Positions 1 to 64,000 of a stretch of DNA of 64,000 bases are shown in pieces. A model generated the notes under the pieces. The model ran no database searches. It was given only the letters and a program-made list of their open reading frames with translations, and was not told where the DNA came from. This DNA is from an uncultured virus (IMG/VR IMGVR_UViG_3300027278_000010) (Duplodnaviria > Heunggongvirae > Uroviricota > Caudoviricetes > Schitoviridae): the IMG/VR virus record IMGVR_UViG_3300027278_000010. One strand, given 5' to 3'. Every line of letters begins with the position of its first letter. Positions within the stretch are counted from its first letter, which is position 1. The position numbers were made by a program, and so were the translations under genes.

Positions 1-2
1 AA

Positions 3-143
3 CCAACTGCTGCTGTCATTTTCTCTGACTTGCAGTGTCCTCAAATGCAACCACTGGATTTTCAAATCCCAGTGCTTTGGGTGGCCATAAGGGCTGCTGG
101 TAAAACAGTGCCCTTTGGAAAGCTCATTCACATAAGAGACTGA
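3..143 (+). CDS. 3' end of VWA-like/metallopeptidase protein (N4 gp25-like), truncated by window edge
   Basis: Open frame PTAAVIFSDLQC...IPVLWV...VPFGKLIHIRD* (TGA 141-143); typical VWA-like C-terminus; syntenic upstream of dCTP deaminase. Confidence 0.65.
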   Translation, partial: PTAAVIFSDLQCPQMQPLDFQIPVLWVAIRAAGKTVPFGKLIHIRD

Positions 144-145
144 CC

Positions 146-640
146 ATGATTATCAACCGCGATTCTTTGCTATCCATGGAGCCAATTCTCGAAATGGTTC
201 CTTTGAAAGAAACTGCCCATGGCACCAGCTATGGGCTAGGTGAAGCTGGTTATGACATACGCATCAAACAAGATGTGTCCTTTTTCACAAAAGGCACGCT
301 TGGACCGCAAGTAGTGGTTGATGGTGTGTATTCCGAAGGTCGCTTTGCCTTGGCATCTGCCATTGAAGAGTTCCAAATGCCGACCAGTTTGGTTGGCGTG
401 GTACACGACAAATCGACCTGGGCACGTAAAGGCTTGTCGGTTTTCAACACAGTTATTGAACCCGGTTGGGATGGCTTTCTGACGCTGGAACTCGTTTACC
501 ACGGCAATGATGTGCTTCACATCAAAGCAGGATCGGGCATTGCTCAAGTGATTTTCACTGAGGTCAAGCACCCAACCAGCTACAACGGTAAATACCAGAA
601 CCAAGAAGACAAACCTGTGCCTGCACGGGACTCGGTTTAA
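146..640 (+). CDS. dcd: dCTP deaminase (dUTPase-fold)
   Basis: AGYDIR, HDKSTWARKGL, IEPGWDGFLTLE, IAQVIF, YNGKYQNQ motifs. Confidence 0.92.
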   Translation: MIINRDSLLSMEPILEMVPLKETAHGTSYGLGEAGYDIRIKQDVSFFTKGTLGPQVVVDGVYSEGRFALASAIEEFQMPTSLVGVVHDKSTWARKGLSVFNTVIEPGWDGFLTLELVYHGNDVLHIKAGSGIAQVIFTEVKHPTSYNGKYQNQEDKPVPARDSV

Positions 641-654
641 CTGGTGAGGTGCTC

Positions 655-855
655 ATGAGCGAGACAACAAATACGATGGAACAACGCAACGAAAGTCAGC
701 GTAAAACCATCGTTAAGCAAGTGGAGCGCATCAAAGAACTTGAGCTGTGGGAAAAATTCGCAGCTCATTTGCTAAACAACTGTGTCGGTTTAACGGTCAC
801 CCCAGAGAATCTGGAAAAGTGGCTTGAAGACTGCCAAAAACGGAGAACATCTTAG
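655..855 (+). CDS. Hypothetical protein
   Basis: GAGGTG SD before ATG 655; fits gene packing. Confidence 0.65.
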   Translation: MSETTNTMEQRNESQRKTIVKQVERIKELELWEKFAAHLLNNCVGLTVTPENLEKWLEDCQKRRTS

Positions 856-928
856 TAAAGACAACGCTACTGTGATCTCTTTTTTGGGTTGATTAACCCT
901 TTCATCCATCAAGCAATAAGGAACATCC

Positions 929-1126
929 ATGAGCTTCGTTCGTGCAACTCAGAAAAACGGCAAGAAAATCGACATCCGTACTTCGGCCATCGTCGCCATC
1001 CGCGAAGACAACGCCGTTGTCGTGGTTGAAACGGAAGCCGATACTTTCGAGGTAATCGAAGGTATGCAGGCCATCCGCAATCGCATCAAAAAAAGCGAAG
1101 CCGGTGCTGCTGCTGAAGAAGAGTAA
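929..1126 (+). CDS. Small protein, FlbD/SwrD-like pattern
   Basis: AAGGA SD; pattern NGKKIDI..AIVAIRE...VV.T...FEVIE...IRNRI resembles FlbD family by eye. Confidence 0.6.
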   Translation: MSFVRATQKNGKKIDIRTSAIVAIREDNAVVVVETEADTFEVIEGMQAIRNRIKKSEAGAAAEEE

Positions 1127-1144
1127 GCTTTAGCGGTAACCTCT

Positions 1145-1933
1145 AGGTTAATCAGCTTGCATCAGGGAACACTTTGATGTGTGCAACAGCGAAATCAGCT
1201 CAGGGCACTGAGCCAGAAAGAGAAATTCAAGTGGGAGTCGGCCCACCTCAAGTAGCTGCCAAGACACGTACCTCTAACCCGCTCCGGGGCTTGTTACACG
1301 GGCGAAATGTGGACGAATGAGTGAGGCGTCCTGTTAGAGTGTTCCACCTGATGCAAGTTGATTAGTCTTATCCGATAACCTGGAAACAGGTCACATCGGA
1401 CGTAAACACGGCTTATACCCGCAATGGTATTGGAATGGGTGAATCAAGATTCTGAGCTTTGACGATGAGGAACACGGGCATTTATGTCGCCGCAGTTTTC
1501 TAGTGCAAGCAACAGGGAATGAATTTTCACTCATTACCAATACCATTGTGAGTTGATCAGTTTTGCCCGATAGCCTGCATGCAGGGCACATCGGACTTGA
1601 ACACGGCCAATTCTGGACGGGATGCAACACGGTAGTGATCACGCTGCGGAAACTAGGGTTATGGCAGCCTCTGAGAACACAACATCCGTGCCGGGGTTCG
1701 ACTCCCCCATGCGTGGGAATTGTAGGGTGGACGCACCTGACCATGTTCAAGTCCGATGTGCAATATCGCACATCAAAACCAGTTGGGAAGGCGCTTAACG
1801 CTGCCGTTTCATTCCAACTGGGCAGGAAGGTAACGTCGTGAGGCGTCAAGCAATCGGGCCAGGCCGAGCAGGAGCGAAGCCGCCAGGGCCACTAGACCCG
1901 AAGGCCAGCCGGAACAGGCGCAAGCCGGCACCA
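1145..1933 (+). ncRNA. Candidate structured non-coding RNA or RNA cluster
   Basis: Long inverted-repeat stems 1145-1177/1334-1368, 1420-1443/1526-1550, 1586-1603/1744-1761; G-U pairs on + strand; GAAA, GUGA, GCAA tetraloops; T-loop-like hairpin; no credible CDS. Confidence 0.7.
1372..1607 (+). repeat. Two copies of a 41-nt imperfect direct repeat (1372-1412, 1567-1607)
   Basis: ccgataacctggaaacaggtcacatcggacgtaaacacggc vs ccgatagcctgcatgcagggcacatcggacttgaacacggc, 34/41 identical by hand alignment. Confidence 0.9.
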
Positions 1934-1961
1934 ACAAGACCCTGTATTTTCGGAGCAGCAG

Positions 1962-2375
1962 ATGAAAAGCCGTACCAATCTCATCACCCTCCCCAAAGCT
2001 CTACCGCAACGCAGCTACATAACCAAGTCAGGGGGCCAATGGCATCCTGGCGATGTCGCCTTGGCCATGGCTTTGGTAATCCGCATCCACAATACAGCTG
2101 ACGCTATTCGTAAGCTGGCATGGCAGCTAAAAGACAAGGTGTGCTTGGAACACCAACCAAACATGAAGCGTCTTTCCCGAGAACCTGACGATCAAAAAGT
2201 GTGGAATGCTGCGCTGAAAATCGTCAATCGAGTTTGTGAGATGTGGAAGATCTCCCCTGAAATTCCCTTCTTAATCAACAAGATAGTCCCAAAATGTCAT
2301 TTACGTGAAATGCTTTGGGACAAAGACGCCAACGTTTTTCGTTGTCAATTTTGTAGTCACAGCAAAGTGACTTAG
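1962..2375 (+). CDS. Hypothetical protein with C-terminal Cys cluster
   Basis: GGAG SD; 137 aa; ends in C...CQFC. Confidence 0.75.
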   Translation: MKSRTNLITLPKALPQRSYITKSGGQWHPGDVALAMALVIRIHNTADAIRKLAWQLKDKVCLEHQPNMKRLSREPDDQKVWNAALKIVNRVCEMWKISPEIPFLINKIVPKCHLREMLWDKDANVFRCQFCSHSKVT

Positions 2376-2384
2376 CGAGGCTTT

Positions 2385-2699
2385 ATGGGAAAAGTTACGA
2401 AACTGGTGACTGACCCAGACGGAAACAACATGAGGCTCCCTGCCTCGTTTGCTCAAGCTGAAGAACAAGCCGGAGTCCGTCTGGACAGGCGAAGAAACTA
2501 CTTCATGACCACCAAAGCTGTCTTTGTCTTAGTTACTGAGACAATGGCTTGCTCTGGCTGTTCCTGCGACTGTGGGGACATGTATGGCTGCAATCACGGT
2601 GCTTCTGGCTGCCGTGAGTGTGGTTACACAGGTAAACGTCGAGAAACACACCCAGTCCCTCTAGAAAATCAACACTATGAGGTGCCCTCCCCCTTTTGA
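2385..2699 (+). CDS. Cys-rich putative zinc-binding protein
   Basis: GAGG SD; CSGCSCDC and CRECGYTGK motifs. Confidence 0.75.
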   Translation: MGKVTKLVTDPDGNNMRLPASFAQAEEQAGVRLDRRRNYFMTTKAVFVLVTETMACSGCSCDCGDMYGCNHGASGCRECGYTGKRRETHPVPLENQHYEVPSPF

Positions 2700-2714
2700 T
2701 GTAAGGAGATAGCC

Positions 2715-2873
2715 ATGCGCTGTTTATCCACCGCTTCGCACACTATGCGGCCATGCTCTGCTTGCCGTGGGCGTGTACCTGACAACCACAAATGCTCTGC
2801 TTGTGGTGGTTCTGGTGTTGTTCGTTTCACCCATGGTAAGCCAGTGGTTGTTGGCAAAAAGTCTGGACAATGA
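2715..2873 (+). CDS. Small DnaJ-type zinc-finger protein (52 aa, not in ORF track)
   Basis: AAGGAG SD; CSACRG and CSACGGSG motifs; stop overlaps next ATG. Confidence 0.75.
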   Translation: MRCLSTASHTMRPCSACRGRVPDNHKCSACGGSGVVRFTHGKPVVVGKKSGQ

Positions 2874-3136
2874 CTGAGCCAGTCAAAATACTGATTGTCA
2901 TGGGCAATCCTGGCCACGTTGGTAGAGCCGGTAGGCTCATCGATGGCCTGAAAAATCTACCAGGTGTGGTTGTTGACGTTCAGTATTTTGGTGACCGCAA
3001 GTGTCAGGGGAATAACCTAGACCAAATCTGGATTGATTCCCTTCACTATTGCATACCAGAGCCAATTGCACTGGACGTCAGCTCTACTAAGAGAGGGAAG
3101 CCAAAGCCCTATTACCACGTAAAACGTCGCTGGTAG
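2870..3136 (+). CDS. Hypothetical protein
   Basis: ATGA overlap with upstream gene; 88 aa. Confidence 0.65.
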   Translation: MTEPVKILIVMGNPGHVGRAGRLIDGLKNLPGVVVDVQYFGDRKCQGNNLDQIWIDSLHYCIPEPIALDVSSTKRGKPKPYYHVKRRW

Positions 3137-3150
3137 CCAGAGGTGCATAC

Positions 3151-3306
3151 ATGAAAAAGTCTTTTTGGATTGCCCGATGCACCTTGCTTGTCTGGTGCTG
3201 GGCAGGCATGTGGACTATTGAAGAATCGTATCAGTATGCCAAAGGCATCTACGATCCAACCAAATCACCGATGAAGACCTTGGAGGCTATTGCTAGTAAC
3301 TACTGA
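3151..3306 (+). CDS. Small hypothetical protein (51 aa, not in ORF track)
   Basis: GAGGTG SD; MKKSFWIARCTLLVWCWAGMW...; fills gap. Confidence 0.6.
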   Translation: MKKSFWIARCTLLVWCWAGMWTIEESYQYAKGIYDPTKSPMKTLEAIASNY

Positions 3307-3327
3307 CAATTCCTACAATTATTCTCC

Positions 3328-3357
3328 TTGATAACCCCAACATAACTTTGGCATAGT
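3328..3357 (+). promoter_or_regulatory. Putative sigma70 promoter
   Basis: TTGATA-18 nt-CATAGT with extended TG, upstream of 3387 gene. Confidence 0.5.
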
Positions 3358-3386
3358 GCCAACTCACCAACCAAGAGGAATACGCC

Positions 3387-3698
3387 ATGCGTATGCTGTC
3401 CCGTTCCATCCTGTATCTGGCCTCGGCTCTTGCCCTGGCGTTCTCGGGTCTGAGCTATGCTTACGACCTGCCCCGTCCCGAAGTCGTCGCCTACCTCACC
3501 GCTGATTGCGGTAAATTCGGCGTCGCAACCGCGAAGTATGAGGCCAGCCAGGCTCATATGTACGCCCTCAATCGAGAGCGAATACCCAGCTTGTCTGGTG
3601 GTTTGGTGAATGACAGTCATGGCTACCTGCAAGTAAGTGCTGACGAGGTGGCCAAGGGCACGACCGGCAGTACGGTCAGCCTCACTGCCAATACCTGA
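3387..3698 (+). CDS. Putative exported protein with signal peptide
   Basis: GAGGA SD; MRMLSRSILYLASALALAFSGLSYA signal-peptide pattern. Confidence 0.8.
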   Translation: MRMLSRSILYLASALALAFSGLSYAYDLPRPEVVAYLTADCGKFGVATAKYEASQAHMYALNRERIPSLSGGLVNDSHGYLQVSADEVAKGTTGSTVSLTANT

Positions 3699-3713
3699 TC
3701 ACCTGGTCTGCGC

Positions 3714-3740
3714 AAAAAGCCCCCTAAATGGGGGCTTTTT
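3714..3740 (+). terminator. Intrinsic terminator
   Basis: aaaagccccc-taaat-gggggctttt then gttttt. Confidence 0.8.
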
Positions 3741-3774
3741 GTTTTTGAGAACATCCCAACCCTGGAGCTTTATC

Positions 3775-4560
3775 TTGAAACTCATTGAACCAAAAGTATT
3801 CATCATCGGTGAATCTGCTGCCATTCCAGAAGGCATCGAAGCCATGCTTGACCATCTCGGTGTACCTGACTGGACTACCGATGCTCACTCTGACACTGAG
3901 CTGCTCAGTGAGATGGCCGGTAAGCTCTGTTACATGAGCTTCGACACCAGCCTCAACGACAACCTGACCCGCACAGGCACTCGTAACAACGAGAAGTACC
4001 TGCAAGAAGGCATCATTGCCACGAAGCATGGTTCCGTGCTGGAACACACTGTAGTGAACCTGGTGTTGCTGGACGTGTCTCGTGTCCTGACACACGAATT
4101 GGTCCGCCACGGTGATGGCACTGCATTCTCCCAAGAATCCGGTCGCTATGTCCGTCGTGAGCTGGGCATGTATATCCCAGACATCATCAAAGAGAACCCT
4201 GAGCTGCTGGCAGGCTTCATTCAGGCTGCGGAGAACATCGAAGCCCAGTACACCAAGCTGGTAGTGCTGTCCGGTGTCAACGACACCACTGACTTCGACT
4301 GGAAGAAGAAGATGACTTCGGCATTACGCCGCGTCCTTCCTGAAGGTCGAGCCAATGCCATCTTCTTCTCGGCCAACCACCGGGCAATGCGTCACATCAT
4401 CCAGATGCGTACTGATCGGCACGCCGAAGAAGAAGTACGCAAGGCTTTCGTACCCGTCTTTTACGCAATGCTGGAACGCTACCCAGCAATTTACAGCGAC
4501 GGTAACGCCACCGTTGTAAACGGCATCCTCGAAATCAAGTTCAACACTGAAAAAGTGTAA
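3775..4560 (+). CDS. thyX: Flavin-dependent thymidylate synthase
   Basis: HGSVLEH, THELVRH...FSQESGRY, HAEEEVR motifs; likely TTG start at 3775 after GGAG, downstream of terminator. Confidence 0.93.
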   Translation: MKLIEPKVFIIGESAAIPEGIEAMLDHLGVPDWTTDAHSDTELLSEMAGKLCYMSFDTSLNDNLTRTGTRNNEKYLQEGIIATKHGSVLEHTVVNLVLLDVSRVLTHELVRHGDGTAFSQESGRYVRRELGMYIPDIIKENPELLAGFIQAAENIEAQYTKLVVLSGVNDTTDFDWKKKMTSALRRVLPEGRANAIFFSANHRAMRHIIQMRTDRHAEEEVRKAFVPVFYAMLERYPAIYSDGNATVVNGILEIKFNTEKV

Positions 4561-4576
4561 GCCTGTTTCTTGGTGC

Positions 4577-4609
4577 AAAGCCCTAATCAGTAATGGTTAG
4601 GGCTTTTTT
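4577..4609 (+). terminator. Intrinsic terminator
   Basis: aaagccctaatc/ggttagggcttt hairpin plus T-tract. Confidence 0.8.
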
Positions 4610-4648
4610 ATTGAACGGGATTTTCCCACCTACCAACAGGAGCAACAC

Positions 4649-7087
4649 ATGCAAGTCAGCCAATCCGCAGATCACATCACCCATGCTGTAATCGGTAGCC
4701 AAGAATCCGTTGAAATGGGTGTCAGCGACAGTGCAGCTTTGATGCACATTCTGTCATCCACCCTTTACACCTACCCCAAGCTTGCGATGGTCCAAGAGGT
4801 CATCTGCAATGGCTGGGACGCACACATCATGGTCAAAAAGACCAATGTGCCCCTGAATATCGAAATCCGTAACAACCAATTTGTTGTTCGTGACTTTGGC
4901 CCCGGCATCCCTCACGAGAAAATCGGTCAGATTTACGGTGTGTATGGTAACTCCACCAAACGCGACGACTCTCGCCAAACAGGTGGTTTCGGTCTTGGTT
5001 CCAAGGCTCCATTTGCTTACACCGACAACTTTGAGGTCACCTCAATTCACGAAGGTGTGAAGACGGTTTACCGTGTGTCCAAGTCTTCGATGGAAGTTGG
5101 CGGCAAACCCTCCATCAACAAGATCGTGTCCGTGCCGTCTATTGAACCAAGTGGAATCACGGTTCGGGTCAGCATCAAAGAAAACGACATTGCTGAAATC
5201 CAGAGCATGATCAAGTCCACTTTGATCCTGGGTGAAATGCTTGCAAAAGTGAATGATGAAGAGCCTTTAGAAACTCTTCCGCTCTTGGATTCTCCAAGTG
5301 GCTTTATCATCACCAGCGCTATGGGCACCAAGCTCACTCGCATAAATTTGCGATACGGCAACGTCGTTTACCCAATTCCAGTCCACCCTTCGTATGAACA
5401 AGAATGGACAGCAATGAGCCGAGCTATTGGGAATCTCTGGGTCAACGCTAAAATCATTTTCATGGCCCCACCAGACAGCGTGTCTATTGCGCCAAGCCGG
5501 GAAGCTCTTATTCTTACAGATAATACCTTGGCAACTATCAAAGAGTTGTTGGGTTTGTTTGAAGAAAAAGATTTGGATAAAGCGAGTGTCACTGTAAACC
5601 AGTTAGCCCGTAAAACATTCAACGAAGAGCTGAAAAACAAATCGCCTAAAGAATACTTTGAAGTATTTCTTACAGGCAACAGCCGCTTTGATGTAAGCAT
5701 CTCTCCCACGTATGTTGACGACAAAAACTTCTTCAGTTTTCGTAAAGCATTTTTGGGAAGTAAACTTGCTAAAAGTGAGTGGACTATTCCACAAGCAAAA
5801 CGCATTATTCGCTATATCGAAGAGTTCTCTAAAAAAGAACCTCAATTGCGTAAGTTTGCAAAAGACATTCTAAAAACCGTTCGTGTTCTAAAAGGTGAGA
5901 CTCGCGCCTATGAACACATCCACGGTGCTGGTCTATTAAAAACACCAGTAAACAAACACGTAATGGCTCCGGTCGTTATAGGCATTAAAAACGATGAAAA
6001 CATGAAAGCAAATAAGCTTTCTGTTTTAGTCAGAAATCCTCGCTACAGTGCAACACCAATGGCCTGGCCAAAGTTTGAAATAGTAACTGTGGGTGCTTTG
6101 CTTTCGTTTCTCAAAACACGAGTGATGATTGTCAAAAACAAACAAACAATTTCTGAAACTTTTTACGCAGGCTGTCCTACGGATATGCACGGTGCTTGGT
6201 TGATTTACCAAGTAGGACGTAAAGAAGAAGAAGCTGCTTATGCTCTTGATTTCTTCACAAAACTAGGTTTCGAGGTAGTTGTAAAAATACCTGAACCAGT
6301 AAAAGAAGAAGCTGTTTTGGTTGATGGTGTCCCTGTAGTCAAAGAAGTAAAGCCACAGGTTAAATCGCCAAAACGCATTGGTTACTTGTCTCTGGCAAGT
6401 AGCATGGTGCCAAGAACTAAAGAGTTTTTGCTGAATACAGCGCGAGAGAATACTCCAGCAGGGGGTGGTATACATGACCCTGTAGCTTGGGTGGTCCTCA
6501 AAAATAAAAGCGAAGGGGCTAAGACATTTGCCCGTCTGAACGAAGAGGAGTGTTTAGCTATTAATGAACTCTTCGGTGGGCAAATTGCTGTTGTAACTAC
6601 ACCCCAAGCCAATAAACTTTTGAAAGATGGAGTACCTCAATTGTCTAATTTCATTGACAACTACGTGGATCAAAAACTTACAGAAAGCAAAGACTTTCCG
6701 CGTTATATCGCTTTTGGTTATCAAGGCATTGAAGCACGTCATTACGACCGCGCTACTAAAATTGTTTGTGCTGCTGCTTTGCATGAACACGTAATGAAAG
6801 AGCTGAACCTGCGTTTTCATGTTTCCCCGGAAACAGCGATGTTGTTGACGTTTTATAACGCCAACTCCCATCGCCGCGAAACAAAAGAGCGGTTCCCACA
6901 AGCTCACGCTAAAGCTCAAAAAATCAAACCAAATCCGCAATTTGGTAAGTTGGTAAAAAAAGTAGAAAAAAGCCCGTATGTTGCGTTTTTGGATATGGTG
7001 CACCTATCCAGCCGCCTCAACAGTGCTGTTCCTGGTTCTACTGAAAGCGACATTGCAGTTGAACTTTCCCTGAAACTCCTCAAGTAA
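4649..7087 (+). CDS. rIIA: rIIA-like protein
   Basis: N-terminal GHKL ATPase motifs (EVICNGWDAH, RDFGPGI, STKR, GGFGLGSKAPF); adjacent to rIIB as in N4. Confidence 0.9.
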   Translation: MQVSQSADHITHAVIGSQESVEMGVSDSAALMHILSSTLYTYPKLAMVQEVICNGWDAHIMVKKTNVPLNIEIRNNQFVVRDFGPGIPHEKIGQIYGVYGNSTKRDDSRQTGGFGLGSKAPFAYTDNFEVTSIHEGVKTVYRVSKSSMEVGGKPSINKIVSVPSIEPSGITVRVSIKENDIAEIQSMIKSTLILGEMLAKVNDEEPLETLPLLDSPSGFIITSAMGTKLTRINLRYGNVVYPIPVHPSYEQEWTAMSRAIGNLWVNAKIIFMAPPDSVSIAPSREALILTDNTLATIKELLGLFEEKDLDKASVTVNQLARKTFNEELKNKSPKEYFEVFLTGNSRFDVSISPTYVDDKNFFSFRKAFLGSKLAKSEWTIPQAKRIIRYIEEFSKKEPQLRKFAKDILKTVRVLKGETRAYEHIHGAGLLKTPVNKHVMAPVVIGIKNDENMKANKLSVLVRNPRYSATPMAWPKFEIVTVGALLSFLKTRVMIVKNKQTISETFYAGCPTDMHGAWLIYQVGRKEEEAAYALDFFTKLGFEVVVKIPEPVKEEAVLVDGVPVVKEVKPQVKSPKRIGYLSLASSMVPRTKEFLLNTARENTPAGGGIHDPVAWVVLKNKSEGAKTFARLNEEECLAINELFGGQIAVVTTPQANKLLKDGVPQLSNFIDNYVDQKLTESKDFPRYIAFGYQGIEARHYDRATKIVCAAALHEHVMKELNLRFHVSPETAMLLTFYNANSHRRETKERFPQAHAKAQKIKPNPQFGKLVKKVEKSPYVAFLDMVHLSSRLNSAVPGSTESDIAVELSLKLLK

Positions 7088-7096
7088 GAGACTGAC

Positions 7097-8764
7097 ATGA
7101 CCGAAGTAATTCGCATCATCAGTGCTGTGGTTGATACCCAGCAGTTGACCCTCTACAAAGAGGACGGCTCCAGCATCATTATCCCGCAAGGGGATGCTCG
7201 TATCCGTCCTTTGGTGGATATGGTCGTTCCTGAACTGGAAGCCAATGGCTTCTGTGACATTGATCTGACTGAAACCCAGCTCGAAAACTACTACGCAGAA
7301 GCCGAAAAAAGCATGAATGGCTTCATCCGTTTCTTCCGTGCAGCCAAGACCCAGATTGATGAAATCCTGGCTCGTTTCGGTCAAATGGAAGAGCCAGTGG
7401 CACCACTGGTAGCTGGTGCTGTGCCACAAACAATCAGCGAAGCAGCAAGCAATGCTCCGGTTACCCGTAGCAGTGCCGCTGTAGCTGAGATCATGGCCAA
7501 TGCAACCACCTCGGCTGAACCGTCTTTCGCAGAAAACGACGAAAAAACCACCGTTGTTGCTGTGCTGGAAGACAACACAGTCATCCCTGGTGTGGAAGCC
7601 ATCGGAAACCTTCTTGAAGGTGTTGCTGCAAAACTGGGCAACCCTATCGGGGTGGAAAACTTCTTCCGTCGTGTTGCTACTGTCAAACGCAATCACACTG
7701 TCCAAGATTTGCTGAAGTTCATGCAAAAGGGCGAGCTGCCGATTGCCGATGATGGCTCCATCCTTGTTTACAAGCGACTGGAGAGCACTGGGCAAGAAGG
7801 CGTGTTCCGTGACTGCCATTCCAAAAAAGTCATGCAGCGTGTCGGCTCTTACGTCTTCATGGACGAGAAACTGGTCGATCCCAACCGCCACCAGGACTGC
7901 TCCAACGGTCTGCATGTGGCTCGCCGGGATTACCTGCGCACCTTCAGTGGTGACGTAACCGTGCTGGCAAAGCTGGCTCCTGAAGATGTGATTGCCGTAC
8001 CACACAGCGATGCCCGTAAGCTTCGTGCTAAGGGCTATCACATCATCGCCCAGCTCAGCAAAGAAGACGCTGCTGCCGTGTGTAGTGACCGTCCAATGAC
8101 CGATAAGGTTCTGCTTGGCAATGCCATTGCAGGTAACCACATTGGCATCCTTGAGCACGTTCAGATCACTGAACAGAAAGGCGGTGGCCTGATCATCACA
8201 GCCATGGATCATGCCGAAGTTGGCACCATGGATGAGTCGATCACTTCCAGCTCGCTTGATTCACTGGAAGAAGTGCGCAAAGAGAACCAATCGGTAGATG
8301 CAGCTGCTGTCGCTTCCGATCTGGGCAAAGCCCATTCTGCTGGCATGTCTGTGCGTCAGGCCAAAGCAGCTGAGCTGTATTTGGCAATCACCAATGCCAC
8401 AACAAACGACACCTATGTCAGTGCTGCCAAGGCACTGATGGAGTTCAAAAAGAAAGCCAAGGTGTCGTGGGACAAGTTGGGCATTGATGCAGAAACAGCT
8501 GAGTTTGTTGCTGGCGTTGCCGAAGGTCGCCACACAATCCCAGAAGTTGCTGCTGAAGAAGCTGATGCTGCACCACTGGTTCTGGCTACAGAAGGAACCG
8601 GTACGCCTCGTCAGCGTATTCGCAATCTGCTCGACGGTGGCACTCTGACTGCTGACGTTGCAAAAGCGGTCATCGCCATCAAAGCCAAAGCCAAGAAAAG
8701 CTGGACAGCTTTGGGTGTTTCCTCGAAAGAGGAAAAAAACATCTTGAAATTGGCTGGGAAGTAA
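7097..8764 (+). CDS. rIIB: rIIB-like protein
   Basis: LPIADDGSILVYK, CSNGLHVA, PEDVIAVP motifs; duplicated K..K.SW..LG C-terminal module. Confidence 0.9.
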   Translation: MTEVIRIISAVVDTQQLTLYKEDGSSIIIPQGDARIRPLVDMVVPELEANGFCDIDLTETQLENYYAEAEKSMNGFIRFFRAAKTQIDEILARFGQMEEPVAPLVAGAVPQTISEAASNAPVTRSSAAVAEIMANATTSAEPSFAENDEKTTVVAVLEDNTVIPGVEAIGNLLEGVAAKLGNPIGVENFFRRVATVKRNHTVQDLLKFMQKGELPIADDGSILVYKRLESTGQEGVFRDCHSKKVMQRVGSYVFMDEKLVDPNRHQDCSNGLHVARRDYLRTFSGDVTVLAKLAPEDVIAVPHSDARKLRAKGYHIIAQLSKEDAAAVCSDRPMTDKVLLGNAIAGNHIGILEHVQITEQKGGGLIITAMDHAEVGTMDESITSSSLDSLEEVRKENQSVDAAAVASDLGKAHSAGMSVRQAKAAELYLAITNATTNDTYVSAAKALMEFKKKAKVSWDKLGIDAETAEFVAGVAEGRHTIPEVAAEEADAAPLVLATEGTGTPRQRIRNLLDGGTLTADVAKAVIAIKAKAKKSWTALGVSSKEEKNILKLAGK

Positions 8765-8774
8765 GCGCTTCACT

Positions 8775-8813
8775 AAGATGCCTCTAGTCTATAGACTGGA
8801 GGTATCTTTTATT
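8775..8813 (+). terminator. Intrinsic terminator
   Basis: aagatgcctctagtct/agactggaggtatctt hairpin plus T-rich tail. Confidence 0.7.
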
Positions 8814-8824
8814 GAGGTGATCCT

Positions 8825-9148
8825 ATGTCTACCGTATTTCGAGCAAACCGCAAAGCCAGTGATGCAGACATCGTTCGTTTGAACAGCGTCGGCCTATCGC
8901 TTTCCACAATCGCTGGTGTTCTTGGTTGTCACCCAACCACGATCACCCTTCGACTGAAAAGTTTGGGGATCGCTCCTGCGGATACTCGTCGAACATTTAT
9001 GGAAGACATCTTCGTTACGCTCAGCGAAGAACAGCAGGAATGGCTGGCGGATCAGATGAGCAATGGTGCTCTGATCAAAGATTTTGTCAAAAATCTCATC
9101 ACCAAAGAGTTTGAGTCTCACACACAAAAATCCCCTTCAACGGAGTAA
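8825..9148 (+). CDS. HTH DNA-binding protein
   Basis: GLSLSTIAGVLGCHPTTITLRL helix-turn-helix; GAGGTG SD. Confidence 0.8.
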   Translation: MSTVFRANRKASDADIVRLNSVGLSLSTIAGVLGCHPTTITLRLKSLGIAPADTRRTFMEDIFVTLSEEQQEWLADQMSNGALIKDFVKNLITKEFESHTQKSPSTE

Positions 9149-9151
9149 TCC

Positions 9152-9619
9152 ATGAATCGTACCTTTGAAAATTGCACCCTGCTGGATACGCACACCTGGT
9201 TCAAGAAAGCAGTACCTGAGCCACAACCACGCAACCTGAGCACCCAATTCGGCGTGCATCTGGAAGAAGTTGGGGAATCCCTGGCCGCAATCCAAATGCA
9301 AACCCTGGAAGGCGAGCAGCTTCTTCAGCTGGCCAGTGATGCGCTTGAAGCCTTGGGTGATTTCATGAAAACCCATCCAGGCTGCATTGATATCACGAAC
9401 TCCGTTGAGTTCTTGGACGGTCTGTGCGACCAGATCGTAACTGCCACTGGCACCGCTTACATGGCAGGCTACGACATTGTTGGGGCCATGACTGAAGTGA
9501 ATGCCTCCAACTTCAGTAAGTTCGACAAAGATGGTCAGCCGATTTTCAATGAAAACGGTAAGATCATGAAAGGCCCGAACTTCTTCAAACCGGACCTGGC
9601 ACCCTACATCCCAGGCTAA
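9152..9619 (+). CDS. MazG-like NTP pyrophosphohydrolase
   Basis: EEVGE, EFLDGLCD, EVNASNFSK, GKIMKGPNFFKPDL motifs. Confidence 0.85.
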   Translation: MNRTFENCTLLDTHTWFKKAVPEPQPRNLSTQFGVHLEEVGESLAAIQMQTLEGEQLLQLASDALEALGDFMKTHPGCIDITNSVEFLDGLCDQIVTATGTAYMAGYDIVGAMTEVNASNFSKFDKDGQPIFNENGKIMKGPNFFKPDLAPYIPG

Positions 9620-9632
9620 TCCCACCTTTCAC

Positions 9633-9660
9633 AAAAAACCCCCAACTCTGGGGGTTTTTC
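9633..9660 (+). terminator. Intrinsic terminator
   Basis: aaaaaccccca-actc-tgggggttttt. Confidence 0.75.
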
Positions 9661-9672
9661 GTAGGAATAACC

Positions 9673-10971
9673 ATGAACCAAGCAGCTACTCCCCTGAATG
9701 CTGAGCAGCAGTTAGCTGCGGATGCCTTCTTCAGCTTCCTATTCAACAACGACCGGGAAATGAACATCCGTGGACCGGGCGGTGTCGGCAAAACTTTCTT
9801 GATGGGTCATCTAATCGACAAAGTGTTGCCCCAGTATTTTGAGTCTTGCCGCCTTATGGGCATCACCTCTGAATACGATGAAGTCGTCATGACTGCTACG
9901 ACAAACAAAGCAGCCGAAGTTCTCGGTGTTGCAACAGGCAGGCCAACAAGCACCCTGCATTCCTTCCTGAATTTGAAAGTTCAGGACGACTACTCCACTG
10001 GTGAGCAAAAAATAACCAAAACGGGCAACTGGTACATCCATACCCGTAAGATCATTTTCGTGGACGAAGCTTCCATGATTGATCACGCTCTGCGTGTGCT
10101 TCTGTTGGAAGGCACCATCGGCTGTAAGATCGTGTACGTTGGTGACCATTGCCAATGCGCCCCGGTTAAAGAAACAATCTCCCCGGTATACAAAAGCAAT
10201 CTGCCCTCGGTAGACCTCACGATTCCGATGAGAACCAATGTGCCTGAGCTACACGCCATCAACCTGCAACTACGCAGCACCGTTGAAACTGGTGTGTTTC
10301 AGCCCATTCAGATCATCCCAGGCATCATTGACCATTTGGACAATGACCGCATGCAGGAAGAGCTTCTGAAGACGTTTGGTCATCAAACGGCCTCATCTCG
10401 CATCCTGGCGTACCGCAACAAACGTGTGAACGAGTACAACGACTACATCCGTGATATTCGCGGCCTGTCTTTGAATTACTCAGTGGGTGAGTTGTTGATC
10501 AACAACAACGCTATCCGCATCGGTAAAGGCATGCTGTCTGTGGAAGAGGAAGTGGAAATTCTGGAACAAAGCTCATCTTCAGAGCTGATCCAGATTGAGC
10601 ATGATGTCCATTTGGAAGTCATCAATACGACTCTCCGTAATGGATACAACGACACTATCCGCAATGTTCTTTTGCCGGTGGACCGCAACCACTTCAGTCA
10701 ATTGATCGCTTACTACAAGCGAACCAAAAACTGGAATCGTTACTTCCATCTCAAGAACAACTACCCAGACCTTCGCCCACGCGATGCAGCAACAGTCTAC
10801 AAAGCGCAAGGCAGCACCTACGACGATGTGTTTATCGACTTAGGTGATCTGTCGGCCTGCCCAAATCCAAACCAAGCAGCCCGTATGCTCTACGTGGCAT
10901 TCTCTCGCGCTCGCTACCGTGTATTTACCTTCGGCAATCTTGCAGATAGGTTCGGTGGCCTTCAGTTTTAG
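9673..10971 (+). CDS. Dda-like SF1 DNA helicase
   Basis: GPGGVGKT, ATTNKAA, VDEASM, VGDHCQ, TVYKAQGST, LYVAFSRAR. Confidence 0.92.
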   Translation: MNQAATPLNAEQQLAADAFFSFLFNNDREMNIRGPGGVGKTFLMGHLIDKVLPQYFESCRLMGITSEYDEVVMTATTNKAAEVLGVATGRPTSTLHSFLNLKVQDDYSTGEQKITKTGNWYIHTRKIIFVDEASMIDHALRVLLLEGTIGCKIVYVGDHCQCAPVKETISPVYKSNLPSVDLTIPMRTNVPELHAINLQLRSTVETGVFQPIQIIPGIIDHLDNDRMQEELLKTFGHQTASSRILAYRNKRVNEYNDYIRDIRGLSLNYSVGELLINNNAIRIGKGMLSVEEEVEILEQSSSSELIQIEHDVHLEVINTTLRNGYNDTIRNVLLPVDRNHFSQLIAYYKRTKNWNRYFHLKNNYPDLRPRDAATVYKAQGSTYDDVFIDLGDLSACPNPNQAARMLYVAFSRARYRVFTFGNLADRFGGLQF

Positions 10972-10979
10972 GAAAAAGA

Positions 10980-11486
10980 ATGGCCGTTTCAAACTTACAA
11001 GAGGTAATTGCCCTAATAAGCAAATCCCTGTTCCAAGCAGAGAAACGCCGTCTGGCCGGTGTCATTGTTGATCTGGATAAACAGAACAACGAGATCAAGC
11101 ACACCGGCCAACAGGGCTTTTTGTTTAATGGGGCGCTTTACCGCCCCCATAACGCAAGCACAATCAAAGTTGGTCCTGGCATACCAACTTTGGACTTTTC
11201 CCTCAACAAGCAAATGAATGACTACTTGAAAGATGCCAAAGAAATCGAGCTGGATGAGAAACAGATTCAGCAGATTTTGTTCAAGTTGATCTACAAGGCC
11301 GAAACACTTCAACACCTAAGAGACACTCTCCCTGAGTGTTTAGTGGCACTCGTTCCTGACCTTAGCGGCATGGTGAGAAACTGCCCAGAAGCATTCTTGT
11401 TGGAAGGTGATGAGCGTGGCATGGCTCAGTTTAAGAAACTGAAACCGAAGATCGAGTTTTACTCGGCAACCCGTTTACTTTACTGA
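10980..11486 (+). CDS. Conserved N4-like protein (gp38 position)
   Basis: 168-aa ORF between helicase and DNA polymerase. Confidence 0.75.
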   Translation: MAVSNLQEVIALISKSLFQAEKRRLAGVIVDLDKQNNEIKHTGQQGFLFNGALYRPHNASTIKVGPGIPTLDFSLNKQMNDYLKDAKEIELDEKQIQQILFKLIYKAETLQHLRDTLPECLVALVPDLSGMVRNCPEAFLLEGDERGMAQFKKLKPKIEFYSATRLLY

Positions 11487-11497
11487 GGAATTACCAG

Positions 11498-14209
11498 ATG
11501 GCGTATGCCTATTTCTCCGATCAGGAGAACAACGAATACCCTGTGTGTTTGTTGGTTCCTTCGATTAAGAAAGATGAAATCAAGAAAGCGTACATCGACA
11601 CGTCGTCTTTGAATAAAGACGACTTGATGGTGATGACGCTGCACTACACCCCTGGTCAGAAGAAAACCAAAGCAGCAGAGATGAAGGAATACATCACCTC
11701 TGAGCTTGTTCCAATCTTGGAAGGAATCAAGACAAAGTACGTTCTTTGTGCTGACTCTGACTACTTCAAGATACTGACCAAAGCAGCCAAAGTGGAATCC
11801 CACATTGGTTACGTGATGGATTCTGTCTTTGGTAATTTCAAAGTCATCTACGTGCCCAATTATCGCCAGATTTTCTACGATCCAGATAAGGTGAAAGCCA
11901 GGATCAAACTGGGCATGGATGCTTTAACTGCCCACCGGGCAGGGTCGTATCAAGCACTGGGCACCGGCATTATTCACTTTGCAGAGTACCCAGAAACAAC
12001 CCAAGACATCGCTGCCTGGCTTGAAAAACTGTTGGCGATGAACTGCCCCCTGGCCATTGACATTGAGGGGTTTGATCTCAAGCACCACAAGTGCGGTATT
12101 GGCACAATCTCATTTGCATGGAACCAACACGAAGGTATTGCCTTCGCCGTTGATTACGTCAATGAGCCTTGGGTCATGGGTGAAGGCAAAGACGAAGTTC
12201 AGATGTATGGCAAGAAAGGCTTCAATGCTGAAGTTCGTGCCCTGTTAAAAAGCTTCTTCACCCGGTACATGCAGACAGCGATTTACCACAACATCGCTTT
12301 CGACGCATACGTCCTGGTCTATCAGTTATTCATGTCTGACTTGTTGGACACAGAAGGTTTGCTTGAGGGCATGAGCAAACTGCTGAAAAACTGGGACTGC
12401 ACAAAACTCATCACCTATTTGGCAACAAATAGCTGTGCCGGTAACAAGCTTGGTTTAAAACATCAGGCCCATGAATTTGCGGGCAACTACGCAATAGACG
12501 GTGATGACATAAAAGACATTCGCCGTATCCCGTTGCCTAAACTTCTGGAATACAACTTGGTGGATTCTCTGTCCACTTGGTTTACTTTCAGAAAACATCA
12601 ACCAACCATGATCCAAGATCAGCAACTGGAGATTTACGAAAACCTGTTCAAACCCTCCACACTCGACATTGTTCAAATGCAGCTGACTGGCTTGCCTTTG
12701 CACATGCCAACTGTTTTGGCAGTTGAGGAAGCACTCCAAGGTGTCTTCGATGATGCTGTTAATCGCATGCTCTCAACACGCTGTGTTCAGCAATTTCAGT
12801 ACAGCTTGAAAGAGATGTACATTGAGAAAAAGCACAAGGAGTGGAAGAACAAAAGAATCACGATTGATGAAGTGCCAGACAAGATCAAGTTCAACCCACG
12901 CAGTAATCCTCAATTGCAGCACCTGCTCTACGAGCAACTGAACTTGCCAGTGCTGTCCTACACAGACAGCAAGCAGCCCTCTTGTGACGGAGACACAATT
13001 GATAAGCTGCAACACCACACAACTGATCCAGATATTTTGGAACTGTTGTCAGCACTCATCGACTTCGCTGCTGTAGATAAAATCCTTGGCTCTTTCATAC
13101 CTGCATTCAAAGAGGCAGCATTGGGGCCAGACGGCTGGCATTACCTCTTTGGTAATTCGGTTCTGGGTGGCACTGTTTCTGGACGATTGAGTAGTAATTC
13201 ACCAAATCTACAGAACCTACCGGCCAACGTAACAATGAAAATCAGTGAGGCTCTTCTCAAGAAGTTCCCCTTGCTGAAACGCTTCATGAAAAAAGGAAAA
13301 CTCAGTTTGGGTTCCCTGGTGAAATCGTGCTTCCAAGCACCACCGGGCTGGATATTCGCTGGGCTGGACTTCGCATCATTGGAAGACCGCATCAGTGCCC
13401 TGACAACCAAAGACCCAAACAAGCTCAAGGTCTACACCGATGGCTACGACGGTCATTGCCTACGTTCTTATGCGTATTTCGGCAATGAGATGCCTGACAT
13501 TGATTCAAATTCGGTAGCGTCAATCAACTCTATCGAACTGAAATATAAGGATTTTCGTCAGGAATCCAAGGCACCTACCTTTGCTCTGACCTATCAGGGA
13601 ACGTACATCACCTTGATGACAAACTGCGGGTTCTCTGAATCCAAAGCCAAGATGATCGAGGCAAAGTACAAAGAGCTTTACGCCGTTTCAATCAACTGGG
13701 TTCAGGAAAAATTGAACCAAGCAAGCAAGGATGGCTACGTCACCGTGGCTTTCGGCCTGCGTGTGAGAACACCTTTGCTGCATCAAGTGATACGGGGTAA
13801 CCGTTCAACTCCATTTGAGGCAGAAGCTGAAGGCAGGACTGCCGGTAACGCCCTCGGCCAGAGCTGGTGTCTACTCAACAACCGGGCCAGTGCTGAGTTT
13901 ATGGGCGGCGTTCGTAAGAGCGAATACCGCACGGCAATACGCCCGTGTGCACACATCCACGACGCCCAATATATGTTGATAAAGGACGACATTCGTGTTG
14001 TGCTATACGTCAATGAGCATCTCGTGAAGGCAGTACAATGGCAGGATCACCCTGACATTGCTCACGACGAGGTAAAATTGGGGGGCGATTTATCGCTGTT
14101 TTTCCCGGACTGGAGTGAAGAGGTAACGGTGCATAATGGGGCCACTGAATCCGAGATTCAGGAACTCACAGCCAAGCACATTGCTTACCTCAACGGAGAG
14201 CCAAAGTGA
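11498..14209 (+). CDS. Family A DNA polymerase with 3'-5' exonuclease
   Basis: Exo DIEG/HNIAFD/YNLVD; GRLSSNSPNLQN; motif A DFASLE, B RQESKAPTFALTY, C HIHDA. Confidence 0.96.
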   Translation: MAYAYFSDQENNEYPVCLLVPSIKKDEIKKAYIDTSSLNKDDLMVMTLHYTPGQKKTKAAEMKEYITSELVPILEGIKTKYVLCADSDYFKILTKAAKVESHIGYVMDSVFGNFKVIYVPNYRQIFYDPDKVKARIKLGMDALTAHRAGSYQALGTGIIHFAEYPETTQDIAAWLEKLLAMNCPLAIDIEGFDLKHHKCGIGTISFAWNQHEGIAFAVDYVNEPWVMGEGKDEVQMYGKKGFNAEVRALLKSFFTRYMQTAIYHNIAFDAYVLVYQLFMSDLLDTEGLLEGMSKLLKNWDCTKLITYLATNSCAGNKLGLKHQAHEFAGNYAIDGDDIKDIRRIPLPKLLEYNLVDSLSTWFTFRKHQPTMIQDQQLEIYENLFKPSTLDIVQMQLTGLPLHMPTVLAVEEALQGVFDDAVNRMLSTRCVQQFQYSLKEMYIEKKHKEWKNKRITIDEVPDKIKFNPRSNPQLQHLLYEQLNLPVLSYTDSKQPSCDGDTIDKLQHHTTDPDILELLSALIDFAAVDKILGSFIPAFKEAALGPDGWHYLFGNSVLGGTVSGRLSSNSPNLQNLPANVTMKISEALLKKFPLLKRFMKKGKLSLGSLVKSCFQAPPGWIFAGLDFASLEDRISALTTKDPNKLKVYTDGYDGHCLRSYAYFGNEMPDIDSNSVASINSIELKYKDFRQESKAPTFALTYQGTYITLMTNCGFSESKAKMIEAKYKELYAVSINWVQEKLNQASKDGYVTVAFGLRVRTPLLHQVIRGNRSTPFEAEAEGRTAGNALGQSWCLLNNRASAEFMGGVRKSEYRTAIRPCAHIHDAQYMLIKDDIRVVLYVNEHLVKAVQWQDHPDIAHDEVKLGGDLSLFFPDWSEEVTVHNGATESEIQELTAKHIAYLNGEPK

Positions 14210-14535
14210 ATCACGTAATCCGCCACGGAAACCCCCTGATACTCAGCATCGCTTTACCGGCTGACGAAGAAGACGGCACCTACTCCAACTGGCATCCGAA
14301 AGCCCAATTTCGCAAGAAGGGCAACGACATGCCAAGCGGTTTCGTCTTTGAGACAACCGACATTACCTGGGTAGACAGCATCACCACCAAAGAGCTTACG
14401 CTCACTGTGAAGGACACATCCAAGTGGCCAACCGGTGTGCTTGAGTTCGACGTGGTGCTGACCTCCCCAGGTGGTCAAACGTATCGCACCGAAAAGCAAA
14501 CTGTGGAGATTCAGAAAGGCATCACACCTATCTGA
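14206..14535 (+). CDS. Beta-sandwich protein resembling BppU-N-like tail adaptors
   Basis: GGAG SD, GTGA overlap; T..WP.G...FDV.LT...G...TE...V.I...IT pattern. Confidence 0.7.
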   Translation: MNHVIRHGNPLILSIALPADEEDGTYSNWHPKAQFRKKGNDMPSGFVFETTDITWVDSITTKELTLTVKDTSKWPTGVLEFDVVLTSPGGQTYRTEKQTVEIQKGITPI

Positions 14536-14553
14536 CCTTCATCAGTTTTCCTG

Positions 14554-14585
14554 AAGCGGTCTCCTAAAAAGAGGCCGCTTTTTTT
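14554..14585 (+). terminator. Intrinsic terminator
   Basis: aagcggtctc/gaggccgctt hairpin plus T-tract. Confidence 0.8.
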
Positions 14586-14608
14586 CCCACTTGAAAAGAG
14601 AGTTTCAC

Positions 14609-14941
14609 ATGATTGAATTGCGTAAGCGTCACTTCTTTCTGGCATCCGCCTTTGCCCTGTTTCAGGACATTCAGGATGGTACTGGTGTAGGTCCGGTGCA
14701 CAGCGTTCCAATGAACGTGGTTGTTCCTTCGGAGCAGCAAATCGTAACCGCTCGTGATCTGGGCGTTGCTCAGCAGAACGTCCAGGTTCAGTTGCACAAA
14801 CGCATGGGTGAAAACCAAGTCGAAGTTGTTGACGTGGTGTTCAACTCCATCAGCTACCTCGGCCACATGACCGATGAAGAGTTTTACGGCCAGGGTGTCC
14901 AAAAAGCCGGGGGCACCGAGGCAGCAGCAAATGCTGGCTAA
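14609..14941 (+). CDS. Conserved hypothetical protein
   Basis: ATG 14609 after purine-rich SD; ISYLGHMTDEEF motif. Confidence 0.75.
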   Translation: MIELRKRHFFLASAFALFQDIQDGTGVGPVHSVPMNVVVPSEQQIVTARDLGVAQQNVQVQLHKRMGENQVEVVDVVFNSISYLGHMTDEEFYGQGVQKAGGTEAAANAG

Positions 14942-15395
14942 GCTCACAGGTGGCCTGGTCAACTACTACCTGTGCTTGGTAAAGCACCCCCAACGGAAAG
15001 AGCAACCTGCTTATCAAGCAGAGTGCGAAGACATCATCCGTGCACTGGACATGACCTTCGATGAGGGTTGTGAGTTCAAGGCTATTTGGCGTACTGCTGC
15101 TGCTCGATTGGGTAATGGCAAGCCGAATCAAAAAGCCCTTTATGACGCAGAAAAGCGGGTGCATTACGCACAAGCTTCATTGCGTCAGCTTCAGCAAGCT
15201 GAAGAAGAACAAGCCAACAATGATGGGGTTGTTATCCATGCTTGGATAGAAAGTGACGGCGTTCCCCCCAAAAATCCTGATCTCTTTGTCGAGGTACAGC
15301 TTCGGGATGGAACAACAAGTCGTGGCTTTGTGAAGAGCTTTTATTGGCCGATAACTCAAGCCAATAACTCCATACTGAAGTTCCGTCACATCTAA
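14931..15395 (+). CDS. DUF3310-like (T7 gp1.7-type) protein
   Basis: NYY...ECEDII...F.EG..FKAIWR...G.K...YDAEK pattern; start probably ATG 14931. Confidence 0.65.
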   Translation: MLAKLTGGLVNYYLCLVKHPQRKEQPAYQAECEDIIRALDMTFDEGCEFKAIWRTAAARLGNGKPNQKALYDAEKRVHYAQASLRQLQQAEEEQANNDGVVIHAWIESDGVPPKNPDLFVEVQLRDGTTSRGFVKSFYWPITQANNSILKFRHI

Positions 15396-15431
15396 AATAA
15401 GGGGCTATTTAGCCCCTTCTTGGAGTCTTCC

Positions 15432-16400
15432 ATGAAGAACAAGATCACCAACAATTCAGACATTTCATTGTCTCTGGCCGTCTGGCTTTTGCATGATGAG
15501 TACGACTACGTGTCTGAGCCGAATTACATTTCGGCAACCAGCCTGATGAAGCCGTTACGGCAAATCATTCTGCCTCGTCGTGTAGCCCCTGAGCTGCGTC
15601 AGGTAGACGTGTCTGACTTCATTGCTCGTGCTCTGGGGCATTCCCTGCACGATTCCATTGAGAAGGCATGGAAGACAGGCTATCAGCGTTCCTTGGCGTT
15701 AATGGGCTACCCAGAAAACGTCATCAAAAAGGTGAAGATCAACCCTGAACCAAGTGAACTGCAACCAGGCGATATCCCAATTTACCTGGAGCAGCGAGCT
15801 ACCAAAAAGGTCGGCAAGTGGACTGTTGGTGGCAAGTTCGACATGGTTGCTGAAGGCATCGTGCACGACAACAAGTCCACGTCGGCCTACACCTGGGTTT
15901 ACGGTGGCCGTGACGATGAGCACAAGCTGCAAGGCTCGCTCTATCGCTGGCTGAACCCGGACAAAATCACTGAAGATTTTATCCGAATCAACTACATCTT
16001 CACCGATTGGCAGAAGGCCCAAGCTCGACAGAATCCGAACTACCCGCAGAAGCGAGTGGAGTCGAAAGACATTGAGTTGTCTACACCAGAAGAAATTCAG
16101 CGTTGGGTTGAGTGGAAACTCCAACTCATTGAAAAGTATTGGAATAGTCCTGAAAAGGACATCCCAAACTGCACTGACGAAGAACTCTGGATGTCAGACC
16201 CGGCCTTTAAGTATTACGCCGATCCAAGTAAAACATCGGGCCGCTCCACCAAAAACTTTGATTCCCTTGCTGAAGCCAATTCCCACATGGCCAGTAAAGG
16301 TGGCAAGGGCATTGTATTAACCGTTCCAGGTATGCCGAAGCGTTGCGACTATTGCGATGCCTTCGCTGCTTGCACCCAAAAGGACAAGTATTTTTCATGA
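15432..16400 (+). CDS. PD-(D/E)XK exonuclease-like protein (N4 gp42-like)
   Basis: LGHSLHDSIE, EQR...GGKFD...DNK, LQGSLY, terminal C..C...C. Confidence 0.8.
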   Translation: MKNKITNNSDISLSLAVWLLHDEYDYVSEPNYISATSLMKPLRQIILPRRVAPELRQVDVSDFIARALGHSLHDSIEKAWKTGYQRSLALMGYPENVIKKVKINPEPSELQPGDIPIYLEQRATKKVGKWTVGGKFDMVAEGIVHDNKSTSAYTWVYGGRDDEHKLQGSLYRWLNPDKITEDFIRINYIFTDWQKAQARQNPNYPQKRVESKDIELSTPEEIQRWVEWKLQLIEKYWNSPEKDIPNCTDEELWMSDPAFKYYADPSKTSGRSTKNFDSLAEANSHMASKGGKGIVLTVPGMPKRCDYCDAFAACTQKDKYFS

Positions 16401-18547
16401 TCAATCTCGAAGGGGTTACCCATCACCCGGCAATTGAAGAAATTGTTGAGGTGCTCTGTAACAAGACCCAGAACACCGACCGTGGCTTCTTCCGTGTGGA
16501 GGTAGCCTACTTCTTGGCTAAGATGGCCAGCTCCATGCGCGCCATCATCGTCACCAAAGATCGAGGTGAAATTCCAGTCAACATCTATGCCCTGGCTCTG
16601 GCAACCTCTGGTTTCGGTAAAGGGCACTCGGTCAACATCGTTGAAACCGAGTTCATGAAAGGCTTCAAAAAGCGTTTCATGGAAGACACTTTCCCCGTTG
16701 TTGCTGAAAAGCACCTCTGGGAAATTGCCAATGATCGAGCTGCCCGTAACGGCACTGATCAGCAAGAAGAGTTTGAGAAAGTGAACTCTGAGTTCAAACG
16801 TGCTGGTGCCATACCATTCACCTTTGACTCAGGCACCCCGCCTGCGGTTAAACAGCTTCGCCATAAGCTGATGATGGGCAATTGTGGCTCCATCAACCTT
16901 CAGATTGACGAGATCGGTTCAAACCTGATTGGCTCAACTGACGTGTTGACCCTGTTCCTTGAGCTTTACGATCAGGGCATGGTCAAGCAGAAGCTGACCA
17001 AGAACACGGTTGAAAACACCCGTGGTGAAGAAATCGACGGCAAGACCCCAACCAACATGCTGCTGTTTGGTACTCCAAGCAAGCTGCTTGATGGTGGTCA
17101 AACCGAAGACCAGTTCTACTCCTTCTTGGACACTGGCTACGCCCGTCGTTGTCTGTTTGCAATTGGTCAGCATGATCGCAAAGCACACAACACCCAAAGT
17201 GCGGCTGAGATTTACGCAAAGCTGACCCAGCAAAGCAACACAGCATCTGTGGACAAGTGGGCAAGTCAATTTCACAAACTGGCTGATCCAGCGATGTTTG
17301 GTTGGAAGATGGTCGTTGAAGATGCTGTGGGTATTGAGCTTCTGACCTACAAAATCGAATGCGAAAAAGCAGCTGATCTGATGGCCGACCACGAAGAAAT
17401 TCGTAAGTCCGAAATCAGTCACCGCTACTTCCGAGCATTGAAACTGGCCGGTGCACTGGCATTTGTCGATGAAAGCCTTGAGATCGAAATGGGCCACTTG
17501 AAACAAGCAATCCTGCTTGTTGAAGAGTCTGGTGCTGCATTCCAGTCAATCTTGAACCGTGAAAAGTCCTACGTGAAACTGGCCAAGTACATCGCAGATG
17601 TTGGCACTGAGGTCACTCACGCTGACTTGCTGGAGGCACTGCCCTTCTACAAGTCAGGCAACGCTGCACGCAACGAGATGATGACCCTTGCAACGGCATG
17701 GGGCTACAAAAAGCACATCATCATCAAGAAAACTTTCACTGATGGTATCGAGTTCTTCAAGGGGGAAACCTTGCAAGAAACCGATTTGGCCGAAATGGTC
17801 ATCTCCTACAGTGACCACTGGGCATACAACTACAACAACGAAAAAGTGCCCTTCGACCAGCTGCACGTTTTGACACAGGCACCCGGTTACCACTGGGCCA
17901 ACCACCACTTCAAAGCCGGACACCGTGCCGAGGAGAACGTGTTAATCGGCTTCAACATGATCGTTATTGACGTGGATGGCGACATTCCGTTGACGACAGT
18001 TCACGAGATCATGGCAGATTACAAGTTCATGACTTACACCACCAAACGCCACACGGAAGAAGAGAACCGCTTCCGTCTGATCATCCCAATGAACTATCAC
18101 CTGGAGCTTGATACCCAGGAGTACAAAGAGTTCATGAACACCGTGATGATGTGGCTACCCTTCAAGACCGACGATTCAGCGAATCAGCGGGCTAAGAAGT
18201 GGGAATGCTTTGACGGTGGCAACTACCACTATAACTTGGAAGGCGAGTTGCTGGACGTGCTTGGGTTCATCCCAAAGACCAGCAAAAACGAGCAATTCAA
18301 GAGTGGTTTCCAGGCTGTTGAGTCACTGGATAATCTGGAGCGTTGGTTCGCTCAACGCATTGCTTCGGGCAACCGGAACAACCAGATGATCAAGTACGCA
18401 CTGGCTCTGGTAGACAACGGCATGAGCTTGTTCGATGTCAGCAAGCAGGTTCACGCTTTCAACCAGAAGCTGAACAACCCGATGGACGAAGAAGAGATCG
18501 ACAATACCATTTTGGTCACTGTCGCCAAACGCTTCCAACGCTCCTAA
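16397..18547 (+). CDS. DNA primase/ATPase (N4 gp43-like)
   Basis: SGFGKG P-loop, QIDEIG, DVD and YTTKRH prim-pol motifs, GNRNN C-terminal motif; ATG 16397 overlaps upstream stop. Confidence 0.88.
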   Translation: MINLEGVTHHPAIEEIVEVLCNKTQNTDRGFFRVEVAYFLAKMASSMRAIIVTKDRGEIPVNIYALALATSGFGKGHSVNIVETEFMKGFKKRFMEDTFPVVAEKHLWEIANDRAARNGTDQQEEFEKVNSEFKRAGAIPFTFDSGTPPAVKQLRHKLMMGNCGSINLQIDEIGSNLIGSTDVLTLFLELYDQGMVKQKLTKNTVENTRGEEIDGKTPTNMLLFGTPSKLLDGGQTEDQFYSFLDTGYARRCLFAIGQHDRKAHNTQSAAEIYAKLTQQSNTASVDKWASQFHKLADPAMFGWKMVVEDAVGIELLTYKIECEKAADLMADHEEIRKSEISHRYFRALKLAGALAFVDESLEIEMGHLKQAILLVEESGAAFQSILNREKSYVKLAKYIADVGTEVTHADLLEALPFYKSGNAARNEMMTLATAWGYKKHIIIKKTFTDGIEFFKGETLQETDLAEMVISYSDHWAYNYNNEKVPFDQLHVLTQAPGYHWANHHFKAGHRAEENVLIGFNMIVIDVDGDIPLTTVHEIMADYKFMTYTTKRHTEEENRFRLIIPMNYHLELDTQEYKEFMNTVMMWLPFKTDDSANQRAKKWECFDGGNYHYNLEGELLDVLGFIPKTSKNEQFKSGFQAVESLDNLERWFAQRIASGNRNNQMIKYALALVDNGMSLFDVSKQVHAFNQKLNNPMDEEEIDNTILVTVAKRFQRS

Positions 18548-18603
18548 ATCCCACCCCGAATGCTTTTCTTGGTTCGGGGTAATCCATAAACCTGGAGGAA
18601 CCA

Positions 18604-19347
18604 ATGAGTGAAGACTCAATCGTGTCCATTGACCAGCTGATCTTGGTAGTGGGTTATTCCACTACGGGTAAATCTGCAAGCTTGCGGAACATCCGTAACC
18701 AAGATCGCTGGGTTTACTTGGGCACCGAAGCTGGGAAACGCCTGCCGTTCAAGAACAAGTTCAACAGTGTGCGGATTACCGATCCATACGAGGTGATCTC
18801 TTACCTTGATGATTGCATCGAGCATTCCGACCAAGTTGATGGTGCTGTGATCGACTCCATGACTTTCCTCATGGATATGTTTGAGACCATGTACGTGGTC
18901 AACAGCGCAAACACCATGGCAGGCTGGGGCAACTATCAGCAGTTTTTCAAGACTGTGATGCAAGAGAAAGTTGCACGTTTCGGTAAACCTGTGATCATCA
19001 CCGCCCACGTCAAAGATGACCTGGACGAGAAAAACATGGAGATGAAAACTGCCGTCCCAATCAAGGGCGCTCTCCGCAATAACGGGGTAGAAGCTTACTT
19101 CTCCACCGTGGTAGCAGCAAAAAAAGTACCCATCAAAGAGCTGGAGGCGTATGGCAGCAACTTGCTGACCATCACCGATGAGGAACGTGAGTTGGGCTAC
19201 AAGCACGTTTTCCAGACACGCATCACCAAAGGAACGACTGGTGAACGGATTCGTTCCCCCATGGGGATGTTTGATAAGTCGCAGACCTACATGGACAACG
19301 ACTGTCAGCTTCTCCTTGATCACCTGCAAAAATTCTATAGCGAGTAA
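18604..19347 (+). CDS. Sak4-like AAA ATPase (N4 gp44-like)
   Basis: GYSTTGKS Walker A, VIDS Walker B, ITAH, RSPMGMF. Confidence 0.85.
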   Translation: MSEDSIVSIDQLILVVGYSTTGKSASLRNIRNQDRWVYLGTEAGKRLPFKNKFNSVRITDPYEVISYLDDCIEHSDQVDGAVIDSMTFLMDMFETMYVVNSANTMAGWGNYQQFFKTVMQEKVARFGKPVIITAHVKDDLDEKNMEMKTAVPIKGALRNNGVEAYFSTVVAAKKVPIKELEAYGSNLLTITDEERELGYKHVFQTRITKGTTGERIRSPMGMFDKSQTYMDNDCQLLLDHLQKFYSE

Positions 19348-19391
19348 TCGCTATAGCTTTTCCCCCTTCAATCAGCAAAGCGAGATATTTA

Positions 19392-20138
19392 ATGAGCCTG
19401 TTCGGTAACCTGAAAAATGACGGTCTGGAAGAAACTCAAGACCGTCTGGGCGGTGGTTTCGGCGTCAAAGAAACTGCCATTTACACTGGTGTGGTCAAAG
19501 CACTGTACGCCGGTGAATCCCAAGGCGGTGCTCAGTCCGTCACCCTGATCCTTGGCCTGAAGGACGGTAGCGAATACCGTGAAACCTTCTACGTCACCAA
19601 CAAGAAGAAGGAAAACTTCTTCCTGAACCGGGATGACAACAGCAAGAAAGTGCCACTTCCGGGCTTCACCATCGTGGACGATATCTGTCTGGTCACCTCC
19701 GGTGCACCACTGGCCGATCAGCAGACCGAAGATAAGGTCGTCAAAATCTGGGACACCGACGCCAAAAAGGAACTGCCAAAATCCGTTCCTATGCTGGTGG
19801 ATGTCCTGGGCAAAGAGCTGTCGCTGGGCGTTCTGAAGGTCTTGGAAGACAAGACCGTGAAGAACCAGACCACCGGTGAGTACGAGCCAAACGGCGAAAC
19901 TCGTGAAGTCAACGTAGTTGACAAGGTGTTCCACACCGAGACCCGCATGACCGTTGTTGAGGCCCGTGAAGGTGCTGATACTGCCAAGTTCTGGGACTCC
20001 TGGTCCGAGCGCAACAACGGCAAGGTCCGTGACAAGCGCAAGAACAAGGACGGCCAAGCCGGTAAGCCGGGTGCACCACGTCCGACGAGTGCTCCGGCAG
20101 CTGGTGCAGAAGCGAAGAAGTCCCTCTTCCAGAAGTAA
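19392..20138 (+). CDS. ssb: N4-type single-stranded DNA-binding protein / late activator
   Basis: DRLGGG, LPGF...DDICL, KVRDK, C-terminal KKSLF; N4 gp45 position. Confidence 0.88.
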   Translation: MSLFGNLKNDGLEETQDRLGGGFGVKETAIYTGVVKALYAGESQGGAQSVTLILGLKDGSEYRETFYVTNKKKENFFLNRDDNSKKVPLPGFTIVDDICLVTSGAPLADQQTEDKVVKIWDTDAKKELPKSVPMLVDVLGKELSLGVLKVLEDKTVKNQTTGEYEPNGETREVNVVDKVFHTETRMTVVEAREGADTAKFWDSWSERNNGKVRDKRKNKDGQAGKPGAPRPTSAPAAGAEAKKSLFQK

Positions 20139-20148
20139 GTAGCCAGCA

Positions 20149-20703
20149 ATGAAAATCCCCGTCGCAGGATTTGACCCCAGTTTCACTAACTGGGGTATTG
20201 CCTTCGGGCAATTAGACCTCTCGACGGGGTACTTGGACGATCTGAACCTGGAAACCATTGAAACGGCCAAAGGTAAAGCGAAGCAGGTCCGGGTTAATTC
20301 GGACGATCTGCAACGTGCAGAAGACCTAGCAAAGCGTGCAATCGAAGTTGCAAGGCAGAGCAAAGTCATTTTCGTTGAAGTACCTGTTGGGACTCAAAGT
20401 GCCAGTGGCATGAAAGCTTACGGGGTAGTCGTAGGCATTCTTGCTGCAATTCGTGCTTTAGGCATTCCGGTCATCGAGGTGACCCCCACTGAAGTGAAAA
20501 AGGTTTTCACCGGTGACAAGAACGCCAGCAAAAGGCAGATGATTGACCAAGCTGTCGCATTTTACCCTTTTGCAAATTTTCCCCGGCATCGTGGCAATGT
20601 TGCCGAGAAAGCTGAGCACGTAGCAGACGCCATTGCGGCCATACATGCTGGGGTAACTACCCCGGTATTCCAAAATTTAATGCGTCTTTACGCAGAGGTT
20701 TAA
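20149..20703 (+). CDS. RuvC-like Holliday junction resolvase
   Basis: GFDPS, FVEVP, TPTEVKK...GDKNASK, EHVADAIA. Confidence 0.88.
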   Translation: MKIPVAGFDPSFTNWGIAFGQLDLSTGYLDDLNLETIETAKGKAKQVRVNSDDLQRAEDLAKRAIEVARQSKVIFVEVPVGTQSASGMKAYGVVVGILAAIRALGIPVIEVTPTEVKKVFTGDKNASKRQMIDQAVAFYPFANFPRHRGNVAEKAEHVADAIAAIHAGVTTPVFQNLMRLYAEV

Positions 20704-20706
20704 CCA

Positions 20707-21249
20707 GTGCAAATCACGTTGAATCAATCCGAGATTGAACAAGCCCTCAAGAACTACATTCTTGAGCAAATCAACATCAACGAGGGCATGGAGATCAACA
20801 TTGATCTGAAAGCCACTCGTGGTGACCAAGGCACCACTGCCATCATCGACATCCTGCCTATCGGTACTGTGGCCGCCCCTGCACCTGTTGTGCAAGAGCA
20901 AGCTGCTGCTCCGGCCCCTGCTGGACGCCAACCCCGTCAGCCTCGTGCTGCAAAGCAGGAAACCCCTGTTGAGCAACCAGCTGCGGTCGAGACTGTAGCC
21001 AAAAACGAAGCAGAGCCTTTGCCTGCTGAAGTTGAAGAGCAGGAAGAAGAAGAGGAAGAGGGCGAAGTAGTTCTGCACTCTGACGAACCTTCGGCTGTTG
21101 AAGCTGCAATCGAGGCCAAAAACAACGGTCCTGCCGTTGATGCCGAGGCCACTGCAACCGCAGAAACTGAAGCCGTGGTACAGGCTGAGCCTGCCAAGCC
21201 TTCGTTGTTTGCCGGTCTGCGTCGTCCCGACAACAATATGCCGTCGTAA
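20707..21249 (+). CDS. Acidic low-complexity protein
   Basis: GAGG SD, GTG start; compact N-terminus, Ala/Glu/Pro-rich linker, KPSLF near C-terminus. Confidence 0.8.
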   Translation: MQITLNQSEIEQALKNYILEQININEGMEINIDLKATRGDQGTTAIIDILPIGTVAAPAPVVQEQAAAPAPAGRQPRQPRAAKQETPVEQPAAVETVAKNEAEPLPAEVEEQEEEEEEGEVVLHSDEPSAVEAAIEAKNNGPAVDAEATATAETEAVVQAEPAKPSLFAGLRRPDNNMPS

Positions 21250-21425
21250 TGACGTTGCAAGGAATCCTGCTTCGAGGGTTCCTTGTTGTCCTGATGGTTG
21301 GTGCGACAACAGCAGCCATCATTTCAGCAGCGCCTGCGATAGCAGTTGTAATTGTGGTGGGATTTCTAGCCTGGCTATACCGGGACGTTGATTTCCCATC
21401 AGACAATGACGATAAGCCCCCATGA
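21249..21425 (+). CDS. Small membrane protein (58 aa, not in ORF track)
   Basis: TAATG overlap; MTLQGILLRGFLVVLMVG...AVVIVVGFLAWLY, two hydrophobic segments. Confidence 0.7.
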   Translation: MTLQGILLRGFLVVLMVGATTAAIISAAPAIAVVIVVGFLAWLYRDVDFPSDNDDKPP

Positions 21426-21440
21426 CGGGGGCTTATTTTA
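21412..21440. terminator. Terminator between convergent modules
   Basis: ataagccccc-atgac-gggggcttat-tttt at strand switch. Confidence 0.75.
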
Positions 21441-24400
21441 TTGAACCAAATTCATCCATGGGTTCAATTCTGGAGCACTCAAGCCTTGGCCAGGACCAAT
21501 GGAGTAGTCCAGGGAGCCGTCAACCAGCTTGCTGAAGATGTTATCGGTAGTCGGTAGACCCACTGACCCAAACAAACTAGGAGCAGGTGCTGCGCCTGCA
21601 ATCAGAGCGTGTACGGGGTTGTTGCGGATCATTGACAACGCCACCTTCGTAGAACGGATTTTGAAGTTGTAGAACCAAAGGAGACCAAGGTTCTCCAGCG
21701 TTGCCCGGAAACGACCGGACAGACGATCATAGTTCACAAATTCCTCAGTAATTCGTCCCAGTGCATATTCCTTGGACTTACCCTGACGCTTGACCAGATC
21801 ATCGTACAGCAGAGCTTTACCTAGGAAGTCACCGTACTCCACCGCTTTCTGAAGACCCTGGAACAAGGCAGTGTCCTTGGTGATCAAGGCGTAACGACCA
21901 AGCGTACCCAGAGGCTGTGGCAACTTGTTTACCGCATTCTCAATGTAAGCGTGCAAGCGCCCTTCACTCAGCATGATCTCATCGCGGCTTACACCAGCAT
22001 CCGAAATGGAGCTGAACTCACCAGCCTGGATCAAAGGCCAAATGCTCATACGTTTGTGGCTGTCAGTGATCGAACGAATCTCTGCTTGCAGTCGGCGTTC
22101 GGCAATTGGTTTGCCTACAGCAGCACGCAATTCAGCTTCTGCCTCAATCATGCGCAGACGGCTCTTCACATAAGCGTCAATCTCAGCTGTTTTCTTGGGC
22201 ATACCACGGACGATATTCGCCAGTGGCACACCACGGCCAACCAACTGGAAGACGTTGGACATCAAGTTGGCAACAGGAACAACCACCGACTTAACAACAA
22301 TCAGCACCCGCATGTCGCTCACCAAGTTATTAGTGATTCGCTCAGCATTAGTGAGGTACTGATATGCCTTATTTCCAAAGGCACTGATTGCCAAATTTTG
22401 AACTGCCTTCTGAGTTTCAGGCGACCAACGAGTGTTGCCAGTCCAGGCATCACCGATGGAAGCAGAACGGTAACCCATTGCGTCTTCCAACATATCTTTG
22501 CGGACATAGTATTCGCTGCCAAATACGCTTTGGATGTGGGCACGAGTTTCCGGTGTCAGCAACGACACTGCATCAGCCACAACAGGATCAAGATTTGAGC
22601 CAAACAGATCAACGTACTGATCCTGCTTGCTTGCATCTTCGGCAATGTCCTTGCTGTACATTTCGTATTGAGCATCAACCAAAGCCTTGTTGTAGATACC
22701 AGCAATCGACTCCTCGTGCTGACGACCACGCCAGATGCCGATAGAGACAGCCAGGCTGGTTTCACCCTGCATGCGTTCCATCATCACTGGATCAAGAGCA
22801 CGCTCTACAGCGACAAGCTCACCGTTTTCACCAAAAACAGGCATCAGGCTTTCTGCTTCGGTGTTGTCCTTGAGCATGGCAGTAGCAAAGCGCTTCAGCA
22901 TCACTGGCGATGTGACACGGCCAGCAGTGGCCAAATTACTGTAGCCAGTCACTGCATCCACACCAGACACAGATGTACGGACGTTCTGCATGATGCCTTG
23001 CTCAAAGGTGGCACGGGCAGCTACAGGGGCAAAGTAGTAGCCCTTTTTGAATTTGCTCTTTTCAGCTTTAGAGCCAACGTAATCACCGACACGCACGTAG
23101 CTCTTGCCACGTAGCTTTGCAAAGTCTTTGTCGTCGGCAACAACCATCGACAGCGAGCTAGCAGGTTCACTTGGAATGTGACCTTTGAAAGCGTTCAGTC
23201 GAGCACGGGGAGTTGCCTTGCTCACTTCTTCTTTACGCTGGCCAACCAGATAATCCAATGCAAAATCCATACCCACGGTTTCGTCTTTAGCCAATTGAGC
23301 CAAGACAGCTTTGTCTTCAACTGCCAAGTCTTGCAGGCTGTACATAGTCACCAGCTGGTCAATCGAAGCAACAAAGGTTGCATCCTTCGGTTGGAAGGTG
23401 CCTTGAATCTCCTGCCCAATAAGCATGGAGATGGCTTCAGCATTTCGCAGCAGGTACTGGCCGGCCACACCAGTGTTCATGTACTTGGCCAGCTGCACCA
23501 TCTTGCGTTGGTAAGTGGCGTAGTTGGCTGGATCAATGCCCTGAATGTAGTTCTCCAAGGTAGTGATTTTTGCAGCCAAATCCTGTTCATCAGTCAGCAT
23601 TTTACGGATGGCGTTGTTATCGAAATACGCACGCAGAACGGCCAAGTCAGTTTTACCCATACCACGGAACAGGCTGGACCATTCTTTTTTGCTCAAAGAA
23701 CGGGTGAACTTGTCGGCAATCAGAGTCGGCAGGTCTTCCCGGAATTGCTGACGTGCCTGCTGAATCACAGAACGAACGCCTTTGATCATGTCGTAAATCT
23801 TGGCGTTTGAGTCGGTACGGCCTACCAGGTCATTCAGCAAAGAACGCACCGGTGCCCAGCCATTCACTTTGTTCATGGCCTCAGTCAAACCCTGTGCTGC
23901 AAGAGCACCACGCTCTTCAGAAAGGATCATGCCAATCGCCTGAGCACTTGCACCAACAGCACGAGTAATCGTGTTGTTCTCTGCTTTGTTGAGGTCAGCA
24001 CCTTTCTCATAAGCAGCATCTGCCAACTTGGTCATACCCTCTATGACGATTTCGTTTGCACGGTCAACACCACGTCCAGTGGTCTGAGCAAACTGGTCAA
24101 TGAAGGTTTCGTTGTTCTGTACCTGATCGGCAATGCGTTGGTTAAGGGCATCAATGGCAGCATCGACGGTGATGTCACCTTTCTTGATGCCAGCCAAACG
24201 GCTGGAGAGGCTATCCATTGCAGCGTTACCAGCATTGGTCAGCAGAGCATCAAGACCACCAGAAGTATCCTTTGCTGTTTTAGGCAGCTTCATACCGGAC
24301 AGCACAGAACGGAACTCAGCGTTCACAGTAGCCAATGCGAGGAAAGCAGGCAGCAGACTGGAGCGACCAGCCAAGTCATTCTCGACAAGGTTTTTACCCA

Positions 24401-27400
24401 TGATGCTGTTGAACTTTTCCTGAGCGTAATACCGGGTAGCCGGGTTCAGGCTGTCTGCGTCATCCATGAAATGCTCAACAGTCAGCTGCTTGGTTACCCA
24501 AGAATAAAGCTGCTGTGCAGTGGCCATTGCGTTTGGATCAATAGCTGCTTCTGTAGCCAGAGCAGTGATGATGTTCTCAAACACATGGGCTTCTTGCTGG
24601 GTCATGCTAAAGCCACGAGCCTGGAAAGACTTACCGATGTTCAGGCCAGCCATAATCCCTTTATCAACGGCATCCCGTGGAGCCACTTCACCAGCTCGGA
24701 TAGGTGCGTTCAGGTATCGACCAATCAGTGTCTGGTAAGCCACACCCACATCAGTCAAACGCTGATCTTGGCCGTACTGGCTGTTCTGATAAAGCACGCT
24801 GCTTGCCATACGCTGTGCAGTCGTTGGGTTGCCTCGCATAACAACGGCAGTGTTGAACAGCAAGTTGCTGAACAGGTCATTACCAACATAAGGGGCATTT
24901 TCTTTTTTGAAGAAGATGGCCTTAATGGCTTTCACAACCTCACGAGCAATGCGGGCCATTTTGTCCAGCATGGTCCGCTGACCCAAACGGATCAGACTTT
25001 CATTGGACAGAGACCAAGCCATGAACTCGTTCAGTGCACCGGCTTTGGCCACAGAACCAGGAAGCGAAGCATTGTTCAGGTAGCCCTTGATGGCAGAAAC
25101 GGTGTCGGTGTACGACTGGGCCAGCTGCTGATTAGGCTGATCCAAGTTGTCTTCCATGGCCAGGAACTGTTTCATCATCGACTCGATACGCTGTACCGAT
25201 TCTTTTTCTACAGTGCCCATAGGCTGCTTGTTGTAGTACGCCAACACCTTTTCAAAGGTAGAAGCGTGAATCAACTCATGGATCAAAGTCTCAGTTGATG
25301 GGTTGAACAGGTAGATTGTTTTCTCACCCACGTTGGTGAAGCCCTTGATCTCACCGGCTGGAATAGCACTACCTTGAGCACCAGCAGCACCTGTGGCTTT
25401 GATGTACTCGTTCACTTTCAGCGGGTTACCAAACACAATCTTGTAGCCGTCAGCAGCCAGAGATTTCGTAACCTCATCCAAGACTTTCTGCTGGTCAGCT
25501 GGGAATGTTGTTGCTTTGCTGAATTGCTTCAAGTCACTGCTGTGCATAACAAAAGCACCGCTCTCGTGCTTCTGAGCAACCTGCAAAATAGCAGCAGTGG
25601 AATCACCAGAAGGTGCTTTGTTTTTACGAAGCTCAGCCAACTCTTCTTGGTAAAGGGCATTCAACTCTGAGGTCACTTCCTCATTTGACATCCCGGTAAG
25701 GGCAATCTCACCTGCTTTGAAATAAGGAGAGGCACCAGCAGCCATCTGGTCAACAGAGGTTTCCACCTTGGCCATAACACGATGACGGGCTTCAATGCTT
25801 TCTGCCGCTGTTGTCAGCTTGCCTACCAGGTTCTGCATGCCAGCAACAATCTCAGCATCAGGAACCGGCTTCTTCCACATAGACGGTGGGAACAACGCAC
25901 GAACCAATGCACTACGAGTTGCATCGGTGTACCCGGTCAATGGTGCCTCTTTCATAAAGGCAACATAGCTGTCAGCCACTGCCTGCATTGGGTTGCCCAT
26001 CCAGGTTTCCCAAACAGCCTCGTTCATCTTGACGCTACCATCCTGAATCAGGTCCAGGGGCAAATGCACACCGTCAAAGATTTTGAGAGTGCGATCAGGT
26101 GCACCATTCATGGTGGATGCAATCTGCATCATGTTCGCATCACCTGCCCCGATGTTCAGGAAAGGAATGCCCGACACGCCAGCATTCTTAGGCCCATGAA
26201 TGAATGCGTCAGTACGGAAAGAGCCGTCCAATGCACGGGAAGACTGGGAGGCGTTCACATCCACAGAACTGGAACCAGCAACGTAAAAAGTCTGGTGTGG
26301 GGTTTTGATCAGAGGAGAGAAACGCTCCAATTTTTTGTAGATGCGCTTCAGCTCTTTATCACTGAGGAACTCTGTCTTAGTCCAATCACTGTCAGTCTTA
26401 GCTTTACGAGCCATCTCAGCAGCAACTTGATCTTTGAACAGTTGTTCCAGAATGATCGACTGAACCTGTGTGGCCTGACGAAGAAGCACAGCAGATTCCA
26501 TAGTTGCTGCACCGACAGTCTGCTCAATTGCATTACGCATTGGCTGAACAAACAGGTGCAGCATGCTCGACTGAATGTTGCTGAACTCAGCCGGTGTCAG
26601 TGTGTAAGTTTGAGGATCAACCCCGTCATTACGGGAAGTAGCTACTTTTTCAAGAACAAGCTTCTTCTTGTCCAACGAGACTTTGTAATTACCAATTCGA
26701 TACAGAGCCGAAGTGAATTTCTTGGCCTGCACTTCATCCCCGTTGAACACGGCATCAGCCAACGAGATGGATGGATTATCAATGCGAGCTTGAGCCAACA
26801 GAGACATCTTTTCGTACATCGAGTCAGCCAGTGCTTTGGTTAGCTTGGCAGCAATACCAGTAGCCCCAGAACCGTAAATCGTAATGGTCAGTGGGTTTTT
26901 GGTAATGCCACGATCAAGAACCAAGTTGGTTCCATCAAAGCTCAGAGTAGGCAGCAAAGAATCCATCAGCGACAGCAACTCATTGAGGTGCTTACTCATG
27001 ACAGGATCATTACCCAGAGATTCACGCAGGGTATTTACCTGCTCTTGGAGTACGTCAGTAGTGGCCTGGTACAAGTCTTTCTTGTCGTACTGGCTGTACT
27101 GTTCGTTCGCAGTCATTGGACCACGATTAACAAACAGACCACCTTTGGCCATGTTCTTCAGCCAGCTGGTTGTAAACATCCCAGAAGCAAACAGCATCAT
27201 GGCATTGATTGGCCCGTTGGTAATGCCGTCCGCTTCTAGATACAAGTTGGTAGTGAATGTTGCTTTCTGTGTTGGCGTCAGTTTTCCCAGCCAAGCAAGT
27301 TCAGTGATTACATGCAAAGCAGCTGGAGTCAGCGGAACACCAGCATCAGCAAATGCTTTTTTGATGGTGCCATTCAGCTCAGGGCTTGCTTCGATAACTG

Positions 27401-30400
27401 GGACATTCGCGTCAACCGGCTCAGCAAAGCTACCAAAGAAGCCAGACAGAGCTTCAATAGCTGGAGCCAAAGAACCAGACACAAGCAGCTCTGCTTCAGC
27501 AATTGCAGCATTGGTGTCTTTTTTGTGCACTTTGATATCAAGAGCCTGTGCAGCAGCAAGCATAAACAGCTTACGGCTTTTCCCTTGGTTCATATCGAGA
27601 GTGGTGCGAGTAGGCATGAACAACTCACGAACCATCTTGTTGGCTTGTGGGCTGTACTTACCAAGCATCTGCAAACGACCAACTCGGCTGATATTGAATC
27701 CGTAACGGAAGACAGTTTCACCCAGAGCTTTGCCGTTGTTCCGTGCGTAGTTCGACACAGAATCAAGGTAACCAGTCATGTGCTGGAAAGCTGCAACCAT
27801 GCCACGGTATTTGCCATCTTCAGATGCAGCGTGGTTGATGTTCAGTGTCTTTTGTTCCGGTGGAACCAACCCGAACAAATCAAGCACCTTGTCCATACCA
27901 AGCGACTGGTACAACGCAGCCATACGTGTATCCACGTAGTACGGCGTAGCCTGTTCGTTCTCAATAGCTTCCAACTGCTGTGGTGTGTTCTGCACAAGTG
28001 GGTTGCGCATCTGAGTAGGCGAGACAGGTGGGATTGCATCGTCACCAATGAAATAGGTCTCTTCCGGTTCCAGCATCACTGTCTGCTCAATGGCATCCAC
28101 AAACTTCAACAGTGGGGAACCTTCGCTGTCTTTGGTATCCCGAGCAAACACCATAGGAACAACACGTTCCGGGGTTTTAGGGGTAACACCTTCCACTTTT
28201 GGCAGGGCAATTTTTTTAATCGTCACTGCACCGTTGTCAGCAAAGACACGCAGAATCTCAGAAGCCATGACTTCAGGAATGCCTTTGGTGTAGCCACGCA
28301 GGCCATCCGGGGAAGCTGTAACACCCCAGTAATTTGTGATCTTTGCAGCCAGAGACTGCACAGCTTCAAAGGAGGCCATGCCTTCGTTGAAGTCAGTCAC
28401 CAAGTCCTCAGAGATGACTTCTTCGTTCAGCCCGGTGATTTCAGCCACATCAGTGTGATCCAGAATGGAGCCAAGCTGATCAGCAGTCAGCAGCCACTGG
28501 AGGCCGGCAAGAACAGCACCTTCAACCAATTCTTGGTTGTAAACAAAACTCCCATTTACCTCTTCAGTGATGTTCAGGATTTTGCCTTCAACCCAACGGT
28601 TCACATCCACACCGTTTTTGAATCGCTCACCAACACCTTTCTCGGTCAGGAATTTTCCAAGGTTCTTCTGCAAAGCAGAAACCATCTTGTCACCCAGACC
28701 TAGATAATCCTGGTACGCCGAGATCACGCCAACAGGAATGTCCGTGCCAGTTTTTTGTAGAACAGCCTGGTTCATCGAACTGCTAAGTGCTTGTTTTACA
28801 AAGGCAAGTGGCGCTTCAGTACCAATGGTACGAGTGCGTGGTTCTTCCGGCAGAGTAAACGACTTGGTGAAGTAGTTCACCTTGCCAGCCAGATAAGGGA
28901 AAAGTGCAGCCAGTCCCTGACCAACGGTGGGTGCTTTCACAGGTGCAGGCGCTACTGTAGCTACAGGAGCAACAGTCTCAGCCGGGGCATCGACAACTTC
29001 AGTTACAGGTTCTACCACCGTATCAACGGTTTCTTGGGTAGTTTCTGCTGTGACAGGTTGCACTTCTTCCTGAGCAACAATAGGTGCTTCCGGCACAACC
29101 GTACTGGTAGCATCAGACTCAGCAACAGACGAACGCTGCCGAGCCGCTTTGTAGTCCGAGAAAATCTCAGAAGCTGGTTTGTTCAGTGCCGAATCCAGCG
29201 GAGTAACATCAATATGTTCAACACTCAAATCGGGAAAGGCATCAGCCAACCCATTAAGCACGTCGGCCACGAAAGCCGCTTCACCGGCAATACGTTGAGC
29301 CTTTTCGATAGACTTTTGGTTGCCTGTGTTTACAAACAGACGGGTGTTAGACGACACCCAACTACGATCAGGGGTAAGGGAGTCATAACCGATTCCTGGA
29401 GCTTGCGGATTGCCCGCAACAAAATGTGCATTAAGGGCTTTGACCTTGTTGCCCATGTGCTCCGCAAATTCACGGAGATGGAGCAGGGTGTCAGCTGCGA
29501 GATCACGGTTACCCGCCTTCCACGCAGACATAACTTCCTGTGCAAACTGCACCGCAGATTTCCCCTTCTCACCGTCATCGGTCTTAATATTCCGGGATAC
29601 AAGTTCCTCACGGGAATTGAGTCCGAGACTTTCTGCTTTCGCACTAGCAGAACGTGCAGCACGAAGCAGAGCAACAGTCGTATCTAGTGCAGCCTTTTGT
29701 TCAGGGGTGACGGTCACGTTGCCCTTGGAAACCTGATACAGCACCTGTTCCACAGTCCCCAAATCACCTTTGCCTGGCTCAATAGAAGCCACGGCAATTG
29801 TGTTCTGTACGTTCTGCTGACCTTCAGGGGTAGCGACTGTCTCATCATTGATCACTGGAGGATTGGCTACTTGCTCAGCAGCTACTTTGGCTGCGATCTG
29901 GGCGATACGGGCCATGCCAGCAGTGACTTTGGGGCTACCCATAGCCGATGCCATCATCCCATCGTATTCACGCAGCATAGCGCCTGCTGGGCTGTTCTCT
30001 GGGATAGCGTCATCAGAGAACTCTTCGCTCATCAGAATGTTGTTGATTGGCTCAATGATCTGTTGCAGAGCGTAGCTTGCACTGAGTTGTTCAGACGAGC
30101 CGTCTTCCATTGCATCAATGACATCAACCAGACGTTGAGCAGCTTCGACACGGCTGCTTGAACCAACGAGAGCAGTACGGGCTGCTTCAGGCACATAGGG
30201 ATTTGCCAGCTCTGCTTCATCAAAGCGAGCTGCGGATACCAGCTTGTCGATGTAGCTGTTGGCTTTTGCTTGCTCTTCTGGAGCAGCTTCCGAAGTGGCC
30301 ACAGCCTCACGCATAGCAGCACTGGCTTCTTCTGCGTTAGCTGCTGCACCAGTTGCGGCTTCAAATACAACCGAGTCAGAGATCGGGGAGGCAGCTTCGT

Positions 30401-31808
30401 TTGCTTCACGTACAGCGTCAGCACGGGCACTCAGACTGCCACCAATTGCACTGCCAGCAGCAGCAAGTGTTTTAGCCCCGGTACGAACAGCAGCACCCGG
30501 ACCTTGGGTGATTGCGGTCATGCCTAGACCGTAGAGAGCACCCTCACCAACTTGACGGCCAACGCCTTCAGCCAAGTCTTTGTTTTCATTTGAGATTTGG
30601 GTTTCGGCATAGTTCTGTGCCAGCTGGGAAGCACCACCTTGGATAGCTTCTTCAGTTGGCTCACGAAGTAAGGTACTGGCAGCTTTGGCAATCCCCTGGT
30701 TTACGAAGGGCGCTGCTTCAAACTTGCTGACAAGCGAACCTGTTGCAGCCGCAACCGGGAAGGTGATGGCAGCAGACAGCAAACCAGTTTTGTTTGCCAC
30801 TTCAGCTTTGGCGTCTTCTTGGCTGACATTCTGGCCAATGAGTTCACGGTACATTGGCGACTCAGCCATGAGCGTTTCATGGTCACGGCCCATGATGTCG
30901 GATACGACTTGCTGGTAAGAGCCACCAGCCTCGATACCACCAATAGAAGTAAGCACAGGTGCTGTCTTGCTGATTGCAGCAGCAGTGCTTGCAGGAACGG
31001 CTGTCTTAACAGCAGTGGGCAACACTGCACCACCGAGGGCACGAACACCTTTGCTCAAAGGACCAGCTGCAAGCAGGGAACCAAGAGCATTCAATGTCCC
31101 GTCTGCGAGGGTTGAACCGTCCATAGTCGAGTTGGTAACGCTGTCGATTGCATCGCGGCCAATTCGTTTAAGGCCAGCCACAAAGTCACCATCGGTTTTA
31201 GCTTCAATGGTTTCTTTGTATGCGTTCTCACGCTCAGTGTTGAAGTTGGCAGCTTCCATGACTTCACGGCGATTTTGTAGGGAATCAGATTGGGTGCCTT
31301 TAGCCCAATCCATTGCTTCCCCAACTGCATCAGCAGTCCAAGCACCGGCATCTTGATCCAGGATACCCACGCCAAGCGAGGCCAGCCCACCCAGAGCACC
31401 ACCTAATCCGGTAGCAACACTGGTCACCCCATCAGCCACATCACGAATTGGGCTGGGGTTTTGCGAACTCATGTCGTACTGAACCTGAGCAGCAGCATTT
31501 GCACGCTCAGCAATCATGTCGGTAGCAGCACTGCCGTATTTGCCTCGCAGCTGTGCTGCATTCAAACCACGAATGTCTTGCTCAAGTTCAGGAGCTGCAT
31601 CATCAGGCAAACCAAGCAAACGACCAGCAGCCATTTGATAGCTGCTACCCAAACCTGCTTTTTTGGTCTCAGCAACAGAGGCAACCGATTCTTTCTTTTG
31701 ATCTAAAAGACTGGGTTGAGTTGGGGTCAGTTCCATCGCCGGAGCTTCCCACTTATTAGTTGAATCAGGGCCAGCTGCTTGAGAGAGCAGTTTGTTAATA
31801 TCAACCAT
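21438..31808 (-). CDS. Virion-encapsidated RNA polymerase (N4 gp50-like)
   Basis: 3456 aa; RVGRLQM, motif A EADGITNGP, motif B RGITKNPLTITIYG, motif C IFDG; no Cys seen. Confidence 0.97.
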   Translation of the reverse strand: MVDINKLLSQAAGPDSTNKWEAPAMELTPTQPSLLDQKKESVASVAETKKAGLGSSYQMAAGRLLGLPDDAAPELEQDIRGLNAAQLRGKYGSAATDMIAERANAAAQVQYDMSSQNPSPIRDVADGVTSVATGLGGALGGLASLGVGILDQDAGAWTADAVGEAMDWAKGTQSDSLQNRREVMEAANFNTERENAYKETIEAKTDGDFVAGLKRIGRDAIDSVTNSTMDGSTLADGTLNALGSLLAAGPLSKGVRALGGAVLPTAVKTAVPASTAAAISKTAPVLTSIGGIEAGGSYQQVVSDIMGRDHETLMAESPMYRELIGQNVSQEDAKAEVANKTGLLSAAITFPVAAATGSLVSKFEAAPFVNQGIAKAASTLLREPTEEAIQGGASQLAQNYAETQISNENKDLAEGVGRQVGEGALYGLGMTAITQGPGAAVRTGAKTLAAAGSAIGGSLSARADAVREANEAASPISDSVVFEAATGAAANAEEASAAMREAVATSEAAPEEQAKANSYIDKLVSAARFDEAELANPYVPEAARTALVGSSSRVEAAQRLVDVIDAMEDGSSEQLSASYALQQIIEPINNILMSEEFSDDAIPENSPAGAMLREYDGMMASAMGSPKVTAGMARIAQIAAKVAAEQVANPPVINDETVATPEGQQNVQNTIAVASIEPGKGDLGTVEQVLYQVSKGNVTVTPEQKAALDTTVALLRAARSASAKAESLGLNSREELVSRNIKTDDGEKGKSAVQFAQEVMSAWKAGNRDLAADTLLHLREFAEHMGNKVKALNAHFVAGNPQAPGIGYDSLTPDRSWVSSNTRLFVNTGNQKSIEKAQRIAGEAAFVADVLNGLADAFPDLSVEHIDVTPLDSALNKPASEIFSDYKAARQRSSVAESDATSTVVPEAPIVAQEEVQPVTAETTQETVDTVVEPVTEVVDAPAETVAPVATVAPAPVKAPTVGQGLAALFPYLAGKVNYFTKSFTLPEEPRTRTIGTEAPLAFVKQALSSSMNQAVLQKTGTDIPVGVISAYQDYLGLGDKMVSALQKNLGKFLTEKGVGERFKNGVDVNRWVEGKILNITEEVNGSFVYNQELVEGAVLAGLQWLLTADQLGSILDHTDVAEITGLNEEVISEDLVTDFNEGMASFEAVQSLAAKITNYWGVTASPDGLRGYTKGIPEVMASEILRVFADNGAVTIKKIALPKVEGVTPKTPERVVPMVFARDTKDSEGSPLLKFVDAIEQTVMLEPEETYFIGDDAIPPVSPTQMRNPLVQNTPQQLEAIENEQATPYYVDTRMAALYQSLGMDKVLDLFGLVPPEQKTLNINHAASEDGKYRGMVAAFQHMTGYLDSVSNYARNNGKALGETVFRYGFNISRVGRLQMLGKYSPQANKMVRELFMPTRTTLDMNQGKSRKLFMLAAAQALDIKVHKKDTNAAIAEAELLVSGSLAPAIEALSGFFGSFAEPVDANVPVIEASPELNGTIKKAFADAGVPLTPAALHVITELAWLGKLTPTQKATFTTNLYLEADGITNGPINAMMLFASGMFTTSWLKNMAKGGLFVNRGPMTANEQYSQYDKKDLYQATTDVLQEQVNTLRESLGNDPVMSKHLNELLSLMDSLLPTLSFDGTNLVLDRGITKNPLTITIYGSGATGIAAKLTKALADSMYEKMSLLAQARIDNPSISLADAVFNGDEVQAKKFTSALYRIGNYKVSLDKKKLVLEKVATSRNDGVDPQTYTLTPAEFSNIQSSMLHLFVQPMRNAIEQTVGAATMESAVLLRQATQVQSIILEQLFKDQVAAEMARKAKTDSDWTKTEFLSDKELKRIYKKLERFSPLIKTPHQTFYVAGSSSVDVNASQSSRALDGSFRTDAFIHGPKNAGVSGIPFLNIGAGDANMMQIASTMNGAPDRTLKIFDGVHLPLDLIQDGSVKMNEAVWETWMGNPMQAVADSYVAFMKEAPLTGYTDATRSALVRALFPPSMWKKPVPDAEIVAGMQNLVGKLTTAAESIEARHRVMAKVETSVDQMAAGASPYFKAGEIALTGMSNEEVTSELNALYQEELAELRKNKAPSGDSTAAILQVAQKHESGAFVMHSSDLKQFSKATTFPADQQKVLDEVTKSLAADGYKIVFGNPLKVNEYIKATGAAGAQGSAIPAGEIKGFTNVGEKTIYLFNPSTETLIHELIHASTFEKVLAYYNKQPMGTVEKESVQRIESMMKQFLAMEDNLDQPNQQLAQSYTDTVSAIKGYLNNASLPGSVAKAGALNEFMAWSLSNESLIRLGQRTMLDKMARIAREVVKAIKAIFFKKENAPYVGNDLFSNLLFNTAVVMRGNPTTAQRMASSVLYQNSQYGQDQRLTDVGVAYQTLIGRYLNAPIRAGEVAPRDAVDKGIMAGLNIGKSFQARGFSMTQQEAHVFENIITALATEAAIDPNAMATAQQLYSWVTKQLTVEHFMDDADSLNPATRYYAQEKFNSIMGKNLVENDLAGRSSLLPAFLALATVNAEFRSVLSGMKLPKTAKDTSGGLDALLTNAGNAAMDSLSSRLAGIKKGDITVDAAIDALNQRIADQVQNNETFIDQFAQTTGRGVDRANEIVIEGMTKLADAAYEKGADLNKAENNTITRAVGASAQAIGMILSEERGALAAQGLTEAMNKVNGWAPVRSLLNDLVGRTDSNAKIYDMIKGVRSVIQQARQQFREDLPTLIADKFTRSLSKKEWSSLFRGMGKTDLAVLRAYFDNNAIRKMLTDEQDLAAKITTLENYIQGIDPANYATYQRKMVQLAKYMNTGVAGQYLLRNAEAISMLIGQEIQGTFQPKDATFVASIDQLVTMYSLQDLAVEDKAVLAQLAKDETVGMDFALDYLVGQRKEEVSKATPRARLNAFKGHIPSEPASSLSMVVADDKDFAKLRGKSYVRVGDYVGSKAEKSKFKKGYYFAPVAARATFEQGIMQNVRTSVSGVDAVTGYSNLATAGRVTSPVMLKRFATAMLKDNTEAESLMPVFGENGELVAVERALDPVMMERMQGETSLAVSIGIWRGRQHEESIAGIYNKALVDAQYEMYSKDIAEDASKQDQYVDLFGSNLDPVVADAVSLLTPETRAHIQSVFGSEYYVRKDMLEDAMGYRSASIGDAWTGNTRWSPETQKAVQNLAISAFGNKAYQYLTNAERITNNLVSDMRVLIVVKSVVVPVANLMSNVFQLVGRGVPLANIVRGMPKKTAEIDAYVKSRLRMIEAEAELRAAVGKPIAERRLQAEIRSITDSHKRMSIWPLIQAGEFSSISDAGVSRDEIMLSEGRLHAYIENAVNKLPQPLGTLGRYALITKDTALFQGLQKAVEYGDFLGKALLYDDLVKRQGKSKEYALGRITEEFVNYDRLSGRFRATLENLGLLWFYNFKIRSTKVALSMIRNNPVHALIAGAAPAPSLFGSVGLPTTDNIFSKLVDGSLDYSIGPGQGLSAPELNPWMNLVQ

Positions 31809-31843
31809 TGTGGTGTCCTTGCGATGTAAGTTTGTAGGGGAGC

Positions 31844-31873
31844 TTTATACCATAAAAAATCAAACAGGCACAA
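31844..31873 (-). promoter_or_regulatory. Putative sigma70-type late promoter for vRNAP gene
   Basis: Minus strand TTGTGC-18 nt-TATAAA with extended TG. Confidence 0.5.
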
Positions 31874-31896
31874 AAAACCCCACCTAAGTGGGGCTG
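31872..31896 (-). terminator. Intrinsic terminator
   Basis: Minus strand gcccca(c)/(g)tgggg hairpin followed by T6. Confidence 0.7.
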
Positions 31897-31915
31897 ATTG
31901 TTGCACCGTTCTTAC

Positions 31916-33727
31916 TCACTGACCAGACTGCTGTTGGCTTTGAAGCAGAGCCTGAAGATTCCGCTCAGCCATTGCCAACTCGTTACGGTAACGAGGAATG
32001 GTGTCCTTGATACCGGGCTGAGTGCGGGCACGCTGAGTGACTGCAACCAATGCTTGTTGAGCAGCAGCATACTGCTGTTGGGCAGTGCTGATTTTACCCA
32101 TCACTGCTGTACGAGCTGCGTTGGTCAAAGCCTGGTCAACAGAAGAACCACTGTTGTGGGCTTTGATTGCAGCTTCGATTCCATCGTCAGAAACACCAAC
32201 CTCATCACCCCAATTGCTATCAGTGAAACCGGTATTGCCGTCTGCCCACACTGGATTAGAGACAGCAAAGTTTCGCTGAATAATGGCACCTGCTTGGGCA
32301 GCGTTAATGGTCGGAGTACCCTTACCGCCATACTCTTCCTTGGCACTGTTATTCATGATTTCAGTGACTTTCTTGGCAATCTTAACCGGGTCACTTCCTT
32401 TAAATTCACCCTCACTCAATTGTGTGGATACAGATAATGGAGTGGCGTTATTGCCAAAGTTCTTCACCAAATCCTGAGCAGCATTGGAAGCTACATTGCC
32501 TGCCATCAGCTCTTGGCCGGACACTGCCAAAACTTCTTCAGTGGCACGATTGATGTTTGGGTCAGCCACCCATTCATCCACATTACCGGGTCCAGCGTTG
32601 TACGCTGCCAGAGCCTGTTCCACGTTGCCGTCATACTTACGCAGCATGGCAGTCAGGTAGTCTTTACCAAAACGACGGTATTCCTCTTCTGATTGATTTT
32701 GGAGAGGTTTTACGCCGTAACCAGGGTCTTCCCCAGTTGCTCGCATAACCTGAGTTACACCACGAGCACCCTTGGAAGAAACTGCACTGTTGTCGCCACC
32801 AGACTCTTTCTCAATAAGGAAAGGCATCAGCTTTTCAGCTTTCTCCTCAATAGAGCCAGTCAGTACACCGGCCTTACCCGTGATGGTTGAAACGTAATCA
32901 CGGGTTTCCGCAAACGGAATATTCGCAGCAAAACCAGTAGAACCTGAACCAACAGGAGTACCAGCAGCAGGGGCTGTGCTGCCGCCAATTGGTGCATACA
33001 AGCCAGGAAACAGACGACTCAATGCAGCAGTCGCATTGTTCCGAGCACCTGGAGTAAGGTCCATTTGCTCCAAGCCAAGACGTGCATCGTCGGCATTTGC
33101 CGATTGACGCATGATGTCATTGACTGCGGAAATAGCCGACTGGGTATCTGAATCAGACCGCACAGCTTGCTGATTGCTCAAGCGACGGGAATCAGTAACC
33201 AGAGCACCACCCTCTAAACCTTGGATGTTTTTCATGGTGGATACGATCTGGTCAGCTGGAAGCATGGAAAGCTGTGGACCGTACTTCTCTTGTGCAGCAG
33301 CAATGCCTGCCTGATCACCACGAGCAGCAGCTTGGCTGATTGCCATAAGCCCCTCACGAGCAGCGTCCGTGTTGGTGTCTACTTCCTGAGTACGATTCAA
33401 CGCATATTGATTCGTGGCGTTGGTCAGAAGGGAACCAACACGATTACCCAACACGCTCTGTGCTTGGGAAGAAACGTGAGCTGGGTTGATGCCAGCCATG
33501 ATCTCACCAGATGCCAGAGCAGTTTTGTAAGCCTCTGGGTCTTGGTATTTATTGGCAGCAGCCAGTGCAGCAGCATCCGCTTCTTCAGTACGGCCTGCCT
33601 TGAATTGCTCCAAACCATCACCGATGGATTTAAAGGCATTCGACAGCAGTTGGCTCGAAAGACGTTGCCCTTCGATTGCCCCACTGAACTGAGGGGCATC
33701 TACGTTACGCCAAGTAAGAACGGCCAT
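31916..33727 (-). CDS. Ejection protein (N4 gp51-like) with lytic transglycosylase domain
   Basis: LTWRNVDAP N-terminus; ESGG...AVSSKGARGVTQVM, ALAAYNAGPGNV, IPFAETRDYV. Confidence 0.88.
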   Translation of the reverse strand: MAVLTWRNVDAPQFSGAIEGQRLSSQLLSNAFKSIGDGLEQFKAGRTEEADAAALAAANKYQDPEAYKTALASGEIMAGINPAHVSSQAQSVLGNRVGSLLTNATNQYALNRTQEVDTNTDAAREGLMAISQAAARGDQAGIAAAQEKYGPQLSMLPADQIVSTMKNIQGLEGGALVTDSRRLSNQQAVRSDSDTQSAISAVNDIMRQSANADDARLGLEQMDLTPGARNNATAALSRLFPGLYAPIGGSTAPAAGTPVGSGSTGFAANIPFAETRDYVSTITGKAGVLTGSIEEKAEKLMPFLIEKESGGDNSAVSSKGARGVTQVMRATGEDPGYGVKPLQNQSEEEYRRFGKDYLTAMLRKYDGNVEQALAAYNAGPGNVDEWVADPNINRATEEVLAVSGQELMAGNVASNAAQDLVKNFGNNATPLSVSTQLSEGEFKGSDPVKIAKKVTEIMNNSAKEEYGGKGTPTINAAQAGAIIQRNFAVSNPVWADGNTGFTDSNWGDEVGVSDDGIEAAIKAHNSGSSVDQALTNAARTAVMGKISTAQQQYAAAQQALVAVTQRARTQPGIKDTIPRYRNELAMAERNLQALLQSQQQSGQ

Positions 33728-33737
33728 GATTTACCCC

Positions 33738-34181
33738 TTAGCGGCTCAGGCTATTTTTCTGAAGGTAGGCTTCAGCATCTTGTTGCGAACCACCTTCAGT
33801 AGCAGTACGGGAACGAATCCGATCAGCCAAAGCCGTGTTGTACGATTTGATCTGGTTGTTCAGATTGGTGTTGGTGATCTTTTTGGTGAAATCAAACTGA
33901 TCTTCTGCCAGACCTTGGGCTTTGCTTGCACCCCAAAGGTTACCCAAAGCAGCAAGACCACCAAGAGCCAATTGGCCTGTACCAATGTTCATCCCCAAGC
34001 CACTGCCGGCAGTGGGAGGTACAACACCAGCATTTGTGCCAGGCACATTGCCAATAGTCATACCAGCTGCCGTGTCACCAGCAGGGAAAGCGGTAGCACC
34101 ATTGCCACTGCCCATGCCTAGCATGGAAGAGAGTTGCTCCCAAAGGCTGTTTGTGGCGATGCCGTTGTTTGTCTGGGCCAT
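33738..34181 (-). CDS. Structural/ejection protein (N4 gp52-like)
   Basis: Gly-rich hydrophobic segment; NLNNQIKSYNTALADR motif; synteny. Confidence 0.8.
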   Translation of the reverse strand: MAQTNNGIATNSLWEQLSSMLGMGSGNGATAFPAGDTAAGMTIGNVPGTNAGVVPPTAGSGLGMNIGTGQLALGGLAALGNLWGASKAQGLAEDQFDFTKKITNTNLNNQIKSYNTALADRIRSRTATEGGSQQDAEAYLQKNSLSR

Positions 34182-34190
34182 TTGGCTACC

Positions 34191-36221
34191 TCAATTCAGT
34201 TCGGTGCTAATCGACAGATCGGCAAAGTTGCGGAGCATTTCGATACTCAACGACGCCAATTCACTGCCTGTCATCAGGGTACGGGACAGAAACGATTCCC
34301 GGTTTTCCCCTGCCTGTAAAAATACATCAGTAAAGCTCATGGGGTTAATCACCCCTTCGCCTCCGAAACCTAGATTTGCAGCGGTTGCCGCATTGATCTC
34401 TTCAACTTTGGCTTCGTAGGTTTGAACCATTTCATTGGTTTTTGCCTGTATGCCTTCAGCACTGCTTTTCAAATAATCAGCATAGGCGTTGCCTACAGAA
34501 GCGGTGATCTTGAGCAGGTTATCAGCACGGGTAAGCTCACCAACCATAGACCCCATAGGTTGTCCAGTAGAGTAACTGGTTCCGTATGCGATTGCGACGA
34601 TGCCTGCAATTGTACCTACAATCGCACCAATCTCTTCACCAAAAAGAGCAGTTGCCCCTGCTTGGATGATCTTCATAATCAGCATCGCAGCAATGGCGTT
34701 TGCCAGTGTTCCCACCAGAATAGCCATTGCTCCCGTAAAGCCTAAAGCCGCACCCACAGCAGCAGCTGTACCAAGTACCCCTCCCCCACCAGCAGCTAAA
34801 CCCCCACCAGCACCAGCAGTAAACACAGTGATGACAATAATCACGATGATCAAAATGATTTTGAAAATCGTTGTTTGATACCACTTCTGTTTCACTTCCT
34901 CGTAGGAGTTGAAAACGATATAGGCATTGGCATTTGCCATCTGGGTTGCATGAACCAAACCAGTTGCCCGGTAAATCTCCTCATGGAGAGGAATGATAAA
35001 ACCAGACACCTCACTGTCATTGATTGCATCTTGGGCACTGATTCCAACACCCTTGCCTTTGTAAATCTTGTTCTCATGGTTGAGGCCAAAGATCATCAGA
35101 AACTCGTAATACTCAGAGTCAATCTGGTGATAGATGTAGGTAAAGCTGTTCGCAAAAGTGACGTGGTATTCACCGGCAAATGCGTCAGGTTTGAACTTAC
35201 CAAATCCCTGATAGCGTTGGATGTTTGACCAGCCAATACGCATGTCGTAATCCAGCTTGCCGGTTATACGCAACACACTTCCTGCACCGGAATATTCCTC
35301 ATACAAGTAGTTGAAGAACTGGTACAGATACCGTTTGCTGGAGTTGTCCTTGGTATTAAGGGATACACCAAAAACAATGTAAGCATGGTCAATGTCACCA
35401 ACAGAATCGTTGTCTGCGATTTTATCAATCAGCTCATCAATGTTCCCGTTTTGAATGGCTTTCTTATAGCCCTTCTTCACTTGTTGGTAGATGGAACCAT
35501 TGTGGCTAGGAGACAAGAACTGGCTGTTATGTCGAATAGGCAAGTACGGAAAAAATGCCCCACCATCCTTAGACAAACTGAACATTTCTTCAAAAGCTAG
35601 GTTGTCGCCATTCTCTTTGTACATCAGGAACTGTGACGGACCTTCTACACCAGCTTCACTTGTGATGGTGTACTCAGCGTAGAGGTAACGAGAATCTGAA
35701 CTGAAATCAGTCAAGGTTTCTGTGTAGACAGTCGGAACTGTTTGCCCAACTTGAAGTGGCAATGTAATGGTCATCACTGAAGAAACAGAGTCGTAATCGA
35801 CTGTGTATTCCAGCTCCACTTCTGTTGGGTGATTATCGTACATATAGGCATCAGCCCAGTACGTGTAATCACCACCAGCAATAACAGCACTTTTTACAGT
35901 GACAACTTCTAAAGCAGTGTGTGGAATGGCAGCAGCCACAACAGCTTCATCAACATCAGAAGCATCCACAAACTGACTTCCTGTCATACCCAAGACAGCG
36001 TTGAATTGGCCTTGCTTGGCCCAACGTAAAAAGGAACGCATACGCATTCCCGGTCCTTTGATCAAACTCTGTTGTATCGCCCCAGTGAGATCAGACTTGT
36101 TGTCAAAAATCACAGATGAGGCGATTACAGTTTTGATGTACCCAATAGGAGGTTCGTCACCGGCCAAGTTGTAAGTGGTCGATGACACGTAGATTTTTTT
36201 CTTTCCACTGAACCAACCCAT
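34191..36221 (-). CDS. Virion structural protein (N4 gp53-like)
   Basis: MGWFSGKKKIYVSS start; KWYQT followed by hydrophobic Gly/Ala tract; synteny. Confidence 0.82.
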   Translation of the reverse strand: MGWFSGKKKIYVSSTTYNLAGDEPPIGYIKTVIASSVIFDNKSDLTGAIQQSLIKGPGMRMRSFLRWAKQGQFNAVLGMTGSQFVDASDVDEAVVAAAIPHTALEVVTVKSAVIAGGDYTYWADAYMYDNHPTEVELEYTVDYDSVSSVMTITLPLQVGQTVPTVYTETLTDFSSDSRYLYAEYTITSEAGVEGPSQFLMYKENGDNLAFEEMFSLSKDGGAFFPYLPIRHNSQFLSPSHNGSIYQQVKKGYKKAIQNGNIDELIDKIADNDSVGDIDHAYIVFGVSLNTKDNSSKRYLYQFFNYLYEEYSGAGSVLRITGKLDYDMRIGWSNIQRYQGFGKFKPDAFAGEYHVTFANSFTYIYHQIDSEYYEFLMIFGLNHENKIYKGKGVGISAQDAINDSEVSGFIIPLHEEIYRATGLVHATQMANANAYIVFNSYEEVKQKWYQTTIFKIILIIVIIVITVFTAGAGGGLAAGGGGVLGTAAAVGAALGFTGAMAILVGTLANAIAAMLIMKIIQAGATALFGEEIGAIVGTIAGIVAIAYGTSYSTGQPMGSMVGELTRADNLLKITASVGNAYADYLKSSAEGIQAKTNEMVQTYEAKVEEINAATAANLGFGGEGVINPMSFTDVFLQAGENRESFLSRTLMTGSELASLSIEMLRNFADLSISTELN

Positions 36222-36223
36222 AA

Positions 36224-37078
36224 TTACAACCCGTTGTTTGCCCGAATGACGCTCAACACATCGTTGACAGCTGCGTTTTGGAACTGGGTCGGAGCCAGCA
36301 AACCTTCATCAATGGTCTTCTGAGTGATCCAAGCATCCGAGAACATCTTGGCTGCTTTGGTCTCCGCATCACGCTGATAGCTCGTGATCTGCTGGAGGTA
36401 CAGCTTCTTCTGCGTACCCATGATGCCTGTGACTGCTGCACCATCAGTACGGTAATCAAGAGTCTGAGCACGTTGTACTTCGGTCTGCTCAACCACCATT
36501 GCACGCTGACGCTCAAGAAGAGTCAGCTGAGCTGGCAGCATGTTTTCCAGGTTGAATTGGGCAGTGCAGTAAGCGACAGACTCACCTGCGAGCTTCAGCT
36601 TGGTCAGTGCGAAATTAGCCCGTTGGTTCAAAGCTTCCAACTGAACAGCAGCCAATTGAACTTTGGCAGTTTCCAGTTGAACCAAGGCAGTAATCGCCTG
36701 CACTTGCGCAGACTGGGCTTGCCAGAAAGACTGGTCACGATTGATCAAAAAAGAAACAGCGTTGCTCATGGCACTTTCAGTAAGTGCGACATACGCCTTG
36801 GTGTACTCAGCACCGGTAATTCGACCTTTCTCAAATTCAAACTTTAGGTGTGCACCCATAGCTGTCATGAGGGAGTCGAAAGCACCTTTACCGTCAACAA
36901 CGCGCTCGGTCAATTGCTCCAGTGTAATTGGGGCAACAGGCTTAAACAGAGCACTGTTAGTACCACCTGGAAAAGTGTACTTGCCGTCAGACAAGTCAAC
37001 ACTGGGAATGGTGAAATCTTCCCCAGCAGTCAAGGATGCAATAAGGGCATTAGCCTCTAATTCAACACCACAGCTCAT
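36224..37078 (-). CDS. Virion structural protein (N4 gp54-like)
   Basis: GAFDSLM, GRITGAEY, WITQKTIDEG motifs; synteny. Confidence 0.82.
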   Translation of the reverse strand: MSCGVELEANALIASLTAGEDFTIPSVDLSDGKYTFPGGTNSALFKPVAPITLEQLTERVVDGKGAFDSLMTAMGAHLKFEFEKGRITGAEYTKAYVALTESAMSNAVSFLINRDQSFWQAQSAQVQAITALVQLETAKVQLAAVQLEALNQRANFALTKLKLAGESVAYCTAQFNLENMLPAQLTLLERQRAMVVEQTEVQRAQTLDYRTDGAAVTGIMGTQKKLYLQQITSYQRDAETKAAKMFSDAWITQKTIDEGLLAPTQFQNAAVNDVLSVIRANNGL

Positions 37079-37099
37079 CTACTTTTCCTCTCTTAAAAT

Positions 37100-37130
37100 A
37101 AAACGGCCCGTCATTATAACGGGCCTTTTT
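37100..37130. terminator. Hairpin / likely terminator
   Basis: ggcccgt/acgggcc stem flanked by A- and T-tracts. Confidence 0.65.
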
Positions 37131-37144
37131 CTTCATCGACTCTA

Positions 37145-37774
37145 TCAGTCAATGCTGCCAGCTGCTTTTTGCGCATTGGCCAGCTTGGCCAATTCAGCAG
37201 GAGTCAGATCAGGCAGAATTTCCAAGGCAAATTCTTTAGCCATCTGGCTCTCAACACGAACATGCCCGGTACGACGATCTTTGATCGTGCGGATGCTCAG
37301 AAAACGACGAGCTTCCATCAGCTTGTACAAGCAGTATTCGACGTGGAAACCGTCATCGGTCACTTCACCGAATGGCACGAACTTACGGACAGTACCCAGG
37401 TACTCGTTTGCAACGGTGAGGATTTCACCCGGCAAATCTTTCTTCTTGGGGTCCAGGTTGGTAATGCGCAGACGAACCAAACGCATCTCAGTGTTATAGA
37501 GATGTTGGCGCAGGCTCAGCTTACGAACAGGAGCTGCAACGGTTTCGGATGGGGCATCGCCAACATCTTCAAGTGGATTCTTCTCAGCCACTTGTTCACC
37601 GCCTTGCTGTTCACCTTCGTCGTTCTCACGCATCTTGTCAGCAATACGCTGACGCAGAGTATCGACGCCGATGTTATTGGAAAAAGGCACACCCAGCAGG
37701 GTTGCACGTTGCTTCAAGACTTCCAGCTCATCAGGAAGGTCTTGTTCTTGCTGTTGCATTTCTGGCGTATCCAT
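37145..37774 (-). CDS. Conserved N4 gp55-like protein
   Basis: LKQRA.LLG..FSNNIG, LTPAELAKLA..Q motifs; follows capsid gene. Confidence 0.82.
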   Translation of the reverse strand: MDTPEMQQQEQDLPDELEVLKQRATLLGVPFSNNIGVDTLRQRIADKMRENDEGEQQGGEQVAEKNPLEDVGDAPSETVAAPVRKLSLRQHLYNTEMRLVRLRITNLDPKKKDLPGEILTVANEYLGTVRKFVPFGEVTDDGFHVEYCLYKLMEARRFLSIRTIKDRRTGHVRVESQMAKEFALEILPDLTPAELAKLANAQKAAGSID

Positions 37775-37834
37775 CAGTCTTCCTCGTGCGTTCTTGGAAC
37801 AAAGGGGGAGTTACCTCCCCCAATGTGTCACCCC

Positions 37835-39064
37835 TTAGATAGGTGCAACGGTTTTGGCCAGAGCGATACGCTCAGGACGTTTGACCAGGATACCGTAGTA
37901 CCACTTGATCGAACTGAAACCAGTTTCACCGTATGGATCGTTGCGGTCGGCAGTTTCCTTGCCAGGCATTTTGGTCATGACGGAGAACTTCACGGTTTTA
38001 CCATCGGTTTGGAAACCGATAGTGGTGAAGCTGTCATCACCGATAACCAGCATCGGGAACACGTCGTAGTGCTCAGCACCACCGCTCATCGAAGAACGGA
38101 AGCCAGGGTTGTCATCGACTTCAGCACCAGCACCGGCCCAGTGCAGCATCTCAGGCACTTGGATGATACGGAACTTGTCGATGGAACCGATCTCACCGTT
38201 CATCACAGTACCGGCATCGGCGTAGTGCTGAATTTCGATGAACGCTTTGTTGTCGAAAAGGTCTTTCATGCCTTTCAGCATTGGGACGATCTCGGAACCA
38301 ACGTACATCACGCGAGTGGCACCAATTACCTTGGTGTCAACATTGCGGGAACCAGTGATGATACGGGTCTGCACCGGGCAACGGTTGTCGGTCAGGATTT
38401 GATCCAGACGCATCAGGTTTTTGTAGCTGATGATCGAAGCCGGAATTTCCGGGATACCACCGTTAGCCGGGGTCACTTCACCAGTGATCTCGCTGTTCTG
38501 GGTGGCAGCACCAGCAAACAGAACAACACCAGCCGCAGCCAGCAGGTCTTTTTGTAGTACAGCTTCGGTCAGTTGAACGGCACCGGTCAGCAGCTCACGA
38601 GCCAGGTGATCCTTCAGCATGTCATCCGAATCGAAGTCCATCGACTCTTGGGTGAACTCGGTGAAGAAACCGAACTTGTGAATCGAGCCTTCACGTTGCA
38701 GACGAGTGAAACCAACACGGTTCACACGACCACCGTTCTCGGTCAGGGTCGGCAGCTTGGAGGTGATAGCACCAACGTCTTTCGAGGAACCATAGAGGTT
38801 ACCGTTGACGATGGTGACACCGTTGGCGTCGATACCTTGGTCGTTGATGTTGCGCTCATCCAGCAGAGGCACGTACTCAAAAACCTTGATGCTTTTACCG
38901 AAGTGCTTCGGCATGTTGGTTACGCTGGCGAGCGGCATGAAATACTGCTCTTTGCGCGATTCGATGATCGCTTTCTTCAGCCAGAAGAAAGTATTCATCT
39001 GGTCCGAGTTGGCACCATCAATCGAAGACTTTTGCCCGTCAGCGGGGGCGTTGTAGTTCAGCAT
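37835..39064 (-). CDS. Major capsid protein (N4 gp56 family)
   Basis: [45 protein letters not shown]. Confidence 0.95.
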
Positions 39065-39075
39065 TTGTTATTACC

Positions 39076-40266
39076 TCAAAGGCGGCCTTGGAAATCTTTT
39101 AAGAAGTCATCGTCACTCATCGCAAGCGGATTGATCAATGGCTTCACAGGACGTGGCGAACTCCGTGTAGGAGCAGCAGCACTAACTTTTTCACCGTTCT
39201 TCACTTGTGGTTTTGGGGCCACAGTGCGAGTCGCAACAGGAGCCGGTTTTGCAGTAGGTGCTTGTTCCTGCTGAACAATATCAGCAAACGCACCAGATGC
39301 CACTAGAGCATCACCAACTTCTTTATACGACTGAAGAAACGACTGTTGCTGCGGAAGTTGGCCCAGAGTCTTACGACGTTCAATCTCAGTGACGATCCGG
39401 TCATAGATACCGGTTTCTCGCTGCACGTTGATCAACGACATAACACCAGGTTGCTTCCAAAGTAGCTCCTTGCTGGCCTGATCCCAAGTCGAGTTAATGA
39501 CGTGAAGTGTTGCTTTACCCGAATCACTGCTGGAGATTTCATCCAGAGCATTACGGAAGCTTGCTTCTTCATCACTTACAAGGTGATTGCCTTCTCGGTA
39601 AGCTGTATCAGCATTGACATCAATATCCATTGGGTCAATTTTTGCTTCTTTTACAAGCTTGGCAATTGCAGTCGGGTCTTTCTTATCCAAGTCGATCAGA
39701 TACGAAAGTTTGCCCTCATCCAACAGCCCATTGTTTTCCAACATCAGCAGCACCTTACGGTGCGGTTGGAGGTCTTGCATTTTGCGGGTGTAGTTGGCAC
39801 CCATCTTCATCAGTTGAATAGCTTCTTCCGGTGTACGGAGTTCAATCATTTTGCCGTTTGCTTTAAACGGTTTCATGATCTCGTCGTGGAATTGCTTGTA
39901 GTCAACTGGCTTGGCTTCAGTCTCTTTACCTTCAGTGCTTGCTGCTTTTTCCTTTCCAGGTTCGCTGCCAGCTTCAGGTTTAGACTTGTCGCCTTCTTCT
40001 TTGCCTTCATCCAGTTGAGCCAAGTTCTCCGGGTCATCCTCTTCGGATTCCGGCTTACCTGGTTCCTCTTCTTCAGTTTCAGGCGGTTCGGTATTTTCAA
40101 CCGGCAAAGCAGTATCGGCTGGGGCATCATCAGAAGCAGGTTCTGTAACCTCTTCAGCCCCAGTAGGCTGGGGAGTTTCCCCAGCCGCAGGGCCAGACAG
40201 ATTCAGAAAGTCTTCATCAGACATAGCCAGTACGTCTTGAACTTCATCATCAGCTGGAGTGCCCAT
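39076..40266 (-). CDS. N4 gp57-like protein (probable scaffold; often annotated tape measure)
   Basis: LAMSDEDFL / LAMSDDDFL at both ends; FKANGK, MGANYTRKMQ; acidic N-terminus. Confidence 0.82.
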   Translation of the reverse strand: MGTPADDEVQDVLAMSDEDFLNLSGPAAGETPQPTGAEEVTEPASDDAPADTALPVENTEPPETEEEEPGKPESEEDDPENLAQLDEGKEEGDKSKPEAGSEPGKEKAASTEGKETEAKPVDYKQFHDEIMKPFKANGKMIELRTPEEAIQLMKMGANYTRKMQDLQPHRKVLLMLENNGLLDEGKLSYLIDLDKKDPTAIAKLVKEAKIDPMDIDVNADTAYREGNHLVSDEEASFRNALDEISSSDSGKATLHVINSTWDQASKELLWKQPGVMSLINVQRETGIYDRIVTEIERRKTLGQLPQQQSFLQSYKEVGDALVASGAFADIVQQEQAPTAKPAPVATRTVAPKPQVKNGEKVSAAAPTRSSPRPVKPLINPLAMSDDDFLKDFQGRL

Positions 40267-40601
40267 TACTGGTTACCCTCCTCACGACGGGCTTCTTCCA
40301 AAGCCTCTTCCAGAGGAACGAGGTCACGTTCAGCAGTGTTACCCATCTGAACCACAACCGAAAGGAAACGGCGCAGGTGACCGGCAGACTGTGCAATTGC
40401 CAGCGAGTTCGCTTGGTCAATCGGGGAGAGAGCTGGGTCAGCAGAAGCTTGTGCATAACGAGCACACTCCTGAACGCAGAACTCCTCAAGCACCAGACGG
40501 CGGAAGTCTGGGTTGTTCGCCAGACGCAATGCGGTTTCACGACGCTCAATGAGAGTCTTGGAATCTGCCAGTTGTTTTTCCAGAGTATTGACTTCAGACA
40601 T
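40266..40601 (-). CDS. N4 gp58-like protein
   Basis: RLANNPDFRRLVLEEF; between portal and gp57. Confidence 0.8.
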   Translation of the reverse strand: MSEVNTLEKQLADSKTLIERRETALRLANNPDFRRLVLEEFCVQECARYAQASADPALSPIDQANSLAIAQSAGHLRRFLSVVVQMGNTAERDLVPLEEALEEARREEGNQ

Positions 40602-40620
40602 GCTGATTAGTCCCTTGCGG

Positions 40621-42840
40621 TTAATTGATTACAGGTTGTGGGGCGGAGGGTACACCAGGTTCTACATTACTTGGAAGTCCGCCTTGTTCTTCAAGTGTAT
40701 CACTAAGTTGGTTGAAGCCAACAGCCGCAGAAATATCAGGGGCTGATTCGCCTTCTTTACGTGGGGCAGTCAGTGCCTTAGTAATCTGAAGGTCTTGGTT
40801 ACCCTTGGCTTGGCCTTTTTGTTTTTCCATTTCACGGGCATGTTTAGTGCCTGTTTCCTGTTCAACGTAATCCAAATCTTTGATGTCTTTTTCAGCCAAA
40901 GTAAGTTTGGCTTTTGCATCGTTGACCATGATTTCAGAACGTAGTTTCTCGTTCTCAAGCTCAGCTTTTTCAATGGCCAATTCTTGCAGACGAATCTGCT
41001 CTGGGCTTGGTTTAGGTGCCCAACGACGAAGCTTCTCAGCCAACTCAGGCATACGCTTCAAGTCAGCAATCTCAGCCAGAATCATCATCACAACACTTGG
41101 GTCATGGTTCGGGCCGATTGTCTGAAGCATGAATGCCAAGTCTTTTGCTTTGGCGTCATCAACTTCAGCAGTTGAGATATCGGTCTCAAGATCGAAGTTA
41201 CCGATCAGGTCTTCCCGTTTTACCTCAATGAACTCTTTGTTCGTAATGCGGATGATTTCAACTTCAGACAGGAACACGCCGTTCATGGCGATGATCTTGT
41301 TACCAATCTCCGTCATGCCTTTTGCAAGACGACGCAGAATAGCCATTTCACGTTTAGATGCGGCATCCAGAACACCCCGGATACCTGCCGCCACATCCCC
41401 ATAAGCTTCCCCGCTGATGCCACCACCAAAGGATTTAACCCCGGTGAGTGCTTCTGCTTCTTGGTTCTGAAGGTTCAACATCAACAGTCCAGACTGAGGC
41501 AGCTCAGGGTACTTGTGCTCAATGACGCCCTGCTGTGGATGCACGTTAGGGTTGAACTCGTAGTCTTCGCCATTCTCATAACGACGACGGTTCAAGGCAT
41601 CCAGCATGCCTTTGGCAATGCCTTGTTGGCTATTTGCCGAACGACCAAGAAGGTCAATCATCCCACGGGTAACAGCACCCAGAATTTTCTGGTTGTCTTC
41701 CAGCAATTCTGCGTCAGGCTCACCGTAAAGATTCCGCTTAACCGGGAGGTATGGAACCAACACGAAAGGAAGTTTGCCGTCCGGGAACGGGTTTTCTTCC
41801 ATACGAATTGGCACATCACCAATCCAAGTAGCAACGATTGGGGTCAGAGTGCCGTCACCGTTGATATCCTGAAAACCCCAGTATTCGTAAGCCACAACCT
41901 TTTTCCGAAGGGAGTCGCTGAACTGGTAGCTATCTGGTGTGCTTGTGGAGTGGTCAGGCTGAGCCAATGGGGCATTGCCTTCCCAGTTCACTGCATCCAG
42001 GTTTTTGTAACGCTCAGGTTCCTTGAGCAATTCAGCTTTGTTTGTCTCAAAGGACACGATCACAAACAGAGCTTTACTCAGATCACCGTTACAGGACGGG
42101 TCGATGATTACGTTCTGTGGGTCCAGCAGATCGACAACTGGTTGGTTGATCAAGACTTTTTCAGTCTGGACTTCTTCTTCACCAACCTGAACGGCATAAG
42201 TTACTTGCTCAGTTTCCAGGTAAAGATCAATCGCAGCTTTCACTTCCTTGGGAACAACTTCCTCGTATTCACGAGGATTCTGCCCACGCAGGTCCATGGC
42301 AGCTTGGAAGACTTCAATCTGGCTTTCGTCTTGGATCGGCAGGAACTCGTATGTCGGTGCCATTTCCGTGATTGGAACGGTCACCCGTTTCCAGCCAACA
42401 CGAGTGATCGAAGTACCTTCGTCAACAGTGGCACGAACAAAGTTATCGACAAACTGCACCCGGTTCATCTTCGTGCGGAATTGCCAGTTCAAAACCAACT
42501 CATTCTGTACAGAAGCAGGACCGTCTTCAAAGGTAACCGGAGACACTTTGAAGAGTTTGTTGGTTCCCAAGAATGGTTCTGTCAGTGCTGCATAACGCCA
42601 CTCAGCCTGACGACGAATGAGTTTGGGCTGAACACTGGAACGACCGCTCGCCTTCTTTGGTTTGGCAGAGCCACGCACAGCCATGAGATCAGACCAACGT
42701 GTGATGTTGGACATCTGGCTTTGGTGAGCTGGACGTGCGTTTTCCAAATCCTGTTTGAGAGAGCGAATATCCGGCTCGATCTCCCAATCAGTCAAACGCG
42801 AAATGCCACGAGCATCCGGCTGGTTCTTGTCTTGTTCCAT
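40621..42840 (-). CDS. Portal protein
   Basis: [43 protein letters not shown]; likely ATG 42840. Confidence 0.93.
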
Positions 42841-42848
42841 GTCAGGTC

Positions 42849-43358
42849 TCATTCATTAAGTAATTTACGGTCAGCAAGTAGTTGGTTACCCAACTCAATC
42901 AATTGCCGTTCACGGAGTCTAAGAGTGTCCCGGAGTTCTGCAACCAGTGATCGGCCTTCTTCAAGAGATTGGTCGAGTCGGGCTGCATGGCTTGCAAGGT
43001 TGTCTCGCTCAGCTTCGGTGCCTTGGGCTTGACGTTTGTAGGCAGATTCTCTACCGGCGCTGAGCAACAACCGCTTAGCAAAACCAGCCCGCTGCTCAGA
43101 AAGAGCAAGGTCATAATCGTTTTTCGCTTTAGCAAGCTCATCGTTAATCCTTGTAGTCGTTTCAATGTGAACCAATTGGTCTTTGGCAATTTGGTCTTTC
43201 AGCTTATCAATCTGCTCTTTATGGGCAATTTTTTCTTTGTCCCATTCTCGCTGAATCTCTGCTTTTCCAGAGGAGATACCTTCAGAGTACACCCCATAGA
43301 AGATTGCCGAGACAAGAGCAACAAAAGCCAGTGCAATTACCCAATTGACTATTTTCAC
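42849..43358 (-). CDS. Rz: i-spanin
   Basis: N-terminal TM segment then coiled coil; follows endolysin. Confidence 0.85.
42899..43141 (-). CDS. Rz1: o-spanin lipoprotein embedded in i-spanin gene
   Basis: AAGGA SD; MSLLKRK...LLSGC lipobox, Pro-rich mature part, alternate frame. Confidence 0.82.
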   Translation of the reverse strand: MSLLKRKTIMTLLFLSSGLVLLSGCCSAPVENLPTNVKPKAPKLSETTLQAMQPDSTNLLKKADHWLQNSGTLLDSVNGN

Positions 43359-43963
43359 TTAACTTCGTCCTTGCAGTGGGACAGGGGTATGTTGCCAATT
43401 CGATTGTCCACCCAACCTGGAGTGAATCCTGATAGGTGACTCAAGCTCATGTAGTGCACTGCCTGCTGGGCATCCATGAGTTTTAAAACCAACTCACAGG
43501 CACGAACTTTACCCCGAACTTTTTGTAGACCTTTATAGGAGGTAATCGTACCAGGTCCGACTTTTCCATCAACAACAATCGTTGGGTAATCCTTACCCCC
43601 TCGATTGAGTGCGTTCAACGCTGTCTGGAACCAACGAGAAGAACGCCCTGTGCCAGCATTCACACCGGCATCTACTAATTTGTGACCAACAGCAGGGGAC
43701 ACCTCAATCACTTCTATGTACTTGGGTCGCTCAATATAATCCGCGACATAGATGGTCTTTGCTTGCTCAAGCGTCAGATCCCGCATTGGCCCGGTGTATC
43801 CATTGGCTTTGGCAGTTGCAACTGTGATGCCGTGGTTTGTTTCGCCACCGGGGTCTTTTGGATTATTGACGTAACCCCCTTCCATAGCAAAAACGGCAGA
43901 CAGGACTACCCCAATTGCCGACACCATGCCTGCTCGTTCTTTCCAACTACTCGTCATTTTCAT
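43355..43963 (-). CDS. SAR endolysin, GH108 muramidase (N4 gp61-like)
   Basis: EGGYVNNPKDPGGETNHGIT, VDGKVGPGT, GWVDNRI; weakly hydrophobic N-terminus. Confidence 0.92.
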   Translation of the reverse strand: MKMTSSWKERAGMVSAIGVVLSAVFAMEGGYVNNPKDPGGETNHGITVATAKANGYTGPMRDLTLEQAKTIYVADYIERPKYIEVIEVSPAVGHKLVDAGVNAGTGRSSRWFQTALNALNRGGKDYPTIVVDGKVGPGTITSYKGLQKVRGKVRACELVLKLMDAQQAVHYMSLSHLSGFTPGWVDNRIGNIPLSHCKDEVK

Positions 43964-44189
43964 CGGCCCCTTTGAGCTTCAGTATTCTCCCAAAAATACC
44001 AAGAACAAACAGCGATAGAGCAATGTGTTGTGAGTTAGGGATGTTCGCCTGCAATTCAGATGGTATGGCCAGCCATGTTTGATTGACGATCTCCCACAGA
44101 ACCATCAACACAGCACCCACTGTACTGATTTGAATCGAAGCAAATTTCCAGGCTTTCTTCCAATCAGGCACCAACTCCAATTTTTTCAT
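43947..44189 (-). CDS. Holin-like membrane protein
   Basis: LVPDWKKAWKFASIQ start, two TM segments, charged C-terminus. Confidence 0.75.
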   Translation of the reverse strand: MKKLELVPDWKKAWKFASIQISTVGAVLMVLWEIVNQTWLAIPSELQANIPNSQHIALSLFVLGIFGRILKLKGADENDE

Positions 44190-44515
44190 TTGAAAAAGGC
44201 TCCGATCTCAGCCCGGAGACCAAACAGAAAACCAATAATTCCTGCCCCAATAGTCCAAGCCCATTTACCCATCAGACCAGCCCCAACAACCTTGTGTTTG
44301 ATTGTGATGAACTCATCAATCGTAGGTGTCGCTCTCGCCAGAGAAGACTCCACATTCTCAACACGACTACCAATAGCGTTCAGTGAATGGCTTATAGAAT
44401 CGATCCTTTCACGACTCTGACGATGCTCAAGTCTGTCCTCTTCCATGCGAAAGAGAATGGTCTTCATCCGTTCTTCTTGGCGGGCCATCTGAATTTCTAC
44501 AGACTCGTTGCTCAT
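44186..44515 (-). CDS. Lysis-cassette coiled-coil protein with C-terminal TM (N4 gp63-like)
   Basis: QMARQEER, PTIDEFITIKHKVVGAG; likely ATG 44515. Confidence 0.75.
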   Translation of the reverse strand: MSNESVEIQMARQEERMKTILFRMEEDRLEHRQSRERIDSISHSLNAIGSRVENVESSLARATPTIDEFITIKHKVVGAGLMGKWAWTIGAGIIGFLFGLRAEIGAFFK

Positions 44516-44585
44516 AATGGTCAGACCCTTTCTTGAATAGTTGGGTGGAATCTTACCGACTCCACCCACTATTTTCTAATTGGAA

Positions 44586-46016
44586 TTACTCGATTGGTTC
44601 TGGTGAGAGGAGTTCTCTGTGTTGCAAACACAAAGCCAAAGCCTCAAGCACTTCCCCTTGCTCAAAACCATAAACCTCAAACCCATCTGGATTTTTAGTA
44701 AAGGCACCGTGCATGTCGGTGTCCTCAACAACTTGAAGTGGAACCAACGAAGTGACCAGACGGTGGATCACATAACGGGCTTTCACCAAGTCGTAGCCAG
44801 CCACTGCACAGAAGACTGCACCCTTCAAAGCAAGCCCAATGTCGTGAGCAGAGGGTGTTGTGTACTTCGGATCAAGGTAGCTGTCTTTTGGGAAAGGTGT
44901 GCCTTGTGTCCAGCCTGGTGGACGCCAGTCATTAGGAACACCTGGTGAGTCTGGATTCTCCACCATCCACCCATGCAACCAGTCAAAAAACCGAGTATTG
45001 ACGGCAACAATTTTAGCCATCAACTCCGGTGGGATTACGTTGTTGGTTAGTGTTGCCTCATACCAGGTGCGCCCCATCGAGTCGAATGCACGGTACTGCC
45101 AACCATCCCATGCTGGGTTACCGTCCGGACCATCCCAAACCCAAGTGTCGATCTCCCCGTTTTGCTCACAATCCCACAGAGCTTGCAGGTAAATGTGCAT
45201 CCATGGTCCAAAAATCTCATCAGGACTTCGGGCACGAAATTGCTCTTGCGCCTCCAACATGAAATCAATCATGCCTTCCAGTTTCTCCATGTCATTGGCA
45301 TGAATCCATGGGGTACCGCCCTGGTAACCAGCAACAATGGGACCACGGTACGGGAGCACAGAAAGACGATTACGAGGGCCATTCAGTTGGAGACCAAACG
45401 GTAAAGCACCAATGTAGCGGACAGGTTTCCGTGTCGCATTAGTAACTTCTACTGTCCCAATTTTCCAAGTATGGGCTGTCGGGTTTTTATCGGTCAGAAT
45501 CACTTTACGCAGTGAACCAGCAGAAGCAGTAACGGGAGTTCGTCCAGCTAAATAGGCAATGCTCAGTGTCTGTTCTTGGTCGTTTTCATCACCGTGAACA
45601 CCTTCGGCTCCATTGAACTGGAAGGCCAGAATTGCCCCGGAAGCAGGTGCCGTTGGTGGAGTGCCAACGTTTTCTTGGACCGTGTGTAGACTAAACTGGA
45701 CCCAAGACCACCCACGCTCTTTCACCTGGTTCTGTTGCGGACACGGTGCTGCCCACAACCAACCATCTGAGTCTTTGACAACAAACAGCATATCCGAGGT
45801 ACTTGTGTACATCAGCTTAGGCGGTTTGGTGATGTTGAATGCTGGGTTGATTTGATCGTAAGTGATACCAAATCCGGCTTGAGCATTCGGAATAGTGAAA
45901 CTCTGACACAACAACTGTCCACCAATGGCAGTTGCCTTATAACCCACGGTGATGTCTACCCCGTCATTGAAGTCGAAGTAGGTATTACCGGGCAACCAAA
46001 CGTTGTAGTTGGCCAT
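44586..46016 (-). CDS. Tail protein resembling C-terminal part of N4 gp65
   Basis: GALPF, YRGPIVAGYQ, WDGPDGN..WDGWQYRA, YGFEQGE motifs recalled from gp65-like proteins; AGGA SD. Confidence 0.7.
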   Translation of the reverse strand: MANYNVWLPGNTYFDFNDGVDITVGYKATAIGGQLLCQSFTIPNAQAGFGITYDQINPAFNITKPPKLMYTSTSDMLFVVKDSDGWLWAAPCPQQNQVKERGWSWVQFSLHTVQENVGTPPTAPASGAILAFQFNGAEGVHGDENDQEQTLSIAYLAGRTPVTASAGSLRKVILTDKNPTAHTWKIGTVEVTNATRKPVRYIGALPFGLQLNGPRNRLSVLPYRGPIVAGYQGGTPWIHANDMEKLEGMIDFMLEAQEQFRARSPDEIFGPWMHIYLQALWDCEQNGEIDTWVWDGPDGNPAWDGWQYRAFDSMGRTWYEATLTNNVIPPELMAKIVAVNTRFFDWLHGWMVENPDSPGVPNDWRPPGWTQGTPFPKDSYLDPKYTTPSAHDIGLALKGAVFCAVAGYDLVKARYVIHRLVTSLVPLQVVEDTDMHGAFTKNPDGFEVYGFEQGEVLEALALCLQHRELLSPEPIE

Positions 46017-46064
46017 GTGTTTATCCTGATAAGTTGAGGGGGCATCTAATGCCCCCTCTCTGTT

Positions 46065-49000
46065 TTACAGTGGCAGAGCGCTCGTAACCTTACGCAGACT
46101 GTTGTTCTTCAAAATGATACTCCCCACAACACCAGAGGTGGAGCAATCAAACGAGAACTGAAACTTGAAGTCAGCATACCGAATGGTTTCACCAGATTGG
46201 TAGGGTGGAACAGTAATGGCCGGTGCTCTCATATGGATGGTGCGATTGCCTACAGGCAAACGGATTTTGTCCATATCAGATGGTGGCCAGAAGAACAGAT
46301 GGTTACCAAAACTCTGTCGAACAGAGCCAAAGGTTTGGGCTGGTATGTTGGCAAAAGTTGACAGTGCCAAGTTGCACGACAGCATTTGCCCAACCAGATT
46401 CACCATCTTAATGTCGGCTTCAGCTAGTAAAGTGTTGCCAGCAGAGAAGACCGTGTTAGCCCGTGGATCACCTTGGTCAGGCGAGTTCCAGCCCCAGTTA
46501 TCCCAAGGTCCATGTTGGTCTCGTGGTACAGAGGTCACCACCACAAACGACTCGTTTTTGTTACCAGTGGCTGGGATATTGAGGTCAATTTTAATTGCCG
46601 GAACGCCCTCATCCGTCACAATAGAAACAGAAACAGTACCTGGGGCAAAGGTAGCATCGCCCATGTACTCAAGCACTTTGGGGTATTCACCAGCAAGGTC
46701 ACCCCACGTGTAGTTCATGAAGTTTGAGTAGTTGCCTCCAACACCAATCCCCATAACTTGGTTTTCGTCGTTGGTGGATTTCCACAGGTTCCAACAGTCC
46801 GGCAACACACCATGCTGATAACCAGCATGGTTACCTCCAGATAACAACGCATTACCCAGTCCAGTTGCCCAACCAATAGAACTCAGGTTGAACGAAACAG
46901 GAATAGTGGCTGTGGCTTTATAAGCCGTAAAAGACAAACTGCTGTTTGGAATGATGTTTGGTCCAAGAGTCAAAGAACCAAGTTGAGTACGGCTAGGGCG
47001 GGCTGGAACTCCTGCCTCGACCATAACTTCAGCCAGTTTTCTGCCCATCACGTATGCCCCAATTGGTCCGGGGTGCAGACCGTCATGACAAGCAACATGT
47101 CCTGGAAACTCAGGGCTGTAATTACCCAAAGTGTAAGTGCCCAGTGGATTTACGTCATCCGACACCATGCCAAAAGGGTCAATCCCATTCGGACCAAGAA
47201 GGTCTTCTGTTGCATCCACAAGCCAGATATTCGGGTGTGTACCTGATGCTACCCACGAACGCAGACCTTCGTTGACGTCTTCAAGACGTGCCCGAATAGT
47301 GTCCATTTCGCTGATGCTATAGCCCTTCAGCAAATCCCGAGTACGTGGGCAGATCGCCATGAGAAATACCCATTTGCCTCTGCTCGCTAAGTCAGTAGCA
47401 GCCCGTTTGATGTTGAACAAAACTTCAGGAGCAGGAATGTTCCCCGAAAGGTCGTTAGTACCCCCCATCATGACAACAACATCAAAACGACTGATGTTGT
47501 TCAAGGCAGCGTACATTGGGCCTTGCCAAAGCACACCATCGCCCAGTGTGTCATCACTTTCCTCCCACCAATTGACAACCCGTGTACCTGCAATTGCAAA
47601 GTTCAAACCATGCTTTTGTCCCTGAACGTCTGTGGTAATGCCTGGTTCAAAGGACAAACGACCATCCAAGATATGGTCTGCATGTGTCCAGTAACCACAC
47701 ACACCAGATCCCCAGTTTTCATACATACCAGTGTTCCCTTTAGGGGGAATGTATGCGGTGTTGTAGTGTGTGATTGAGTCACCAACCATGGCCAGGCGAC
47801 GGCCTGGAAAAGGTACAGCAGCATATTCTGGAAGAGTGCTACCGTCGTCTTCCCAATCACCAGATTGAGTGCCATCTGCATCGCCTGGGCTTTGCTGAAA
47901 CTGATAGAACTGACCAACACCCACATTCTGCGGAACACTGTCAGGACCAATCAGTAAAATCGTTTCGTATACCTGCTCATCCTCACCACTAATAGCCATA
48001 GACACTGTTTGGTTAATGGTGGACTTCATGTCCACAGCAAACTGTGAATTGGCTGTGTAGTCGATATAGACAGGGTTGTTTTCAAAAGCAACACCGTAGC
48101 GAATAGGCAATCCACTACCTACTTCAGCAGACTCATTCTGCATAGTGAACGCAACATACCCATCTTGAGAACGTTCAGCCACATAGCGTGAAGTAGGGGG
48201 CACCGCATTCCAATTGGTGGCCGGATCGTCGATGTCATCACGACCATAGGCATAGCCATAGGTCAATGGGAAATTATTGTAAGGCCCGTCTGCTCCTGCC
48301 TGGAAAATGCGAGTGTTGTTCGACTCTTGATCACAGGTTTGAATCCAGACTTCCATCATGCGATCAAAAGCATTCCGCCAATCAGGGTTGTTTGGCTCCA
48401 TCTCCATACCCAAGGAGAAAGCATCAAGGAACCAGTGAATAGCATCAGCCGCCGTGGACACCTCGTTATCTGCCAGCTTACGCCACATTGGCCAAGCCTC
48501 GTACAGATCACCGTAAGGCACCATCACGTCTACAACAGTGGTGCAGTAGTTCACACCACAGACGGTATTCGCGTTTGTAGTGAGGACAATTTTACCTGGA
48601 GCACCGTCGTTATGTTGGCCAGCTGGAATAGCAGGTTGACCAAAGGAACCACCTTTCTGGGTGCCAAAGATCTTGTTGCCACCGGCGTCGATGTAATACT
48701 CGACATCGTACTGAACCCCAGTTTCCAAATCAGAAAACACGTTCAACCAAACAAACGTAGATTCCGGGCTGACCACCTGATAAACAATGTCAGGTGCGGG
48801 GTTCAGTTGACCAACTCCAGCCGTGAAGGTCACAGAAGATTGGGTGTCACGACCGTAGATATAGCCACTGAGTGCCAAGTCTCCAGAAGACTGCAATGGG
48901 CCACGGACATTGAAAGCTGCCCCACCATTACAAATCCATGAGTGATGCCAGCCTTGACCAGTTTCATCTGTGGGACGTTCCCCACGGAAAAAGAACTGGC

Positions 49001-49208
49001 AAGCAGCATCAAAAAGAAAGTGGCAGAAGTCTGCTTTAGCACTGTCACCTGTGGCAATGGCAGCACGAGCCATACCACGAAGCATCAACGAGACACCTTC
49101 AGAAGACGCAGTGCCCAAAGGGGTGTAACCCCCAAGAGCACCTTGGTCCGGCATCATGTTGTTCAGTACCAAGCCTTGCTCTGTAATTAGAGGAGGCAAA
49201 GTAGCCAT
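46065..49208 (-). CDS. Tail protein: GH8-like N-terminal region plus SGNH esterase
   Basis: SSEGVSLML and STAADAIHWFL resemble GH8 motifs; GDS, NFAIAG, GTND, DGLHP SGNH blocks. Confidence 0.8.
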   Translation of the reverse strand: MATLPPLITEQGLVLNNMMPDQGALGGYTPLGTASSEGVSLMLRGMARAAIATGDSAKADFCHFLFDAACQFFFRGERPTDETGQGWHHSWICNGGAAFNVRGPLQSSGDLALSGYIYGRDTQSSVTFTAGVGQLNPAPDIVYQVVSPESTFVWLNVFSDLETGVQYDVEYYIDAGGNKIFGTQKGGSFGQPAIPAGQHNDGAPGKIVLTTNANTVCGVNYCTTVVDVMVPYGDLYEAWPMWRKLADNEVSTAADAIHWFLDAFSLGMEMEPNNPDWRNAFDRMMEVWIQTCDQESNNTRIFQAGADGPYNNFPLTYGYAYGRDDIDDPATNWNAVPPTSRYVAERSQDGYVAFTMQNESAEVGSGLPIRYGVAFENNPVYIDYTANSQFAVDMKSTINQTVSMAISGEDEQVYETILLIGPDSVPQNVGVGQFYQFQQSPGDADGTQSGDWEDDGSTLPEYAAVPFPGRRLAMVGDSITHYNTAYIPPKGNTGMYENWGSGVCGYWTHADHILDGRLSFEPGITTDVQGQKHGLNFAIAGTRVVNWWEESDDTLGDGVLWQGPMYAALNNISRFDVVVMMGGTNDLSGNIPAPEVLFNIKRAATDLASRGKWVFLMAICPRTRDLLKGYSISEMDTIRARLEDVNEGLRSWVASGTHPNIWLVDATEDLLGPNGIDPFGMVSDDVNPLGTYTLGNYSPEFPGHVACHDGLHPGPIGAYVMGRKLAEVMVEAGVPARPSRTQLGSLTLGPNIIPNSSLSFTAYKATATIPVSFNLSSIGWATGLGNALLSGGNHAGYQHGVLPDCWNLWKSTNDENQVMGIGVGGNYSNFMNYTWGDLAGEYPKVLEYMGDATFAPGTVSVSIVTDEGVPAIKIDLNIPATGNKNESFVVVTSVPRDQHGPWDNWGWNSPDQGDPRANTVFSAGNTLLAEADIKMVNLVGQMLSCNLALSTFANIPAQTFGSVRQSFGNHLFFWPPSDMDKIRLPVGNRTIHMRAPAITVPPYQSGETIRYADFKFQFSFDCSTSGVVGSIILKNNSLRKVTSALPL

Positions 49209-49222
49209 TTGTTATGTTTCCT

Positions 49223-50545
49223 TTAGTTGGTGTGACCCACACAGAGCCAGTAGAAAGTATTGTTGGCCCCGTCCAAGACGTAACGCCAAACGGTGCCTAC
49301 CGTACCTGCGGACGATACAGGACCGCCCTTGACCGTAATAGTCCCGTAACCAACTAAACCAGGGTTCCATGTAATCGACGAGGCAGCACCGTCAATAAAC
49401 ACAACTAACTCAGCACCTGGGTTGAAGTAGTCAGGCATCTTTATGGTCAGTGCCCCACCACCAGTTGTACGCACATAGACGTTCTGCATTCCGGCACCGA
49501 TATTGTAGGTGCCTCCCGCTTGAGGAGAGGGAATAGCAGTATTCGGAAAGAGTGCAGTTGCTAGCGACGTCAGACCACTAAAAGTTTTGTTACCTCCAAC
49601 ACTTTGGTTGGTTGTGAGATCCACCCCACCGCCACCACCAGCAGCTGGCGTTTGCCAGTTTGTAGCAAAGTCCGTTCCGCTGGTTTTAGTCAGAACTTGT
49701 CCTGTAGTGCCACCGGCAGGAACACCTGTACCCGCAGCACCAGTTGCACCTTTTAAGGAAGCAACCACAGAACCCCAAGCACCAGCAGTTTTAGGCCCGT
49801 AATAGTCGCCATTGGTTCGCAAATAGAAGTCACCATTTACGCCTGTGCCACCATCAGGAACACCCGCACCAGTAAACCATTTGGCACCTGCTGCACCTGG
49901 ACTGCCGGGTGCTCCCTCAGTACCAGGAGTACCCTCCAAATCAGCCAAAGCAACGATATTGATCCAAGTAGGATCACCCACCAGCCGCCACTGCACATGC
50001 GTGGCACTGGCCTGTATTTCCACAGATTTACCGTCTTCACCGGCAGGAGCAACCAACTCAATCCATTTAGTTGGGTCGCTCAAAGGAGCAACTGTTGAGG
50101 CGTAGGGCACTGTGCTGTTCAGCACCCACATGGAAACAACACCAAGGCTGCCCATAGAAAAAACATAATCACCAGGATCGTAAGTTGCAGCCGCCCAGTT
50201 GCCTTTGTTAGTCAGTCCAGTACCGGATTCCCCTTGCTCACCCTGCTCACCTTGGATGCCTTGCTCACCTTTCAGCGAAGCAAGGGAAACCAGATCAATC
50301 CAACTTGCGTCACCAACATAACGCCATTGAATGTGAGTGACGCCAGCTTGAAGCTCAACTTCACGCCCATCCTCCCCATCAGCACCCGGCGTACCGCCAG
50401 AGCTGTTTGCTTGAATCAAAGCAACAAGTGCAGTTTTATTAGCCCGCACAGTTTGAAATGCTCCACCAACTCCAGGGATGATGCCAATCAACTCCAAGGC
50501 ATCATCGTAAGTGGAAGCAACCGGGTATGTATTTAGTTTTGGCAT
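49223..50545 (-). CDS. Collagen-like tail fibre
   Basis: Gly-X-Y runs; two DG..VE.QA..TH.QWR.VGD..WI repeats; VPAGGTTGQVL motif. Confidence 0.82.
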   Translation of the reverse strand: MPKLNTYPVASTYDDALELIGIIPGVGGAFQTVRANKTALVALIQANSSGGTPGADGEDGREVELQAGVTHIQWRYVGDASWIDLVSLASLKGEQGIQGEQGEQGESGTGLTNKGNWAAATYDPGDYVFSMGSLGVVSMWVLNSTVPYASTVAPLSDPTKWIELVAPAGEDGKSVEIQASATHVQWRLVGDPTWINIVALADLEGTPGTEGAPGSPGAAGAKWFTGAGVPDGGTGVNGDFYLRTNGDYYGPKTAGAWGSVVASLKGATGAAGTGVPAGGTTGQVLTKTSGTDFATNWQTPAAGGGGGVDLTTNQSVGGNKTFSGLTSLATALFPNTAIPSPQAGGTYNIGAGMQNVYVRTTGGGALTIKMPDYFNPGAELVVFIDGAASSITWNPGLVGYGTITVKGGPVSSAGTVGTVWRYVLDGANNTFYWLCVGHTN

Positions 50546-50547
50546 GA

Positions 50548-53500
50548 TCAGCTCTCAAGTTCGTTTGAAGAAGAATCCAGTAAAGGATTCTCTGAACTGT
50601 CCAATAAGACGTTCGGGCCTGGACCCGGATTAGGTACAGGAGTTGGGTCGATGTTGTTGAATGGGAATGACCCAGTGATAACGGTCAACTGGGAGAAGTC
50701 GAGCGTGATTTCCACGTCGTTTGCTTCAATGTCATCAGACATTGTAAACAGTTGCAGTGCCAAGCGGTTAGCGCCACTCGGTGCAGTGATCTCAATGAAT
50801 AGAGTACCTTCCTCAACGCTATCACCTTGTGGCCCCATCACAACATTCAAGCCATCTGTGTAGTTGTTCCACGAAGTATCCGTGAACATGGCCATCATTC
50901 CTAACTGCCAAGCAGCATTCTCAACACCAACACCACCAAGCATGCCACCTGTATTCCAACGAACCTTGCACGCCAGTGAGTGTTTCTGCCCGGGGGTTAC
51001 AGCAAATACAGCAATGCGGCTGACCACAGACGTGTTACCTGTAACACCGATTGGTCGAATAATTCGTTGCCAATTGCCTGCTTCCGCAGGTAGCAATTGT
51101 CCAGTAAAACCAGTACCCAAGGTAAAGTTGTTGGATACACCACCAGAACCAGCAAACAAGGGGTTCGGCACCAAGTTACTACCACCAACTGCTGTTGGTA
51201 GTGGCAGTGTTCCATCTGTTGGAATGTCACCAAATGCCCCGCTATCAACGGCGTAACGTCCAAGTACAGTGTAACCGTAGTTACTAAAGTGCAGCCCATC
51301 CGGGTTCATGTAAGCCGGCTCTGCACGGTAAGAGCCAGATACCCGTAGTGCTTCAAACGCATCCACGAGGGGGATACCAGTGTCCCGGTGATACTGGCGA
51401 ATCATGTCGTTCCAAGAGGCAACGTTTGCGTCCTGCCCGCTCGTATCATTGCGTGGTGGAATAGTCCACAGAATTGGGTAAATTTTATTGGCTACAAGGA
51501 TGTCGCAGATCTCTTTGATCTGATTAACCCCACCAGTTCCTGAGTAGATGCTGTTAGTGCCAGAGGCAACCACACACGCTTTTGGGCGAGGACTCATTGC
51601 CAAAATTTGTGGCAGCTGTAGCTCCAATGCTTCTTGCACGGTACTGCCAGAAACAGCCTTGGTTCCCCGATAACGAAGACCGTGGTTACCGTAAAAGCAA
51701 GCCTTCACCAACCAACCGTTATTTAGGTAAACACCACCCTCAGTCAACGAATCACCTACAGCAGTTATGCCGTAAGCAGTGGGAGGCAAGTCAATAACAA
51801 TAGGGTCCACTTCTGGCTCTACAGGCACATCATCAGATGCAACTCCAGTAAGGGTAGCCGTCACCAACCCACCAACACCGAAGGCAACATTAAGTGTTGC
51901 TGGGAAACTGCCCTCAGCCGTTGGAGAGAAGACAACCGTCAACGTCATCACCCCATTGGCAGGCACGTTACCAATGTCAGGCGACACAGTATAACCAGCA
52001 CCAACAACCGAGGAGGTCACCGTTATTGCTTCATCGGTGCTGTTCTGTACTTCGATTGTCCGGTAATTCTCAGTGCCAGAAGCCACGGTTCCAAAAGGCA
52101 CTGTGTTTAGCGAAAGAGAAATCTCAGCTACAGGAATCGGAGTAATGAAAGGTTCCAGATATTCCAGCTTGAATGCCTGAGCCTCATGCCATTGACCAGC
52201 AGGCTGTTGGCCGACCAAGCCATCGGGGTCACCACCAGGGTTCCAGGCCCAGTAAGCAAAACTGATGTCATGCTCATCACAATAATCAGCCAGAGTGTCC
52301 ATCCACTCTTCGTCAAGTGCCAAGTTTTCAGCATCGTAGCCTGCACCCTGCCCTGTAATAGGGTCACCACCAACACGGAAATAGGAACCAAATTCACCAA
52401 TCCAAACAGGTGCGATACCCTCTTCAGCAAGGTAGCCCCACTGACGACGCCACACTTCTGCCATGTTTTGCGGGTAAGGCAGGCCAGCATACCCAGCACC
52501 GACACGGCCTTCAGGGTCAAACCACGGTTGCATCACCACACCGTCAAGGTAAGTGCCGTATTCGTGTGGAGAGTAGACAACCTTATTTGGGATGTTGAGT
52601 GTGACTAGAGCTGATCCAGCAGAATCCAGCTTACCGCTCCACCAAGTGCCCCAGTTGTATAGCCCCATCTGGCTTTCAGTATCACCTTCGTGACCTACCG
52701 GAGTGTGGTCCACGTTGCCAGTGACACCCTCGCAGATGATCAACACATCAGGGTTTACAGCGTGTACCGCTTTACCTGCACGCTCGAAATAACCAAGTAC
52801 ACCTGTCAAAGGATCACGATCCCACGTGCAGACGTGTGGTTCATTGATCATGTCAAAGCCACAGACCACAGGGCGATTCTTGTAGCGGTTTGCCAAGAAT
52901 ACGTGTGCAGCAATGGCCTGAGCCTCAGAACGAGGTTCCCGCTTCTGCCCAGCAGTTGCACCAACATCATCGGGATGGTTAGTGGTATACCACTTGCCGT
53001 TAGTGGCCAAGACGTTGCTGTCATCTGGGGCCAAGGTGTGCATGTCCAACACAATACGCAGACCAAGTGCCTCACACCAACCAACGAAAATGTCCATGAT
53101 TTCCATGGTCGTCTTGACGTTTTGTGGGTCTTCACCCGCCGTAGCATTCAAAAACTCAGGGTTCATCTGAGGATTGATATACGTGCTGTTCCAGTAACCA
53201 CTGCGGGTTTCTGGTTTGTAGCCGGGCCAAGTGCAGTCTTGGGAAAACAGAAGACGAATAGAGTTAAAGCCCAGTCGCTTTATCTCATCCAACATCCCCT
53301 CACGAAGAACTCCATTAACGACCTTGGTACGGAAAGGGCGAGTCCATGCCCCACCGGGAACGCCGGTTTGCTCAAACCCATACCAATTGATGGAACGTAG
53401 GCGAACAACCTCACCTGCTCCCTTCTGGTCTTTGAGCTTACCACCTACCGCAGTTAGGTAAGTAAGATCGCCTAACTCAGGTTCTGGATCAGGTGGCGGC

Positions 53501-53658
53501 ACTTCCTCACCAACACCGTAGCCAAGCAAAGGCACGTTGTGAGGACTGCTTGGTGCATTTGAGGTAAAGGACAACTGCCCATTACGCACACCAGCAGCAG
53601 TTGGTTTGAATAGGATCTTGAGTTGGTGTGAACCAAAAGGAGGAATAGTAATACTCAT
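50548..53658 (-). CDS. Tail enzyme: GH5 endoglucanase, Ig-like (ASH) domains and SGNH esterase
   Basis: INWYGFE, LDMH, NEPH (acid/base), YSPHEYG, WIGEFG (nucleophile), YWAWNP; GDS/GTN/DGLH. Confidence 0.9.
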   Translation of the reverse strand: MSITIPPFGSHQLKILFKPTAAGVRNGQLSFTSNAPSSPHNVPLLGYGVGEEVPPPDPEPELGDLTYLTAVGGKLKDQKGAGEVVRLRSINWYGFEQTGVPGGAWTRPFRTKVVNGVLREGMLDEIKRLGFNSIRLLFSQDCTWPGYKPETRSGYWNSTYINPQMNPEFLNATAGEDPQNVKTTMEIMDIFVGWCEALGLRIVLDMHTLAPDDSNVLATNGKWYTTNHPDDVGATAGQKREPRSEAQAIAAHVFLANRYKNRPVVCGFDMINEPHVCTWDRDPLTGVLGYFERAGKAVHAVNPDVLIICEGVTGNVDHTPVGHEGDTESQMGLYNWGTWWSGKLDSAGSALVTLNIPNKVVYSPHEYGTYLDGVVMQPWFDPEGRVGAGYAGLPYPQNMAEVWRRQWGYLAEEGIAPVWIGEFGSYFRVGGDPITGQGAGYDAENLALDEEWMDTLADYCDEHDISFAYWAWNPGGDPDGLVGQQPAGQWHEAQAFKLEYLEPFITPIPVAEISLSLNTVPFGTVASGTENYRTIEVQNSTDEAITVTSSVVGAGYTVSPDIGNVPANGVMTLTVVFSPTAEGSFPATLNVAFGVGGLVTATLTGVASDDVPVEPEVDPIVIDLPPTAYGITAVGDSLTEGGVYLNNGWLVKACFYGNHGLRYRGTKAVSGSTVQEALELQLPQILAMSPRPKACVVASGTNSIYSGTGGVNQIKEICDILVANKIYPILWTIPPRNDTSGQDANVASWNDMIRQYHRDTGIPLVDAFEALRVSGSYRAEPAYMNPDGLHFSNYGYTVLGRYAVDSGAFGDIPTDGTLPLPTAVGGSNLVPNPLFAGSGGVSNNFTLGTGFTGQLLPAEAGNWQRIIRPIGVTGNTSVVSRIAVFAVTPGQKHSLACKVRWNTGGMLGGVGVENAAWQLGMMAMFTDTSWNNYTDGLNVVMGPQGDSVEEGTLFIEITAPSGANRLALQLFTMSDDIEANDVEITLDFSQLTVITGSFPFNNIDPTPVPNPGPGPNVLLDSSENPLLDSSSNELES

Positions 53659-54308
53659 GGCACGATCTCAAAGTCACCAGTGATGGCGATGTTGTCGATA
53701 ATCAGGTCTTCGTTGCCTGCGTTTGTGATCGTGTACAGGAGCAGTTGCGACTCACCATCCACGTCTACACCATCCTCAAACTCAATTGAAGTGTTGGGCA
53801 AACTTACCGAAGGACCGTCGCTGATAATGGCCGGCTGAACAGATCGTTGTAAGAACCCCCACAGGTTTTCCAACATGGCAGTCACTGAGCCAACGTGATC
53901 CCATATACCTGTGCCCAGTAGACGGAACGTGTATCGCCCGCCTTGACCACAGTTGACGACCAGGTTGCCAACAAGCAAACCGAAAGTGCTTGGCACGAAC
54001 TTGACCAAGAGCGTAACGGTACGGCCTGGGTAGATGATTTCCGGAGCTGCGTTCACCAACTCGTAGTCAGCAGAGGGGACCAGGACACTCTGAACATGTA
54101 AAGGCTGAAAGCCTGTGTTTTCCAACACAAGTTCCATTGTCTTAGACAAACCCAGAACCAAACCACCGAAGGCCAGTGTGTTGCCCTTCAGTGAAGTCAG
54201 TTCGTAAGGGGGCTTGCCCTCAACCCAGAGTGGGATCTCTCGACTGGAGTGGTTGGTGAGTGGATTATCCCGAAGGTAATCCACTAGAGGCACAAATGGT
54301 TTCGTCAT
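53655..54308 (-). CDS. Ig-like (ASH-type) adaptor protein
   Basis: LAFG...LENTG..PL.V...F.P...G....L.G.G domain plus a half domain at the C-terminus. Confidence 0.8.
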   Translation of the reverse strand: MTKPFVPLVDYLRDNPLTNHSSREIPLWVEGKPPYELTSLKGNTLAFGGLVLGLSKTMELVLENTGFQPLHVQSVLVPSADYELVNAAPEIIYPGRTVTLLVKFVPSTFGLLVGNLVVNCGQGGRYTFRLLGTGIWDHVGSVTAMLENLWGFLQRSVQPAIISDGPSVSLPNTSIEFEDGVDVDGESQLLLYTITNAGNEDLIIDNIAITGDFEIVP

Positions 54309-54311
54309 GAC

Positions 54312-54737
54312 TTACATCCCGTAAGTGAGGAACCAACGAACAGACACACCTTGCAGTTCAGCCGGTGCCTGCATAGTCAGTGTTAGCTTCAGCTCACGTC
54401 CTTTGATGTGGGCCATGAAGTAACCAGAGTCAGCCGGGTAAAGGCCACCTTCGCCGTCATCCAGCATTACCATGCTGGAAGTAATCAGATCAGGGTTGAC
54501 CTGGGTAGGCATGGCAATCGAGGTGGTTTGCCCCGGAGCACCAGCCACACCAAATACTGTGGTGTTTGACTTGATGTCGGTGGCCACCTTGAACAGGGTA
54601 TCCATGTGCGTAGCCAGGTAGGCCAGCATCTGAAGGTTACGTGAGACAAGCAGAACTGTGTCGTAGGCAGTCCCGATCATCTTGTCTACCAAAGGGACAT
54701 TACCGCCCAATGGATCAGCACTTGGTCGAAAGCTCAT
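54312..54737 (-). CDS. Tail-appendage anchor (like the N-terminus of N4 gp66-type fibres)
   Basis: LVDKMIGTAYDTV..V..NL motif; TAATG overlap with upstream gene. Confidence 0.7.
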   Translation of the reverse strand: MSFRPSADPLGGNVPLVDKMIGTAYDTVLLVSRNLQMLAYLATHMDTLFKVATDIKSNTTVFGVAGAPGQTTSIAMPTQVNPDLITSSMVMLDDGEGGLYPADSGYFMAHIKGRELKLTLTMQAPAELQGVSVRWFLTYGM

Positions 54738-55438
54738 TAAATCCATCCTCGTTTTTCAAATCGTTGGTTTGTGGTTGATACAGTGGAACTCACCAGATCG
54801 TGTTCAACTACCTCACCACAGACACTTTCGTAAAACGCCAAGTGCTCTTGTGCTTTGTTGGTGGCTTCTGCTGTGTTGATGTGACTGTACACTTTATAGG
54901 CAATGTACGCAGTCAGTGCGCTTTCCAGAGTGTCTGGAATGAAAATGGGTTGGTCCATTTTCTCATGATCCAGCACATCATGCTTGGTCTGATACGCCAC
55001 GTTCAGTGCACTTCCAGCAATAGGCCGGGGAACCTGTAGCACTTTAGCTTGTGGCGTAAAGACCGAGTTCGGCTCGGCATCATTGTTCAACGGCAACCGA
55101 CAACCATACGTGTCATACACGGAAAGAATCCGAATTACCTCATCGGTAAACGGTTCCAACGGCATATCCAGTATGTAGGTCACCTTCTCTTCAACAGGCG
55201 TGTGGTGTTTAGCAAACCGAGGCAGAAGATGGTAGTTGGTGATGTGCTCGTGCATCTCGATCAGAACGTCTTTCTCACGCAGAGGAAAGCGGGAGTGCAA
55301 GCGAGTCAGCGCATCGTTTGCATAAAGAATGATCTTGGGTCGAGCACTTTCAATGATCGTCCCATTGCCTTCACCTGACATAGACAGGTTGGACAACTCA
55401 CCGTAGGACAGCTTTTTGTACAGTTCTTCAATGTTCAT
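54737..55438 (-). CDS. Head-tail adaptor (N4 gp67-like)
   Basis: LSYGELSNL, ALTRLHSRF, FEKRGWI; follows terminase. Confidence 0.85.
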   Translation of the reverse strand: MNIEELYKKLSYGELSNLSMSGEGNGTIIESARPKIILYANDALTRLHSRFPLREKDVLIEMHEHITNYHLLPRFAKHHTPVEEKVTYILDMPLEPFTDEVIRILSVYDTYGCRLPLNNDAEPNSVFTPQAKVLQVPRPIAGSALNVAYQTKHDVLDHEKMDQPIFIPDTLESALTAYIAYKVYSHINTAEATNKAQEHLAFYESVCGEVVEHDLVSSTVSTTNQRFEKRGWI

Positions 55439-55444
55439 ATCGCC

Positions 55445-57034
55445 TCACACGATGTAAGAATCCAAAGCACTATGGTCTTTTTCCCGACCCTCATACTCAT
55501 AGATTTCAACCTCATCAGGCAGCACGGGTGCGGACTCTGAAGGTTTCCATGGTTTCAAGTAAGCCAGTTGGGAGATGGTATCCAAGCAGTCATCCTTACC
55601 CTTGATACCACTCTTGGTGGTGAGGCGGATTTGCTCTAAGAATTTACCGACAATGATGCTTTGTTTCATCTCTTCGGGAAAGTAAATCTTCCGTGCTTTG
55701 AACCAAGGAACAACCAGGTTGAACCGTGACAGCTTGTCCACGACTGGGCGAATACCAGGGGAACCGCTCTTCTCAGAAGAAGCAAAGTTGAACCAGATAT
55801 TCCGAACGATCATCTCGGACTGGAGCCAGTTAATAAAAGCACCCTGCTGACCAGAGACTTCAACACCAACAAGCTGTGGTTTGTATTCCTGAATCCCCTT
55901 GAACAGATCATTGATGGTCTTGTCCATCGTCTGCTTTTCACAAATACCATCCACCCAGAACCAGTCCCCGTTATGGTTGTAGGCCCAGTGGGATATCACA
56001 CTGTCGTCCGCTGTTTGCTTAGCCGATGTGGCAAAGTCGGTTGTTGTGTAGAAGTTAAAGCTATGGCGATTCTCCAGAAGACGAGCACGGGAGTACCAAC
56101 CAATCTCCTCTTCTTGCACCAAGCGTTCTTCTTCAGACGTGATACGAAGCATGAGTTCCTGATAAAAGGAAGACAGCTTGCCCGTCTGAACAGCCATCGT
56201 GTATTGCTCTTGGATGTAGTCAAAGCTGAAGCGGTCCTCCCATGCCCCACAGAAATCCTCTCGTGTGCAGGGGAAGCGTTCACATACCGGCCATACGTTC
56301 ACATCCCACGCACCAGACTCAACCGCTTCAATCAGAATGTCGTCAGTGTTGAATGGCGTACCGTTGAAGATCACCTTGCGCCGAGTTGGATCAAGGGCGT
56401 GGTTCACCCCCTTATAAACAGTGTCTTTGATCGCTTCCATCGAAACCTTCGACTTGGAGTCGTCATCGCTTACCAAGTCATCGAGCACACATAGCACCGG
56501 TCGCTTACCGAAAATCTTCGTACCACGAAGACCAGTCTTGGCACCAAACATCTTGACCCCAAGCATGTGTCCTTCGACGTTCACAAATTCCAGATATCCG
56601 TCTGTGAATGTCGCGTGTGGAATCCACTGCTGCAAAAAGGCGCTGTTGTCGTAGCGAAACTTGATGTTCTTCTTGGCAGACTTCACGCCGTTGTCCATCG
56701 AGTCGGACACGTAGATCATGCCAGTGACCTTACCCAATCCAGGTAGGTGACCGAACATCGCAATGAAGAGCACCAGATACTCCATAAACAAAGTCGTCTT
56801 CGCTGCACCACGGAAGCACAGGTTGGCGATGTACTTGTTTGGAGAGATCACCTTGTCCAACATCTTTAGGTGAACAGGTGGGGTTTTGTGGCTTTCGCCT
56901 TCTTCGCCATTGACCAGCTTGATGAAGTTCATGAAGGTCAAGGCAAATTCGGATGGCAGGTAGTCACTGGAGTTCAGCTCTGAATAGCTGACCTGATTCA
57001 GCCACTCGTCAAGCTTTTGCTTTTGCAGCGTCAT
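55445..57034 (-). CDS. terL: Terminase large subunit
   Basis: FRGAAKTT Walker A, VLDD Walker B, GTP, TTDFATS, KDDCLD. Confidence 0.95.
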   Translation of the reverse strand: MTLQKQKLDEWLNQVSYSELNSSDYLPSEFALTFMNFIKLVNGEEGESHKTPPVHLKMLDKVISPNKYIANLCFRGAAKTTLFMEYLVLFIAMFGHLPGLGKVTGMIYVSDSMDNGVKSAKKNIKFRYDNSAFLQQWIPHATFTDGYLEFVNVEGHMLGVKMFGAKTGLRGTKIFGKRPVLCVLDDLVSDDDSKSKVSMEAIKDTVYKGVNHALDPTRRKVIFNGTPFNTDDILIEAVESGAWDVNVWPVCERFPCTREDFCGAWEDRFSFDYIQEQYTMAVQTGKLSSFYQELMLRITSEEERLVQEEEIGWYSRARLLENRHSFNFYTTTDFATSAKQTADDSVISHWAYNHNGDWFWVDGICEKQTMDKTINDLFKGIQEYKPQLVGVEVSGQQGAFINWLQSEMIVRNIWFNFASSEKSGSPGIRPVVDKLSRFNLVVPWFKARKIYFPEEMKQSIIVGKFLEQIRLTTKSGIKGKDDCLDTISQLAYLKPWKPSESAPVLPDEVEIYEYEGREKDHSALDSYIV

Positions 57035-57234
57035 GGTCGTTCTCCAACATACCCATTTGACTGATCGACCTTATCCTTTGCCAGCTTGAGTGCAGCGACT
57101 CGTTCGTCCTGATGGGTGAATCCCATCAGAACAATAGCAGCTGGACGCTCTCCATTAAGAACAGCGCCCCGGAGTTTTGTTGGCCAAACATAATTCTGTT
57201 TCTTATTGGACTTCCAATATACCTCTATGATCAT
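57031..57234 (-). CDS. Hypothetical protein
   Basis: 4-nt overlaps with both neighbours. Confidence 0.7.
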   Translation of the reverse strand: MIIEVYWKSNKKQNYVWPTKLRGAVLNGERPAAIVLMGFTHQDERVAALKLAKDKVDQSNGYVGERP

Positions 57235-57902
57235 ACCACTTCGCCTTGGATGATTCGTTGACCAGCAATCTCGCGGGTGTTCACACCAAGCTCAATCAAT
57301 TCTTGCTGACGCTTGGCCATAGATGCCAATGCTTCACGCATCTCGTTCATACCACTCGACTCATTGATATCAATGCTGATCTTACCAGCTACTTCTTTCG
57401 GTTTAGCCAAGTGAGTGAGGATAGAGTTGGCCGCAGTGGTACGCACCATCTCGCTCTGTGCGTTTTGCATCAGGTCCACTTGAGTATTGATAGCCTTCTG
57501 ATAGTTCTCTTGGTTCAACAACCACACTGGAATCAGCGACTGTTCCAGGATTGCGTTGACCAGTTTACCTTTGTGGTACGCAGCAACGTATGAAGAGATG
57601 TCTTTGCTGGACGTACCCTTAGCCACCAGTGCTTGATGCCGGCTTGGAAAGGTTTTGAAGTAGGCGTCTTGGTTGCTGTACCCCATGTGCTTGAAGCTGA
57701 CATAGGCAACGGCATGCACATAGTCTTCGGACTTGTACTTGCCTTCCTTTAATACGTGGGCGTAGCTGATGAAATTTTGCTGCACCTGCTCGGCTATCAG
57801 CGGGTCTGCAACGATGTTGTTGACCAGATCAGCCAGTTGCTGAGTAGCAGCAGTCTTCAGGTTGGCAGGCAGCGCCTGAGCGATTTCCTGTTTAGTCAGC
57901 AT
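57231..57902 (-). CDS. N4 gp69-like protein (probable small terminase)
   Basis: GAGGA SD; ALPANLK, YFKTFP.R, AANSILTHL; upstream of terL. Confidence 0.8.
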   Translation of the reverse strand: MLTKQEIAQALPANLKTAATQQLADLVNNIVADPLIAEQVQQNFISYAHVLKEGKYKSEDYVHAVAYVSFKHMGYSNQDAYFKTFPSRHQALVAKGTSSKDISSYVAAYHKGKLVNAILEQSLIPVWLLNQENYQKAINTQVDLMQNAQSEMVRTTAANSILTHLAKPKEVAGKISIDINESSGMNEMREALASMAKRQQELIELGVNTREIAGQRIIQGEVV

Positions 57903-57952
57903 GATTCTTCCTCTAATTTATGTAGAGGGGAGTCTCCTCCCCTCTTCCTTTA

Positions 57953-58717
57953 TTACTGGGTTTGACGAGCAACGCGAGAAGCGAGGCTGTTGTAGTAGGT
58001 CTGCATAGCCGAAAGCTGATTGAGCATATCGTTACGCTCTTCTTGGATCAGGCTCTTGAATACATCGCCTTCGGTGAACATACGCAGCTTGGTGATGTTA
58101 CCACCCAGAGTGGCCAGCTCGCTTTGCATGCGGGTCACATGGGTTTGCACCTTTGGAGTAGCCACAAGGGAGTAGCTTTTCTCAAACACATCTCGCGGTG
58201 ACCAGGAGATGTAACCGTCAAAGCCAGCTACGTTGTTGATGCCACCGTCCACGTATTGAACCAAGTAGCCCTCATCCTCACCGTTCTCATCGAGCGGCAG
58301 GCTCCAACCACGCAGGATGGTGTAGTCCAGACGATTCATTGGAACAAAGTGAACAACCTTCTGGCCGAGCGCAGTCTTCACAGGCTCTGCTTGATGAAGG
58401 ATCGCGCCGGTAGGTACGCCTGCTTTTTCGATAGCAGCAAGACGACACTTCAGCTCATAGCCCATGAGCATCCAGATTTTTTCTTCGGCATTCTCTCTGG
58501 AGATTTTTTCGCCGGTGCTCTTCACGTAGTTCTCAGGACTGGCACACGCAGATTCGCCGGTCACCATGAAACCGTTTTGCAGGGTGATCACGCAGATGGT
58601 TAGCAAGCCGTGGTACAGGAACTCCACATTCTTGATGTTCGCTTGTTGCATATCCCGAGTAACACGGGGGGCAAGGGCAGCGGCCTGAAGTTCTGCTTCG
58701 GTAATGCTTGTGGTCAT
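57953..58717 (-). CDS. Three-domain protein: Phage_gp49_66 (Acb4-like), GYISWSP domain and helical domain
   Basis: LTICVITLQNGFMVTGESACASPENY...IWMLMGY; RGW...EN..DEGYLV.Y...GYISWSPRDVFEKSY; RM..EL..L...I.KL..F; likely ATG 58717. Confidence 0.82.
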   Translation of the reverse strand: MTTSITEAELQAAALAPRVTRDMQQANIKNVEFLYHGLLTICVITLQNGFMVTGESACASPENYVKSTGEKISRENAEEKIWMLMGYELKCRLAAIEKAGVPTGAILHQAEPVKTALGQKVVHFVPMNRLDYTILRGWSLPLDENGEDEGYLVQYVDGGINNVAGFDGYISWSPRDVFEKSYSLVATPKVQTHVTRMQSELATLGGNITKLRMFTEGDVFKSLIQEERNDMLNQLSAMQTYYNSLASRVARQTQ

Positions 58718-58900
58718 ATCTCTCTCCAATACATCTCTAGGGTATGCGGACCACCCGTCTATTTTTTCTTTGGGTGGTTGCTTCTTGCGATTTACACTTT
58801 AGACTCTTTATAGTTTTTGCTCAAACTCTTTCTCCTACAAGGACAAGGAGGGCCATTCCTATTGTCTGTTGATACTCAACAGCCACAATAAAAACTGAAC

Positions 58901-58928
58901 TTCCCTAATCAAATGAACGTGTTATATT
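58901..58928 (+). promoter_or_regulatory. Putative extended -10 sigma70 promoter
   Basis: TGtTATATT at 58920-58928; weak -35 TTCCCT. Confidence 0.5.
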
Positions 58929-58934
58929 CGCGTT

Positions 58935-59137
58935 GCGCCTGGGCTGCTACCAGGGGTGATGCTTCTTGGATTGCCATAGCAACCCTAGCGGAAGTGGGGA
59001 TATAACAACCGCAGGTGACGGGCCGCTACTCCTTCTGGAACTACACCAGTCAGGTCAGAGTCACTAGCAGAGGCAGTCTGCTGGAAAAAAACGCAGGGGG
59101 AAGGGATCAGGCTTACATTGGCTGGTCCCTTCTTTTT
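58935..59137 (+). ncRNA. Candidate ~200-nt sRNA or attenuated leader
   Basis: Bounded by promoter and terminator; successive hairpins; no ORF with SD. Confidence 0.45.
59100..59137 (+). terminator. Intrinsic terminator
   Basis: gaagggatcag/ctggtcccttc stem plus T5. Confidence 0.75.
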
Positions 59138-59161
59138 ACCCACTACTTCAAGATATCTCTA

Positions 59162-59416
59162 ATGACCGACCACCTATTTATGTTCAGAAAAGATATTGGA
59201 TGGAGTCCTTCTTCTGAGACTTATCTGTATTCGACTGACTGCAAAGACACAGTTCTTCTGGTTATGAACCAAGAGGAAAAGCACCTCTACACAGGGTTGG
59301 CTTTGATGTACGGCAAGTCACCTGAGCTGCTGATCTTCTCAGAGGACTACGATCCGTATGGGGATGCTGCATTTGGTAGACAGGTCTTCTGCACCTTCAA
59401 ACCAAGCAACTCTTAA
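59162..59416 (+). CDS. Hypothetical protein
   Basis: Protein-like 84-aa frame; start uncertain, no clear SD. Confidence 0.5.
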   Translation: MTDHLFMFRKDIGWSPSSETYLYSTDCKDTVLLVMNQEEKHLYTGLALMYGKSPELLIFSEDYDPYGDAAFGRQVFCTFKPSNS

Positions 59417-59585
59417 ACATAGAACTATCTTTGTATATGGAGGGGTAGCCCAAAATTTTTCATACGGATTTTGGTGGTAGGCATGTTTCGTGGTACTTCT
59501 CACACATTCACACCCACCCCAAATAACAACTACCCCCCCGGTATCACACTCTCACACCTCACACCCTACCCCACCTTCTAGGTCG
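59417..59585. other. Probable genome terminus / collapsed terminal repeat region
   Basis: Non-coding, C/A-skewed; joins terminase end to first early promoter and gp1. Confidence 0.6.
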
Positions 59586-59605
59586 GGACGCTCTGCGTCT
59601 ATTGG
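59586..59605 (+). promoter_or_regulatory. vRNAP hairpin promoter
   Basis: GACGC-TCT-GCGTC-TATT-GG, N4 early-promoter geometry, upstream of gp1. Confidence 0.8.
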
Positions 59606-59637
59606 CACTATCGCCACTACTACTTAGGAGTATCACC

Positions 59638-59964
59638 ATGGCTACTGCACGTCTTACCTTCGGCTCTATCTTGGCCACTGTAAACACCACTGCAAACACC
59701 ATCACAGCTACCCTCGACGCAGCCAGCTCTGGCGTAGGCATGCTCAATGCCTTCGTCGATAACGCAGCTAAACATCAGAAGGCTCGTATCGCCGTCGATA
59801 ACGAAGACTTCATCGAGAACCTCATCCGTGACAAATCACGTGAACGCACTGCTTCCACTCTGGAAGTACAGAAGTTCATCGCTCAGTCACCGGAACATGC
59901 TGAAGCTTACAAGTCAGCATACGAAACCTACACCGCAATCCTACGCCCTGCAAAACAGGGCTAA
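59638..59964 (+). CDS. N4 gp1-like early protein
   Basis: AGGAG SD; 108 aa; first gene after hairpin promoter. Confidence 0.8.
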   Translation: MATARLTFGSILATVNTTANTITATLDAASSGVGMLNAFVDNAAKHQKARIAVDNEDFIENLIRDKSRERTASTLEVQKFIAQSPEHAEAYKSAYETYTAILRPAKQG

Positions 59965-60026
59965 ATCCCACCTAAACCGTGGCGGCTAGCAACCGCCACA
60001 TCTACAACCCCAGGAGAGTCACAGCG

Positions 60027-60119
60027 ATGGTCAACTATTTGATCCTTCCAGCAGCTTACTGTGCCTTCGGCACTTGGCTTCTACTCAGCGCGCTGAACGC
60101 GCTTAACCTACCAATCTAA
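60027..60119 (+). CDS. 30-aa hydrophobic peptide (not in ORF track)
   Basis: AGGAG SD; MVNYLILPAAYCAFGTWLLLSALNALNLPI. Confidence 0.55.
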   Translation: MVNYLILPAAYCAFGTWLLLSALNALNLPI

Positions 60120-60139
60120 CAACCAAAGAGAGTCTCTTT

Positions 60140-60313
60140 ATGCTCAAGCCACTCATGTTCATCATGACCGGAATCGTCTACTCGTTAGTCTCATTCCAAA
60201 CTTGGGAATATCTGTTCGGTGTAAGCATGAAAGGCTTTCACCCACTCCTAAGTTTACTGGTCTTAGTTGGTGTAACCATTGTCTGCCTTGTGGCAGTCAA
60301 GCAAGAAAACTAG
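60140..60313 (+). CDS. 57-aa two-TM membrane protein (not in ORF track)
   Basis: MLKPLMFIMTGIVYSLVSF...LLSLLVLVGVTIVCLVAVKQEN. Confidence 0.6.
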   Translation: MLKPLMFIMTGIVYSLVSFQTWEYLFGVSMKGFHPLLSLLVLVGVTIVCLVAVKQEN

Positions 60314-60333
60314 GCGCTCCGCGCCTTTTGGGA
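60312..60333 (+). promoter_or_regulatory. vRNAP hairpin promoter
   Basis: AGGCGC-TCC-GCGCCT-TTT-GG; template loop C-GGA-G as in N4 P2. Confidence 0.9.
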
Positions 60334-60387
60334 ATGATCCCTAGAGCAATCCTGCTCAATCTCTTCACTGCATCAAGGAGTAACATC

Positions 60388-60783
60388 ATGGGCGATATCA
60401 GCTTTGAGAAAACCTTCGGCAATCAAGCCAAAGCAGCAACCGCTGTTAAAGAGGATCGCCCTAAAGCGAACCTCTGGCTGAACATCGGCTACAGCGTTGA
60501 AGTCGATACTGCTGAAGGCGTCGAGCAGCGCTTCGTAAGCCTGCCGGTCGGCATTCCATTGGACACTATGGAACCTCTGCCGACCAACAGCCGCAATGCA
60601 GACTTCGCTGCATTCCAAGCAGCACGCAACAACCTGCATGAGCAAATCATGGCAGCTGCTCAAGCACTGCAACCAGGTGAGGAGAAAATCCTCAATCTGC
60701 AAATCCAACTCCGTCGTGTCAACGAAGAGTCGGTTGCAGTTGACTCCAGCAAAAACCAGTTCATCAAACCACTGGCGCTGTAA
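60388..60783 (+). CDS. N4 gp2/Drc-like ssDNA-binding RNAPII activator
   Basis: DRPKA..WLNIGY, FVSLPVGIPLDT, QLRRV; AAGGAG SD. Confidence 0.9.
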   Translation: MGDISFEKTFGNQAKAATAVKEDRPKANLWLNIGYSVEVDTAEGVEQRFVSLPVGIPLDTMEPLPTNSRNADFAAFQAARNNLHEQIMAAAQALQPGEEKILNLQIQLRRVNEESVAVDSSKNQFIKPLAL

Positions 60784-60788
60784 CCAAC

Positions 60789-60821
60789 AAGGGCTATCTC
60801 CACTCGGAGGTAGCCCTTTTA
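60789..60821 (+). terminator. Intrinsic terminator
   Basis: aagggctatctcc/ggaggtagccctt stem plus T-tract. Confidence 0.75.
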
Positions 60822-60945
60822 ATGCGTCAGAGATAGTTCAAAGCTCAACTCTGAGTTTCAACTCACCTAAATACTAAGTTGAACTTTTAACAGTCATTTG
60901 GCTAAAGCTACCTAAACACTTAGAGATAAGTATGAGGAAGAAACT

Positions 60946-61161
60946 ATGTCACTAAAAGACCCTGTTGATAAACGTATACGTGATCTCATCATTCGCCACG
61001 AGAACTGGAAAAACCAATGGAAAGAAGTCAATTACGGCTTTTCTGTTGAATGGGTAAGTCCTCGTGGGAAGTACATGACGTACTCAGCTTACTGCTCTGA
61101 AGTGGAAAAGCATCTTCAGAACACCATCAAGAAAATCAGAGAAACACTGGACAAGGAATAG
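60946..61161 (+). CDS. Hypothetical early protein
   Basis: GAGGA SD; 71 aa. Confidence 0.75.
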   Translation: MSLKDPVDKRIRDLIIRHENWKNQWKEVNYGFSVEWVSPRGKYMTYSAYCSEVEKHLQNTIKKIRETLDKE

Positions 61162-61167
61162 GCAAAA

Positions 61168-61734
61168 ATGAATGTCATTGCGCTAGCAAAACTACTCAAT
61201 CAGTACATCAGCCAAGGTGCTGGTGAATACCTCATTGCTGCCTTTAATCCTCCTGAAGGATTGGGCAGCGAGCTAGTAACAGAAGTGGTAACACGCGATG
61301 TATCCAACGTGCTGGAGTTCTACACCGGCACAGTTCCTCACAATCCAAACCACATCAAATGGCAAAAGCGGGATGGCTACGAATGTTCCAGCGTCGGAGA
61401 CAAACGCTTCAGTGCACTCAATGCTCTCATGCCAGATGGTCGCTCAATTGAGATGTGGTATCAGTGCGACATCAAAGGCTATGACATTGGTGGCACTGAT
61501 TGGAAGAAGGGCAAAGGCAAACCGCCTTTGTTTGAATTTCCAAACAATCAGCTATGGCAGCTGTATCTAAATCTGTGGCGACTGTGGGCAATCCAAAATA
61601 GCCATCTGATTATCGAACTCATGGAACTGGCAAAAACAAAAGACAACATCTTGTCTGATTGCTTTGCATCCAGCCCTATCAACCAAGCACGAGCACTCGC
61701 CACCATTATCAATGAGTGGCTGGTTGGGAGTTAA
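61168..61734 (+). CDS. Conserved phage protein, possibly NADAR-like
   Basis: YECSSVGDKRFSA, GRSIEMWYQ..IKG, NQARALA; family call tentative. Confidence 0.7.
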   Translation: MNVIALAKLLNQYISQGAGEYLIAAFNPPEGLGSELVTEVVTRDVSNVLEFYTGTVPHNPNHIKWQKRDGYECSSVGDKRFSALNALMPDGRSIEMWYQCDIKGYDIGGTDWKKGKGKPPLFEFPNNQLWQLYLNLWRLWAIQNSHLIIELMELAKTKDNILSDCFASSPINQARALATIINEWLVGS

Positions 61735-61736
61735 AA

Positions 61737-61985
61737 ATGACAACTCGCAAAATCCATATTGGCAGCACTACTGCCGCAGTACGTGATGTATTCGGTCTCT
61801 CAATACAAGAAGCCAAACAATTTGTAATGAGAAGGTCTCTACTAAACAAAGTAGACGACGCATCATCTATTGATGATTTAAAGGAAATTCTCTCAAGTTT
61901 GATAAAACGTCAAATGGGGGAGGATTCCCACCAAACAGATAGGATAGATGATTTCATCAAAACCTATGATCAAAACAAAATGTAA
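61737..61985 (+). CDS. Hypothetical protein
   Basis: GGGAG SD before ATG 61737. Confidence 0.7.
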   Translation: MTTRKIHIGSTTAAVRDVFGLSIQEAKQFVMRRSLLNKVDDASSIDDLKEILSSLIKRQMGEDSHQTDRIDDFIKTYDQNKM

Positions 61986-61995
61986 GGAGAAACAC

Positions 61996-62283
61996 ATGCA
62001 CCTCTTAGCAACTGTATTTATCCCTCCACATGGCAAACAAGAAATCATTGAAATAAAAGATGTAGCTGTTGAAGACAAAGAATACTTTGTCAAAAACAAC
62101 ATTGATATTTCAATGGAAGAACTCAGCACTGGCGTGAAAGTAGTTTACGCCGACTGGGGCAATCGTATGACCGATGGCACACCAAAAGAATCAATGGTGT
62201 TCTCCCGTGATAACGAAACTTGCGCAAGCACTCTCAAACGCTTGCGCTTAGTGGTTGAACTCGAAAAAGAGAACAACCTTTAA
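61996..62283 (+). CDS. Hypothetical protein
   Basis: AAGGAG SD before ATG 61996. Confidence 0.75.
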   Translation: MHLLATVFIPPHGKQEIIEIKDVAVEDKEYFVKNNIDISMEELSTGVKVVYADWGNRMTDGTPKESMVFSRDNETCASTLKRLRLVVELEKENNL

Positions 62284-62403
62284 GGAATCGGTTTCCCCCT
62301 CGCGGGGAAAACCTCTCGCACCGAGTACCAACTATGTATCGAAATACAACCACAGATACATATGGTGGTTACACCATCTTTGAACCAAAGGAGCTAAGAA
62401 GCC

Positions 62404-62700
62404 ATGACAACTTCTCAACAGTTAGTCCAAGCAGCCCTCAATCGCCAACTTCCAAAGAAACAAATCGAAGCAAACTCTGTAAGTGGCTTAGTAAAAGCCG
62501 CTGTAAAGATCATCAAGAATGAAATCAAAGTGTCGGGCACTGACTACTTGATTGAACGTGTGGCGAACTACACAGACACCACCATCACCAAACCAACACT
62601 CATGCGTTGGGTAAAGAGCGAAACTCATACGCCGCATCTCAGCAAGCTCAATGCTGTGCTGATTGCGTGCGGATACCAACTGTCGTTGGTGAAGAAGTAA
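62404..62700 (+). CDS. XRE-type HTH protein
   Basis: VA......ITKPTLMRW..SETHTPHLSKLNAVL.ACGY; AAGGAG SD. Confidence 0.75.
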   Translation: MTTSQQLVQAALNRQLPKKQIEANSVSGLVKAAVKIIKNEIKVSGTDYLIERVANYTDTTITKPTLMRWVKSETHTPHLSKLNAVLIACGYQLSLVKK

Positions 62701-62882
62701 TGGGCCTCGGGCCAATAGTGAATGGGAAACAGCAACCCATCACTCCCTATAAAGGTTCATGGGCTGACTCCATGAACAAACAAGAACTCTGGGAAGCTGA
62801 CCCAAACTGCAAACACGAGGTAAAACCAGCTCCAGGCGGTGGTGTGAAATGCACCAAATGCCGTGGCTGGTTTTGTTACTGA
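62700..62882 (+). CDS. Small zinc-ribbon protein
   Basis: TAATG overlap; ADPNCKH...GGVKCTKCRGWFCY. Confidence 0.75.
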   Translation: MGLGPIVNGKQQPITPYKGSWADSMNKQELWEADPNCKHEVKPAPGGGVKCTKCRGWFCY

Positions 62883-62883
62883 C

Positions 62884-63153
62884 ATGGCCCATTACCTCGT
62901 GTACTGGAGTTCAGGAAAGAGTGAGCCTCGTGCTTCTAATTGGTACACCTTGAATGGGGTAATCACTCACGCATCACCTGCTCTTAAAGAATGGCAAGGT
63001 GGTAGTCACAAAGCACTCGTGCGTTACTTGCATCGCCATGGCTATTCAATAATGCACATCAACAATCTGTGCGCTCCAACAAGCATCGCTTACCACAATC
63101 AGCTTAAAAGCTGTGTGGACAGTCTTCTTCAACTAATGAACGAAAGGAAATAA
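62884..63153 (+). CDS. Hypothetical protein
   Basis: ATG directly after upstream stop. Confidence 0.6.
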   Translation: MAHYLVYWSSGKSEPRASNWYTLNGVITHASPALKEWQGGSHKALVRYLHRHGYSIMHINNLCAPTSIAYHNQLKSCVDSLLQLMNERK

Positions 63154-63155
63154 CT

Positions 63156-63341
63156 ATGTACTACGGCGTATTAGCAACACTGACTGCTTGGTTGATCATT
63201 CTTGTGATCAACATTGTATTGAGCCGCCCAAATGAACACATGAACTACCCGAAAGTTTACTTTCACTTAGTTGTGTTCATCATCATAGGTATCGTCTTCG
63301 GTTCGTTTTACGAACTCTGGGCAGAGGTGCCTTATGAGTGA
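63156..63341 (+). CDS. Two-TM membrane protein
   Basis: AAGGA SD; two hydrophobic helices. Confidence 0.7.
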   Translation: MYYGVLATLTAWLIILVINIVLSRPNEHMNYPKVYFHLVVFIIIGIVFGSFYELWAEVPYE

Positions 63342-63498
63342 CCCAACAAAACCCAAGTATCACTTGTTAAAAGGCACCGCAGCAGATGGTGCCAAAATTG
63401 CTGTGTGCGGTAAAACCGTACATGAACATTTAATCAGCAAAGATGCGGTCCTCGTATCTTGCTCCAATTGTCTCAAATGGATGATCAAAAATGGCTAA
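63334..63498 (+). CDS. Small zinc-finger protein (54 aa, not in ORF track)
   Basis: GAGGTG SD; H...CG...VSCSNC. Confidence 0.7.
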   Translation: MSDPTKPKYHLLKGTAADGAKIAVCGKTVHEHLISKDAVLVSCSNCLKWMIKNG

Positions 63499-63874
63499 GC
63501 CAATCTTTGTATTCGGTTCAAACGAAGCAGGTATGCACGGTGCTGGCGCAGCCGCATTTGCATATAAGAACAAGGGTGCACGTTACGGTAAAGGCTACGG
63601 TCATCATGGTGATTCGTGGGCTATTCCAACCAAAGACATGGACATCATGACTTTGCCGCTTGACCGCATTAACGACTACGTGACTGGCTTCCTTGCCTAT
63701 GCACGTGGTCACCGCAAGCTGACATTCCAGGTCAGCTGCATCGGCTGTGGTCTGGCCGGTCTCAAGCATTCTGACATTGCACCGATGTTCAAGAACGCAC
63801 CTGCCAACTGCCAATTCGATGAGAAATGGCGTCCTTATCTGGGCGATGCTTTCACCTACTGGGGAACCTTCTAA
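63491..63874 (+). CDS. Macrodomain-like protein (A1S_2505-type)
   Basis: IFVFGSN.AG.HG.GAA, AIPTK, IGCGLAG. Confidence 0.8.
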   Translation: MAKPIFVFGSNEAGMHGAGAAAFAYKNKGARYGKGYGHHGDSWAIPTKDMDIMTLPLDRINDYVTGFLAYARGHRKLTFQVSCIGCGLAGLKHSDIAPMFKNAPANCQFDEKWRPYLGDAFTYWGTF

Positions 63875-64000
63875 TGGCCAGGTCTCCCAGAAGAGACCAA
63901 AAGCCAGAAGGCATTCCCTTATTGCAGCGCACGTCTTCCGGGCGTGTGGTGCTATTGCATGCCTTCTACGAAACACCCTGTTTTTACTGGTTTCGTGCAT
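63874..64000 (+). CDS. Hypothetical protein, truncated by window edge
   Basis: TAATG overlap; open to end of window. Confidence 0.5.
   Translation, partial: MARSPRRDQKPEGIPLLQRTSSGRVVLLHAFYETPCFYWFRA

Follow-up and report, generated by a model that had tools for sequence, protein, structure and literature searches.

A candidate stable-RNA island of stem-closed modules in an uncultured N4-like phage

We propose, with a probability of roughly 0.6, that an 835-nt non-coding block of an N4-like phage is a stable-RNA island, the counterpart of the phage clusters of tRNAs and small stable RNAs but without a canonical tRNA. The block, which lies near the start of the window (the whole 64,000-nt stretch analysed), is made of modules read on the + strand that are conserved with covariation, are distributed independently of one another and stand, in relatives, in a tRNA-island context. 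The island is probably transcribed in this phage and its RNA cleaved at the stems, and one of the modules may function as a tRNA mimic.

Architecture of the non-coding block

The original prediction described an ORF-poor gap built of serial long-stem domains, and the gap is real: in the ORF map of the window the upstream 65-aa ORF ends at 1126, the DUF7740 ORF starts at 1962, and no ORF inside 1127-1961 matched a PHROG family. Two reading frames were considered as coding and rejected. The antisense ORF 1391-1849 matches no PHROG family and is disrupted by 4 indels in a partial copy from sequencing run X1, and ORF 1838-2101 is broken in frame by indels relative to L169, a copy in a temperate phage (see below), with the nucleotides still conserved.

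No known RNA family was matched, as anticipated. Rfam gave 0 matches in the window at the gathering score and, relaxed to E <= 10 over 900-2200, two matches only, both with E >= 6; RF00005 had no match over the same interval even at E <= 10, nor had GOLLD and ROOL, E <= 10 included. ARAGORN found 0 tRNA genes and no tmRNA in the 64 kb, tmRNA and hammerhead were absent from the window by ARAGORN and Rfam, and no promoter or terminator was matched in the window itself. The statement that no tRNA could be recognised therefore agrees with ARAGORN and RF00005, but it overlooked a tRNA-type T-arm set on an acceptor-like helix in domain 3. At the nucleotide level, blastn of 1100-2000 against 50,697 phage records returned no match; G001, among the nearest records, lacks the region, and the IMG/VR contig L001, with 100% identity across 1-2400, is uninformative. 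Among the sequencing runs listed, three carry the block sequence, all of them DNA.

The long stems are more than chance would give. Counting stems of at least 19 bp with a loop of 40-300 nt, three of the window's six fall in the 835-nt block, and none of 500 dinucleotide shuffles of the block contains any. The block as a whole folds with z = -4.4 (equally good shuffles, 0/20). By total folding energy the two strands are alike (-312.8 on + vs -310.6 on -).

Pairing counts bore out the three predicted stem-closed domains and the additional stems (Table 1). The closing stem of domain 1 (1143-1180/1330-1372) has 30 Watson-Crick and 6 G-U pairs, no A-C and a 2-nt bulge, and that of domain 2 (1417-1446/1522-1553) 24 Watson-Crick and 3 G-U pairs, no A-C and a 1-nt bulge. 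In domain 3 the stem 1586-1603/1744-1761 is formed by 18 perfect pairs, with 23 Watson-Crick pairs across 1584-1612 and 1735-1763, and its three non-canonical positions are all A-C. The claimed bias towards G-U on the + strand thus holds for domains 1 (6:0) and 2 (3:0) and fails for the closing stem of domain 3 (0:3). Two of the proposed tetraloops, GAAA (1383) and GUGA (1838), cap 5-bp stems; the third, GCAA (1353), belongs to the 3' arm of domain 1 and is no credible loop.

Table 1. Features of the island, in window positions.
Feature	Position	Strand	Description
Non-coding island	1127..1961	+	Gap between 65-aa ORF (929-1126) and DUF7740 ORF (1962-2375); ORF map, family scans
Domain 1	1143..1372	+	Stem-closed multi-helix RNA; covariance-model core 1166-1345; closing helix 1143-1180/1330-1372
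57-nt direct repeat, copy 1	1356..1412	+	Includes hairpin 1371-1400 (GAAA loop; fold z -4.55)
Domain 2	1417..1553	+	Closing stem of ~27 bp around ~75 nt
57-nt direct repeat, copy 2	1551..1607	+	81% identical to copy 1; overlaps 5' arm of domain 3
Weaker outer pairing	1554-1580/1845-1872		18 Watson-Crick, 3 G-U, 2 A-C, 3 other
Domain 3	1586..1761	+	Closing helix 1586-1606/1741-1761 around tRNA-like three-way core
Acceptor-like helix	1608-1624/1708-1722	+	13 bp, two small internal loops; consensus fold of window and L169
T-arm	1693..1707	+	4-bp stem GGGG/CCCC, 7-nt loop UUCGACU; read from sequence
Variable linker	1762..1832	+	Hairpin 1779-1788/1812-1821, 10 Watson-Crick pairs
GNRA-loop hairpin	1833..1846	+	GUGA loop; GGGA in L169, GNRA kept; stem U-G to C-G
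3' tail domain	1856..1932	+	Closed by 1856-1864/1924-1932; ends in ...GCCGGCACC

A 57-nt direct repeat that had escaped the original prediction flanks domain 2 on both sides. Within its first copy, 1392-1411 duplicates the 5' arm of domain 3 and is 85% complementary to 1741-1760. Domain 2 itself folds better on the + strand (-51.7 kcal/mol, z -5.24) than on the - strand (-44.1). It had no blastn match among 162 loci and, having no relative, offers no covariation; it may be an orphan that arrived with the 57-nt duplication.

Two RNA families and their surroundings

On sequence comparison, domain 1 is a new RNA family. Its five members come from the window, L086, L168/G003, L174/G009 and L180; the first four are N4-like phages and the fifth is a temperate contig of Acidovorax. 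The virion RNA polymerase, SSB and primase of L174/G009 mark it as N4-like; L180 is a MAG contig that encodes a CI-like repressor, and in it a terminator, a sigma-70-like promoter (10/12 positions) and domain 1 follow one another on the same strand. The L086 copy (4085-4282) is 79.5% identical to the window over 205 nt. Model R1 scores the five members at 97-208 bits and, run over 162 sources, matched just its 3 training sequences. In the alignment of the five sequences, fitted to R1, both sides have changed and still pair in 28 of 44 pairs, and in the closing helix this is true of 13/13. Paired cells make up 92.2% of this alignment vs 36-43% in slid controls, a level reached by none of 500 shuffles. 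Domain 1 has no tRNA features at all. The pattern CGTACCTCTAACCCGC was found in three stretches of viral contigs; one is the window's twin contig, and the other two were rejected as chance matches that have nothing else in common with the domain.

Domain 1 occurs once per genome and in one of five complete 75-76 kb relatives. A near-identical relative of L086, L089, lacks domain 1 and keeps the rest, and the difference falls exactly at the ends of the domain 1 inverted repeat; no target duplication is seen at this junction, which sits between other non-coding modules. Because the 3' arms of these neighbouring modules resemble each other, MAFFT misplaced the left flank in the comparison of L086 with L089, and the indel was therefore taken from pairwise comparison and from the sequence. 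The block of L086 equivalent to the island stands between the same two flanking genes, folds with z -11.85 and has domain 1 alone in common with the window.

Domain 3 with the tail is, again from sequence comparison, an RNA family distinct from domain 1 and with its own distribution. Positions 1586-1932 recur at 80.5% identity over 354 nt in L169/G008, an unrelated GC-rich temperate phage with an integrase and an Ant anti-repressor, where they are co-oriented with the genes. A 314-nt contig of run X1 matches 1589-1758 only and has flanks unlike those of the window, so that the family counts 2 full sequences and 1 partial one. Model R2 scores the window and L169 at 211.9 and 210.3 bits and, over 165 sources and 4 more, matched the window and the G008 copy only. 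All 91 pairs are kept in both, 7 of them by compensatory changes (4 in the closing helix), and 9/9 one-sided changes give G-U on the + strand; the structure comes from the very pair of sequences in which these changes were counted, and the observed values were attained in 6 of 500 shuffles. Another 4 compensated pairs, among them G-U to U-G at 1649-1662, come from the X1 copy, and the three copies agree fully over 14 bp of the domain 3 repeat. The search for homologues and covariation thus succeeded for both families, and it spoke against the idea of one ncRNA system: four other genomes have domain 1 by itself, and a temperate phage has domain 3 with the tail by itself.

The core of domain 3 is predicted to be tRNA-like, with a canonical T-arm stacked on an acceptor-like helix. 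In the consensus fold this helix encloses the T-arm and a long hairpin (1628-1690), and between the window and L169 its pair 1610-1720 goes from A-U to G-C and its pairs 1611-1719 and 1612-1718 from U-A to U-G. The T-arm has a UUCRANY T-loop that is kept in L169 (loop UUCGAAU, stem GGGG/CCUC, a G-U on the + strand) and in the X1 copy, whose sole change there is C to A at loop position 1702; forced, it lies 0.6 kcal/mol above the minimum-energy fold. Its pattern had 0 matches in genome_contigs. The likeness to a tRNA is partial because an anticodon arm and a correctly placed CCA are missing and no D-arm can be recognised: in the consensus fold hairpin 1725-1738 alone comes after the T-arm. Further downstream, the linker shows little conservation and is shortened in L169 by a 16-nt deletion, and the tail has long stretches identical in L169 up to 1932, where homology stops. 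The tail is not coding, since two indels relative to L169 shift the frame across 49 nt that differ by one C-to-T change, and its pattern occurs in viral contigs in the two known copies only. Though it is the best-conserved part, 1856-1932 gives no thermodynamic signal (z +0.42).

The label of tRNA island is taken from the relatives, as none of the 64 kb of the window holds a tRNA gene; the relatives have their tRNA arrays and tRNA-like genes in positions comparable to that of the island. L033 shows a run of 5 tRNAs immediately downstream of the dCTP deaminase gene, the same place as the island; L168 has domain 1, then a hammerhead-like motif, then 6 tRNAs; in G009 a tRNA-like gene lies downstream of domain 1; and Zuri, Arace01 and L007 carry long-stem domains together with cloverleaf-like units with CCA ends. 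Since R2 matched the window and the G008 copy only, no homology is detectable with the domains of similar build in Zuri and Arace01, and MAFFT found no credible common alignment of five long-stem domains.

Alternative readings

The block could encode a single ornate RNA of ~800 nt, a particle of the GOLLD/ROOL type of which the domains would be sub-structures. GOLLD and ROOL are large structured RNAs of phages and prophages found near tRNA genes, the domains of the island adjoin one another without an intervening ORF, the block (z -4.4) and its L086 equivalent (z -11.85) fold far better than shuffles, and the weaker outer pairing could join parts of the whole. We nevertheless consider this unlikely, because the block splits into independently distributed modules: (i), domain 1 and domain 3 with the tail are each found alone elsewhere, with different neighbours; (ii), L089 lacks domain 1 and keeps the rest, and L086 has domain 1 alone in common with the window; (iii), the 5' arm of the outer pairing (1554-1580) falls outside the homology with L169; and (iv), GOLLD and ROOL have no Rfam match here.

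It is equally improbable that the modules are decayed tRNA slots, in which the long stems would be leader-trailer pairings and the contents non-functional remnants. The relatives do have tRNA arrays at the corresponding place, and domain 3 combines a T-arm and an acceptor-like helix with the lack of an anticodon arm and a negative ARAGORN result. Decay, however, would yield no compensatory changes, and covariation extends over 28/44 pairs in domain 1, while in domain 3 and the tail 91/91 pairs are kept at ~80% identity through 7 double and 9 G-U-type single changes. Moreover, both families persist in distant types of phages and domain 1 is devoid of tRNA features.

A reading at the DNA level, as MITEs, recombination sites or cruciforms of an origin or of packaging, appears more doubtful still. 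It would account for the presence or absence of domain 1 exactly at its inverted-repeat ends, for the X1 homology to domain 3 being bounded by the repeat ends with 14 bp identical in three copies, and for a - strand that folds as well as the +. Yet a transposase binding site would be conserved in sequence, and the terminal repeat of domain 1 is not, as its 13/13 pairs covary; there is one copy per genome, and the L086/L089 junction shows no target duplication, which fits a MITE poorly. The interiors, in addition, are conserved multi-helix structures, the G-U-type changes pair on the + strand only, and the T-loop and GNRA loops are readable on that strand. In agreement with the original prediction, a + strand RNA and not a DNA cruciform is supported by the covariation, by single-sided changes whose G-U pairs exist on the + strand alone, and by the maintenance of the T-loop and the GNRA loop.

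For domain 3 alone, a YrlA-type bacterial Y RNA recruiting host Ro60 (Rsr) and PNPase was weighed and judged very improbable. In the available excerpt of Chen et al. 2014 (PMC4201824), YrlA has a similar plan, a long terminal stem enclosing a variable hairpin and then a tRNA-like module with a T stem-loop, and YrlA-type RNAs can be arranged in tandem and occur in phages too; domain 3 also has GUCCGA in its stem at 1751. This GUCCGA belongs to the 3' strand of a perfect, bulge-free duplex, and the GNCGAA motif is missing from domain 3: GNCGAAN0-1G occurs only at 1301 and 1312, in domain 1, and the 5' part of domain 3 is free of it. After the T-arm no D stem-loop can be recognised, and the stem joins the tRNA-like core differently, the closing stem continuing the acceptor-like and not the anticodon-like helix. 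Finally, the 64-kb window has no nearby Ro60 gene: a TROVE domain was found in 0/60 scanned window ORFs and in 0/3 related records, the complete Zuri and Arace01 genomes included, and control genomes match.

Least is to be said for control of DUF7740 in cis, by a leader, riboswitch or attenuator, or for the block being the 3' untranslated region of the gene before it: the block adjoins the DUF7740 start codon and the L086 gap has the same flanking genes, but the Zuri DUF7740 homologue lacks such a leader and the structured RNA gap of Zuri lies elsewhere, domains 1 and 3 adjoin unrelated genes in other phages, and in L086 a strong hairpin and a T run, read from the sequence, come just before DUF7740. 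A group I intron was rejected (no Rfam match, complete flanking ORFs, different contents between the same gene pair in L086), as was a tmRNA (negative in ARAGORN and Rfam, T-arm ~225 nt before the only ACCA-like end).

Known phage RNAs and a possible mode of action

We thus favour the stable-RNA island, the closest known kind being the small stable RNAs rnaC (species 1) and rnaD (species 2) of the T4 tRNA cluster. It has been known for 50 years that phage tRNA clusters include such extra small stable RNAs, and T4 species 1 RNA is cut by RNase III; to our knowledge, the role of the species 1 and 2 RNAs is still not known. rnaC is annotated as a small stable RNA beside tRNA-Arg and has a canonical T-arm (CCGGG-UUCGAAU-CCCGG), and it shares with domain 3 this T-arm, paired ends and long hairpins. 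The T4 RNAs and the modules of the window are alike as phage ncRNAs and by the type of locus, one of co-oriented tRNA genes, for the window by way of its relatives; domain 1 has tRNA genes downstream of it in L168 and a tRNA-like gene in G009, and the window is without a tRNA gene. The modules differ from the T4 RNAs in being larger (~140-350 nt), in their closing helices of 20-35 bp, in having no canonical tRNA near them and in recurring in unrelated phages. Models R1 and R2 had no match in the T4 tRNA cluster, which gives no homology to rnaC or rnaD. The literature on N4-like phage ncRNAs, on tRNA-like phage RNAs and decoys and on T4 species 1 held no description of these RNAs; unnamed tRNA-like candidates have been reported from IMG/VR (available excerpt of PMC10690425), and rnaC and rnaD are not mentioned in the available excerpt of PMC2330249.

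A possible course of events can be outlined. The island would be transcribed on the + strand together with the neighbouring early/middle genes, and would comprise three or more RNA genes complete in themselves, the two ends of each pairing in a closing helix of ~20-35 bp. Selection for structure may maintain domain 1 and domain 3 with the tail, and whole RNA cassettes may pass between phages, temperate ones among them. The closing helices could serve as portable stalks for processing or stabilisation, as in rRNA precursors and T4 species 1 RNA, from which a double-strand-specific nuclease would free each module out of a read-through transcript. The leader-trailer helices of rRNA operons are cut by RNase III; in those stalks, as in the modules, the two ends of the RNA pair as a long helix and loop it out of a longer transcript, a resemblance of architecture only. 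By analogy with T4 species 1 RNA, the processing by RNase III that the original prediction suggested is plausible. Nothing was found pointing to the retron, type III toxin-antitoxin or CRISPR targets it had named for a decoy or sponge. Domain 3 might offer an acceptor/T-arm mimic to a tRNA-recognising factor; candidates would be enzymes of modification or processing and host defences directed at tRNAs.

It is tempting to speculate further, although we hold this wider view to be rather improbable, that stem-closed ncRNA cassettes form a mobile gene class, in which the terminal helix acts as a portable signal for processing and insulation, so that a cassette would fit any transcript and be swapped between unrelated lytic and temperate phages, with the domain 3 mimic titrating a tRNA-directed host factor or defence.

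The island would add two new covariation-supported RNA families to the phage tRNA-cluster kind. Their RNAs appear to be modules, each closed by its own long helix, that travel between unrelated phages and can replace tRNA genes at the locus. As defined and separable units, they may make the old question of the small stable RNAs testable, and the tRNA-like face of domain 3 suggests which host proteins to look for.

Phage context and stems of the RNA block

The window covers the greater part of the genome of an N4-like (Schitoviridae-type) phage, whose + strand early/middle gene block, which also carries rIIA, helicase, DNA polymerase and primase, contains the RNA block studied here (see the table). 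Of the 63 phage records with tblastn matches to the DUF7740 protein, which is encoded to the right of this block, 62 are from Pseudomonas phages, and the sequencing runs with DNA of the window phage carry a marine label.

Features of the window that bear on the RNA block, including the anatomy of domain 3
Feature	Positions	Strand	Remarks
dCTP deaminase	146-640	+	early/middle gene block
65-aa ORF, phrog_7594	929-1126		left neighbour of RNA block
Domain 1	1143-1372	+
Domain 2	1417-1553	+
Domain 3	1586-1761	+	tail up to 1932
Domain 3, closing helix	1586-1606/1741-1761
Domain 3, second, acceptor-like helix	1608-1624/1708-1722		13 bp, two small internal loops
Domain 3, long irregular hairpin	1628-1690		between 5' strand of second helix and T-arm
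Domain 3, small hairpin	1725-1738		after second helix
DUF7740 ORF, 137 aa	1962-2375		right neighbour of RNA block
ThyX	3637-4560	+	early/middle gene block
Virion RNA polymerase ORF, 3456 aa	21438-31808	-

The long stems of the original prediction were confirmed by a repeat search, which recovered long inverted repeats in the block, and by an explicit pairing count: 30 Watson-Crick and 6 G-U pairs close domain 1, 24 and 3 close domain 2, and 18 perfect pairs close domain 3 (23 Watson-Crick pairs in the aligned stretch 1584-1612 with 1735-1763). A single fixed stem detector placed three of the six stems of at least 19 bp in the whole 64-kb window inside the 835-nt block, and no such stem arose in 500 dinucleotide shuffles of the block. 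The remaining 19-bp long-range stems lie at 2882-2900/2974-2992, 29645-29663/29801-29819 and 59346-59364/59457-59475, the last among small + strand ORFs of 59-64 kb.

On the + strand the block has a folding z of -4.4, on the - strand one of -4.7, and the energies are so nearly equal that they have no power to tell the strand. The G-U bias to the + strand that had been claimed for the block is present in domains 1 and 2 (9 G-U, 0 A-C) but is reversed in domain 3 (0 G-U, 3 A-C); domain 2 alone is more stable on the + strand by 7.6 kcal/mol. The statement that no tRNA, tmRNA, intron or ribozyme is recognised in the block held: Rfam gave no match at gathering score in the window and only two matches in 900-2200, both with E of 6 or above, and ARAGORN found nothing in the window.

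A 57-nt direct repeat (1356-1412 / 1551-1607, 81% identical), overlooked at first reading, flanks domain 2; within its first copy, 1392-1411 is a duplicate of the 5' arm of domain 3 and is 85% complementary to 1741-1760. Domain 2 thus looks like an insertion that arrived with the duplication, and there is a choice of two pairings.

Domain 1 in other phages

No DNA match to the block was found by blastn in public phage records. Loci were fetched with the dCTP deaminase as anchor (80 from IMG/VR and 80 from metagenomes); the closest were L085 and L086 (identical to each other over locus positions 3501-5000) and L089, with protein identities of 76-78%. In a blastn search of 641-2400 against 162 loci, L086 proved to have both flanking genes of the block, separated by a gap of ~765 nt (3831-4595) with a very strong fold (z -11.85). 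Domain 1 is the sole part common to both gaps (1153-1357 versus L086:4085-4282, 79.5% identity); other long-stem modules make up the remainder of the L086 gap, and one of these encloses a hairpin, GUCAGGGA-UUCGUC-UCCCUGAC. At its end, immediately ahead of the DUF7740 start codon, the gap has a 14-bp G/C-rich hairpin and then UUUUCU.

In L089, a near-identical relative of L086, the ~200-nt domain 1 is missing, from base to base of the closing helix. In these two metagenome phages the whole domain is thus present (L086:4085-4290) or absent (L089, at about position 1000). The neighbouring modules at this site have similar 3' arms (...CAGAUGCAGA and ...CGAUGCAAGA), a likeness that could mediate gain or loss of the domain.

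A third copy, reached from a weaker blastn match, lies in a complete 76-kb N4-like genome (G003; loci L073/L168). A covariance model built on these three copies found no further member in 162 sources and placed domain 1 in one of five complete 75-76 kb relatives. Later members were sought with a gapped pattern of the two nearly invariant core strands, GCAACAG and AGCUGCCAAG: a fourth copy (117.9 bits) lies in an N4-like contig (G009, locus L174) and a fifth (97.4 bits) in L180, an Acidovorax MAG contig with a CI-like repressor. In the alignment of these five sequences only, which was fitted to the model, 92.2% of cells are paired, versus 36-43% in controls with partners shifted by 1-3 columns, and both sides have changed at 28 of the 44 pairs, including all 13 of the closing helix; none of 500 shuffles reached any observed measure. 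Selection acts on the structure, and domain 1 is an RNA family.

The settings of the copies differ, and that the modules form a cis leader is a weaker explanation. In L180, an intrinsic terminator, a sigma-70-like promoter (TTGACG, 16 nt, TAGAAT) and domain 1 follow each other on one strand. Downstream of domain 1 in L168, and co-oriented with it, come a hammerhead-like motif and then six tRNA genes. This motif (L168:1694-1743, + strand) starts ~25 nt past the domain and has an intact CUGAUGA...GAAA core, with helices II and III closed and helix I open; its score (25 bits, E 0.03) is below the Rfam cut-off of 48.5. In G009, further long-stem modules and a tRNA-like gene follow domain 1. The same contig carries two copies of a small hairpin motif, GACACCC(C/A)GGAAAGAC(G/U)GGG (L178:5741-6930, - strand), each directly preceding a long-stem module, one of them the domain 1 copy; the motif may serve as a promoter or as a signal for processing.

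Domain 3 and its tail

A pattern of the two stem arms of domain 3 recovered a full copy (L169) in G008, a 34.6-kb temperate phage of 62% GC with an integrase, an Ant anti-repressor and a sigma-like regulator. A reverse transcriptase (L177:4645-5811, - strand; phrog_1423, E 2e-118) lies 4.4 kb downstream of the copy. The match covers window positions 1581-1932 (80.5% over 354 nt), and the unit is thus domain 3 plus about 170 nt, ending ...GCCGGCACC. Domains 1 and 3 are distributed separately, and a single large ornate RNA is a weaker account of the block.

All 91 pairs of the two-sequence consensus fold hold in the window and in L169, and seven have changed on both sides; slid controls are 31-40% paired with no double change. 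The structure was derived from the two sequences scored, and 6 of 500 shuffles reach the observed values. Nine pairs have changed on one side; every one of them is G-U or U-G when read on the + strand and would be an A-C mismatch on the other. DNA-level elements are a weaker explanation. The L169 RNA is co-stranded with its neighbouring genes. Conservation is highest in the tail (1833-1934), although this part shows no thermodynamic signal (z +0.42).

Among public contigs, one of 314 nt in run X1 matches only 1589-1758, with 27 substitutions, 4 indels and flanks unlike the window. The changes listed, all but four, are concentrated in the inner hairpin of domain 3, and compensatory pairs occur at 1649-1662 (G-U to U-G), 1651-1660 and 1652-1659 (A-U to G-C) and 1631-1687 (G-C to U-A); the pair scoring does not extend to the changes at 1639/1640 with 1673/1674 and at 1679, in which indels play a part. 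Protein coding was rejected for this region: relative to L169, indels of 1 and 8 nt shift the frame of 49 nt that differ by one C-to-T, and the X1 indels disrupt the antisense ORF 1391-1849.

The original prediction also overlooked a canonical T-arm, GGGG-UUCGACU-CCCC, read from the sequence at 1693-1707. Its loop is canonical in both full copies (UUCGACU in the window, UUCGAAU in L169, where the T-stem acquires a G-U), and a GNRA loop is kept (GUGA at 1838, GGGA in L169). In the consensus fold, the closing helix of domain 3 opens into the second helix, whose 3' strand directly continues the T-stem, as a tRNA acceptor stem does, and forcing the T-arm costs 0.6 kcal/mol above the minimum-energy fold. 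As modelled, domain 3 is an acceptor/T-arm mimic with no recognisable D-arm and no anticodon arm or CCA. A T-arm pattern had no match in 185,579 species genomes, and a search of 169 sources with a covariance model of domain 3 plus tail brought up no additional member; these sources included the Zuri and Arace01 domains of similar architecture and the T4 tRNA cluster.

The plan of domain 3 is shared with YrlA-type Y RNA, which, as described in PMC4201824, joins a long stem to a tRNA-like module. Identity with such an RNA is nevertheless a weaker reading: the window and two complete relatives have no Ro60 gene, and domain 3 has neither the GNCGAA motif nor a recognisable D-arm.

A probable locus for tRNAs and stable RNAs

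In one N4-like locus (L033), five tRNA genes lie directly downstream of the dCTP deaminase gene. In the Pseudomonas phages Zuri and Arace01, unannotated gaps at this place, 400-500 nt long, contain long-stem domains (z -4.7 and -5.8) together with cloverleaf-like units. Such units, 91-101 nt in length, occur in both phages and in an IMG/VR relative (L002:2652-2749, L004:1811-1901, L007:5692-5792). Each combines a T-arm with a long variable-arm hairpin and has its GGCUCCA end encoded; the units are unannotated in the records and were called neither by ARAGORN nor by Rfam. Judged by these relatives, the locus type is a tRNA and stable-RNA island, which the window phage fills with non-tRNA modules only; decayed tRNA slots are a weaker interpretation.

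The nearest known kind are the two small stable RNAs of the T4 tRNA cluster, annotated as rnaC and rnaD beside tRNA-Arg in the T4 record. Like domain 3, rnaC has a canonical T-arm, and it folds with z -4.6, paired ends and long hairpins; searches of the cluster with both covariance models found no homology to the window modules. T4 species 1 RNA (rnaC) is an RNase III substrate, and neither T4 RNA is known to have a function.

Modules of defined strand and selected structure, separately distributed and gained or lost like cassettes in a tRNA-island context, most probably make up an island of stable RNA genes that are independent of one another. The block would be transcribed together with its flanking genes; each module would be excised, and afterwards protected, at its closing helix, and domain 3 may act via its tRNA-like face. 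The decoy role originally proposed is possible for such RNAs.

Follow-up and report, generated by a model that had tools for sequence, protein, structure and literature searches.

The window, a 64,000-nt stretch of DNA from an uncultured virus (IMGVR_UViG_3300027278_000010), was analysed around two overlapping genes on its minus strand, which encode a protein of 217 aa and an enzyme of 1036 aa (Table 1). A 3456-aa ORF in the window matched phrog_2206 'virion RNA polymerase' (2819 bits), a portal and a major head protein were also found, and TerL was 75–83% identical to that of Schitoviridae phages (Zuri was checked as Schitoviridae). On these genes the phage was assigned to the marine N4-like viruses (Schitoviridae). 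The 233-aa adaptor gave an additional weak match to PF24175 (SU10 adaptor); adaptors of 234 aa are among the proteins reported for the Schitoviridae phages Moo19 and B2 (PMC11654681). The N-terminus of the 144-aa tailspike-like protein was 44% identical to the phiEaP8 'tail-spike' N-terminus and also matched the N-terminus of the Ea9-2 EPS depolymerase, and this protein is a possible platform for the anchor.

Table 1. Features at the split-domain locus, with window coordinates and residue numbers of the encoding protein.
Feature	Position (nt)	Residues	Strand	Description
233-aa head-tail adaptor / virion structural protein	54737..55438		-	phrog_2125, E 5e-83
144-aa minimal tailspike-like protein	54312..54746		-	just upstream of the 217-aa ORF
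Upstream ORF	53655..54308		-	217-aa putative anchor protein; ORF call
Conserved N-terminal segment, 217-aa protein		1-35	-	contains NHSSREIPLW
Intact Ig1, 217-aa protein		36-135	-	PF22544/PF22073 on residues 42-134
Linker helix, 217-aa protein		138-157	-	AF2 model
First half of split Ig (Ig2)	53658..53828	161-217	-	in 217-aa protein; roughly strands A to C'
TGA in enzyme frame	53668..53670		-	fourth codon 5' of enzyme ATG
ATGA stop/start overlap	53655..53658		-	TGA of 217-aa ORF, ATG of enzyme ORF
Downstream ORF	50548..53658		-	1036-aa putative GH5 cellulase/SGNH esterase; ORF call and Pfam
Second half of split Ig (Ig2)	53515..53658	1-48	-	in enzyme; roughly strands D/E to G
GH5 cellulase domain (putative)	52234..53346	105-475	-	PF00150, 109.3 bits, cut-off 23.5
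Intact ASH Ig in enzyme	51829..52137	508-610	-	internal comparison
SGNH/GDSL esterase domain (putative)	51268..51762	633-797	-	PF13472, 63.7 bits, cut-off 32.9

In the 217-aa protein, the intact Ig1 was detected by PF22544 at 29.0 bits (cut-off 25.5). The enzyme, which matched phrog_18474 'hydrolase', is ordered as half Ig, GH5, intact Ig, SGNH esterase, C-terminal domain and an acidic/Ser-rich tail. The C-terminal domain matched no named family. Two motifs, N272-E273-P274 and G421-E422-F423, were invariant in six of six aligned sequences, and these we take to hold the two catalytic Glu of glycoside hydrolase family 5; together with the profile match they identify a putative GH5 domain, 31.5% identical to that of S6 gp095. 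The intact Ig of the enzyme matched PF15780 (ASH) over residues 518–591 at 48.6 bits (cut-off 27), and the profile match of the following domain together with its GDS block (GDSLTEGG) identifies a putative SGNH/GDSL hydrolase.

The 217-aa ORF ends ...NAGNEDLIIDNIAITGDFEIVP-TGA and the enzyme begins ATG-SITIPPFGSHQLKILFKPTAAGVRNGQLSFTSN...VPLLGYG. The C-terminus of the first protein is the first half, and the N-terminus of the second protein the second half, of one ASH/PapD-like Ig domain. The original prediction had described a domain halved across an ATGA junction, with intact copies of the domain in both proteins, and both descriptions agree with the ORFs, with the half-domain profile and alignment matches, and with the PF22544 and PF15780 domains. 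It had also described a stop in the downstream frame four codons before the ATG and the absence of a slippery heptamer, and these were found as described: the in-frame TGA confines any frame change to about 12 nt (TGAGATCGTGCC), within which no X XXY YYZ heptamer occurs. Overlaps of the 4-nt ATGA type occurred at 5 of the 21 junctions in this gene chain; such overlaps being common in the genome, the one here does not specifically indicate that these two genes are coupled.

The two halves were compared with intact domains, each being scored as a separate piece and not within a joined chain. The first 50 residues of the enzyme matched positions 63–111 of 112 of Pfam Cep192_D4 (E 8.9e-8), the second half scoring 32.8 bits against a cut-off of 35.5, and the first half returned DUF1573 only (E 0.14). 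By hhalign against a profile of intact Ig1, the C-terminal 57 residues of the 217-aa protein corresponded to columns 16–49 (E 8e-6) and the enzyme N-terminus to columns 62–82. The first half of Ig2 also aligned to the first half of the intact Ig2 of phiEaP8. When the halves from four lineages (described below) were added separately to an alignment of seven intact domains, first halves occupied columns 1–57 in three lineages (for the window itself the aligner stretched the row to column 63) and second halves columns 62–113, again in three (the row of L006 was stretched to column 41). By alignment, then, the halves map onto intact domains with neither overlap nor gap. Mapped onto Ig1, the cut follows the strand at residues 82–84, and the counterparts of strands 97–104, 110–119 and 125–135 lie on the enzyme side. 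As read from this alignment, which is also the source of the fold given here to the split domain, the 217-aa protein keeps about five strands and the enzyme has about three, rather than one donated strand, and the term 'strand complementation' understates this geometry.

Conservation of the split was examined among relatives of both genes. The 217-aa protein ends identically (...G[DE]FE[IL]VP) in 33 of 34 cluster representatives, which are 42–100% identical and include the window's own; the lone exception is a 142-aa fragment on a contig of 917 bp. Full-length matches to the protein were all 211–217 aa (28/28). Scans of viral, metagenome and genome contigs returned few loci, and the downstream gene is known for four distinct DNA lineages, namely the window (with G001, which is 100% identical over 1401 nt and was counted as the same virus rather than as independent support), L003/L004/L009 (58%), L007/L008 (54%) and L006 (35%). 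In all four (upstream protein 35–100% identical) the CCATGA overlap is present, the downstream gene starts M(S/TE)ITIPPFGS, and synonymous differences surround the junction. Short database matches to the first 60 residues of the enzyme likewise all began MSITIPPFGS (4/4). Contigs from a second study (X2) spanned 53463–53796 with no difference, and a possible source run gave a depth of 14.6. Relatives do share the split, as the original prediction had asked, and its proposal of a natural split domain is supported by the retained stop and junction and by the failure of a search of proteins of 381–2000 aa to find a fused close relative, the last being weak evidence.

Two further searches addressed the spread of the split form. 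Neither blastn with the junction-region DNA nor tblastn with the first 60 residues of the enzyme gave a match among cultured phages, so the split form was not found in these 50,697 records. A profile of the same 60 residues matched 13,423 protein representatives at E<=0.001. The best 150 of these were all multi-repeat proteins of 578–7256 aa with 5–55 matched stretches each, the best stretch being internal in 150/150; split relatives are therefore swamped by the summed-score ranking, and the profile search is mute on the spread of the split. Three loci, L010, L016 and L017, encode cellular multi-Ig proteins whose domains are intact, and they served only as examples of the uncut domain.

Homologues in cultured phages have the uncut arrangement. 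Seven GH5 tail enzymes were examined (Erwinia phage phiEaP8, Skulduggery, Erwinia phage S6 gp095, LASTA, Parlo, PEp14 and Hena1), and 7/7 were encoded by one ORF, in which GH5 is preceded by whole Ig domains or by an adaptor domain. In the 727-aa protein of phiEaP8, residues 4–185 correspond to the 217-aa protein and residue 320 onwards to the enzyme, with Ig2 intact. Both window proteins matched phrog_18474, at profile positions 173–327 and 493–901. Ea9-2-type phages lack the enzyme and have an anchor whose Ig2 is whole. Since the single-ORF form was found in all seven enzymes, the split is probably a derived gene fission rather than the one-ORF form a fusion, a direction that is read from the distribution of forms. 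Both parts are conserved, their genes lie side by side, and elsewhere their homologue is a single chain; the pair is accordingly classed, from its sequences, as a two-chain fissioned protein.

Sequence constraint was compared between the halves and the intact domains. In the enzyme, identity between lineages was 60–69% for the half domain and 28–38% for the intact Ig. In the 217-aa protein (136 pairs) mean identity was 66% for the half domain and 57% for Ig1; the N-terminal segment (75%) and linker helix (74%) were both higher, so the half domain is not the most constrained part. Across the four lineages the second half has 25 invariant residues. Identities along the N-terminus, Ig1, linker and half-Ig were 35, 31, 74 and 96% for the pair P0033/P0006 and 95, 100, 74 and 46% for the pair P0027/P0019. 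From these mosaics it follows that the first half has been inherited apart from the anchor and Ig1, which is the pattern to expect if it moves together with the neighbouring enzyme gene.

Structure models were made with AF2. For the 217-aa protein, pLDDT was 83–93 over Ig1 and 39–59 over the C-terminal 60 residues from the same alignment. Foldseek with the Ig1 model gave probability 1.0 to the CEP192 SPD-2 domain, HYDIN PapD-like domains and the VesB Ig, and Ig1, alone among the domains here, is predicted to be a PapD-like beta-sandwich of seven to eight strands. The full enzyme (6-sequence alignment) was modelled at a mean pLDDT of 44, with GH5 mostly <50; the values for its half domain (59–72) and intact Ig (73–90) come from this poor model and carry little weight. 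A PDB sequence search with the 217-aa profile returned ciliary HYDIN/CFAP Ig repeats only and no phage structure.

The reading that we favour, with a probability of roughly 0.65, is a conserved fission within the second Ig domain of a putative tail enzyme of the virion that degrades polysaccharide, the halves of this domain then reassembling to tether the cellulase/esterase to the tail; docking by such reassembly fits the evidence and is the most likely mode. Elsewhere among phages the protein is a single chain of putative virion anchor, Ig, Ig and then GH5 cellulase. In this clade it is cut in the loop following the strand ...GDFEIVP, with the anchor, Ig1, helix and about five strands of Ig2 on the 217-aa product and the remaining three or so brought by the enzyme. 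The cut may have arisen when a Pro codon preceding an internal Met codon lost its wobble base, a one-base loss which would turn CCN ATG A into CCATGA and so create a stop and free a start in a single step. A ribosome ending the 217-aa protein would then start the enzyme via ATGA, and this coupling would make the halves together and keep their original order. Non-covalent reassembly would give one beta-sandwich with both sheets mixing strands of both proteins, and this sandwich would hold the cellulase/esterase on the anchor and hence on the tail, to which the anchor is presumably attached. If the fission is adaptive rather than neutral, its role may lie in separate folding, adjustable stoichiometry or exchangeable cassettes.

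It is also conceivable, although unlikely, that the halves do not rejoin but are remnants or pair with something else (the first half might, for example, bind another tail protein), with the enzyme attached elsewhere or free. The association of the halves is one that we infer, an anchor can exist alone as in the Ea9-2-type phages, and the conserved C-terminal tail of the enzyme might be a separate docking peptide. Set against this, each half is more strongly constrained than the intact Ig domains, the two are complementary with no residue missing or doubled, and they are adjacent and overlapping in 4/4 lineages. In addition, the first half alone was left unfolded by AF2, and a lone half sandwich would presumably expose a hydrophobic core.

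Recoding at the junction was considered as a way in which the split could be partly or wholly bridged, some ribosomes shifting by -1 to make a fused anchor-enzyme chain. The two frames do differ by -1, a slip of the P-site tRNA-Pro is conceivable at the junction of L006 (C CCA TGA), and programmed frameshifts reportedly join Ig-like domains to phage structural proteins. No X XXY YYZ heptamer was found within the 12 nt open in both frames, however, and the base 5' of CCA varies among the four lineages (G, A, A and C), leaving no slip-prone site conserved. Folded as a consensus, the 120 nt around the junction gave only -10.2 kcal/mol, with no helix 3' of the site and no downstream RNA structure beyond a 4-bp stem. 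The sequences thus have neither the heptamer nor the downstream structure of a programmed -1 frameshift, and we regard such bridging as very improbable.

Equally improbable in our estimation is pairing in trans between neighbouring copies, which would build a domain-swapped ring or chain round the tail in place of simple 1:1 heterodimers. Tail-fibre collars with a symmetry mismatch are described for Schitoviridae (DEV, PMC11445570), but with one half per protein a chain could not grow past the heterodimer by this domain alone.

The alternative named in the original prediction, a sequencing or assembly indel in a true ORF of about 1253 aa, has next to no probability: one base would be enough to join the frames, and the halves meet exactly, but the idea is refuted by a stop kept in 33/34 related clusters down to 42% identity, by the ATGA junction in 4/4 lineages from different records (to 35% identity, with synonymous differences nearby), by the identical second-study contigs and by the lack of longer relatives in the search.

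Reassembly of a fissioned Ig2 was then set beside known systems. S6 gp095 and the phiEaP8 727-aa 'cellulase' occupy the same place as the window pair, after the terminase, adaptor and tailspike genes, and share with it the order anchor segment (..SSR.I..), Ig1, Ig2, GH5, their GH5 domains being 30–31% identical to that of the window. These proteins are single ORFs with an intact Ig2, whereas in the window clade Ig2 is cut in two, a conserved helix lies between Ig1 and Ig2, and an Ig, an SGNH and a C-terminal domain are added behind GH5. S6 gp095 is reported as a verified cellulase that degrades a cellulose model substrate, and cellulose as the first receptor of S6 (PMC9544554). Another two-gene case in Schitoviridae is the B2 tailspike (gp48/gp49), which is a single gene in Moo19 (gp82). 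The B2 spike, compared here by its description, is a G7C-like trimer and not an Ig string with GH5, and in that description the cut is not given as intra-domain.

Ig-like sandwiches shared between polypeptides occur in other settings. In chaperone-usher pili (PapD/pilin), an incomplete Ig-like sandwich is completed by another polypeptide. The pilins and the window domain have in common a sandwich incomplete in one chain, with completion by the other chain proposed in the present case. Pilins lack one strand and receive one, whereas the window domain is cut mid-domain at about 5+3 strands, and both sheets would be mixed, in a system that has no chaperone or exchange step; a donor-strand arrangement, with only the last strand missing and a single strand donated, does not describe the cut as aligned. 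Also comparable are the split FN3 monobody and the SpyCatcher-type split CnaB2, Ig-type sandwiches that are cut in a loop and can reassemble from two chains. Those are laboratory constructs, and the window split is natural, conserved and encoded by overlapping genes. No description of a phage tail protein whose Ig domain is naturally split at mid-domain was found in a literature search.

A more tentative extension of the favoured reading is that the half-Igs act as a natural self-assembling plug and socket, serving both as a module boundary for cassette exchange and in co-translational assembly. The first half and linker helix would travel with the enzyme cassette, which could recombine onto other anchor/Ig1 modules via the conserved helix, as the pairs P0033/P0006 and P0027/P0019 may illustrate. 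The same plug would carry GH5-only (534-aa), 1036-aa and 1145-aa forms, and ATGA coupling would deliver the halves from one ribosome in folding order, in effect a co-translational assembly. On this reading, mid-Ig fission would also supply natural split-Ig tags.

Gene-fission proteins and two-gene phage tail enzymes are already known; a small beta-sandwich cut through its middle is unusual, and this cut has been kept even between lineages whose anchor proteins share only 35% identity. For annotators, the case is a warning that a 'half domain' at the end of a gene in a phage tail module is not necessarily a frameshift error. If reassembly is true, the domain would be a natural counterpart to the laboratory split-Ig and split-FN3 systems, and if the halves bind tightly they could provide a small natural tag pair that is free of protein ligation. 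As an example of the way in which a depolymerase may be attached to a phage tail, the locus is specific and open to test, and its mosaic pattern suggests how receptor-degrading cassettes may be exchanged among marine N4-like phages.

The split gene pair lies on the minus strand, and the enzyme is in frame -1 relative to the 217-aa ORF. Because an in-frame TGA precedes the enzyme ATG, only ~12 nt are open in both frames. Of the 21 junctions in the window's gene chain, five have an ATGA or GTGA overlap, and the ATGA at the split is taken as ordinary translational coupling rather than a special signal. The original prediction had described the junction accurately in every detail checked (both ORF ends, ATGA and upstream TGA), including the presence of intact domain copies in both proteins. 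Coordinates are collected in the table.

Features of the split gene pair and its surroundings (nucleotide positions in the window; residues numbered within each protein)
Feature	Position	Strand	Residues	Details
217-aa ORF	53655..54308	minus		C-terminus ...ITNAGNEDLIIDNIAITGDFEIVP, then TGA
Intact HYDIN/VesB/Cep192-type (ASH, PapD-like) Ig domain (Ig1), 217-aa protein			42-134	Pfam
Linker helix, 217-aa protein	53838..53897	minus	138-157	..MLxNLWGFLQRSVQPAI.., conserved between Ig1 and half domain
ATGA overlap	53655-53658	minus		stop of 217-aa ORF/start of enzyme ORF, four shared bases
TGA in enzyme frame	53668-53670	minus		fourth codon ahead of ATG
1036-aa enzyme ORF	50548..53658	minus		from ATG: MSITIPPFGSHQLKILFKPTAAGVRNGQLSFTSN...VPLLGYG
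GH5 cellulase domain, enzyme			105-475	Pfam
Intact ASH domain, enzyme			518-591	Pfam
GDSL/SGNH esterase domain, enzyme			633-797	Pfam
C-terminal tail, enzyme	50548..50640	minus		acidic/Ser-rich, ...NVLLDSSENPLLDSSSNELES
144-aa protein	54312..54746	minus		
1047-aa ORF	46065..49208	minus		phrog_2871 'tail protein' (profile length 1456), profile positions 150-497
476-aa ORF	44586..46016	minus		phrog_2871, profile positions 626-1042
Portal	40621..42852			
Major head protein	37835..39064			
Virion RNA polymerase	21438..31808	minus		3456 aa; phrog_2206, 2819 bits

Searching with the 217-aa protein returned 34 metagenomic cluster representatives (42-100% identical; 211-217 aa in 28, shorter pieces in the other six). 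The C-terminus ...G[DE]FE[IL]VP was present in 33 of them, the sole exception being a 142-aa fragment on a 917-bp contig, and all 17 representatives that were aligned, picked to span the identity range, stopped at the same column. DNA was compared for four lineages: the window and loci from contig scans (L003, L004 and L009, 58%; L007 and L008, 54%; L006, 35%); the IMG/VR record was counted with the window and is not independent support because the two are 100% identical. CCATGA was kept in all four, with synonymous differences close by (GTG/GTA, ATC/ATA, TTT/TTC), as was the downstream start M(S/TE)ITIPPFGS; the short database proteins matched by the enzyme's first 60 residues (4/4) begin MSITIPPFGS. 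A search for a fused relative, limited to longer proteins, returned none, which is weak evidence. Whether relatives share the split, a check proposed with the original prediction, was answered positively by both the protein endings and the DNA lineages, and the split was taken to be a natural, conserved fission (probability ~0.97).

In Pfam, residues 2-48 of the enzyme matched the Cep192_D4 model (112 positions) only at 63-111, and the enzyme's first 50 residues searched alone returned the same positions (E 8.9e-8); the first half searched alone was barely detected (DUF1573, E 0.14). Aligned by hhalign to the profile of intact Ig1, the first half was placed at columns 16-49 and the enzyme N-terminus at columns 62-82. 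The halves were also entered as separate fragments into an alignment of seven intact domains (phiEaP8 Ig2, Ea9-2 Ig2, the L010 bacterial domain, the enzyme Ig of two lineages, the extra Ig of L006, and Ig1). First halves occupied columns 1-57 and second halves columns 62-113, bar two of the eight fragment rows, which the aligner stretched (the window's first half to column 63, the L006 second half to column 41). The intervening columns 58-61 are a loop of variable length among intact domains, and the loop length summed over both halves was that of intact domains. The same motif runs unbroken in cellular proteins, for instance at loci L010 (...TGDFEIVPGSNTCAHTVPAST...) and L016 (...SGDFEIIDGLSNNIAPGSKDT...). 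By these alignments the two ends are two halves of one domain.

Structures were modeled from a 17-sequence alignment for the 217-aa protein and a 6-sequence alignment for the enzyme. In the former, Ig1 (pLDDT 83-93) matched HYDIN/CEP192 PapD-like domains (Foldseek probability 1.0), helix 138-157 fell from pLDDT 87 to 67, and the last 60 residues (pLDDT 39-59) held just two short strands; from one alignment, Ig1 was folded and the half domain left unfolded. The enzyme model was poor overall (mean pLDDT 44; GH5 mostly <50), and its contrast between the intact Ig (pLDDT 73-90) and the half domain (59-72) is suggestive at best. Aligned to the strands of Ig1, the cut would fall after the strand equivalent to residues 82-84, with about five strands on the first protein and about three on the enzyme. 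In the canonical topology of such sandwiches, a 5+3 cut would mix strands of both chains in both sheets. The most likely mechanism, which we consider probable, is that the halves reassemble and form the tether; that each half has some other partner is unlikely.

Low-level frameshifting at the junction, which would fuse the 217-aa protein to the enzyme, is very improbable: the -1 frame would suit it, and at the L006 junction (C CCA TGA), alone among the lineages, a -1 slip of the P-site tRNA-Pro is conceivable, but no slippery heptamer was found in the doubly open stretch, as the original prediction had said, the base preceding CCA varies by lineage (G, A, A, C), and the 120 nt surrounding the site give a weak consensus fold (-10.2 kcal/mol), with only a 4-bp stem downstream of the junction. 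A sequencing or assembly indel, the alternative first raised beside a natural split, has next to no chance of explaining it, given the ending shared by 33 of 34 clusters, the CCATGA of all four DNA lineages, and contigs from a separate study's run that span 53463-53796 with zero differences. The likely source run of the window had a depth of 14.6.

Among 50,697 cultured-phage records, nine matched the 217-aa protein. For the Erwinia phages phiEaP8 (two records) and Fifi051, the matching region falls in a CDS that carries a cellulase/hydrolase annotation; the gene itself was read in phiEaP8 only, where a 727-aa 'cellulase' supplies the match with its N-terminus. Residues 4-185 of this protein can be aligned to the 217-aa protein as far as ...TGEF, within an intact Ig2, and the part from residue 320 on to the enzyme, starting at enzyme residue 5 and running through GH5. 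Ea9-2-type phages carry a 243-aa homologue that contains a whole Ig2 but no enzyme, and Stenotrophomonas phage Philippe has the homologous region at the start of a 784-aa ORF. A GH5 domain search matched 34 records, and in all seven phages examined (phiEaP8, Skulduggery, S6, LASTA, Parlo, PEp14 and Hena1) GH5 formed the C-terminal portion of one ORF of 619-926 aa, behind whole Ig domains, a GP4-gp77-type adaptor domain, or both. The 217-aa protein and the enzyme share one PHROG, phrog_18474 (profile positions 173-327 and 493-901), and six of the best 10 viral models matched by the 217-aa model were long GH5-type enzymes (727-926 aa). The simplest reading is a fission that is derived and confined to this uncultured marine clade; we infer that the direction was fission rather than fusion. 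Loss of one base from ...CCN ATG A... would yield CCATGA, an event that by itself would create the stop and turn an internal Met into the start; such an origin would fit the loop length of the two halves together, which matches that of intact domains. In the literature searched, no natural split through the middle of an Ig domain was found described for phage tail proteins.

Across three full-length enzymes, identity was 60-69% in the half domain, 28-38% in the intact Ig and 73-79% in GH5. Mean pairwise identity over 136 pairs of upstream proteins was 75% in the N-terminal segment, 57% in Ig1, 74% in the linker helix and 66% in the half domain. Constraint on the halves is thus stronger than on the intact Ig domains, although other parts are conserved better still. 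Among relatives of the 217-aa protein, several are mosaic and switch within the linker: over N-terminus, Ig1, linker and half, representatives P0033 and P0006 are 35/31/74/96% identical and P0027 and P0019 95/100/74/46%, while P0013 is like P0003 in its front part and like P0012 in its rear part. The first half thus moves independently of the anchor and Ig1, as would be expected if it were exchanged jointly with the neighboring enzyme gene. These breakpoints coincide with the linker helix; phiEaP8 is without it (a 26-residue gap in the alignment). Cargo behind the same plug ranges from 534 aa with only GH5 and a C-terminal tail (P0190, a short enzyme relative), through the 1036-aa form of the window, to the 1145 aa of L006. 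This most distant split lineage (ORF at 7648..11085 of its locus) has an extra intact Ig between half domain and GH5. The acidic/Ser-rich tail, which recurs in L009 and in P0190, the latter without Ig, SGNH and C-terminal domains, could be a docking or processing peptide.

The virion RNA polymerase, portal and major head protein mark the window as a Schitoviridae (N4-like) genome of roughly 76 kb, and its terminase is 75-83% identical to Schitoviridae members. Gene order is terminase, 233-aa adaptor (phrog_2125), 144-aa protein, 217-aa anchor, enzyme and further tail proteins. The 144-aa protein has the look of a tailspike stripped down to its ends, which match those of Erwinia-phage tailspikes. 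Its residues 6-59 share 44% identity with the N-terminus of the phiEaP8 'tail-spike' (362 aa), whose C-terminus is matched by residues 37-142; the N-terminus of the 144-aa protein also matches the 869-aa Ea9-2 EPS depolymerase. The 1047-aa ORF, which additionally carries an SGNH/lipase domain, and the neighboring 476-aa ORF may represent another tail-gene family spread across adjoining genes (44586..49208, minus strand).

Schitoviridae structures have been described in which a 234-aa adaptor is bound by tailspike N-termini, with an esterase spike made of two gene products in phage B2 versus one in Moo19 (PMC11654681). S6 gp095 is reported to break down a cellulose substrate, cellulose being the first receptor of S6 (PMC9544554). 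That protein is a one-ORF relative of the window enzyme. All six aligned enzymes have the same residues at the catalytic NEP and GEF positions. From this invariance and the published context, we read the pair as a predicted virion-borne cellulase/esterase that would be tethered via the reconstituted Ig domain and would clear or bind host exopolysaccharide.

Follow-up and report, generated by a model that had tools for sequence, protein, structure and literature searches.

An Acb4-Sequestin fusion of an N4-like phage with an unnamed, widespread module between its two predicted sponge units

Acb4 of phage SPO1, which has been assigned to the Pfam family PF13876, is a tetramer that holds four molecules of 3'3'-cGAMP at its protomer interfaces, where the ligand is contacted by K36, F48, E49, V56, Y57, F62, N63, I66, T70 and K81 (10.1101/2024.12.30.630793 / PMC11722364). 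In the same work all eight of the homologues tested bound 3'3'-cGAMP, and Gram-negative homologues were found to differ in specificity. For the Acb4 homologue of phage N4, an affinity of 111 nM for c-di-AMP is given in a 2026 preprint. A second family was discovered by screening Pfam for the fusion partners of Tad2 and Acb4 (10.1101/2025.07.12.664507). The partner met most often was PF21825 (60 Tad2 fusions and 91 Acb4 fusions in Pfam); its proteins cancel type I Thoeris, sequester 3'cADPR by means of antiparallel dimers, and were named Sequestin. Their pocket is formed by R8, E12, Q47 and R61 in SequestinA and by R7, E11, Q45 and R59 in SequestinB, and alanine at E12, Q47 and R61 abolished activity (10.1101/2025.07.12.664507). 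Both families are joined in gp59 of Pseudomonas phage vB_PaeP_C2-10_Ab09, a tetrameric Acb4-Sequestin protein with tight binding of 1''-3' gcADPR, weaker binding of 3'3'-cGAMP, and inhibitory activity against type I Thoeris and in part against type II-A CBASS (10.64898/2026.06.04.730250). In N4-like phages, the interval between primase and vRNAP has been described as an 'anti-signalling hotspot' (2026 preprint).

The gene described here extends the published class of Acb4-Sequestin fusions, and what it adds to them is a module with a GYISWSP motif, here called W, which lies between the two. I consider it probable that its product is a counter-defence protein of several modules, with an Acb4 and a Sequestin sponge unit, in which W most likely serves as a dimerising brace; this reading is built on family homology, and the ligands are predicted ones. 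The window, that is the whole stretch of 64,000 nucleotides that was analysed (IMG/VR record IMGVR_UViG_3300027278_000010), comprises most of the genome of an N4-like (Schitoviridae-type) phage. It holds an open reading frame of 3456 codons at 21438-31808, a length that I take to be peculiar to the virion RNA polymerase of N4-like phages, and Pfam recognises an SU10-type portal, a family A DNA polymerase and a PriCT primase; a large terminase, an SSB and a RuvC-like gene are encoded as well.

The reading frame runs on the minus strand from an ATG at 58717 to a TAA at 57953-57955 and specifies 254 amino acids plus stop, so that the coordinates given in the initial annotation are exact (Table 1). 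In an alignment of 76 homologues, the starting methionine coincides with the equivalent methionine of the other proteins; an alternative start, the TTG at 58729, lies inside the GGAGAG motif. The identical gene is present in a second record, a 44-kb fragment from which Tad2 is absent. No match to the locus was obtained by megablast among phage records, and a search of NCBIfam gave no family. This reading frame is the only one that the local HMMs (W, Acb4, Sequestin, Tad2) match, so there is no second sponge copy in the 64-kb window by this measure, and Pfam found none of these families in the 59 other reading frames of the window.

Table 1. Positions of the fusion gene, its modules and the neighbouring features in the window.
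Feature	Position	Strand	Basis
Whole CDS, Acb4 - W module - Sequestin fusion	57953..58717	-	ORF translation, Pfam, AlphaFold2
Shine-Dalgarno-like GGAGAG, ATG 4 nt downstream	58722..58727	-	from sequence
Residues 20-92, PF13876 (Acb4 family), predicted cyclic-dinucleotide sponge unit	58442..58660	-	Pfam, Foldseek
Residues 108-188, unnamed W (GYISWSP) module	58154..58396	-	phrog_872, AlphaFold2, hhalign
Residues 192-250, PF21825 (crAss001_48) Sequestin, predicted 1''-3' gcADPR (3'cADPR) sponge unit	57968..58144	-	Pfam, pocket residues
Small terminase subunit gene, directly downstream	57231..57902	-	67% identity to annotated small terminase of Arace01; phrog_2109
Terminase large subunit	55445..57034	-	phrog_38, E 3.7e-94
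9-bp G+C-rich hairpin, between fusion gene and small-terminase gene	57924..57945		terminator-like on + strand

That the protein consists of three separable modules, as first noticed from the sequence, is borne out by several lines. PHROGs divides it into phrog_322 (residues 1-102), phrog_872 (111-186) and phrog_774 (189-252), and AlphaFold2, run on the full-length protein with the 76 homologues, returns three compact units at a mean pLDDT of 93.2, of which the first two are of the alpha/beta type, the second being small, and the last is helical. In other phages all three modules are also found separately from one another. The full-length query retrieves 517 homologues at E<=1e-3, and in 81 of the 120 best-listed of these PF13876 and PF21825 occur together, many of them on contigs of 72-77 kb.

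The first module had been attributed to Phage_gp49_66 (PF13876), the family of Acb4, and the Pfam search agrees, with E 2.1e-23 and 83.1 bits against a cut-off of 27; residues 1-105 taken alone reach 85.7 bits. Its modelled fold, a dsRBD-like three-stranded sheet with flanking helices, is that of the SPO1 Acb4 crystal 9e4w, the chains of which were retrieved by Foldseek at E-values from 4.3e-4 (best) to 1.2e-3, with TM scores by target of 0.68-0.74 and an rmsd of 1.4-1.7 A over 67-71 columns; for the best match these values are TM 0.69-0.74 and 1.7 A over 71 columns. The resemblance to SPO1 Acb4 in sequence is weak (phmmer E 0.13). Nine of the SPO1 ligand contacts can be placed in this weak alignment, and of these F48 is identical (F50), F62 is conservatively replaced (Y64) and seven differ, while K81 falls outside the aligned part. 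As most of the SPO1 contact residues are not retained, the ligand preference of the module cannot be read from SPO1, and because Gram-negative homologues differ in specificity, the comparison neither confirms nor excludes binding. With the PF13876 protein of phage N4 the module shares 45% identity over 51 amino acids, and with the 147-aa Acb4-Sequestin protein of Litunavirus vB_PaeP_4029 42% over 71. The N4 protein, RefSeq gp48, is here taken to be the homologue for which c-di-AMP binding has been reported. SPO1 Acb4 and N4 gp48 have both Pfam family and fold in common with the module, but they are single-domain proteins of about 96-123 aa, whereas here the domain is one module of a fusion. 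If it behaves as its family does, it would assemble into a tetramer and sequester CBASS-type cyclic dinucleotides between its protomers.

The C-terminal module, initially likened to the helical crAss001_48 domains, does belong to that family, PF21825, at E 3.5e-12 and 46.5 bits against a cut-off of 24.8, and AlphaFold2 models it as a short, all-helical unit with helices at residues 193-215, 218-222 and 225-253. E200, Q234 and R248 do not vary among the 76 homologues, at least 90% of which also keep R196, and the spacings of R196, E200, Q234 and R248 (4, 34 and 14) equal those of R7, E11, Q45 and R59 in SequestinB, a match that is judged by spacing. SequestinA, SequestinB and Y16O of T4 (10.1101/2025.07.12.664507) share with this module the family, the helical fold, the length of about 60 aa and the R/E/Q/R spacing; however, Sequestins are mostly stand-alone proteins of 60-80 aa, and here the domain forms the C-terminal third of a fusion. 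It would be expected to pair into antiparallel dimers and to sequester the signal of type I Thoeris, 1''-3' gcADPR (3'cADPR). As far as sequence and models go, the families to which they belong, their folds and the conserved pocket residues account for the Acb4 and Sequestin modules as putative sponge units. The proposal that a single protein acts on the signals of both CBASS and Thoeris, which is a prediction for this gene, is supported by homology (PF13876 and PF21825), and it has a direct precedent, since Ab09 gp59 binds both signals.

Ab09 gp59, also from an N4-like phage, combines these two sponge families in this order; the likeness is one of layout, and it was the protein of vB_PaeP_4029, with the same layout as gp59, that was compared in sequence. 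However, gp59 has 147 aa and no W module between its domains, whereas the present protein has 254 aa with W. All three modules do occur in one protein in Pseudomonas phage inbricus and Achromobacter phage Axy13, with a BFVD match at E 9.7e-8 and TM 0.87, but there the order is permuted and W comes first. These W-Acb4-Sequestin proteins are found in Table S3 of the Acb4 paper, the text of which speaks, in the part available, only of 'additional extensions' in some homologues (10.1101/2024.12.30.630793 / PMC11722364). In phage N4, RefSeq gp49 (160 aa) consists of W at residues 6-79 (hhalign 99.75%, 46% identity) followed by Tad2 at 83-159, and its gene, together with the PF13876 gene gp48, immediately precedes that of vRNAP; the pair recurs in Klebsiella phage BaqKoxi, where a W-Tad2 protein of 164 aa is encoded beside an Acb4 gene. 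Thus N4 and BaqKoxi distribute Acb4, W and a gcADPR-type sponge over two adjacent genes, which are united in one gene here, and the partner of W in their proteins is Tad2 (PF11195), whereas here it is Sequestin, with Acb4 fused as well.

The middle module corresponds to nothing that is named in the sources searched. Residues 100-190 alone match no Pfam family up to E 10, NCBIfam likewise has no match for the part that separates PF13876 from PF21825, a profile search of PDB sequences with W gave no match up to E 10, and Foldseek returned no PDB entry for the W model at E<=1e-3. In the ESM Atlas, a stand-alone W protein finds only unnamed viral clusters of 67-93 aa, and a printed name for the module was not found in the literature that was searched. 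Modelled by itself, it is nevertheless a confident small domain (pLDDT 91.0) with the order beta-beta-alpha-beta-beta-alpha. I also considered whether W could be Tad2-like in sequence; compared by hhalign with the Tad2 domain of the BaqKoxi fusion, the W alignment reaches a probability of 0.24%, which together with the missing Pfam match speaks against it, and the local Tad2 HMM has no match anywhere in the window. No catalytic motif is apparent in W.

A profile made from the domain of the window and 19 short relatives (A2, 20 sequences) finds 2381 cluster representatives at E<=1e-3, of which 1291 are at E<=1e-10, among 1.84 billion. In the 150 best-scoring of these 2381 representatives, W has 5 invariant columns and a further 26 with a conservation of at least 90%, about 30 of roughly 75 positions in all, and the conserved residues are the same regardless of the partner domain. 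Many of them are aromatic or charged and lie in two long loops. The module is acidic, with a median pI of 4.94 and a median net charge of -4 over 151 segments (-5 in the present protein). A tree of the W segments is poorly resolved, with 4 of 146 inner branches well supported, and in it the partner labels require 43 changes, compared with 53.5 on average and no fewer than 48 after shuffling, which is a near-random placing. This pattern fits repeated reshuffling of W among its partners, though it proves little.

The partners of W, on the other hand, form a consistent picture. Among the same 150 best representatives, 96 carry another Pfam domain, namely PF21825 in 48, PF11195 (Tad2) in 42, PF13876 in 13, PF24729 (the Acb2/Tad1 hairpin) in 2 and PF25311 (WDGH) in 1, ten proteins having two partners, and 95 of the 96 include a sponge domain (Sequestin, Tad2, Acb4 or the Acb2/Tad1 hairpin). 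The other 54 are without a Pfam partner; 13 have fewer than 40 aa beyond W, and the remaining 41 carry an additional stretch of 40 aa or more. Nine of these stretches match one of the local HMMs (Tad2, Sequestin, Acb4) at E<=0.01; 32 match none of them and are almost all BLAST singletons. In IMG/VR, where at least 537 stretches encode W, the layouts were counted for the 80 best loci, not de-replicated and with partners assigned by local HMMs, and a known sponge is fused to W in 76. The commonest layout is W-Tad2 (59), followed by W-Sequestin (6), Acb4-W-Sequestin (5) and Acb4-W (3), and W-Sequestin-Tad2, W-Acb4 and W-Acb4-Sequestin are each seen at a single locus. The frequent fusion of the GYISWSP module to Tad2 (PF11195, DUF2829), which the initial annotation pointed out, is therefore plain in both sets. 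Four of the 80 loci have no HMM partner, one with a reading frame of 92 aa and three with 154-198 aa; a separate reading frame with a sponge domain is present in 21 of the 80, in 18 of them adjacent and on the same strand, from overlapping to 41 nt away. Of short proteins with W (up to 138 aa), 43 were found, namely 20 W-Sequestin proteins, 1 with Tad2 and 22 without a Pfam domain, and 15 of these 22 have 73-95 aa, 5 of which are on contigs of 29-92 kb. Hence W is an autonomous domain that is nearly always fused to a sponge, mostly directly N-terminal to it, and rarely stands alone.

The one relative of W that has been examined experimentally is the N-terminal domain (gp68_N) of gp68 encoded by Pectobacterium phage vB_PatP_CB1, a protein that was named 'RyR Tad' (10.64898/2026.06.04.730250) and has PF02026 RyR as its C-terminal half. 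Residues 1-71 of gp68 align with the A2 profile at 96.4% in hhalign (E 1.1e-9, 28% identity, 71 columns). In BFVD the W model matches, besides proteins that carry W, an RyR-domain protein of Yersinia phage TG1 (E 1.2e-4, TM 0.72 by query), which the CB1 record lists as similar to gp68. Also from an N4-like phage, gp68 has its W-related domain N-terminal to a sponge for gcADPR, as is predicted for the present protein, but this partner is an RyR-repeat domain (PF02026), whereas here Sequestin is C-terminal to W. According to the same source, gp68_N alone has no activity against type I Thoeris, and its crystal is a domain-swapped dimer in which beta1 is inserted into the other protomer (10.64898/2026.06.04.730250). 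By analogy with this structure, W is most likely a strand-swapped dimerising brace, which would tie protomers together between the two sponge units.

The analogy has its limits, as gp68_N has diverged. Of the 17 positions that are invariant in A2, it keeps ten (K13, M20, G43, Y44, L45, Y62, S64, W65, P67 and F71, in module numbering), which are essentially in the strands, and the other seven (R22, R29, W31, P34, E37, N55 and G61) are absent from it; the secondary structure of the model places them in the helix and in both long loops, and with them the loop motifs RGW..P.DEN and DGG..N, invariant in canonical W, are missing from gp68_N. The absence of these seven invariant positions indicates that canonical W has a conserved surface feature that gp68_N is without, and W may, besides bracing, own a conserved binding surface or a target.

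Alternatively, W may itself be an anti-defence effector, either a further sponge or a small acidic binder of a host defence protein, so that the protein would have three targets and not two. Candidate signals in that case are His-ADPR, N7-cADPR, cyclic trinucleotides and cUMP/cCMP. I regard this alternative as the less probable one, though several observations speak for it. W travels almost only with sponges, of four unrelated Pfam families plus an RyR-type sponge, and it was by the same logic of guilt by fusion that Sequestin was found (10.1101/2025.07.12.664507). Pure bracing explains neither the stand-alone reading frames of 73-95 aa nor the seven A2-invariant positions that gp68_N is lacking, and, because of these positions, the negative result with gp68_N need not transfer to canonical W. 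The conservation of some 30 positions across 150 representatives with different partners, and W sequences that are not sorted by partner in the (poorly resolved) tree, point the same way. However, gp68_N alone is inactive against type I Thoeris, stand-alone W proteins are a small minority (the 13 of 150 with fewer than 40 aa beyond W, and 1 of the 80 loci), and the acidity of W contrasts with the positively charged pockets of the published sponges (10.1101/2025.07.12.664507); a ligand site in W is neither solved nor predicted. The suggestion in the initial annotation that both domain 2 and domain 3 are further sponges or hydrolases therefore holds in part: domain 3 belongs to the Sequestin family, whereas the claim is not upheld for domain 2, given the inactivity of gp68_N by itself and the lack of any apparent catalytic motif. 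The dimerising brace remains the preferred reading of W.

With respect to its location, the fusion gene differs from its relatives in N4, BaqKoxi, 4029 and Ab09. It is the first gene of a leftward packaging and structural block that continues with the small and the large terminase (Table 1), and it is directly upstream of the small terminase gene not only here but also in Pseudomonas phage Arace01, where the homologue is full-length, and in OLIVR1, where the homologue has 188 aa and is matched in its Acb4 part only. In N4, BaqKoxi and 4029 the same domains sit in the primase-vRNAP hotspot, away from the packaging genes, and the gene for Ab09 gp59 is likewise in this hotspot. The corresponding interval of the window, 18604-21309, contains an AAA_24 (Sak4-like) gene, an SSB, a RuvC-like gene and a 180-aa reading frame of no named family, and Pfam and the local HMMs find no sponge domain in it. 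No sigma-70-like promoter was found on the strand of the fusion gene. The hairpin between this gene and the small terminase gene, folded as minus-strand RNA, has -22.4 kcal/mol (z -3.75), and none of 200 shuffles was as stable. As the gene heads the leftward block, the sponge would be made together with the late proteins, a timing suggested by position, and late proteins are of the kind reported as triggers of signalling defences.

The same position could suggest that the fusion protein assists in packaging or is an accessory component of the virion, and is not an immune antagonist, the more so as 'putative structural protein' is the annotation given in OLIVR1 to the homologue upstream of the small terminase, but I consider this very improbable, as the available text of the OLIVR paper contains no virion proteomics for the homologue, N4, BaqKoxi and 4029 carry these domains in the hotspot, and the Acb4 and Sequestin families are both backed by direct binding and rescue data.

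Read as a counter-defence protein with two predicted sponge units, the fusion illustrates how several nucleotide-based defences can be covered by one small phage gene. That it opens the packaging and structural block, outside the usual hotspot of N4, suggests production of the sponge alongside the late proteins by which signalling defences are triggered. The family of W comprises more than 2000 sequence clusters, almost only attached to sponges of at least four unrelated Pfam families, and is without a database name. If W only braces oligomers, it would be a general design element of phage sponges. That it is instead a new, widely distributed anti-defence module directed at its own target, be it an immune signal or a protein of host defence or guarding, seems to me possible but rather unlikely; in that case three pathways would be disarmed by one phage protein, and a new counter-defence family would have been reached by the logic of fusion that led to Sequestin. 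As canonical W is present in the model phage N4, in RefSeq gp49, the question is directly testable.

Among the 150 best-scoring of the 2381 cluster representatives of the W family (the unnamed GYISWSP module of the sponge-gene product), 41 have, beyond W, a stretch of 40 or more residues to which Pfam assigns no family (proteins P0165-P0308), and 32 of these segments, nearly all of them singletons, match none of the local Tad2, Sequestin and Acb4 HMMs. One further representative, P0214, is a fusion with the WDGH domain (PF25311). Since the same fusion logic found Sequestin, I regard the extra segments, together with WDGH, as candidate further sponge families. The W-Tad2 open reading frames of two IMG/VR loci, L053 and L056, may contain an additional fused module, as the four local HMMs (W, Acb4, Sequestin and Tad2) leave about 150 residues unaccounted for.

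Features of the window and of other W-encoding loci
Feature	Location	Description
AAA_24 (Sak4-like) gene, SSB, RuvC-like gene, 180-aa ORF	window 18604-21309	primase-vRNAP interval
ORF >1000 aa	window 46065-49208	structural block; GDSL/SGNH esterase domain
ORF >1000 aa	window 50548-53658	structural block; GDSL/SGNH esterase, GH5 cellulase and Ig-like (ASH/HYDIN-type) domains
Hairpin, 9 bp, G+C-rich	window 57924-57945	between sponge and small-terminase genes
Inverted repeat CCACCC ... GGGTGG	window 58744-58776	upstream of sponge gene; T-rich loop
Phage N4 RefSeq gp49	L043:4004-4486	canonical W module fused to Tad2
W-Tad2 ORF	L053 (IMG/VR)	315 aa
W-Tad2 ORF	L056 (IMG/VR)	304 aa

The hairpin downstream of the sponge gene (-22.4 kcal/mol, z -3.75, folded as minus-strand RNA) is terminator-like on the plus strand; on the strand of the sponge gene its tail is only weakly U-rich. 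The hairpin might act on the transcript as an attenuator or a stabiliser. On the other side, the sponge gene and the rightward genes that start near 59015 diverge from a common intergenic region, in which the inverted repeat lies.

The primase-vRNAP interval is described in a 2026 preprint as the anti-signalling hotspot of N4. In the window, local HMMs for Acb4, Tad2, Sequestin and W detected none of these domains there; its SSB gene belongs to phrog_743, its RuvC-like gene to phrog_159, a kind that the same preprint names Bes1, and its 180-aa open reading frame has no assigned function. Elsewhere, the two large open reading frames of the structural block probably encode tail spikes or fibres, for which polysaccharide-degrading and deacetylating activities are predicted.

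In phage N4 itself, gp49 is annotated only as a DUF2829 protein, and its gene directly follows that of the Acb4 homologue. Because this model phage encodes a canonical W-Tad2 fusion, the unnamed W module is testable in a standard laboratory system.
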